A stretch of DNA of 28,448 nt from Candidatus Levyibacteriota bacterium (lineage in GTDB: Bacteria > Patescibacteriota > Microgenomatia > Levybacterales > GWA1-39-11): assembly GCA_016204525.1 (NCBI GenBank), contig JACQKO010000001.1:1-28448 (forward strand), given 5' to 3'. This document shows, piece by piece, positions 1 to 28,448 of this stretch. The notes under the pieces are model-generated. The model did not search any database. It was given only the letters and a program-made list of their open reading frames with translations, and had not been told where the DNA came from. A program made the position numbers and the translations under genes. Positions within the stretch are counted from its first letter, which is position 1; each line of letters opens with the position of its first letter.

Positions 1-5
1 AAAAA

Positions 6-998
6 ATGAAAAAAAATAAAGTCTTAATTTGTGGAATTACCGGATTTATTGGTAGAAATATAGCCGAAAGATTAATAAAAAGAAACGACATCCAGCTTTT
101 TGGCACATATTTTAGATCTAAACCAAATAAAGAATTTATAAAAAACAAAAAAATTACCCTTATAAAAGCGGATCTGACCAATAAAAACAACGTTAATGAA
201 GTAGTGAGCGGTAAGGATATTATTATTCAGGCTGCAGCTGTGACAACCGGCGCAAAAGATGTGGTCACGAGACCCTATATTCATGTAACAGATAATGCGG
301 TAATGAACAGCCTGTTATTTCGCTCCTGCTTTGAAAATAAAGTTAAACATCTAGTCTTTTTTAGTTGTACCACAATGTATCCCAACCAAAATCTGCCAGT
401 GAAAGAGGAAGATTTTAACCATCAAATTATCGATAAATATTTTGGGGTAGGTTGGACAAAAGTTTATATCGAAAAGATGTGTGAATTTTATTCTAAAATT
501 TCGAATACCAAATACACTGTCATCAGACACTCCAACATTTACGGTCCTTATGATAAATATGATTTGGAAAGGTCTCATTTTTTTGGGGCAACCATCACCA
601 AAGTATTGAAAACCCGCGATGACCCGCCTGCCGGCGAGGCAGGTAAAATCAGCGTTTGGGGAGACGGCTCTGAAAAAAGAGATTTATTATATGTCTCGGA
701 TTTAGTTGATTTTATTGAAGTTGTCCTGAGAAAGCAAAAAGAACAATTTGAGCTAATTAATTTAGGGCTAGGTTCAGCTTATTCCGTAAAAGATGTAATA
801 AACAAGATTATCAAAATTTCTGGCAAAAAGATTAAGTTGGAATTCGATACTTCCAAACCGACAATCAAATTTAACCTGGCTGTTAATATTGGAAAGGCGC
901 GGAGAAAATATAATTGGAAACCAAAAGTCTCGCTTGTTGAAGGCATCAGAAGAACAATATCCTGGTACGAAGAAAATATTTTAGATGAAAAAAACTAA
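6..998 (+). CDS. NAD-dependent epimerase/dehydratase (extended SDR, GDP-fucose-synthase-like)
   Basis: GITGFIG Rossmann motif, RHSNIYGPYD, VWGDGSEKRDLLYVSD. The usual YxxxK position reads VGWTK. Confidence 0.85.
   Translation: MKKNKVLICGITGFIGRNIAERLIKRNDIQLFGTYFRSKPNKEFIKNKKITLIKADLTNKNNVNEVVSGKDIIIQAAAVTTGAKDVVTRPYIHVTDNAVMNSLLFRSCFENKVKHLVFFSCTTMYPNQNLPVKEEDFNHQIIDKYFGVGWTKVYIEKMCEFYSKISNTKYTVIRHSNIYGPYDKYDLERSHFFGATITKVLKTRDDPPAGEAGKISVWGDGSEKRDLLYVSDLVDFIEVVLRKQKEQFELINLGLGSAYSVKDVINKIIKISGKKIKLEFDTSKPTIKFNLAVNIGKARRKYNWKPKVSLVEGIRRTISWYEENILDEKN
624..644 (+). repeat. GC-rich hairpin element inserted in frame in the first SDR (encodes PPAGEA/G)
   Basis: CCTGCC(627-632)-GGCGA-GGCAGG(638-643) inverted repeat in AT-rich coding sequence; similar to the element at 17774-17794. 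Confidence 0.7.
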
Positions 999-2004
999 AA
1001 AAAGCTTTTATGAGGGGAAGTCGGTTTTGGTGACCGGCGGAACCGGTCTTGTAGGTAGACAGCTAGTGCAATTGCTAATTGAGAAGCGTGCAAAGATAAC
1101 TGTTGTATCACTTGATGATCCAAAGATAGCGCCATATGGGGTCAAGTTTGTAAGGGCAGATCTAAGAGAGTTTTCAAACTGTTTAGAGGTTTGCCGCGAT
1201 AAGGAAATTGTTTTTCATCTAGCAGGTATTAAAGGCTCTCCCGCATTAACATCTAAACAACCGGCTTCTTTTTTTGTACCAACTATCACTTTCAACACTA
1301 ATATGATGGAGGCTTCAAGAAAAATGGGAGTCTCAAGGTATTTATATACATCTACTGTAGGGGTTTATGCTCCGGCTAAAGTTTTTAAAGAAGATGACGT
1401 ATGGAAAACATTCCCTTCTCCCAATGATCGCTTTGCAGGATGGGCTAAACGCATGGGGGAATTACAGGCTGAAGCTTACAGAATTGAATATGGTTGGAAT
1501 AAAATTTCTATCGTTAGGCCGGCTAACATTTATGGCCCATTTGATAATTTTGATCCCCAAACCTCAACCGTCATAGCATCCCTTATAAAGCGCGTACTTG
1601 ATGGGGAGAATCCCTTGATTGTTTGGGGAGACGGCTCTCCCATTCGCGACTTTATTTTTGCTCGCGATGTAGCAAGAGGGATGATGTTGGCTGTTGAAAA
1701 AGGTGTTAGTGTGCCGGTAAATCTGGGTAGTGGTAGGGGTATAACTATAAAGGAACTTGCGCAAACAATTGCAAAACTTGCACCTCGCGGGCCTATTAAA
1801 ATTATTTGGGATAAAACAAAACCCCGCGGGGATGCAAAAAGGCTTATGGATATAAGTCGGGCAAAGTCGCTTCTAGGTTTTAAACCAATGGTCTCGCTTG
1901 AGCAAGGGATTAATGAAACTATAGAATGGTACATGGAGAACAAAGATCTTTTGAATAAGCGCTATAATGTTTTTTATGAAAATAAAGTCAGAGAACTTAA
2001 GTGA
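985..2004 (+). CDS. NAD-dependent epimerase/reductase (GDP-L-fucose synthase / GDP-mannose epimerase-like SDR)
   Basis: GGTGLVG, RPANIYGPFDNF, VWGDGSPIRDFIFARD, NLGSG. The YxxxK position reads AGWAK. Confidence 0.85.
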   Translation: MKKTKKSFYEGKSVLVTGGTGLVGRQLVQLLIEKRAKITVVSLDDPKIAPYGVKFVRADLREFSNCLEVCRDKEIVFHLAGIKGSPALTSKQPASFFVPTITFNTNMMEASRKMGVSRYLYTSTVGVYAPAKVFKEDDVWKTFPSPNDRFAGWAKRMGELQAEAYRIEYGWNKISIVRPANIYGPFDNFDPQTSTVIASLIKRVLDGENPLIVWGDGSPIRDFIFARDVARGMMLAVEKGVSVPVNLGSGRGITIKELAQTIAKLAPRGPIKIIWDKTKPRGDAKRLMDISRAKSLLGFKPMVSLEQGINETIEWYMENKDLLNKRYNVFYENKVRELK

Positions 2005-2008
2005 ATCT

Positions 2009-2056
2009 ATGAACCCCGTTGGGATGAAAGTTTTAGTTACCGGCGGTGCGGACTGA
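2009..2056 (+). pseudogene. Remnant 5' end of another SDR epimerase gene (MNPVGMKVLVTGGAD*)
   Basis: ATG at 2024 gives MKVLVTGGAD then TGA. This matches the start of a Rossmann fold (next gene starts MKILITGGAG) and is truncated at a GC-rich element. Confidence 0.65.
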
Positions 2057-2118
2057 GCCTCGGCTTCGGCGAGGGCGAGGGAGCACGGCTGCGAGCGGTA
2101 GCGAGACAGCGGTGGTAG
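2051..2118. repeat. GC-rich intergenic palindromic element with a cUUCGg hairpin
   Basis: CCTCGGC-TTCG-GCGAGG stem-loop with one bulge, plus GCGAG repeats; far more GC-rich than its flanks. Confidence 0.55.
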
Positions 2119-2133
2119 AAATTAATTAAACAA

Positions 2134-3066
2134 ATGAAAATACTCATCACAGGTGGCGCTGGTTACATAGGTTCAATTCTTGTCCCTTTATTACTAGAAA
2201 AAGGTCACGAGGTAACAGTTGTTGATAATTTTTTCTATAACCAGAATTCACTCCTGGATGTATGTTCTAATCCAAAGCTTGCTGTCGTACGAGGAGATGC
2301 ACGGGACAAAAAGCTCTTGTCATCTTTGATCAGGGGGCAAGATTTTATTATACCATTGGCTTGTCTTGTGGGAGCACCTCTATGTGATAAATTTCCGGAA
2401 GAAGCAAGTGCAATAAATCTTGATGCGATAAAAATGATTTTAAAACTTCGATCGCCACGGCAAAAAATTATTTTTCCCAATACTAATAGCGGTTACGGTA
2501 CTGGTAAGGCTGGTATTTATTGTACTGAGGAGTCACCCTTAAGACCCATATCTTTATATGGTCGTCTAAAAGCAGAAGCGGAAAAGATATTACTTCAATC
2601 AAAGAATGTTATAACTTTTCGTCTTGCGACCGTTTTTGGCATAAGCCCACGTATGAGACTTGATCTCTTGGTAAACGACTTCGTTTATCGAGCAGTAAAT
2701 GACGGTTACATTGTATTATTTGAGGCAGATTTTAAGAGAAATTACATTCATGTTCGGGATGTAGCGCGTGCATTCATCCATTGTATAGATAACTTTGAAA
2801 AAATGAAAAATGAACCATATAATGTTGGTCTTTCAAGCGCAAACCTTTCCAAAAGGGAGCTTTGTGAGGAGATAAAAAAGCAAGTACCTCGTTTTACTTT
2901 TGTAGTCTCTGAAATAGGAAAAGATCCGGATCAGCGTAATTACATTGTCTCAAACGAAAAAATTGAAAAGACTGGTTTTAAACCGAAGATTTCCCTAAAG
3001 ATGGGTATTTCAGAACTAATAAAGGGATATCAAATTATCAGAAGGAATGAATTTGCTAACATATGA
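2134..3066 (+). CDS. NAD-dependent epimerase/dehydratase
   Basis: GGAGYIGS, canonical YGRLK, RLATVFG, RNYIHVRD. Confidence 0.9.
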   Translation: MKILITGGAGYIGSILVPLLLEKGHEVTVVDNFFYNQNSLLDVCSNPKLAVVRGDARDKKLLSSLIRGQDFIIPLACLVGAPLCDKFPEEASAINLDAIKMILKLRSPRQKIIFPNTNSGYGTGKAGIYCTEESPLRPISLYGRLKAEAEKILLQSKNVITFRLATVFGISPRMRLDLLVNDFVYRAVNDGYIVLFEADFKRNYIHVRDVARAFIHCIDNFEKMKNEPYNVGLSSANLSKRELCEEIKKQVPRFTFVVSEIGKDPDQRNYIVSNEKIEKTGFKPKISLKMGISELIKGYQIIRRNEFANI

Positions 3067-3114
3067 ATTCCGATAGAAAGCTTTATCTTATTTGTAGGTG
3101 CGAAACCTTACAAG

Positions 3115-3137
3115 GTATTCACCAAAAGTAAATGACA
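3115..3137 (+). repeat. 23-bp direct repeat, copy 1 (includes the ATG of the HD gene)
   Basis: GTATTCACCAAAAGTAAATGACA; 21/23 identical to 3975-3997. Confidence 0.85.
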
Positions 3138-3953
3138 GAAAATATTGATAGAACAGTCAAAGATAGTAATGCAACTGGATTTTGGGCGAGCGTGGGTTTT
3201 AAAGTCAGAGAAGGAATGAGGATGCATAAGCTTACTGGTCAATTAGAAAAAGGGCCCGATAGCTGGAGGAATGTAACAGAGCATTGCTTAGTTCAAACGG
3301 CAAGATCAGAAATTTTGGGGAGATGGATTGGATTACCAGAAGATTTGATTAGAGATATGAGAATGGGCGCAATATTGCATGATTTTGACAAAAAAGAGGA
3401 AATGGCTGTTATCCGACAGGCCAACCAAATTGGCGCATCGCCTTTATCGCCTGTTAGATCCGAGGGAAAAATTGCAGACGATTTATTAAGGACCTCTGGT
3501 TTCAGTGATAGAGTGATAAGGCTTGCGGATTCTTCGGGAGTAGATGCTCCTCAATTGATTGAGGCACAAAGAATTTTGGATCAGGAGAGTTTGTCAGACG
3601 AGGATCTAGCTTGGTTAGTAGTTCATTACGTTGATGATTGTTCTATTGGAACAGATTGGGTACTGAGTAGTCAAGAAGGCAGAAATATAGTTGATTTTCG
3701 CATGGGGCAAAATAAAAGCAAAGCTGACTACGTTAAAATTTCCCAGGAGATAGCCCAGGAACTGGCTAATCATCCTAAATTTCGCGGAATGAATATTTAT
3801 GATGCAGCTGTATCTGTGGATCGCCAAATCGAGAGAAGATTTGCTCAGAGAATTAAAGGAATAACAGGAGATGATGTAGATCCTCTCACTGTTCCAGAGC
3901 TGGTCGATCAAAAAATTAGAGAATCTATTGAAGAGTTCCCTAAGTCTTCTTAG
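3132..3953 (+). CDS. HD-superfamily metal-dependent phosphohydrolase-like protein
   Basis: Upstream His (TEHC), LHDFDK HD motif, downstream HYVDD acidic motif. Confidence 0.7.
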   Translation: MTENIDRTVKDSNATGFWASVGFKVREGMRMHKLTGQLEKGPDSWRNVTEHCLVQTARSEILGRWIGLPEDLIRDMRMGAILHDFDKKEEMAVIRQANQIGASPLSPVRSEGKIADDLLRTSGFSDRVIRLADSSGVDAPQLIEAQRILDQESLSDEDLAWLVVHYVDDCSIGTDWVLSSQEGRNIVDFRMGQNKSKADYVKISQEIAQELANHPKFRGMNIYDAAVSVDRQIERRFAQRIKGITGDDVDPLTVPELVDQKIRESIEEFPKSS

Positions 3954-3974
3954 CGAGCTTGTTTCTAGGCCAAT

Positions 3975-3997
3975 GTATTCACCAAAAAGAAATGACA
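3975..3997 (+). repeat. 23-bp direct repeat, copy 2 (includes the ATG of the next SDR)
   Basis: GTATTCACCAAAAAGAAATGACA, 860 bp from copy 1. Confidence 0.85.
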
Positions 3998-4771
3998 TTT
4001 TTAACAACAGGGTATAAAAGTGGGCTTGGGCGTTATCTTTATGAATATTTCGGGGGGGAGGGTTTTGATCGCAATTCTAAACTCGAACAAGTTAGCCGTG
4101 AGGGCGCGGATGTGATAATTCACTGTGCATCCCAACCACCTGGAGCTGTTACATCAAGTACGCTTTATCCATTTATTGATGATAATGTGTTACTTACAGA
4201 GCGAATTAGCCGAATTCGCCATAAAAAATTTATTTTTATTTCATCTGTCGACGTTTATCCAAAAAACTCTAGTTCACATAACGAAGAAAAAGATATTCCA
4301 CTTGACTCAATAACAAATTTGTATGGTATAACTAAACTCATGTCCGAGTCCATCGTTAGAAACAAGTGCCCGAATTATCTAATTCTTCGATGCGCGGCGC
4401 TTCTTGGAATCTACTCGCGGCAAAACTCCCTGATCAAAATAGCGCAAGAAGAAAGTCCGGTACTCACTCTTACAGCTTCCTCCGTCATGAATTATATCCT
4501 GCACAGACAAGTTGCTGAATTCATAAAACATGCTGTAGACAATAATCTTTCCGGCATTTACAATGCGGCATCTTCTCAAAATATAACGCTTGCACGTGTT
4601 GCTAAGTTACTTAAGAAAAATGTAAATTTTGGTCCTCATTCATACATGGTGGGGAATATTTCCAATCGAAAAATTTCTAATGTTTCCTCTCTCTTTGCGA
4701 GAACGTCCGAAGAAATTATCGAGCAATTCATAAAGGAGGACCTGATTAAGAGGAAGGCATCTATATCATGA
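3992..4771 (+). CDS. NAD-dependent epimerase/dehydratase family protein
   Basis: TGYKSGLG degenerate Rossmann motif, ISSVDVY, YGITK. I preferred ATG 3992 over the in-frame TTG at 3959. Confidence 0.8.
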   Translation: MTFLTTGYKSGLGRYLYEYFGGEGFDRNSKLEQVSREGADVIIHCASQPPGAVTSSTLYPFIDDNVLLTERISRIRHKKFIFISSVDVYPKNSSSHNEEKDIPLDSITNLYGITKLMSESIVRNKCPNYLILRCAALLGIYSRQNSLIKIAQEESPVLTLTASSVMNYILHRQVAEFIKHAVDNNLSGIYNAASSQNITLARVAKLLKKNVNFGPHSYMVGNISNRKISNVSSLFARTSEEIIEQFIKEDLIKRKASIS

Positions 4772-5430
4772 AAACGACACTTTTGGTCCCGACTTTAAAT
4801 GAAGTCGAGGGTATGAAGGCAGTTATGCCGCGCGTAAAAAAACAATGGGTCGATGAAATATTAGTGGTGGATGGCGGCTCTACGGATGGAACCGTAGAAT
4901 ACGCAAAGCGACGAGGCTATCGGGTCGTAATGCAAAAATCAAAAGGAATTACAAATGCTTATCGCGAGGCCTTAAAAGTTGTCAAAGGCGACTACATTGT
5001 AGCTTTTAGCCCGGATGGAAATTCTGTTCCTGAGGCTATACCCAAACTTATCAAAAAAATAAAGGAAGGTTATGATATGGTAATCGCGTCAAGATACGCA
5101 AAAGGCGCAAAAAGTGAAGACGATGATCCGGTTACGGCTTTAGGCAACTTCCTGTTTACAACAGTAATTAATATATGTTTTGGCGGGCATTATACAGATA
5201 CGCTTGTTATGTTTCGAGTATTTAGGAAAGATATCGTTAAAAACATTCCAGTTGGTCTTCCCAGAGCTGGCTTAGAACCAATTCTGTCTATTCGATGTGC
5301 CAAACAAAAGCTTAAGGTTACCGAAATTCCAGTCAGCGAACCTAAGCGGATTGGTAGTCCGCGCAAGATGATTCCTATTCTAAATGGCCTAGATGTTCTC
5401 CGCCTGATATTTTTAGAGCTAATACACTAA
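4768..5430 (+). CDS. GT2 glycosyltransferase (polyprenol-phosphate sugar synthase / DPM1-like)
   Basis: PTLNE, VVDGGSTDGT, SPDGN, DMVIASRY. ATGA overlap with the upstream gene. Confidence 0.85.
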   Translation: MKTTLLVPTLNEVEGMKAVMPRVKKQWVDEILVVDGGSTDGTVEYAKRRGYRVVMQKSKGITNAYREALKVVKGDYIVAFSPDGNSVPEAIPKLIKKIKEGYDMVIASRYAKGAKSEDDDPVTALGNFLFTTVINICFGGHYTDTLVMFRVFRKDIVKNIPVGLPRAGLEPILSIRCAKQKLKVTEIPVSEPKRIGSPRKMIPILNGLDVLRLIFLELIH

Positions 5431-6125
5431 CGCGGCTTCTTTAAGACACACTCGATCGAGAACTCTCCCGGGTTGAATTTGGCCGGGACGTTCGGATCGT
5501 AACCCTCTTTACAAATCTTTGCGTAGACGATCTTGGCGTCTGCAAACAACCGTTCGATCAGCGGCACAAGGCCGATCGTGTCGGGTGGGTCGTCGCGGTC
5601 GACGAGGAAATAGTGCTTGTGATCCAGGCTTAAGTCGGACGGGAGGGTCTTTTTGCGTTCAGCGAGGTTGCGCTCGGGGACGTAGAGCAGAAGATAGCCG
5701 CCCGGCTTGACCACTCGCCACCAATTCCTGAGCGCGAGCGTCGGGTCGGCCAGATGCTCGAGCAGGTGCGACGAGTAGACAAAATCAAACTCGGCATCGG
5801 GTACGCCCGCAAGCAGGTGTGCGTCGCCGTGCTCGATGTCCCAACCACGGCAACCCGGAACGATCACATCGCCGCCGTAGCCGACGTCTAGACCCTGTCC
5901 CCGGCAGTACTTCGCAAAGAAACCCTCGCGGTCGCGACGCGACCGCGCCTTGCTCGTCTCGCGCTTGATGGTTGGCCGCTTGAGGACGCGGAAGCGGTAC
6001 CGGTTGACATTGTAATAGATGGTCGGCAGATACTTGAAAATCCTGCCTGGGATGATCCTGTTCGCAGCGGAAAAGAGCTTCTCCTCGACATACTGGAGCG
6101 GGCCGATCAATCCTCGTAAGTTCAT
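5427..6125 (-). CDS. Class I SAM-dependent methyltransferase (type 11-like), GC-rich
   Basis: GLDVGYGGD motif I, FDFVYSSHLLEHL, WWRVVKPGG. Likely start is ATG 6125 (the ORF is open to 6152). Sampled GC is 58-65%. Confidence 0.85.
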   Translation of the reverse strand: MNLRGLIGPLQYVEEKLFSAANRIIPGRIFKYLPTIYYNVNRYRFRVLKRPTIKRETSKARSRRDREGFFAKYCRGQGLDVGYGGDVIVPGCRGWDIEHGDAHLLAGVPDAEFDFVYSSHLLEHLADPTLALRNWWRVVKPGGYLLLYVPERNLAERKKTLPSDLSLDHKHYFLVDRDDPPDTIGLVPLIERLFADAKIVYAKICKEGYDPNVPAKFNPGEFSIECVLKKPR

Positions 6126-6210
6126 AATTAAGTTTATTGCAGAAATATACATACGTCAAGGGAATGATTCCCCTTTAACGCTTGTTCGTCTATTGCGTTA
6201 TTGCCTAGGG

Positions 6211-6270
6211 GGAGGAAAAATGGTAAAGTCTCATACACGTGCGAATAGAGAAAGTTATCAAAACAATTGA
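6211..6270 (+). other. Shine-Dalgarno GGAGG plus a 16-codon ORF (MVKSHTRANRESYQNN*) overlapping the GTG start of the next gene
   Basis: GGAGG at 6211-6215, ATG 6220, TGA 6268-6270. The downstream gene is in the +1 frame and is closed upstream by TAA at 6224-6226. Confidence 0.5.
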
Positions 6271-8458
6271 CAAAGGAACATGGATTGTTTTTCTCTTTTT
6301 TGCGGTTACTGTCTTCTTTGTCTTCCGTGATTTGTTTAACTCATATTTTGTTGCAGATGAATGGTTTCACTTTACTCATTACTTACCACTGACTAAAAAA
6401 AGTGAGGGATTATTCACTGCAATGCTGTCTCCATTCATAAGCACTGGAGAATTATCAGGAGGTCAGCACGTAAATCCCATTGCTTCAAGTATATTTTTTC
6501 TAAATTCCAAACTTTTTGGCATGAATTACGTTCCTTACGCGGTTATGTCGCTTCTTCTGCATGCGGTAAATAGTTTTTTGGTCTTTCGACTAATACTATT
6601 ATTTCTTAAAAATAACTAGGATCGTGTTTTATTCGCATTATCGGGTGGAGTATTTTTTGCTTTTGCTCCAACCCCACTTCATACTGTAACTGGAGCAGCC
6701 CCTTTTTATGGAGAAAATGTTTTGTCGGTAACCTTTGTACTTTTTAGCATCCTTTTACTAAAACTTGCATATTCTTTTAAGAATAAAAAATACCTATACC
6801 TTTCCCTCCTTTCGCTTTTTGGGGCAGTATTTAGTAAGGAAACGGCCGGATATCTTTTTCTCCTTTTACCAATACTTGTGTTTATTGAGGAAAGGGTAAG
6901 AAGAAATAGGACCTTCTCTTTGAGGTTTTTAAGTAAGTTATTTGTTTTTTGTTTAATACTTTATGTTGTGATTCGATTTGTGATTCCTGGAATCGGAAAT
7001 CTTTTATCAGGCGCTAACAAAATTCGAGCAAAAGCAGTTGATACGGGTACAATTGTTAGTCGCGATCTATCGATTCATAAAAACTTACCTCTTGAGATTG
7101 TATTCAGAACCATTACATACCCAATAAGAATGACAGGTACTGTATTTGTTCCGCGAGACACAGTAGTTTTTATGGTTGAAGCACTGGCACCGATTGTGCG
7201 TCCTACACCTTCAGGCGGCGACCGGACAGGACAGGTTGAATTTATCTTGGGGTCAGGACCCTATACCGTCATTTATTTATTTAGTATTGGGATGCTTATA
7301 TATATATTTTTAAAAATCAAAGATTCGTTGTTGAGTAAAAAGTACCAAGAATCCGCGGCCTTAGTTTTTGGCATTGGCACTATTTTTCTTGCTTCATTAC
7401 CTTTGGTCGTGATTATCTTTGCTTTTCCAAGATGGGGATATGATAGTTATTTTGATGGAAGGCACTACTACCACCCGACAATTGGTGCAGCAATTATATT
7501 TCCGTTTTTGCTCGAAGACACTTCGAGATTTATCTCGAAAATATTTAAGAGCCGCGTAAAAGCATCAGCAACTTTTGTAGGACTTTTTTTATTATGGCTA
7601 ATTAATAACATGTTCATTTTTAACTATAACTTTGGCCAGATTGTTAATAAATATAATGGAGACAGAAGAGAAGTTTTGGTACAACTTAAAAAACATCTCC
7701 CTGTCCTACCCAAAAAAGTAGCATTTTACTTTGAAACGGATGGTAATTCCATTTATGGACCGATACTTCCTTTTCAAACAAGTGTTCCACAAGCAATAAG
7801 TGTTTACTATTATAAAACAAGCCCATTACCTAACAGTTTTTTCGAAAATACAATACTTAATGGAAAAGCTGAAGGATATCAAGTTGCCCAAGGACAAGGA
7901 TTCGGGTACTACATGAATAAAGATAAGCTGGCAGAAGATTTATCTCGGGGCGAATTTCAGGTTTCGAATATCTACGCTTATCATTATAAAGCGGGCGAGG
8001 TTAGACTTTTGGATATTTCTCAAAAAATTCGTTCCGAAATGGCTGATTATCTTGTGGAGGCAGAAAAAACCAAAGACTGGAAGTTATTCAAGGATAAAAT
8101 TCAAGTATTTTCGTTTTTGTATCCACCTGAGGCAATTATTAATCAAGAAGACAATACAATGACAATCAATATTACTCATCCATCATTTTCTCTTAATCTT
8201 TTCGTAACTATTGTTTCACCAGGATTTAATGCAAATGAATATTTACAAATAACAAGTAAAGGCAATTTGGGGATTGTTAATTCCAAAAAAGTTTCATATG
8301 ATAAGTTCCATTCAAAAGACGCTGTGGCTATTAGTGAAAATGGTCAAATCGAATACTTAATTCAGTTAACAGATAAATTGATCGTCGGGGAGACAGATCA
8401 AAAAGATAACACGTTTGTTGAGAAAATTTTAGGATCCATCGTGATACTTACAAAGTAA
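6239..8458 (+). pseudogene. Multi-TM GT-C-like membrane protein interrupted by one in-frame TAG (6617-6619); 739 codons if read through
   Basis: ORFs 6239-6619 and 6722-8458 share a frame. The 34 codons between them are open and hydrophobic (DRVLFALSGGVFFAFAP...). ADEW acidic motif follows the first TM. Confidence 0.7.
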
Positions 8459-9138
8459 TGGTTTTAAAAAAAAATAAATTCGAAGAGTTTTATTTCAAAG
8501 GATATTATCAGGGGATTGGAGATTTTAGTTTGGAGCGCGATCGGGAACTTACAAATTGGTTTAAGGGAATGTGTGAATATATCAATCGGTATTATCCAAT
8601 AAAGCGAGCACGCGGAAAAAAATTAATAGAATTTGGATGTGCAACTGGAGCCGCAGCTAATCTTTTCGCTGATTATGGTTTTAATGTATACGCAACCGAT
8701 GTATCAAAATATGCGGTTCGAGAAGCCCAAAAAAACTATCCCGACATAAAATTTAGCGTTGCTGACATGCAAAAACTCTTTACAAGGACGGGAGATTTTG
8801 ATATTGTGGTGGCGTTTGATGTAATAGAGCATTTAGATAAACCAGAAGAAGCGCTTAAGAATTCATACGAGATTTTAAAAAAAGGCGGAGTGTTAATTTT
8901 AACTACTCCAAATGACTATAAACACATGTCCAATGATCCGACTCACATTAATGTAAAAAAACCGCAAGATTGGCGAAATATCATCAGGAAAATTGGCTTC
9001 AAGAATATTATTGTTCGTCAAATAACATTCGTTCCATATTTGTATAGATTCAACTGGCGGCTGAATTTTGCGATACCAATCACAACTGCCTCGCCATATT
9101 TTATCTCGCCGGTATTTATAATAGCCCAAAAAGTTTAA
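8458..9138 (+). CDS. Class I SAM-dependent methyltransferase
   Basis: LIEFGCATG, TDVS, FDIVVAFDVIEHL, LKKGGVLILTTPN. TAATG coupling to the upstream gene. Confidence 0.9.
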   Translation: MVLKKNKFEEFYFKGYYQGIGDFSLERDRELTNWFKGMCEYINRYYPIKRARGKKLIEFGCATGAAANLFADYGFNVYATDVSKYAVREAQKNYPDIKFSVADMQKLFTRTGDFDIVVAFDVIEHLDKPEEALKNSYEILKKGGVLILTTPNDYKHMSNDPTHINVKKPQDWRNIIRKIGFKNIIVRQITFVPYLYRFNWRLNFAIPITTASPYFISPVFIIAQKV

Positions 9139-9141
9139 GTA

Positions 9142-12100
9142 ATGAAAAAGAGAATCATTATTGACCTTGCCATAATTTTTATCATTGGCTTATTGCCAAT
9201 ACTGTGGCTTCCCGGAGATTCGGTTCTTCTTGGTCATGATGCAGGACTCGCAATTGACCCATTAATGCACTTTCTTGACCGTATTCACGTATGGTCCCAG
9301 AGATTTAGTTTAGGTACCGACCAAAATGGGGCATTGTTGGGAGCGTTCTTAATACACGGTTTTGAAGCGCTTCTTGCATATCTTGGTTTGAATTTACATT
9401 TTGGGCAAATAGTCCAGTTTATTTTTTGGTTTACACTCCCAGGACTTGCAATGTACTTCTTTGCAGCAAGTTCTTTCAGAGACAAAAAATATTTACCCCT
9501 TATTGCATCTATTATTTACATGCTTAATTTTTATCTTCTTCAGGGGTGGTTTATAGCAGAGAGAACCAAATTCTCAATTTATATAGCTTTCCCTTTTGTC
9601 CTATATTTTCTGATCCGCTATTTGACAGGCAAGATGAAGTTTCTACCCTCTATATTGTTTTCCGGGATTATTCTTGGGATATTTAATGGGGGAGGATCAG
9701 TACCTCTTTATGGGGGTCTTCTATTCTCTGTGACTATTACGTTTATATACATAAACATTATTAATCTCAATCTAGCAACGCTCAAAAGAACAGTTCTCTA
9801 TACTCTTGGGGTCGCCGCCGTCTACTTTATTCTTAATGCGTACTGGATTATACCTTACGGCTTTTATGTTGTGGGGTTTTACGGCAGGGACCTTGCAAAT
9901 GTTGGAGGGTCAGAAGGGATCCTTGAGTGGGCTAAATACTTATCAGCAAAATCTACATTTATTAACCTATTTCGCGGACAAGGGATACCAGATTGGTACC
10001 TTAATCCATTTCATGCATACTCACAAAAATTCTTAACTAACCCGATTCTGATTTTAGGGTCATTCCTCTTGCCAATACTTGCATATGCAGCGTTTATTTT
10101 TATAAAGAATAAGCGTGACGCTTTCTTTATTTACCTTCTGATACTCATAAGCCTTGTTGGGATACTATTTTCATCAGGCCCTGAATCACAATTTGGCTTT
10201 ATATACGAGGCAATGGTAAGGTTCGTTCCAGGATTCGGTCTATTCCGCTCCGCTTTTTATAAATTTAATTATATGGTTTGGTTTTCTTACGGAATATTAA
10301 TTGGGTTTACGCTTGACGTCGTTCTCTCAAAAATAGAGGCCAAATATTTTAAAAAACACGCACTTGCCTTTTCAAAAATAGCTCTTATTTTGATTGTAGC
10401 CTTATACGTGTTATATCACTACCCAGCACTAGACGGGTCATTTCTCGATTATTCACATGAACCCGGCAAAGAACTTACAACAAGAGTTAATGTCCCAAAA
10501 TATGTTTTAGATTTTGGCCGTTGGGTTAATGCTAAAGACCCAAATGCAAGATACTTAGTTATGCCCCAACTTGGAAATACAAATGTTGTCTCCTATGACT
10601 GGCACTATTGGAGTATCGCTCCATTAACCAGTCTTCTTTCAAGGAATTCATTTGTTCATAATACAGCTCTTGTGCCTGAAAGTGAAAGGGTACTTATGAA
10701 TGAAATGTATGCCGCATTTTTGCGAGGAGATATGGAGAGCTTTAGAGATTTTGCTGATGTGTTTGCAATCGATGGGGTACTTCTTGAGAAAGATTACGAT
10801 TGGAAAAATGTAGCGTGGGGGACAATTGACCCCCGGGAACATGAGGAAACATTAAAAGCAAATCCTGATCTTTTTACGCTTGAAAAATCTTTTGGAAAAT
10901 GGGATGTATATAAATTCTCATTTAGGAATGAGTCACTGCGAATCAATTCAAGTACTAAATTAACATACCTTCAGGGAAAACTTGGCAAAGTTGTATCGTT
11001 CCCATATTTCTCCCCTAAGTCGCCTCTTTTTATAAGTGATATTGAAGGTAAAAATACGGAGTATTACGCAAAGAATGCATCAGATATATATCTTGCCCCA
11101 GAATGTGTCCAGTGCGACCTTGAGTATATTGGAACACCATTCTCATTTTATAACCCTAAGCTTTTGCCTGGGTCCGCGCTCTATCCTTTTATTACTTTTA
11201 GGGAGGAGCAAGTAAAGGCTTCATCAAAGGACTTTATGTCCCTGCTTAATTTTTACATAACCACTGCCAATAGGAGATTGATTGAAGTCAAGTGGATGGT
11301 TGAAACAAGAAATAAAATTGGAGAGATAATCCCAACAGTCGAGCGGTATAGAGGGATACTTGAAGAAATAGCCTTGCATCTTAACAAAGACGAGGCGGCG
11401 ACTATTGAAAATAGAGCGGCTATTCTTGTGACGTATCATATAGGTCAGCAAATTGGTCTTCTTGATTCAATATATAGGGAACAAATACTAAGCGTTTTCG
11501 AGCGTCAAGCTTTAGCCCGAGCATATAATGAAATTCTAAATATAGACAGGCTTGCACGCGAAAAACTGTGGGCAACAACTGATATGACTAATAAAAAATA
11601 TATATATGATTTGCCCCTGACCGGTGAATATGAGATGTTTGTCAAGCGCGGCAGCTTAACATACCCGGACACTGATGCTAGTGATACAGTTATAACATTT
11701 CGCGGCTCACAAAAAGAATTAAGACCAGTTGAGACAATAGGCGATTGGTTGTCTTTTGGAAAAGTTAATTTACTAAATAAGAAGACATTTATAGCAATAA
11801 AAGATGGTACTCTCTCAAATTTGGTTGAGCAAGTTGTGCCTTCTTTTACAGAAGGCGAGGAGGGAATAATTGTTAACAATATTAATGCCACGTTTACCAT
11901 TGACAGTTTGAACAAATGTTTCTATTACCAATTCCATGACTTAGAATTCTTAAATACCCAATACGCTGTCTCATTCACCTATAGAAACTTTTCCGACAAT
12001 AACAGTTTAAGTTTCTTCCATCAATTTGAAGGGGATGAGATGCCTCGCTATGGGACAAAGGACTTTACATTGACCAATTTCAGGTATGCAAATAAGTTTA

Positions 12101-12645
12101 CAAAACTTATCACGCCCAAAAATGGAAACATTAGATTAGTATTTTGTAACGCATATTTGTCACTTCAAGAGATTGGCACTTTTGAAAAACAATTGAATTT
12201 AGAGTTGTTACCTGAGAGACAAAACTTAATTGAAATTACCGGTATAACGTTTCACAAAGTATCTTATCCCAATGTCGTCCTATATAAGAGGCAGAAGGAC
12301 ATAGAGGATATAAATACAGTCACTAATTTTTCAAAGATTGACCCGGTAACTTATGAAGTGAACTTAACAAGTTCTAATATGCCGATTTCCTTAATGATGA
12401 GAGAAAGCTACGGTAAATACTGGAGAGTGTGTGATGAAAAAAACAAATGCCTTTCATATGATGATCCCTCGCACTTTCAAAATGCAGGTTTTGCAAATGC
12501 CTGGTTCATGAAAGATAGTTCTATGGGTAACAAATTAAATCTTTATTACTATCCTCAGAGATGGTACGAGATAGGAACAATTATTACGTTTGCATCTATA
12601 ACGTTAGTTTTAGGAATATGTTTACGTCTATTTATAAAAAGATAA
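9142..12645 (+). CDS. Large membrane protein, GT-C fold (AftD/YfhO-like) with a long extracytoplasmic region; paralogue A
   Basis: Many TM segments in the N-terminal ~430 aa, GHDAG acidic motif after TM1, PGFGLFRS, a large soluble region with CxxC, and a C-terminal YPQ...G TM anchor. Confidence 0.7.
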   Translation: MKKRIIIDLAIIFIIGLLPILWLPGDSVLLGHDAGLAIDPLMHFLDRIHVWSQRFSLGTDQNGALLGAFLIHGFEALLAYLGLNLHFGQIVQFIFWFTLPGLAMYFFAASSFRDKKYLPLIASIIYMLNFYLLQGWFIAERTKFSIYIAFPFVLYFLIRYLTGKMKFLPSILFSGIILGIFNGGGSVPLYGGLLFSVTITFIYINIINLNLATLKRTVLYTLGVAAVYFILNAYWIIPYGFYVVGFYGRDLANVGGSEGILEWAKYLSAKSTFINLFRGQGIPDWYLNPFHAYSQKFLTNPILILGSFLLPILAYAAFIFIKNKRDAFFIYLLILISLVGILFSSGPESQFGFIYEAMVRFVPGFGLFRSAFYKFNYMVWFSYGILIGFTLDVVLSKIEAKYFKKHALAFSKIALILIVALYVLYHYPALDGSFLDYSHEPGKELTTRVNVPKYVLDFGRWVNAKDPNARYLVMPQLGNTNVVSYDWHYWSIAPLTSLLSRNSFVHNTALVPESERVLMNEMYAAFLRGDMESFRDFADVFAIDGVLLEKDYDWKNVAWGTIDPREHEETLKANPDLFTLEKSFGKWDVYKFSFRNESLRINSSTKLTYLQGKLGKVVSFPYFSPKSPLFISDIEGKNTEYYAKNASDIYLAPECVQCDLEYIGTPFSFYNPKLLPGSALYPFITFREEQVKASSKDFMSLLNFYITTANRRLIEVKWMVETRNKIGEIIPTVERYRGILEEIALHLNKDEAATIENRAAILVTYHIGQQIGLLDSIYREQILSVFERQALARAYNEILNIDRLAREKLWATTDMTNKKYIYDLPLTGEYEMFVKRGSLTYPDTDASDTVITFRGSQKELRPVETIGDWLSFGKVNLLNKKTFIAIKDGTLSNLVEQVVPSFTEGEEGIIVNNINATFTIDSLNKCFYYQFHDLEFLNTQYAVSFTYRNFSDNNSLSFFHQFEGDEMPRYGTKDFTLTNFRYANKFTKLITPKNGNIRLVFCNAYLSLQEIGTFEKQLNLELLPERQNLIEITGITFHKVSYPNVVLYKRQKDIEDINTVTNFSKIDPVTYEVNLTSSNMPISLMMRESYGKYWRVCDEKNKCLSYDDPSHFQNAGFANAWFMKDSSMGNKLNLYYYPQRWYEIGTIITFASITLVLGICLRLFIKR

Positions 12646-13031
12646 CAAACATTTTTGATCGCGCAACAGATTTTGTTCGAAAGAATACTGTTCAAGTCGT
12701 GATTATTGTGAGTTGCTTTGCTGTTCTTGAATTAATCCAATCCTTTCCTTATGTAAACATAATTCCAAGATATCAGTTTTTAGTAATAAGCTTTGTGCTT
12801 TTGTTAAGCGTTGTTCTCCTAAGAGTTTTTATCTCAAGTAAATTAATTAATTATGTTGTCCTAGCTCTTTTTGTAATAAGCATATTTACTGCAATTCTAG
12901 ATATTGAACAAATTTCTAACTTGATTGGATTTGTCGCTTTTGTATTACTGTCTATAATGGTTATTAGACAAATCTTCCAAGATAGGGAAAAGTTAAAGGA
13001 GGTAGGCCTTGAAAAAGAGAGTCATATTTGA
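12618..13031 (+). CDS. Small membrane protein (~137 aa, about 4 TM); partner A
   Basis: Hydrophobic ORF. ATG 12618 chosen by analogy with partner B (28-nt overlap). Shares PYxNxI and SK.I motifs with 16485-16895. Confidence 0.7.
   Translation: MFTSIYKKITNIFDRATDFVRKNTVQVVIIVSCFAVLELIQSFPYVNIIPRYQFLVISFVLLLSVVLLRVFISSKLINYVVLALFVISIFTAILDIEQISNLIGFVAFVLLSIMVIRQIFQDREKLKEVGLEKESHI
12996..13003 (+). promoter_or_regulatory. Shine-Dalgarno AAGGAGGT for the TTG start of paralogue B
   Basis: Canonical SD 5 nt upstream of TTG 13009. Confidence 0.7.
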
Positions 13032-16000
13032 TCTTATTATTATTTTGGTCTTAGGTTTGATTCCTCTGTTGTGGTTGCCTTCGCAAAGCATTATTTTAGG
13101 GCATGATGCGGGATTAACCTTGGATCCTGTTGCGAATTTCTTAGACAGACTTTATGTTTGGACGCAAAGATTTGGTATAGGAACCGATCAAAGTTTTGCT
13201 CTTCTTGGCGCTTTTTTCATACACGGACTTGAGGCACTGCTTGCGTGGCTTGGGTTTGTGCCCGATGCCCAGCAGAAAATTCAATTTGTCTTTTGGTTTG
13301 TTTTGCCAGGTCTAACCATGTATTTCTTGGTCTACAAACTTTGGCCTGAGAAGCGATACATGCCCCTGATTGCTTCAACTATATACATGATCAACTACTA
13401 TATTATTCAGGCTTGGTTTGTCGCAGAACGGACTAAATTCTCGATATACGCGGGATTGCCGCTTTTCGTTTACTTTCTTCTCGCCTATTTTCTTAAGCGA
13501 ATGAGCCTTGTCAAAAGCGTCTTACTTGCGGGGTTAACTATAAGTATTTTCAACGGAGGAGGCAGCCTTCCCTTATATGGTGGTCTATTAATAATAATTT
13601 TTACTGTTTATGTTTATTTTGCTTTCTTAGATTTTAGAAAAAGAACCTTTGTCAACATTCTTTATTTCACGGCCGGACTGCTTTTGGTCTATCTTTTACT
13701 AAACGCTTATTGGCTTATTCCTTATCTATTCTACATTTTTAGTTTTTATGGTCGGGATCTGGCTCTTGCGGGCGGATCGGAAGGAGCGCTTGGATGGGCA
13801 GAGTATCTTTCAGAAGGCGCAACTTTTTTCAACATACTTCGTGGGCAAGGAATCCCTGATTGGTATCTAAATCATTACCACGCTTTCTCTAATAATTTCT
13901 TTACAAATCCAATTTTTATTAGCTTAAGTTTTGTTTTTCCTGTCGCGGCTTATCTTTCACTTTTTTTCGCCAAAGATAAAAAAAGTAAACTACTTATTTA
14001 TCTCTTGGTTATCCTAAGTCTCGTTGCTCTTGTTTTTACATCCGGGCCAAGGTCTCAACTAGGAGTAGCTTATAGATTCTTAGCTCTTTACGTACCGGGC
14101 TTTGCAATTTTTAGAAGCGTCTATTACAAATTCGGTTACGCATTTTGGTTTGCCTATGCAATATTAATAGCATTTACGATAGACTATATCCTCGCAAAAA
14201 TTCAGTTCAGGCTCCCAAAAATTGTGAAAAGCACCTTTGAGGTTGGGGCGCTTCTTACGTTTCTTGCTTTTATACTCTTTTATCACTATCCAATACTCGA
14301 CGGGTCGTTCCTTGACTATTCGCGTGAGCCTGGACGCGAGCGAACAACCCGCGTGAAGGTTCCAGAATATGTCTTCGAGTTTGGGAAGTGGATGAGCACA
14401 AAAGATCCGGATTTAAGATACTTAATCGTTCCGGAATTATCAGAAACAGGGTACGTTGCTTATGATTGGAAGTACTGGAGTATTGCTCCCCTAAATAGTT
14501 TATTTTCAAGACAGTCTTTTGTTCAAAATACCCTTCTTCTTCCACAGTCAGAGCGATTAATTTTACTTAAGATGTACTATGATCTTTTAAGACAAGATTT
14601 TAAGAGCTTCTTTGATTTTGCAGAGGTCTTTGCCATAAACGGAATAGTTTTACAAAAGGATGTAGATTGGAAGAATAGCCTATGGGGAAGTACTAATCCT
14701 AAAATTTATGAAGAGATAATAGAGAGAAGTCCGAATTTTAAATTAGTTAAAACCTTCGGCATGTGGAAGGTATACGATATTATTGGAAGACCATCCCCTC
14801 CACGCATTGTTGCAACTACTAGGCTCTCTTTTCTTGAGGGGGAGCTGAAGAATGTAATGTCGTTCCCACAATTTGATGCACGTGCCCCAATCTTTATGGG
14901 AGCTTCGGATAAGAAGAGTAGTCCATATTTTGTTAAAGAGGTATCAGAAGTATTTCTTGTTCCTGAATGCTTTAACTGCAGCCTTGAGGAAGGGGGGCGG
15001 GGAGTAAGTTTTTATGATCCAAAAATTTTGCCAGGCTCAATTCTCTATCCATTAATTGGAGTACAAGAGGATAATATCAGACGACAATCTAAGGATCTCA
15101 AGTCTATCTTAAATTATTATGTAACGATTTCTGACAGAAGAATCATTGAATCAAAATCAATGGTTGAACGAGAATTATTCTTGCACAAACTAGAAGAGAC
15201 TTTTGACCGTTACAGAGATATATTGTTAAAGCTAAGATCGTTAGTACGAAAAAAGGATTGGAAGATGACCGGACGAGAAGAGAGTACTGTTGCGGAAGAA
15301 ACGTCTAAACATCTTCTGGCTCAGGCATCCTGGATTGAACAACTAGATGATAGTAAGCACGTTTCAGAAGAAAGCAGAAAAATCCTTGCAGAATCATACG
15401 AGTTTTTACTTGATATAGATGCAAAGGTTCGTGAGAGGATTTGGATCACAAGAAATACTGAAGACAAACGTTACATTTTTGAACTACCTAAAGTAGATGA
15501 ATATGAAGTCTATGTAAAGAAGAGCACGTTCGCACATGAAGACAATTTTGAAGGATCAATACTAACGTTAGCTGAAAGGCCGGAGTTAAGATTAACCCCA
15601 ATAAGTGATGTAGGGGGGTGGCTATATTACGGCCCTTTAAGATTTGAAAGCGATAGGCTTAGGCTTGGACTTGTCGATTCCACAGTGAAAAACTTACTTA
15701 GTGGTGTTATACCAAATGTTCCAAAAGAGCAAAAAGGAATTGAAGCAGGACAGGAAACTCTATCATTTACAACAGATAGTATTGATAAATGTATTTCCTA
15801 TAAAATCTTAGGTCTTGAGACAATTGATACAAAGTATAGATTGACATTTGAATACAGGAATTTTACAGACAAACGTGACCTCTCTTTCTATTTGACATTT
15901 TCGGGGGAGAGAACACGCAAATTAGACATCCTTTCAACTTTCCTTTCAAACAGCAGAGGATTTAGAATGGAGGAGAGATTTATTACAACAAAAGACGGTA

Positions 16001-16512
16001 GAGTGACCATCTTTTTCTGTAATGGGTTTGCAACTCTTGAAGAAAAAGTAAAAGGAGAAGAGATTGGTCCATCTCTTATTCCCGGGCAAACAATGATTGA
16101 GATTAAAAACATAAAGCTTGTTAAGGTATCCCTTCCTGCTGTAGTTCTATATAAGAAGCAGAGAGATATAGCTACCCAAGATTATGTTAAATCTTTTGAT
16201 AGAACAAGCCCTGTGTCGTATACGATGGATATAGGAAAAAATACAGGTCCATTATCACTTACAATCCGTGAAAGCTATGGTAAGTATTGGCAAGTATGTG
16301 AAGAATCGAGGAAGTGCTACCCATTTGATGCAAAAGTACACTTTGCATCTGCAGGATACGGAAACGCTTGGTATTTTCCAGAAGGGATACAGGGGAAAGT
16401 TAAGATTTACTACCTTCCCCAACTAATGTTTACTATTGGTTCATATATTTCTGTTACAAGTTTCGTTATAATACTTTTTGCCCTATGTTACGATATTTTA
16501 AAGAAAAAATAG
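13009..16512 (+). CDS. Large GT-C-like membrane protein; paralogue B
   Basis: Collinear with 9142-12645: GHDAG, GTDQ, ERTKFSIY, RGQGIPDWYLN, LDGSFLDYS, PECxxC, RESYGKYW. Confidence 0.7.
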   Translation: MKKRVIFDLIIILVLGLIPLLWLPSQSIILGHDAGLTLDPVANFLDRLYVWTQRFGIGTDQSFALLGAFFIHGLEALLAWLGFVPDAQQKIQFVFWFVLPGLTMYFLVYKLWPEKRYMPLIASTIYMINYYIIQAWFVAERTKFSIYAGLPLFVYFLLAYFLKRMSLVKSVLLAGLTISIFNGGGSLPLYGGLLIIIFTVYVYFAFLDFRKRTFVNILYFTAGLLLVYLLLNAYWLIPYLFYIFSFYGRDLALAGGSEGALGWAEYLSEGATFFNILRGQGIPDWYLNHYHAFSNNFFTNPIFISLSFVFPVAAYLSLFFAKDKKSKLLIYLLVILSLVALVFTSGPRSQLGVAYRFLALYVPGFAIFRSVYYKFGYAFWFAYAILIAFTIDYILAKIQFRLPKIVKSTFEVGALLTFLAFILFYHYPILDGSFLDYSREPGRERTTRVKVPEYVFEFGKWMSTKDPDLRYLIVPELSETGYVAYDWKYWSIAPLNSLFSRQSFVQNTLLLPQSERLILLKMYYDLLRQDFKSFFDFAEVFAINGIVLQKDVDWKNSLWGSTNPKIYEEIIERSPNFKLVKTFGMWKVYDIIGRPSPPRIVATTRLSFLEGELKNVMSFPQFDARAPIFMGASDKKSSPYFVKEVSEVFLVPECFNCSLEEGGRGVSFYDPKILPGSILYPLIGVQEDNIRRQSKDLKSILNYYVTISDRRIIESKSMVERELFLHKLEETFDRYRDILLKLRSLVRKKDWKMTGREESTVAEETSKHLLAQASWIEQLDDSKHVSEESRKILAESYEFLLDIDAKVRERIWITRNTEDKRYIFELPKVDEYEVYVKKSTFAHEDNFEGSILTLAERPELRLTPISDVGGWLYYGPLRFESDRLRLGLVDSTVKNLLSGVIPNVPKEQKGIEAGQETLSFTTDSIDKCISYKILGLETIDTKYRLTFEYRNFTDKRDLSFYLTFSGERTRKLDILSTFLSNSRGFRMEERFITTKDGRVTIFFCNGFATLEEKVKGEEIGPSLIPGQTMIEIKNIKLVKVSLPAVVLYKKQRDIATQDYVKSFDRTSPVSYTMDIGKNTGPLSLTIRESYGKYWQVCEESRKCYPFDAKVHFASAGYGNAWYFPEGIQGKVKIYYLPQLMFTIGSYISVTSFVIILFALCYDILKKK

Positions 16513-16895
16513 TTGCGTTTGTAGGTTTTAATAAACATTTTTTTGTAAGGCATTTGCCTCATATTGTTTTTTTAGTTTTCTCTTTTCAGTTTCTTGTTGT
16601 TGCGGGGGCTCTTCCATACTTTAATTTAATTAGCCAATATTCTTATTATGTTTTCACGACAGTATGGGTAATTGCAGTTTTTTTGTTCCGAAAACAAATA
16701 ACAAGTAAGTTTATATTGAAAATGATAATGATTCTAATCTTTCTCGGAATTCCGGTTGCGCTTTTGAGCTTTGCCGGTACTGCCGACGCCCTTGGATACG
16801 CTGTTTTTGTATTGATTAGCACTGGGGTCGTGAAAAAGAGTATGGAAGATTGGAGTATTATTAAGACTATTAAGAAAAATAGTGTTTTGGATTAA
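16485..16895 (+). CDS. Small membrane protein (136 aa); partner B
   Basis: Hydrophobic; LPYFNLI, TSKFI, GYAVFVL motifs match partner A. Confidence 0.7.
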   Translation: MLRYFKEKIVAFVGFNKHFFVRHLPHIVFLVFSFQFLVVAGALPYFNLISQYSYYVFTTVWVIAVFLFRKQITSKFILKMIMILIFLGIPVALLSFAGTADALGYAVFVLISTGVVKKSMEDWSIIKTIKKNSVLD

Positions 16896-18705
16896 AGGAG
16901 ACTGGCCATTTTATTGGCAAGAACATTTATCAAGCTTTACTCTCCCTGAGATTTGGAGTTCTGTTTGGCCAACAGGGTTGGGTGGGAATCAAGCAATAAT
17001 TCTGCCTCTGAAGTTATATCTTGAAGGGGTAGTAGCGCTTTTTGTAAACAATCTCGGTATTCCTTGGGAAATTGTCCAGATAATCTTCTTCTTTGGTTTA
17101 TTCTTTGTCCTCTCAATCTACGCAAGTTTTCGACTCACTAAGTCATATTTCGGCTCATTAATTTATACTACAAACACATGGATTCTCTTGGTCTTTTTTG
17201 GTGGTCAAATGGGAATAGCATTAGCCTACGCAATAGCACCTCTGGTTCTTAAGATATTTATTAACCTTATCGAAAATACCGTAGTCAATAAAAATTTCCA
17301 ATTTCAAATTTCCAATTTCAAATTTCCAATGATGGCGGGTTTGATCTTTGCGATTGAGGTCATGTTTGATATGCGAATTGCCCTTCTTACTGGACTAGTT
17401 GTTTTAGGCTATGTGGTTTTTCATCATGTTTTTATTCAACGGATTAATTTCAAACTATTCATAATTCATTATTCATTAGTCATTATTCTAGTAGTACTGC
17501 TTCATGCATTCTGGATTCTACCTAGTGTTTTTATTGCGTTGCGAGGAGGAAATGTTGCAAATATCGTTGATACAACTTACGCAAGTTTAGAATTTTTTAG
17601 TTTCGCAAAATTTGAGAATTCACTATCTTTGCTTCACCCAAACTGGCCGGAGAATATTTTCGGTAAAGTTGCGTTTATGAAACCAGAATTCCTGATAATC
17701 CCAATCTTAGCCTTCTCAAGTTTACTATTTTTCAGAAATTCGAAGCAATCAATAATTGAGCAATCAAGCAATCTGCCTGTCGGAAGGCAAGATCGAGCAA
17801 TTTTGTTTTTCGCGCTTATGGGATTGGCGAGTGCATTTTTAGCAAAAGGAACGCAAGAACCATTTGGATTCGTATTTAATTTTCTATACTCTAATATTCC
17901 AGGATTCAATCTCTTCCGAGATCCTGTCAAATTCTATATGTTAGTTGCGTTGGCATACTCGATACTTATTCCCTATTCGATTCGAAGCTTAGGCGGCTTT
18001 AAAAAGATAGCATTCGTAGCTTTTGTTTTCTTTTGGGCATATTTAAATTGGCCTTTCATAGTGAGGTCAAATTCCGGCATATTTAAACAACGGCAGGTTC
18101 CTCAAGAGTACGTTCGACTCAAGGAATTTTTGGTATCAAGGCCGGAATTTTTCAGAACGCTTTGGATTCCGAGCGTTCAGAGATTTGCATTTATGTCAGA
18201 TAATCATCCGACTCTTGCTTTCCAAGAAATTTTTAAATCTAAAAAACTTGACGAAACAGTTCTCCGAGATATGGCAGTTAAATATATTATAGTTCCTTAT
18301 GATTCGGAAGGCGAGATTTTTTTGAATGATCGAAAATATGATGATAAGTTGTATCAAAAAACCATCGCAGAACTTAATAAAATAACCTGGCTCAAAAAAA
18401 TAGAGAGACATGGAAAAATTGCGGTCTACGAACTTTCTAACCCAAAACCACATAGATTTGTATTGGGTAATAAATTAATTTTCTCGGAAAGCTTTGATAA
18501 GTTTTGGTACGCAGAATTCGGAGAGGAAAAAGTGTATTCAAAACCCCATGGAATGTTAAATAGCTTTGAGATTCCACAGAATCAACGAAAAAGCCTCACT
18601 CTTTCATACGAACCTCAAAAATGGGCGAATGTCGGATCTATAGTAAGTGGACTTACACTCCTTATCGTTATTGGAATTATTTATACTTCTTCAAGAAGGA
18701 AGTGA
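16882..18705 (+). CDS. Shorter GT-C-like membrane protein; paralogue C
   Basis: GDW acidic motif, HAFWILP, PGFNLFRDP, SESFDKFW and YEPQKW...G match A/B. The central soluble insert is absent. The start (GTG) is uncertain. Confidence 0.65.
   Translation: MFWIKGDWPFYWQEHLSSFTLPEIWSSVWPTGLGGNQAIILPLKLYLEGVVALFVNNLGIPWEIVQIIFFFGLFFVLSIYASFRLTKSYFGSLIYTTNTWILLVFFGGQMGIALAYAIAPLVLKIFINLIENTVVNKNFQFQISNFKFPMMAGLIFAIEVMFDMRIALLTGLVVLGYVVFHHVFIQRINFKLFIIHYSLVIILVVLLHAFWILPSVFIALRGGNVANIVDTTYASLEFFSFAKFENSLSLLHPNWPENIFGKVAFMKPEFLIIPILAFSSLLFFRNSKQSIIEQSSNLPVGRQDRAILFFALMGLASAFLAKGTQEPFGFVFNFLYSNIPGFNLFRDPVKFYMLVALAYSILIPYSIRSLGGFKKIAFVAFVFFWAYLNWPFIVRSNSGIFKQRQVPQEYVRLKEFLVSRPEFFRTLWIPSVQRFAFMSDNHPTLAFQEIFKSKKLDETVLRDMAVKYIIVPYDSEGEIFLNDRKYDDKLYQKTIAELNKITWLKKIERHGKIAVYELSNPKPHRFVLGNKLIFSESFDKFWYAEFGEEKVYSKPHGMLNSFEIPQNQRKSLTLSYEPQKWANVGSIVSGLTLLIVIGIIYTSSRRK
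17293..17330 (+). repeat. Intragenic heptamer tandem repeat AATTTC(C/A) x5
   Basis: aatttcc aatttca aatttcc aatttca aatttcc aat, encoding NFQFQISNFKFP. Confidence 0.85.
17458..17485 (+). repeat. Intragenic heptamer repeat TTCAT(T/A)A x4 (degenerate)
   Basis: ttcataa ttcatta ttcatta gtcatta. Confidence 0.7.
17744..17801 (+). repeat. AGCAAT repeat tract containing a 21-nt palindromic insertion (encodes LPVGRQD)
   Basis: AGCAAT at 17744, 17759, 17767 and 17796. TGCCT-GTCGGA-AGGCA hairpin flanked by ATC on both sides. Confidence 0.7.
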
Positions 18706-19894
18706 AGGTTTGTTCAAGTTTTGCAAGGTGTTCGTTTCCCATGCCATGATGGCAACCCACAATAAAGCCTCTTTCGAATATTTCATTTGTCACCGGGCAT
18801 TTATTTGCAGCCATTCTATATTGAATATCTCTAAATCCGGGATGCTTTAGGATATTGCCTGTAAATACAGGGCGCGTTTGGATATTGTTTCTTTCAAGAT
18901 AAGTAACGATATCAAGTCTTGAAAATGGAGCATTCTTCTTTATCGTGAGAGGGAAAGCAAGCCATTGAGTTTCTACATCTTCTCCCTGTTTTGGTAAGAT
19001 GAAAAGATCGGCGTAGTTAGCGAAGAATCGAAGGAGATGTGAAAAATTATGTACGCGTGTTTTTCTGAATTTTGGAAGCTTATCAAGTTGGGCGTTAGCA
19101 AACGCAGCGGTTATTTCTGGCGCTAAGAAATTATATCCAATTTCAGAAAAAACAAATTTTGCGTCATACGGAATTTTACCCAGTTTAACCTTAAAGCGCT
19201 TTGCAATATCTTCTGATTCTTGAAATACGGAAGAATTTCGACCCCAGCCGCGAAGAACTTTAGCACGCTTGTGCCATGCTGGATTGTCTACCAAGATCAT
19301 CCCTCCGTTGCCTGCGGCTGTAATAATATGAGATCCAAAAAAGCTTGTTGTTGTAATATCCGTATATGTTCCTGTTGGTTTATACTTGAATTTTGCACCA
19401 TAAGTATCACAGGAGTCTTCAATAAAAAATAGCTTATATTTTTTTGCAAGCTTTTGGAGTCTTATCATGTCGGGTACATTTCCAAGAAGTAGTGGAATCA
19501 TAAGCGCACGCGTTTTTTTTGTAATCATTGATTCAATTTGATCTATATTAATAACATAAGTCCCGGGCTCCACGTCAACAAATACCGGGGTTAATCCCTT
19601 TTTAAGAATTGGAGATACGGTTGTAGAAAATGTTAAAAGAGGAGTAATTACTTCTGACCCTTCCGGCAGGTTTAAAAGTTCGAATGCCAGAAGATTTGCT
19701 GAAGATCCTGAATTAACCATAGTCGCAAATTTTTTACCAAAATACTTAGTTGATCTTTCTTCAAACTTATAGGTTTCCTTTCCCGTATTTGTTCTGTGTT
19801 CATTTAAAACTGCTAGAACTCTTTTGGTTTCGTGTTGGTCATGGACAGCAAGAGCATAGGGTACGCGGAGATTATCAGTCAAATTTTTATTCAT
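18677..19894 (-). CDS. DegT/DnrJ/EryC1/StrS-fold PLP enzyme with His in place of the Schiff-base Lys (ColD/RfbH-like sugar C3-dehydratase)
   Basis: NSGSSANLLA, EDSCD, SFFGSHIITAAGNGG (His where aminotransferases have Lys), TRPVFTGNI. No CxC Fe-S motif after RGWGR. Confidence 0.8.
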   Translation of the reverse strand: MNKNLTDNLRVPYALAVHDQHETKRVLAVLNEHRTNTGKETYKFEERSTKYFGKKFATMVNSGSSANLLAFELLNLPEGSEVITPLLTFSTTVSPILKKGLTPVFVDVEPGTYVINIDQIESMITKKTRALMIPLLLGNVPDMIRLQKLAKKYKLFFIEDSCDTYGAKFKYKPTGTYTDITTTSFFGSHIITAAGNGGMILVDNPAWHKRAKVLRGWGRNSSVFQESEDIAKRFKVKLGKIPYDAKFVFSEIGYNFLAPEITAAFANAQLDKLPKFRKTRVHNFSHLLRFFANYADLFILPKQGEDVETQWLAFPLTIKKNAPFSRLDIVTYLERNNIQTRPVFTGNILKHPGFRDIQYRMAANKCPVTNEIFERGFIVGCHHGMGNEHLAKLEQTFTSFLKKYK

Positions 19895-19909
19895 TGGTAT
19901 AGGTTTAAG

Positions 19910-19939
19910 ATTATATCAATTGACTTATCCTATTAGCAA
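19910..19939 (-). promoter_or_regulatory. Putative sigma70 promoter for the minus-strand dehydratase
   Basis: Reverse strand TTGCTA-18 nt-TATAAT with an extended TG; 15 nt from the -10 to the ATG. Confidence 0.5.
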
Positions 19940-19950
19940 TAATTAATCTC

Positions 19951-19959
19951 TGGTATACT
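19951..19959 (+). promoter_or_regulatory. Extended -10 promoter (TGgTATACT), near-leaderless
   Basis: 8 nt upstream of ATG 19968; no SD visible. Confidence 0.5.
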
Positions 19960-19967
19960 ATTGTGCA

Positions 19968-20696
19968 ATGAATTATAAAAGCATTTCTGTGTTTTTGCCG
20001 GTGTTTAATGAAGGAGAGAACATAGGAAAAGCTGTTTTGTCAATTAAAAAATATCTTGCAAAAAGGTTTAAAGATTTCGAAATTTTGGTGATAAGCGATG
20101 GAAGTACGGATAATACTAATGAAATTGTTCAAAAACTAGAAAAAAAAGATAGGCGAATTAAACTGTTCACCCGTAATAAAAGATTAGGCTATGGTGCAGG
20201 GTTAAGGGCGGGATTCGAAAAATCCACCAAGGATCTCATTTTCTACACAGACGCAGATAATCAGTTCGATATAAATGATATGGACAAGCTATTTCCATTG
20301 CTTGGTAAATACGATATTGTGAGCGCTTATAGAATCAAACGAAAAGATCCGCTAATGCGCATTTTTATTGCGAACGTTTACAATTTACTGGTACGACTAT
20401 TTTTCGGTTTAAAAATAAAAGACGTTGATGCCTCTTTTAAGCTTTATAAGAAGGAAACATTCGACGAGATGAAACTTATAACAAATACGGGACTAACTGA
20501 TGCCGAGGTTTTGATAAAAGCCCAAAAACAGGGATTTAAAATCGGTCAAATAGGCGTTCGCCATTATCCAAGGCTGCATGGACAAACGCCTTTCGAAATA
20601 GGTTCGAGAAATATTTTTTTTGCGCTTGTCAAACCGAAAGTAATTGTTGATATACTCCACGAAATGAAGATTTTATGGAAAGATCTTAAAAAATGA
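19968..20696 (+). CDS. GT2 glycosyltransferase (DPM1/ArnC-like)
   Basis: LPVFNE, SDGSTD, GYGAGLRAG, TDADNQF DxD motif, DVDASFKLY. Confidence 0.9.
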   Translation: MNYKSISVFLPVFNEGENIGKAVLSIKKYLAKRFKDFEILVISDGSTDNTNEIVQKLEKKDRRIKLFTRNKRLGYGAGLRAGFEKSTKDLIFYTDADNQFDINDMDKLFPLLGKYDIVSAYRIKRKDPLMRIFIANVYNLLVRLFFGLKIKDVDASFKLYKKETFDEMKLITNTGLTDAEVLIKAQKQGFKIGQIGVRHYPRLHGQTPFEIGSRNIFFALVKPKVIVDILHEMKILWKDLKK

Positions 20697-21274
20697 AGGG
20701 ATTTATAGAGCAAATTTATAGAAATACTAGTAGTTACAAAGGAGTTGTGTTTTTGGATAGGGACGGGACCATAAATGATGAAGAACTCGAAGTGCTCCCA
20801 ACTGTTGTTCATGGGATTCGATTATTGAATAAGAAAAAAATTGCGGTTGTTGTTATTACAAATCAACCAGTGGTAGCACGTGGTTTAATTACCATTGACG
20901 AATTAAAAAAAATTAACAATACATTAGTTGGAGATCTTAAGAAAAGAGGCGCATATATTGATGCCGTCTATTCGTGTCCCCACCACCCGGAAAAACATCA
21001 TCCAGATATTCCTAAGCACGCGATAAATTTTCGAATAAAATGTCATTGCAGAAAGCCGGGTGTTGCGATGCACAAAAAAGCAATGTCTGTGTTTGGTTCA
21101 AAAAAAATAATTGGTGTCATAGGAGACCATACAAGAGACATTGCTGCTGGAAAGAAACTCTCAGCGCCAACAGTTGTTGTTCTAACAGGCGATAGAGGTG
21201 AAGATGGGCTATACGATATTACTCCGGATTTTATCTCCGATAATTTCCTCGATGCAGTCCAAAAGCTTTTTTGA
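20693..21274 (+). CDS. gmhB: D-glycero-D-manno-heptose 1,7-bisphosphate phosphatase-like HAD-IIIA hydrolase
   Basis: FLDRDGTIN, ITNQP, CPHHP...CHCRKPG zinc motif, IGD; heptose-pathway context. Confidence 0.75.
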   Translation: MKGFIEQIYRNTSSYKGVVFLDRDGTINDEELEVLPTVVHGIRLLNKKKIAVVVITNQPVVARGLITIDELKKINNTLVGDLKKRGAYIDAVYSCPHHPEKHHPDIPKHAINFRIKCHCRKPGVAMHKKAMSVFGSKKIIGVIGDHTRDIAAGKKLSAPTVVVLTGDRGEDGLYDITPDFISDNFLDAVQKLF

Positions 21275-21280
21275 TATACT
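21272..21280 (+). promoter_or_regulatory. Possible extended -10 (TGaTATACT) upstream of the dehydratase
   Basis: Sequence match only; overlaps the gmhB stop codon; no clear -35. Confidence 0.3.
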
Positions 21281-21300
21281 CAGCAGCGCAAACTAATACA

Positions 21301-21370
21301 AATAGTTAAAATAGTTACAATAGTTAAAATAGTTACAAAACTATTAAACTATTTAGCTATTCTAGCTATT
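21301..21370. repeat. Symmetric array: 4 x AATAGTT followed by 4 inverted copies
   Basis: AATAGTT at 21301, 21310, 21319, 21328; AACTATT at 21339, 21347; AGCTATT at 21355, 21364. Confidence 0.85.
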
Positions 21371-21377
21371 AAGAAAT

Positions 21378-22355
21378 ATGAAACGTGTATTAATTACTGG
21401 AATTACGGGGTTTGTTGGGAGTCACCTTGCTGATTATTTACTTGCGGACACCAAATATAAAATATTCGGGCTGAAACGCGTTAATTCCTCTCTTCGAAAC
21501 ATAAGTCATATACTCGGTAAAATTATTTTAATAAATGGAGATCTTATTGATCAAACAAGCTTAGTTCGTGTTCTCAAAATTTCAAAACCCGACTATATTT
21601 ATCATCTCGGTGCGCTTTCATGGGTAACTCCATCTTGGGATATGCCGGCAGCATATATGCAAGTTAATGCAATTGGAACTATTAATTTATTCGAAGCCCT
21701 TCGAATAACTGGATTGAAGCCTCGAATATTAATTTCGTGCACCCCTGAAGAATATGGAGACGTTCCTAAAAACTTAATACCGATAACTGAAGAAACAAGA
21801 CTTGAACCGGTTAATCTGTACGCCGCAAGTAAAGTTGCGCAAGACGCGATCTGTCAAGCGTATCAAGCTTCATACGGATTCGAAATAATTAGAACTCGAG
21901 CATTTAATCATGAAGGACCAAGAAGAGATATTCTTGGAGCGCTTGCCTCTTTTGCTTATCAAATTGCTCAGATCGAACGCGGTTTACAAGAGGCTATTAT
22001 AAAAGTTGGAAATCTTGAAGCAAAAAGGAACTTTACAGATGTGTGTGATATGGTTCGTGCCTATCATCTTGCAATGGAGAAAGGTATCCCAGGCGAGCTC
22101 TATCTAATTGGTTCGGATCAAATTTATACAATTGGACAATGCCTGAAAATGCTAATCTCTCTTTCAACCTCAAAGAAAAAAATAAGGTACAAAGTTGTCA
22201 AGGAGCGCGTAAGACCAACGGAATTACATCTTTTGATCGGGAAATTTGATAAGTTTAAAAAACGTACCAGGTGGAAGCCCAAAATTCCCTTTCGCGAAAC
22301 AATGAAATCCATTCTTGATTATTGGCGGGAATTTATCGATAACAATCGATATTAA
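21378..22355 (+). CDS. gmd: GDP-mannose / GDP-heptose 4,6-dehydratase
   Basis: GITGFVGSHL, PDYIYHLGA, CTPEEYG, NLYAASK, RAFNHEGPRR, GNLEAKRNFTD. In this context it could be the heptose-specific (DmhA/WcbK-type) form. Confidence 0.75.
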   Translation: MKRVLITGITGFVGSHLADYLLADTKYKIFGLKRVNSSLRNISHILGKIILINGDLIDQTSLVRVLKISKPDYIYHLGALSWVTPSWDMPAAYMQVNAIGTINLFEALRITGLKPRILISCTPEEYGDVPKNLIPITEETRLEPVNLYAASKVAQDAICQAYQASYGFEIIRTRAFNHEGPRRDILGALASFAYQIAQIERGLQEAIIKVGNLEAKRNFTDVCDMVRAYHLAMEKGIPGELYLIGSDQIYTIGQCLKMLISLSTSKKKIRYKVVKERVRPTELHLLIGKFDKFKKRTRWKPKIPFRETMKSILDYWREFIDNNRY

Positions 22356-22371
22356 ACAATCAATCGTTATT

Positions 22372-22455
22372 AAGGTTCAACCTTGGTTATGCATAGATAA
22401 GGTTGAACCTTGAAAGAACTTGAAAGAACCTTGAAGGACATTGAAAGACATGAAG
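22372..22455. repeat. 13-bp inverted repeat pair plus a decamer tandem repeat
   Basis: AAGGTTCAACCTT (22372-84) and AAGGTTGAACCTT (22399-411), then TTGAAAGAAC-like units x4. Confidence 0.85.
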
Positions 22456-23358
22456 GTATTAATAACAGGAATAAAAGGCTTTATTGGACAACACTTGTCT
22501 CGCAAGTTAATTGAACGTGGACATAAAGTTAAGGGGCTCGAAAATAAGAACGGCGGTGTTCTCAATAAAATTCTAGTCGAGCGTGCGATCCGTGATGCTG
22601 ATGTAGTTGTTCATCTGGCGGCTTTGACTTCACACAAAGAGTTAGTCGATAACAGATTAGAAGCTCTTGAAATAAGTTTTTTGGGAACAAAAAATGCTTT
22701 AGATGCATTTGTAAAATCAAAAACAGCAAAGAAATTTTTATTTGCATCAACAGGAAAAGTTTATGGGAAGATTGTTCGATTGCCAATTGACGAGGATCAT
22801 CCGACAAGTCCACTCAATATACTGGGTAAATCAAAACTAATAGCGGAAAAATTAATCGACTTTTATGCTTCGACTTTGGATTCGACAAGCTCACCACAAG
22901 CGCTCAGCATTGACCAAAAAGAATTTGTAATTTTTCGAGCTTTTCAAGTATACGGCTTGGAACAGAAAAGAAACTTTCTTATTCCCACTATTATTTCTCA
23001 GATAAATTCTGGAAAGAAAGAAATAATACTAGGAGATATAAAAGCGAAACGTGATTATGTATATATAGATGATTTAATCGACGCTTTTATTAAAGTAGTT
23101 GAAAGAAAAACAACAAAGGGATTATCAATTTATAACATTTGCACTGGAGTTGGATCAAGCGCCGGTGATATTGTTCGGTTAATCGGAAAAATAAAGGCGA
23201 AGAAAATAAAAATCAAAGTGGATACAGATCTCTTAAGGGAAGATGAGATGCATGAAGAATATGGATCATATAAAAAAGCAAAAAAAGAATTAGGATGGGA
23301 ACCTAAGATAGTTCTTGAAGAAGGTCTTGAGATGCTTTTTAAAAAAAATGAAAAATGA
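22450..23358 (+). CDS. NAD-dependent epimerase/reductase (SDR)
   Basis: MKVLITGIKGFIG (ATG 22450 preferred over TTG 22441, which lies in the repeat), ASTGKVYG, KRDYVYIDD. The YxxxK position reads LGKSK. Confidence 0.85.
   Translation: MKVLITGIKGFIGQHLSRKLIERGHKVKGLENKNGGVLNKILVERAIRDADVVVHLAALTSHKELVDNRLEALEISFLGTKNALDAFVKSKTAKKFLFASTGKVYGKIVRLPIDEDHPTSPLNILGKSKLIAEKLIDFYASTLDSTSSPQALSIDQKEFVIFRAFQVYGLEQKRNFLIPTIISQINSGKKEIILGDIKAKRDYVYIDDLIDAFIKVVERKTTKGLSIYNICTGVGSSAGDIVRLIGKIKAKKIKIKVDTDLLREDEMHEEYGSYKKAKKELGWEPKIVLEEGLEMLFKKNEK
22868..22915 (+). repeat. In-frame GC-richer insertion in the SDR (ASTLDSTSSPQALSID), with nested TTCGAC...GCTCA(C/G) units
   Basis: cttcgactttg-gattcgacaagctcaccacaag-cgctcagcattg: two TTCGAC and two GCTCA motifs. 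Confidence 0.55.
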
Positions 23359-24073
23359 AAATCTACAGGCAATAATTTTGGCAGGAGGAAAGGGTACAAG
23401 AATAAAACGGATAAACTCCGCCCTTCCTAAGGTATTGTTTCCACTTGCAAAAAAACCTCTGTTGGATTACCTGATTGACCATTTAAAAAAAAATGGATTC
23501 AATGACATAATTATTTGCACAGGATACTTAGCGGATAAAGTGAAGGATTATGTTTCCAAAACAGATTATGGAATTAAAATTCGAACTTCTAGAGAAGATA
23601 CGCCATTAGGTGCGGCAGGAGCACTGCATTTAATTAAAGATTTATTGAATGATGAATTTTTCGTATTATATGGAGATATTTATACAACTATAAATCTTGA
23701 AAAAATGCTTAAGTTTCACAAGAGCAAGAAGGCGGACGTGACAATAGCCCTGCACATATCAGATCATCCACGTGATAGTACAATAGTTAAAATTGACAAA
23801 AGCAAAAAAATTGTAAATTTTATAGAAAAACCTGGGGACGATTGGAAACAATATGGCAATCTGACAGCAACGTCCTTATACATAATGAAAAAAAGTGTGT
23901 TAAAATTCATTGCTAAAAATAAAACAATAGATTTTGCAAAAGATGTATTTCCTAAAATGTTAAAAAATAGAGGAAAACTATTTGGATATATTACTTCTGA
24001 ATATGCAAAAGATATTGGTACTCCTGAAAGGTACAAAAAAGTCGAGCAATACATTACGTTGAACAAAAGATGA
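23348..24073 (+). CDS. hddC: Sugar-1-phosphate guanylyltransferase (heptose-1-P guanylyltransferase-like)
   Basis: ILAGGKGTR, PKVL, EDTPLGAAGAL, YGD, EKP, DIGTPERY. ATG 23348 preferred. Confidence 0.7.
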   Translation: MKNENLQAIILAGGKGTRIKRINSALPKVLFPLAKKPLLDYLIDHLKKNGFNDIIICTGYLADKVKDYVSKTDYGIKIRTSREDTPLGAAGALHLIKDLLNDEFFVLYGDIYTTINLEKMLKFHKSKKADVTIALHISDHPRDSTIVKIDKSKKIVNFIEKPGDDWKQYGNLTATSLYIMKKSVLKFIAKNKTIDFAKDVFPKMLKNRGKLFGYITSEYAKDIGTPERYKKVEQYITLNKR

Positions 24074-25053
24074 TAATTTCAAGGACTCCCCTCCGCATTA
24101 GTTTTGTCGGCGGAGGATCAGATATTCCTGCCTACTACACCCAAAGTCCTGGTGCTGTGGTGTCAACAGCAATAAATAAATATATCTACATAACGGTTAA
24201 TAAGAAATTTGGTAAAAAAATTCGCGCTTCTTACTCAAAAACGGAAAATGTCGATTCAGCGGACCAGATAGAACACCCACTTATTCGCGAATGTTTAAAG
24301 ATTGTAGGAATAGAGCGCGGGATAGAAGTAACCTCAATGTCAGATATTCCAGGAGAAGGTACGGGTCTTGGGTCTTCAAGTTCGTATACCGTGGGGCTTT
24401 TGAACGCCCTATATGCTTATATGGGAAAATACGCATCAGCTGAGAAGCTCGCACGCGAGGCATGCAAAGTAGAAATTGAAATTCTAAAAGACCCAATAGG
24501 AAAGCAAGATCAGTATATTGGAGCATATGGGGGGTTGGAGTTTATTCAATTTCTATCAGACGGAAATGTTGACGTGAGTCCGATAATCTGTTCACCCGAT
24601 ACTAAAAAGAATCTCGAAGAAAATTGCATGTTGTTTTATACCGGTTTGACTCGTTCTAGCGCCAAAATTTTATCAAAACAGAGCAAAAATATGAAAAGCG
24701 ATGTTGATAAGCGCGTAATTATGATTCAGATGGTATCCCTGGCGTATGAGGCGCAAAGACTTCTCAATAATAATTCTATACGAGGTTTTGGGCAATTGCT
24801 TCATGAGAACTGGTTATTAAAAAGAAAAATGACAGAGGGGGTTTCCTCTAACCAAATAGATAAATGGTACGAAACGGCGCTAAAAAATGGTGCTGAAGGA
24901 GGTAAAATACTTGGTGCTGGAGGCGGAGGATTTTTATTGCTCTATGCTAAAAAGAAATATCATGATAGAATTCTCAATAGTTTGAAAGACTTGGAGCTCC
25001 ATGATTTTAAATTTGAACCTCAAGGTAGTAAAATTATTTTTGTCAGTGAATAA
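24070..25053 (+). CDS. hddA: D-glycero-alpha-D-manno-heptose-7-phosphate kinase (GHMP family)
   Basis: TPLRISFVGGGSD, GTGLGSSSS, GKQDQY, GGKILGAGGGGF. Confidence 0.85.
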   Translation: MIISRTPLRISFVGGGSDIPAYYTQSPGAVVSTAINKYIYITVNKKFGKKIRASYSKTENVDSADQIEHPLIRECLKIVGIERGIEVTSMSDIPGEGTGLGSSSSYTVGLLNALYAYMGKYASAEKLAREACKVEIEILKDPIGKQDQYIGAYGGLEFIQFLSDGNVDVSPIICSPDTKKNLEENCMLFYTGLTRSSAKILSKQSKNMKSDVDKRVIMIQMVSLAYEAQRLLNNNSIRGFGQLLHENWLLKRKMTEGVSSNQIDKWYETALKNGAEGGKILGAGGGGFLLLYAKKKYHDRILNSLKDLELHDFKFEPQGSKIIFVSE

Positions 25054-25727
25054 TGTCCAGAACTAAAAAAAATCAAAATAATTTCAAAGAATCAGCTCTC
25101 CATTTCATCGATTCTTATTTTCAGGAAGTTATTAAATGTATTGTTTTACTTGATAAGCAACCGATTGAACGAATGATCGAATTAATAATGGAGACATACA
25201 GAAATGATAGAAAAATCTATGTTCTGGGAAATGGAGGAGGGGCTTCAACAGCGTCTCACATGGCATGCGATCTTGGGAAAGGGACCTTAAACCGCGTTTA
25301 TGACCAAAAGGAAAAACGGCTTCATGTTCTGTCTTTGACTGACAATGTGGCAATTATGACGGCATATGCCAATGATTTGTCTTATGATGATATTTTTATT
25401 CAACAGTTGCGGAATTTAGTAGAGCGAGATGATGTTGTAATTGCAATTTCAGGTAGTGGTAATACGAAAAATATTTTAAATGCGGTTTCCTATGCAAAGA
25501 AGGTTGGCGCAAAAACAATCGGACTAACCGGATTTAATACCGGTGGGAAGCTTGCACAGATGGTTGATGTATCTATAATCGTTAAGACAAGTCATTATGG
25601 TCCTTTGGAGGATGTACACATGATGATAGGGCATCTTGTTTCAGCAGCTGTAGCAAGCGCAAAGCATGCAGAGAGCGCAAGCGGCAAAGCTCGAAAAAAC
25701 AAAGCCGTTCCCTTCTACCTTGAATGA
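25053..25727 (+). CDS. gmhA: Sedoheptulose-7-phosphate isomerase (SIS domain)
   Basis: GNGGGASTASHMACDL, TAYAND, AISGSGN, EDVHM. Confidence 0.85.
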   Translation: MSRTKKNQNNFKESALHFIDSYFQEVIKCIVLLDKQPIERMIELIMETYRNDRKIYVLGNGGGASTASHMACDLGKGTLNRVYDQKEKRLHVLSLTDNVAIMTAYANDLSYDDIFIQQLRNLVERDDVVIAISGSGNTKNILNAVSYAKKVGAKTIGLTGFNTGGKLAQMVDVSIIVKTSHYGPLEDVHMMIGHLVSAAVASAKHAESASGKARKNKAVPFYLE

Positions 25728-25942
25728 AGATTCAGGACGTAGTTTTTATTATTATCGCATCGTTTTTGATTTATAAACAGAATCCTCGCTGGCTCGTTGC
25801 CGCAGGTCTTCTTTTTCTTATTTTATCTTTTCCGCTTTTTTCTTTTTGGATTTTCTACACGGCCCAAAGGCTTACCTACTATGCAGCCGCTTTTTTTCTT
25901 GCGGCAATAATCATTTATTTAATTCAAACCCGCAAGAAATAA
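25724..25942 (+). CDS. Small hydrophobic membrane protein (72 aa)
   Basis: ATGA overlap with gmhA; 2-3 hydrophobic segments and a basic C-terminus. Confidence 0.6.
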   Translation: MKIQDVVFIIIASFLIYKQNPRWLVAAGLLFLILSFPLFSFWIFYTAQRLTYYAAAFFLAAIIIYLIQTRKK

Positions 25943-25950
25943 TCTATTGA

Positions 25951-26008
25951 TTCCCGGGTGTGTAAGCACAAAACACTCCCGGAGTGCAATAGGTTTACAC
26001 CTCGGTAT
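25951..26008. repeat. Cluster of GC-rich palindromic fragments, including the 13-bp CACTCC-C-GGAGTG
   Basis: Perfect 6-1-6 palindrome at 25974-25986, flanked by the related partials CCCGGGTGTGT and ACACCTCGG. Confidence 0.65.
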
Positions 26009-26020
26009 TTAATGCCCGAT

Positions 26021-26049
26021 TTGTTCATGAAGCTTATTATAGCTATAAT
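26021..26049 (+). promoter_or_regulatory. Sigma70 promoter, probably leaderless
   Basis: TTGTTC-17 nt-TATAAT; the ATG is 6 nt downstream; no SD. Confidence 0.6.
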
Positions 26050-26055
26050 ATCCTT

Positions 26056-26592
26056 ATGAGGGTTGGGATTGACATAAGCCAGGTCGCGTATGGGAATACG
26101 GGGGTAGCCAACTACCTCTCAAGTTTAATTCGCGAGATGATTCGGCAAGATGCAAAAAATGAATATATCCTCTTTTTTTCATCCCTGAGAGGTAAATTTC
26201 CAATTTCCAATTTCCAATTTCCAATTAATTCGACCAATGTTCGAATTGTAAAATCCCCTCTCCCGCCAACAGTGCTAGACTTGTTATGGAATAAGCTGCA
26301 CGTCTTTCCGATTGAATGGTTCGTTGGTGATGTTGATGTTTTCATAACTTCCGATTGGACAGAGCCGCCGGCAAAAAAAGCTAAAAAGGCGACGATTATA
26401 TATGATCTTATTGTATTTAAACATCCTGAGGAAAGTGATCAAAAAATTGTATCAGTACAAAAAAGAAAACTCGCTTGGGTAAAAAAAGAGTCCGATATTG
26501 TATTTTGTATTTCGGAATCAAGTAGAAATGACGCAATAGAGATTTTAGGTTTTGATCCAAAAAAAGTCAAAGTTATTTATCCCGGCTTATGA
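26056..26592 (+). CDS. Stand-alone N-terminal domain of a GT4 glycosyltransferase
   Basis: MRVGID...GVANY, TIIYDL, FCISESSRND; ends at VIYPGL, with no C-terminal EGFG domain. Confidence 0.75.
   Translation: MRVGIDISQVAYGNTGVANYLSSLIREMIRQDAKNEYILFFSSLRGKFPISNFQFPINSTNVRIVKSPLPPTVLDLLWNKLHVFPIEWFVGDVDVFITSDWTEPPAKKAKKATIIYDLIVFKHPEESDQKIVSVQKRKLAWVKKESDIVFCISESSRNDAIEILGFDPKKVKVIYPGL
26195..26226 (+). repeat. Intragenic perfect heptamer repeat (AATTTCC)4
   Basis: Copies at 26195, 26202, 26209 and 26216; encodes FPISNFQFP. Confidence 0.9.
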
Positions 26593-27710
26593 AAATAGGA
26601 ATTAACGGATTTGAGGCTGTAATACCGCGATTCGGATATGATTCGAATGGCCTTCCGAACAGAGTAGGGAGTTCGCAAGTCGCTTTTGAGTGGCTGACCG
26701 AACTTGAAAAAATTGATAAAAAGAACCGGTATGTTATATATCTTCCGGTCGAGCCAACATGGGATATGCCAAAAGAGCGTGAAGCGTGGCAATATATTGT
26801 ATTGCCGAGTAAACCTCTTTGGACAATTTTTGCATTAAGCCCGGCTATTCGCAAAGCAAAATTTGACATATTTTTCTCACCAACCCACTATGGCCCATTA
26901 TTTGTTCCATGTCCTCAAGTAATTTCAATTCTTGATCTTTCATATAAACACTTTTCGGAGCTTTTCAAGAAAAGGGATTTATTACAGCTTAATCTTTGGG
27001 GTGGATATTCGGTCAGGCGAGCAGCAAAGATTATAACGATTAGCAATTCCGCTAAGAGTGATATAATCAGAGAATACCATGTTCCTGAGGCTGGGGTAGA
27101 AGTAGTTTATCTTGGTGTTAAGGATGTAGGTAAATCTAAAATGTCAAAAGAAGAAATTTTCAAGAAATATTCGGTTGAGGGGCCATTTATTTTGTTTGTT
27201 GGGACACTGCAGCCAAGGAAAAATATTGTGCGCCTAGTCGAAGCATTTTCTCGTATAAAGTCGAATCTACAACTCGTGATTATTGGGAGAAGAGGGTGGC
27301 AGTTTGAGGAAATCCTTGAAGCGCCAAGAAAATATGGAGTTTCCGATCGGGTTCGATTTTTAGAGAACATTGCTGACGAGGAGCTTCCGGCGTTCTATGA
27401 AAACGCAGAACTTTTTATATTGCCAAGTCTTTATGAAGGTTTTGGTTTACCAATTCTTGAGGCAATGAAATATGGATGTCCTGTTATAACAAGCAATGTC
27501 TCTTCGCTTCCCGAAGCAGGAGGTGATGCGGCAGTTTATTTTGATCCGGAGAGCGTCTCGGATATTGCAGAAAAAATAGAAAAGGTTCTGTCAGATGAAA
27601 GCCTCGCTGCTCGCATGAAAAGAGAGGGGTTTGAACAAGTCAAAAAGTTCTCATGGGAAAAATCAGCAAGACAGGTGCTTAAGGTTCTTGAGGAGGCAGC
27701 AAAATCATGA
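26589..27710 (+). CDS. GT4 (group 1) glycosyltransferase
   Basis: FVGTLQPRKN, PSLYEGFGLPILEAM, SSLPEAGG. Confidence 0.92.
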   Translation: MKIGINGFEAVIPRFGYDSNGLPNRVGSSQVAFEWLTELEKIDKKNRYVIYLPVEPTWDMPKEREAWQYIVLPSKPLWTIFALSPAIRKAKFDIFFSPTHYGPLFVPCPQVISILDLSYKHFSELFKKRDLLQLNLWGGYSVRRAAKIITISNSAKSDIIREYHVPEAGVEVVYLGVKDVGKSKMSKEEIFKKYSVEGPFILFVGTLQPRKNIVRLVEAFSRIKSNLQLVIIGRRGWQFEEILEAPRKYGVSDRVRFLENIADEELPAFYENAELFILPSLYEGFGLPILEAMKYGCPVITSNVSSLPEAGGDAAVYFDPESVSDIAEKIEKVLSDESLAARMKREGFEQVKKFSWEKSARQVLKVLEEAAKS

Positions 27711-28261
27711 TTAGGAGAATAGTTAAGCGTATAAAGGCAATTTTACTGGAGCTAGACAACATGATTTTAAGATATGTTGGGTACATCCCGAGTCATTACA
27801 TAAGAAGATTTTTTTACAGAATTCAGGGTATGAAGATTGGGAGAGGTTCGACTCTCCATATGGGTGCGGTTTTTTATGATGCAAGTAAAATTTCAATCGG
27901 CCAAGATACGATTATTGGCGAGGACGCGGTTCTGGACGGGCGGGACAAATTAGTTATTGGAGATCACGTTGATATCGCAAGCGAGGTAATGATATATAAC
28001 GCGGAACATGATATTAATGACGAAAGCTTTAAGGCAGCTACCGCTCCTGTTAAAATCGGCGACTATGTTTTTATCGGCCCTCGCGCAATAATCTTACCCG
28101 GAGTAAAAATAGGTCGCGGTGCTGTGGTTGGAGCAGGAGCAGTGGTAACACGCGACGTGGGAGAGTTTGAAATAGTGGGCGGTGTACCGGCAAAAGTAAT
28201 AGGAGAGCGAAAGATTAAAAATCCCACATATAAATTAGGGAGGGCGGCTTGGTTCCGTTAG
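27707..28261 (+). CDS. Hexapeptide-repeat (left-handed beta-helix) O-acyltransferase
   Basis: IGQDTIIG, IGDYVFIG, ILPGVKIGRGAVVGAGAVVT, GGVPAK. Confidence 0.9.
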   Translation: MIRRIVKRIKAILLELDNMILRYVGYIPSHYIRRFFYRIQGMKIGRGSTLHMGAVFYDASKISIGQDTIIGEDAVLDGRDKLVIGDHVDIASEVMIYNAEHDINDESFKAATAPVKIGDYVFIGPRAIILPGVKIGRGAVVGAGAVVTRDVGEFEIVGGVPAKVIGERKIKNPTYKLGRAAWFR

Positions 28262-28304
28262 TATCTAAGTTTGTAAGATGTAAGACTTAAGTTTAAAATC
28301 CCTC

Positions 28305-28448
28305 ATGAAATTTTCTATTATTGTTCTTACTTACAACTCTGCATTGCATATCGAGAAATTAATTAAGAGCATTTATGAATTCAATAAAAATGGGGATTAC
28401 GAAATAATAATTGTTGATAATGCGTCGCAAGACGATACTGTTAAGAAA
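28305..28448 (+). CDS. GT2 glycosyltransferase, 5' part (runs off the window)
   Basis: Translated by hand: MKFSIIVLTYNS...EIIIVDNASQDDTVK. Confidence 0.85.
   Translation, partial: MKFSIIVLTYNSALHIEKLIKSIYEFNKNGDYEIIIVDNASQDDTVKK

Follow-up and report, generated by a model that had tools for sequence, protein, structure and literature searches.

AftD is an essential enzyme of the mycobacterial cell wall. In the structural study of this arabinofuranosyltransferase (PDB 6W98, 6WBX and 6WBY), the twelfth transmembrane helix (TM12) leads into a bundle of four more helices, TM13-16, that contacts TM8 and TM9 and binds an acyl carrier protein. A stop at T1285, which removes this bundle, abolished the function of AftD, and homologues of AftD were found only in Actinobacteria (bioRxiv 10.1101/2019.12.22.885152).

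Two other types of system are also relevant. For extracytoplasmic glycosylation by GT-C enzymes the established pattern is a system of three components, of which GtrA/GtrB/Gtr*, CsbB/GtcA/YfhO and Citrobacter ORF15/ORF14/ORF12 are examples (PMC11127046). The eukaryotic oligosaccharyltransferase has a catalytic subunit of GT-C fold, and small membrane subunits such as Ost4 sit on the GT-C core.

We analyzed a stretch of 28,448 nucleotides (the window) from an uncultured ultra-small bacterium of the Patescibacteria, in which two pairs of a large and a small gene lie side by side on the + strand. We think it probable that each large gene and its overlapping small gene encode one two-subunit GT-C glycosyltransferase of the AftD type, and that this unit has been duplicated.

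The gene pairs and their duplication

The four genes are as follows.

9142-12645, + strand: big1, ATG start, 1167 aa, AftD-like GT-C glycosyltransferase
12618-13031, + strand: small1, 137 aa, four-helix membrane protein (N-in, C-in), predicted subunit of big1
13009-16512, + strand: big2, TTG start, 1167 aa, AftD-like GT-C glycosyltransferase, paralogue of big1
16485-16895, + strand: small2, 136 aa, four-helix membrane protein, partner of big2

The start of small1 is the second ATG of the ORF 12561-13031, and the orthologues begin at the same Met. Between each small gene and the large gene before it there is an overlap of 28 nt. The overlap of small1 with big2 is 23 nt, and that of small2 with the next ORF, which starts at 16882, is 14 nt. 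The starts of the large genes, their stops and the starts of the small genes are all offset by 3867 bp, and the stops of the small genes by 3864 bp. An initial annotation of this DNA had described a repeated two-gene module with the 28-nt overlaps and the 3867-bp offsets, and we obtained the same coordinates. It had also stressed the exact periodicity of 3867 bp, but this is meaningless in itself, because the period follows from the equal lengths and equal overlaps of the genes. In the related loci L003 and L004 the order big-small-big-small is kept, and the spacing in L003 is 3924 bp, with overlaps of 28 and 37 nt. Moreover, the ungapped DNA identity at the 3867-bp offset is only 46%, meaning that the duplication is not recent. 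We therefore rejected a recent or constrained repeat as the origin of the period.

At the protein level, big1 and big2 share 45% identity along their whole length, in an alignment that has only 4+4 gap positions, and small1 and small2 are 30% identical. The identity between the large proteins was 53% in residues 1-430, 55% in 431-620, 37% in 621-810 and 35% in 811-1137. This agrees with the earlier remark that the membrane half is conserved (53-55% over residues 1-620) and the outer half less so (35% over 811-1137). The trees of the large and of the small proteins both split into a type-1 and a type-2 clade, and big2 falls within the type-2 clade beside the orthologues of L003 and L004. The large and small genes were duplicated as a unit and have diversified mostly in the outer domains.

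The association of the two genes was also seen in other genomes. At the loci examined, large homologues of only about 30% identity were all accompanied by an overlapping downstream protein of 120-128 aa with a PYxN motif, and the overlaps between large and small genes were 4-37 nt. In 301 genomes of the class, which were surveyed with a broader small-protein profile (A2), 25 of the 26 strong small-protein matches lay directly downstream of a large match on the same strand. Seen from the other side, a recognisable small partner stood behind 25 of the 29 assessable full-length large genes. The narrow small-protein profile (A1), run on a sample of 400 genomes from the whole phylum, gave no match.

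No fused large and small protein was found in a search at longer lengths, which is weak evidence. Seven long distant paralogues (1208-1361 aa), mostly without a small partner, were considered as possible fusions and rejected, since each of them ends in a single TM helix. An open frame of 557 aa with the small-protein domain in genome G588 was likewise rejected as a fusion, as it has neither an AftD-like nor an ORF607-like part (ORF607 is described below).

The large proteins as distant relatives of AftD

In the AF2 model of big1 (pLDDT 86.5), 11 TM helices (about 1-425) lead into a periplasmic GT-C part (430-620). A helical domain (about 680-810) comes next, then beta-sandwich CBM-like domains (about 811-1137), and one last TM helix at the C-terminus, TM12 (1138-1166), completes the chain. 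The numbering of the helices is our reading of the model, and the loop charges are consistent with an N-in topology. An invariant Asp, D33 of a GHDAG motif, lies in the first outer loop, and CBM4 and CBM16 structures matched residues 891-1040 with Z of about 10 in VIA.

Both large proteins matched the Pfam family PF11847 (GT-C_AftD), big1 with 32.9 bits and big2 with 30.6 bits against a gathering cut-off of 26. In the scan of the genome the values were 29.2 and 30.5 bits, both above the cut-off. The best PDB match of the big1 model in Foldseek was AftD (6w98_A of entry 6W98, E 1.9e-18), followed by STT3, AftA, PglB and ArnT. VIA aligned the model with AftD at Z 26.1 over 635 residues with an rmsd of 4.1 Å, while other GT-C enzymes gave Z of 14-19. 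The large proteins thus have the GT-C fold, on which the first interpretation of the locus depended. When the large-protein profile was compared with the sequences of PDB chains, AftD was not found and only chance matches appeared (E of at least 0.015; influenza HA2), so that the link to AftD rests on Pfam and on structure. The structure-based identity to AftD is only 11-15%. Taken together, both large proteins are AftD-type GT-C glycosyltransferases and distant relatives of mycobacterial AftD.

The VIA alignment pairs residues 4..1164 of the big1 model with residues 10..1280 of the AftD chain. Because it ends at residue 1280 of AftD, the large protein stops after TM12 and lacks only the C-terminal bundle TM13-16. 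By both model and alignment, this bundle is absent from the polypeptide. The large protein shares with AftD the 11-TM core with its periplasmic GT-C domain, the large extracytoplasmic CBM-like domains and the re-entry into the membrane by TM12. It differs in having a helical DUF5667-like domain in its outer part, and its host belongs to the Patescibacteria, not the Actinobacteria.

The small proteins and their predicted docking site

The AF2 model of small2 has four TM helices with a pLDDT of 96.3. In small1 the PYxN motif stands at the outer end of TM1. Both termini of the small protein are inside, as is needed to continue from TM12 of the large protein. Among 1.84 billion representative proteins (one for each cluster at 50% identity), we found a family of about 50 such clusters, in the alignment of which the Asn is invariant and Pro, Tyr and Gly are nearly so.

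The family carries no name. Neither small protein matched any Pfam or NCBIfam family at permissive thresholds, SMR included, or GtrA_DPMS_TM (PF04138) at E<=1. The profile found nothing relevant among PDB sequences. Foldseek and VIA returned generic helical hairpins only (for example the ATP synthase gamma coiled coil and DgkA), with no SMR chain among the structure matches listed, and the ESM Atlas gave only CPR clusters without names.

We then predicted the complex of big1 residues 1-620 with small1; TM12 is absent from the large chain in this model. The ipSAE value was 0.88 (0.87-0.89 in three runs), and the best of 3 controls gave 0.00. Of solved complexes, 58 of 80 reach the mark used for ipSAE, and of mismatched pairs 2 of 110 do so, counts that are rough here, where the alignments were our own. 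At least 98% of the contacts agreed between runs, and the pLDDT of the partner was at least 83. Part of the score may come from the predictor having learned the solved structure of AftD. The predicted interface on big1 covers residues 299-353, including TM8 (301-320) and TM9 (324-344), together with 272-278 and 203-208. The predicted docking site is thus TM8/TM9, which in AftD is occupied by TM13-16. The earlier proposal that the small protein is a dedicated membrane partner of the large one is supported by its position downstream in 25 of 26 cases and by this interface.

Small hydrophobic ORFs are readily over-called, and one may ask whether the small genes are spurious ORFs, or mere co-transcribed neighbours whose products do not associate with the large proteins. 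We regard this as very improbable. The invariant and near-invariant residues across the clusters are those of a conserved family, the fold is modelled with high confidence, the position is kept while the large gene diverges to about 30% identity, and the complex score stands far above its controls.

If the small protein does bind at TM8/TM9, it need not share its origin with the AftD bundle. It could be a true accessory subunit, peculiar to Patescibacteria, that reached the same surface by convergence and acts there, for example, as a stabiliser, as an assembly factor or as a regulator. The synteny and the predicted interface favor binding in this case as well, no sequence or fold search directly linked the small protein to TM13-16 of AftD, and in the sequence sources searched the family is confined to Microgenomatia-type Patescibacteria. 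However, what the large protein lacks is exactly the four helices behind TM12 of AftD, and the small protein fits the missing part in helix number, topology and predicted docking site. Furthermore, since the large proteins are only 11-15% identical to AftD, similarity in a bundle of about 110 residues would be expected to be undetectable. We therefore consider convergence unlikely and think it more probable that the small protein and TM13-16 share an ancestor.

Most likely, the small protein is a detached subunit that provides the final membrane bundle, which in AftD belongs to the same polypeptide as the rest. With a large protein that corresponds to AftD up to TM12 and a small protein predicted to sit at the TM13-16 site, we read the locus as the AftD architecture divided between two genes, the bundle being a separate polypeptide from an overlapping gene. 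For this reason we do not regard the machine as one of an undescribed kind, as the initial annotation did. That annotation had compared the small proteins with accessory subunits of oligosaccharyltransferase. The general idea of a small membrane subunit on a GT-C core stands, and the STT3 chains were the next-best structures after AftD (Z 17-19). However, the small protein showed no similarity to any oligosaccharyltransferase subunit in the PDB profile search, Foldseek or VIA, and by this comparison the C-terminal bundle of AftD itself is the closer and a sufficient analogy.

Neighboring genes and the proposed enzyme

The genes around the pairs bear on the donor and on the role of the small protein. 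They are as follows.

4768..5430, + strand: GT2 similar to polyprenyl-phosphate sugar synthases (Pfam Glycos_transf_2), candidate maker of a lipid-linked donor
8458..9138, + strand: SAM-dependent methyltransferase, 226 aa (Pfam Methyltransf_23/11/12/25)
16882..18705, + strand: ORF607, third, short AftD-like GT-C paralogue, 607 aa, without TM1 and most outer domains, with a C-terminal TM
19968..20696, + strand: second GT2 of the polyprenyl-phosphate sugar synthase type (Pfam Glycos_transf_2)

The methyltransferase gene stops 3 nt before big1. A methyltransferase of about 206-228 aa lies directly upstream of the large gene in L010, L011 and L012, and an ORF of 225 aa occupies this position in L003. 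ORF607 aligned with the large-protein profile at an hhalign probability of 99% (residues 25-536 against 54-605), and in L010 its orthologue (37% identity) lies directly behind the small gene. The gene at 6722-8458 was rejected as a relative of the family (hhalign probability 1.7%). The best NCBIfam similarities of the first GT2 were to AglJ, dolichyl-phosphate hexose transferase, ArnC and PpgS, and those of the second to PgfS, ArnC and dolichyl-phosphate hexose transferase, all below the respective cut-offs (equivalog cut-offs for the first). The two local GT2s thus resemble hexose-type polyprenyl-phosphate sugar synthases, and a UbiA-family gene is present in genomes of the same genus away from the cluster. 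The donor is probably not the decaprenyl-phospho-arabinose used by AftD.

The cluster would also match the three-component pattern, in which the GT-C enzyme works on a polyprenyl-phosphate sugar outside the membrane, the gene of a GT2-type synthase lies close by and a small four-helix membrane protein is encoded beside the GT-C gene. The small protein might then be a flippase like GtrA/GtcA, Rv3789 or the SMR-type ArnE/F, which brings the lipid-linked donor across the membrane to the adjacent GT-C enzyme. Its size and helix number equal those of GtrA and SMR proteins, the cluster holds two DPM1/ArnC-like GT2 genes, and no other flippase candidate was identified within the window. However, the small protein has no match to the GtrA, SMR or MATE families, no EmrE-like or other transporter fold was among the structure matches listed, and the genome encodes a bona fide GtrA domain elsewhere (55.7 bits), fused to a GT2-sized ORF. 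A confident interface exactly at the site of AftD's own bundle, and a gene duplicated with each large gene and overlapping behind it, fit a bound, stoichiometric subunit better than a free flippase. We thus think that the flippase role is the less likely one and give it little chance.

An acyl carrier protein does not seem to be the ligand here. We found no PP-binding gene either in the present genome (G000, 76.5% complete) or in G477, G549 and G443, three relatives with the pair whose genomes are near-complete; such a gene is present in G607 and G484. The absence from these pair-carrying genomes indicates that the ACP-binding function is not conserved as such and makes ACP docking unlikely.

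For the donor, the acceptor and the role of the bundle, we infer the following scheme for the two-subunit AftD-type enzyme. The 11-helix core of the large subunit and its periplasmic GT-C domain would carry out catalysis, the helical domain and the CBM-like beta-sandwich domains would hold the acceptor glycan, and the re-entrant TM12 would close the subunit. The small bundle, made by translational coupling through the gene overlap, would pack on TM8/TM9 of the core. The DPM1/ArnC-like GT2 enzymes of the cluster probably make the donor, a sugar linked to polyprenyl phosphate, from which the enzyme would transfer the sugar to a surface glycan on the outer side of the membrane. As the catalytic half is kept and the acceptor-binding half has diverged, the two holoenzymes probably make different linkages or use different acceptors. 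The earlier view of a machine duplicated and diversified for different acceptors or donors therefore stands as to the duplication of the unit and its divergence, mostly in the outer domains, and is an interpretation as to the acceptor or donor.

We also entertain a bolder speculation, which we hold to be doubtful. In organisms that would lack acyl carrier protein, the detached bundle might be more than a structural remnant, namely the functional module that AftD-type enzymes had from the start. It would bind a lipid or a cofactor, or act as a gate, with a hydrophobic groove that holds, or even helps to flip, the polyprenyl carrier, and it would control the loops of the active site through TM8/TM9. 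If so, each paralogous small subunit would tune its own enzyme, and the purpose of TM13-16 in AftD would be revealed.

The C-terminal bundle of AftD is essential for reasons that are not understood. A naturally split form, in which the bundle is a co-evolving polypeptide of its own, makes the role of the bundle separable and testable, since a separate bundle permits trans-complementation or the swapping of subunits between the two paralogues. The finding also extends the AftD family far beyond Actinobacteria, and it offers a named role for an unannotated family of small proteins and for unannotated proteins of 1100-1200 aa. Both families recur in surface-glycan loci of Microgenomatia-type Patescibacteria, organisms whose envelope chemistry is almost unknown.

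Layout of the tandem genes and their locus

The ORF list and translations placed the genes as follows; for the two large-small pairs this agrees with the initial annotation.

9142-12645, forward strand: big1, the first large glycosyltransferase gene (1167 codons)
12618-13031, forward strand: small1, its small membrane partner (137 aa)
13009-16512, forward strand: big2, the second large gene (TTG start, 1167 codons)
16485-16895, forward strand: small2, its partner (136 aa)
16882-18705, forward strand: a third AftD-like GT-C paralogue (607 aa; hhalign 99%), overlapping small2 by 14 nt

Both small genes begin inside the large gene before them and share 28 nt with it, as had been noted; small1 in turn shares 23 nt with big2. 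The start of small1 is the second ATG of the ORF 12561-13031, and orthologues have the same start. big1 and big2 share 45% identity end to end and nearly without gaps, and small1 and small2 share 30%. The initial annotation described a conserved membrane half and a diverged outer half, and identity is indeed 53-55% up to residue 620 and drops to 35-37% from residue 621 to 1137. The exact 3867-bp period, to which it gave weight, is a mere by-product of equal gene lengths: DNA identity at this offset is 46%, and the related locus L003 has a spacing of 3924 bp. On the contigs of L003 and of L004, another related locus, the big-small-big-small order is kept, with overlaps of 28 and 37 nt.

The 607-aa paralogue starts directly in a segment resembling the first outer loop (MFWIKGDWPFYWQEH) and thus lacks TM1; most of its outer domains are missing as well. 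In the distant locus L010, an orthologue (37% identity) lies immediately 3' of the small gene.

The genes lie in a surface-glycan locus, on contig 62 of a 641-kb genome that is 76.5% complete. The module is flanked by genes of sugar-nucleotide enzymes (several SDR epimerases/dehydratases, a DegT aminotransferase, and SIS, GHMP-kinase, HAD and nucleotidyltransferase genes) and by methyltransferase genes. Two GT2 genes at the locus resemble polyprenyl-phosphate sugar synthases (AglJ, ArnC, PpgS and PgfS-like; all below the equivalog cut-offs). A class-I SAM methyltransferase gene (8458-9138, forward strand) is directly upstream of big1, and within the tandem it precedes the first large gene only; one possibility for its role is sugar O-methylation. 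Such a gene, of about 206-228 aa, is directly 5' of the large gene in all three distant loci scanned (L010, L011 and L012), and L003 has a 225-aa candidate ORF in this position. Further upstream, a membrane-protein gene is apparently split into 6239-6619 and 6722-8458 (forward strand), and relatives have a single 754-812-aa ORF there, upstream of the methyltransferase (L003 2769-5207, L011 2076-4340). The 578-aa part (6722-8458) is unrelated to the AftD-like family and gave only a weak TgpA_N match. L003 (CAZSQB010000001.1) is the closest relative of the locus, with 69% identity and identical gene order. Its record is titled 'uncultured Gammaproteobacteria bacterium', a label that probably reflects the mis-binning or mislabelling of a MAG, because all remaining relatives are Patescibacteria (labelled Patescibacteria, Roizmanbacteria or Daviesbacteria).

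The large proteins and AftD

Both big1 and big2 exceed the gathering score of Pfam PF11847 (GT-C_AftD). In a 40-sequence alignment (A3), the GHD motif just past TM1 (G31, H32, D33) and four cysteines of the outer part are invariant. The AlphaFold2 model of the large protein (pLDDT 86.5) has 11 TM helices (about 1-425) and a periplasmic domain up to about residue 620, followed by a helical domain, beta-sandwich domains and a single C-terminal TM helix (1138-1166); the loop charges are consistent with an N-in topology. In support of the presumed GT-C fold, the top Foldseek match was mycobacterial AftD (6w98_A, E 1.9e-18), ahead of STT3, AftA, PglB and ArnT. VIA-align superposed model residues 4..1164 on AftD 10..1280 (Z 26.1, 635 residues, rmsd 4.1 A) and gave CBM4/CBM16-type matches on residues 891-1040 (Z~10). 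Weak matches of the large-protein profile (P0001 residues 847-930) to the influenza haemagglutinin HA2 stem among PDB sequences (E 0.015-0.25) were judged to be chance.

A cryo-EM study reported that TM12 of AftD leads into a four-helix bundle (TM13-16), which contacts TM8 and TM9 and binds acyl carrier protein, and that function is lost when a stop codon at T1285 deletes this bundle (bioRxiv 10.1101/2019.12.22.885152). Since our alignment runs to AftD residue 1280, the large protein corresponds to AftD cut off just before its bundle. The same study reported AftD homologues in Actinobacteria only, and our literature search yielded no publication that describes AftD-like enzymes from the candidate phyla radiation.

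The small partner and its predicted docking

The small proteins have no match among the families of Pfam or NCBIfam. When 1.84 billion representative proteins (one per 50%-identity cluster) were searched with their profile, about 50 clusters came up, which with few exceptions are 106-136 aa long. In this family, an Asn is invariant and a Pro-Tyr near-invariant at the outer end of TM1 (the PYxN motif), and a Gly ahead of TM4 is near-invariant. In the very confident model (pLDDT 96.3), an amphipathic helix at the N-terminus precedes four TM helices. The charges indicate N-in and C-in, which is the topology needed after TM12. At L030 of genome G588 (829-2502, reverse strand), a single 557-aa open frame holds the small-protein domain (residues 58-154) and about eight further TM segments, which show no relation to the AftD-like family or the 607-aa ORF; this may be a fusion of the small subunit with a different membrane protein, or else an error of assembly.

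An interface between the two proteins, as initially expected, was predicted for big1 (1-620) with small1: the ipSAE was 0.88 (0.87-0.89 in three runs), and none of the three controls rose above 0.00. Of 80 solved complexes 58 pass the tool's mark, as do 2 of 110 mismatched pairs; these counts are only approximate here because alignments made in this analysis were used. The runs share at least 98% of contacts, with a partner pLDDT of at least 83. On the big1 side the predicted interface covers 299-353, read as TM8 (301-320) and TM9 (324-344), together with residues 203-208 and 272-278, the latter an outer-loop segment; small1 contributes TM3/TM4. This predicted docking site is the site taken by TM13-16, the terminal bundle, in AftD. 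The score may partly reflect likeness to AftD, because the AftD structure has been solved. The prediction supports architectural equivalence with AftD but is no proof of binding.

The small protein may be a true homologue of TM13-16, and a convergent accessory on the same surface is the unlikelier reading, though hard to tell apart from homology: direct sequence or fold similarity to these helices was not detected, and the search found no fused large-small form. A GtrA/SMR-like flippase would be natural under the three-component paradigm of GT2 synthase, small flippase and GT-C (PMC11127046), and fitting GT2 genes are present in the cluster. We nevertheless consider this quite improbable: the small proteins have no GtrA match at E<=1, whereas the same profile detects a real GtrA domain elsewhere in the genome; a transporter fold is absent among the listed structure matches; and the predicted docking, like the one-to-one duplication, favours a bound subunit. 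The genome's sole GtrA_DPMS_TM domain (contig 79, 4952-5317) lies inside a 379-aa open frame, whose size points to a fusion of a GT2 with a membrane domain of the GtrA type.

Conservation and duplication of the pair

In a 301-genome class sample, 25 of the 26 strong small-protein matches outside the window's genome lie immediately downstream of a large-protein match on the same strand, which supports the dedicated partnership described at the outset. Conversely, the profile found a partner for 24 of 29 assessable full-length large genes, and inspection added one in G421 (PYAN motif). G472 has a 120-aa hydrophobic ORF with no detectable similarity, and no partner was found for the large genes of G653 and G493. 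Even in L010, L011 and L012, whose large homologues are only ~30% identical, an overlapping 120-128-aa PYxN protein is downstream of each. Among more distant paralogues, those of about 1010-1050 aa (G499, G274, G645) have downstream of them a divergent relative with a GYFxP(Y/F)(Y/F) motif; still remoter ones (1208-1361 aa) mostly come without a partner, and they too have a single TM at the end. The type-1 and type-2 clades separate in the large-protein tree and in the small-protein tree, so duplication of the whole pair preceded the divergence of these genomes.

A gene for acyl carrier protein is present in G607 and G484, but none was detected in the window's genome or in the near-complete pair carriers G477, G549 and G443. 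Docking of this protein is therefore unlikely to be what the small subunit does in general. Same-genus genomes have a UbiA-family gene distant from the locus.

In conclusion, the tandem duplication noted in the initial annotation is real, and the conserved large-small pair most likely forms a two-gene enzyme, but this is not the undescribed glycosylation machine that was proposed. It is best read as an AftD-type GT-C from which the terminal bundle has been split: in AftD the bundle lies within one chain, and here the small protein would supply it as a separate chain.
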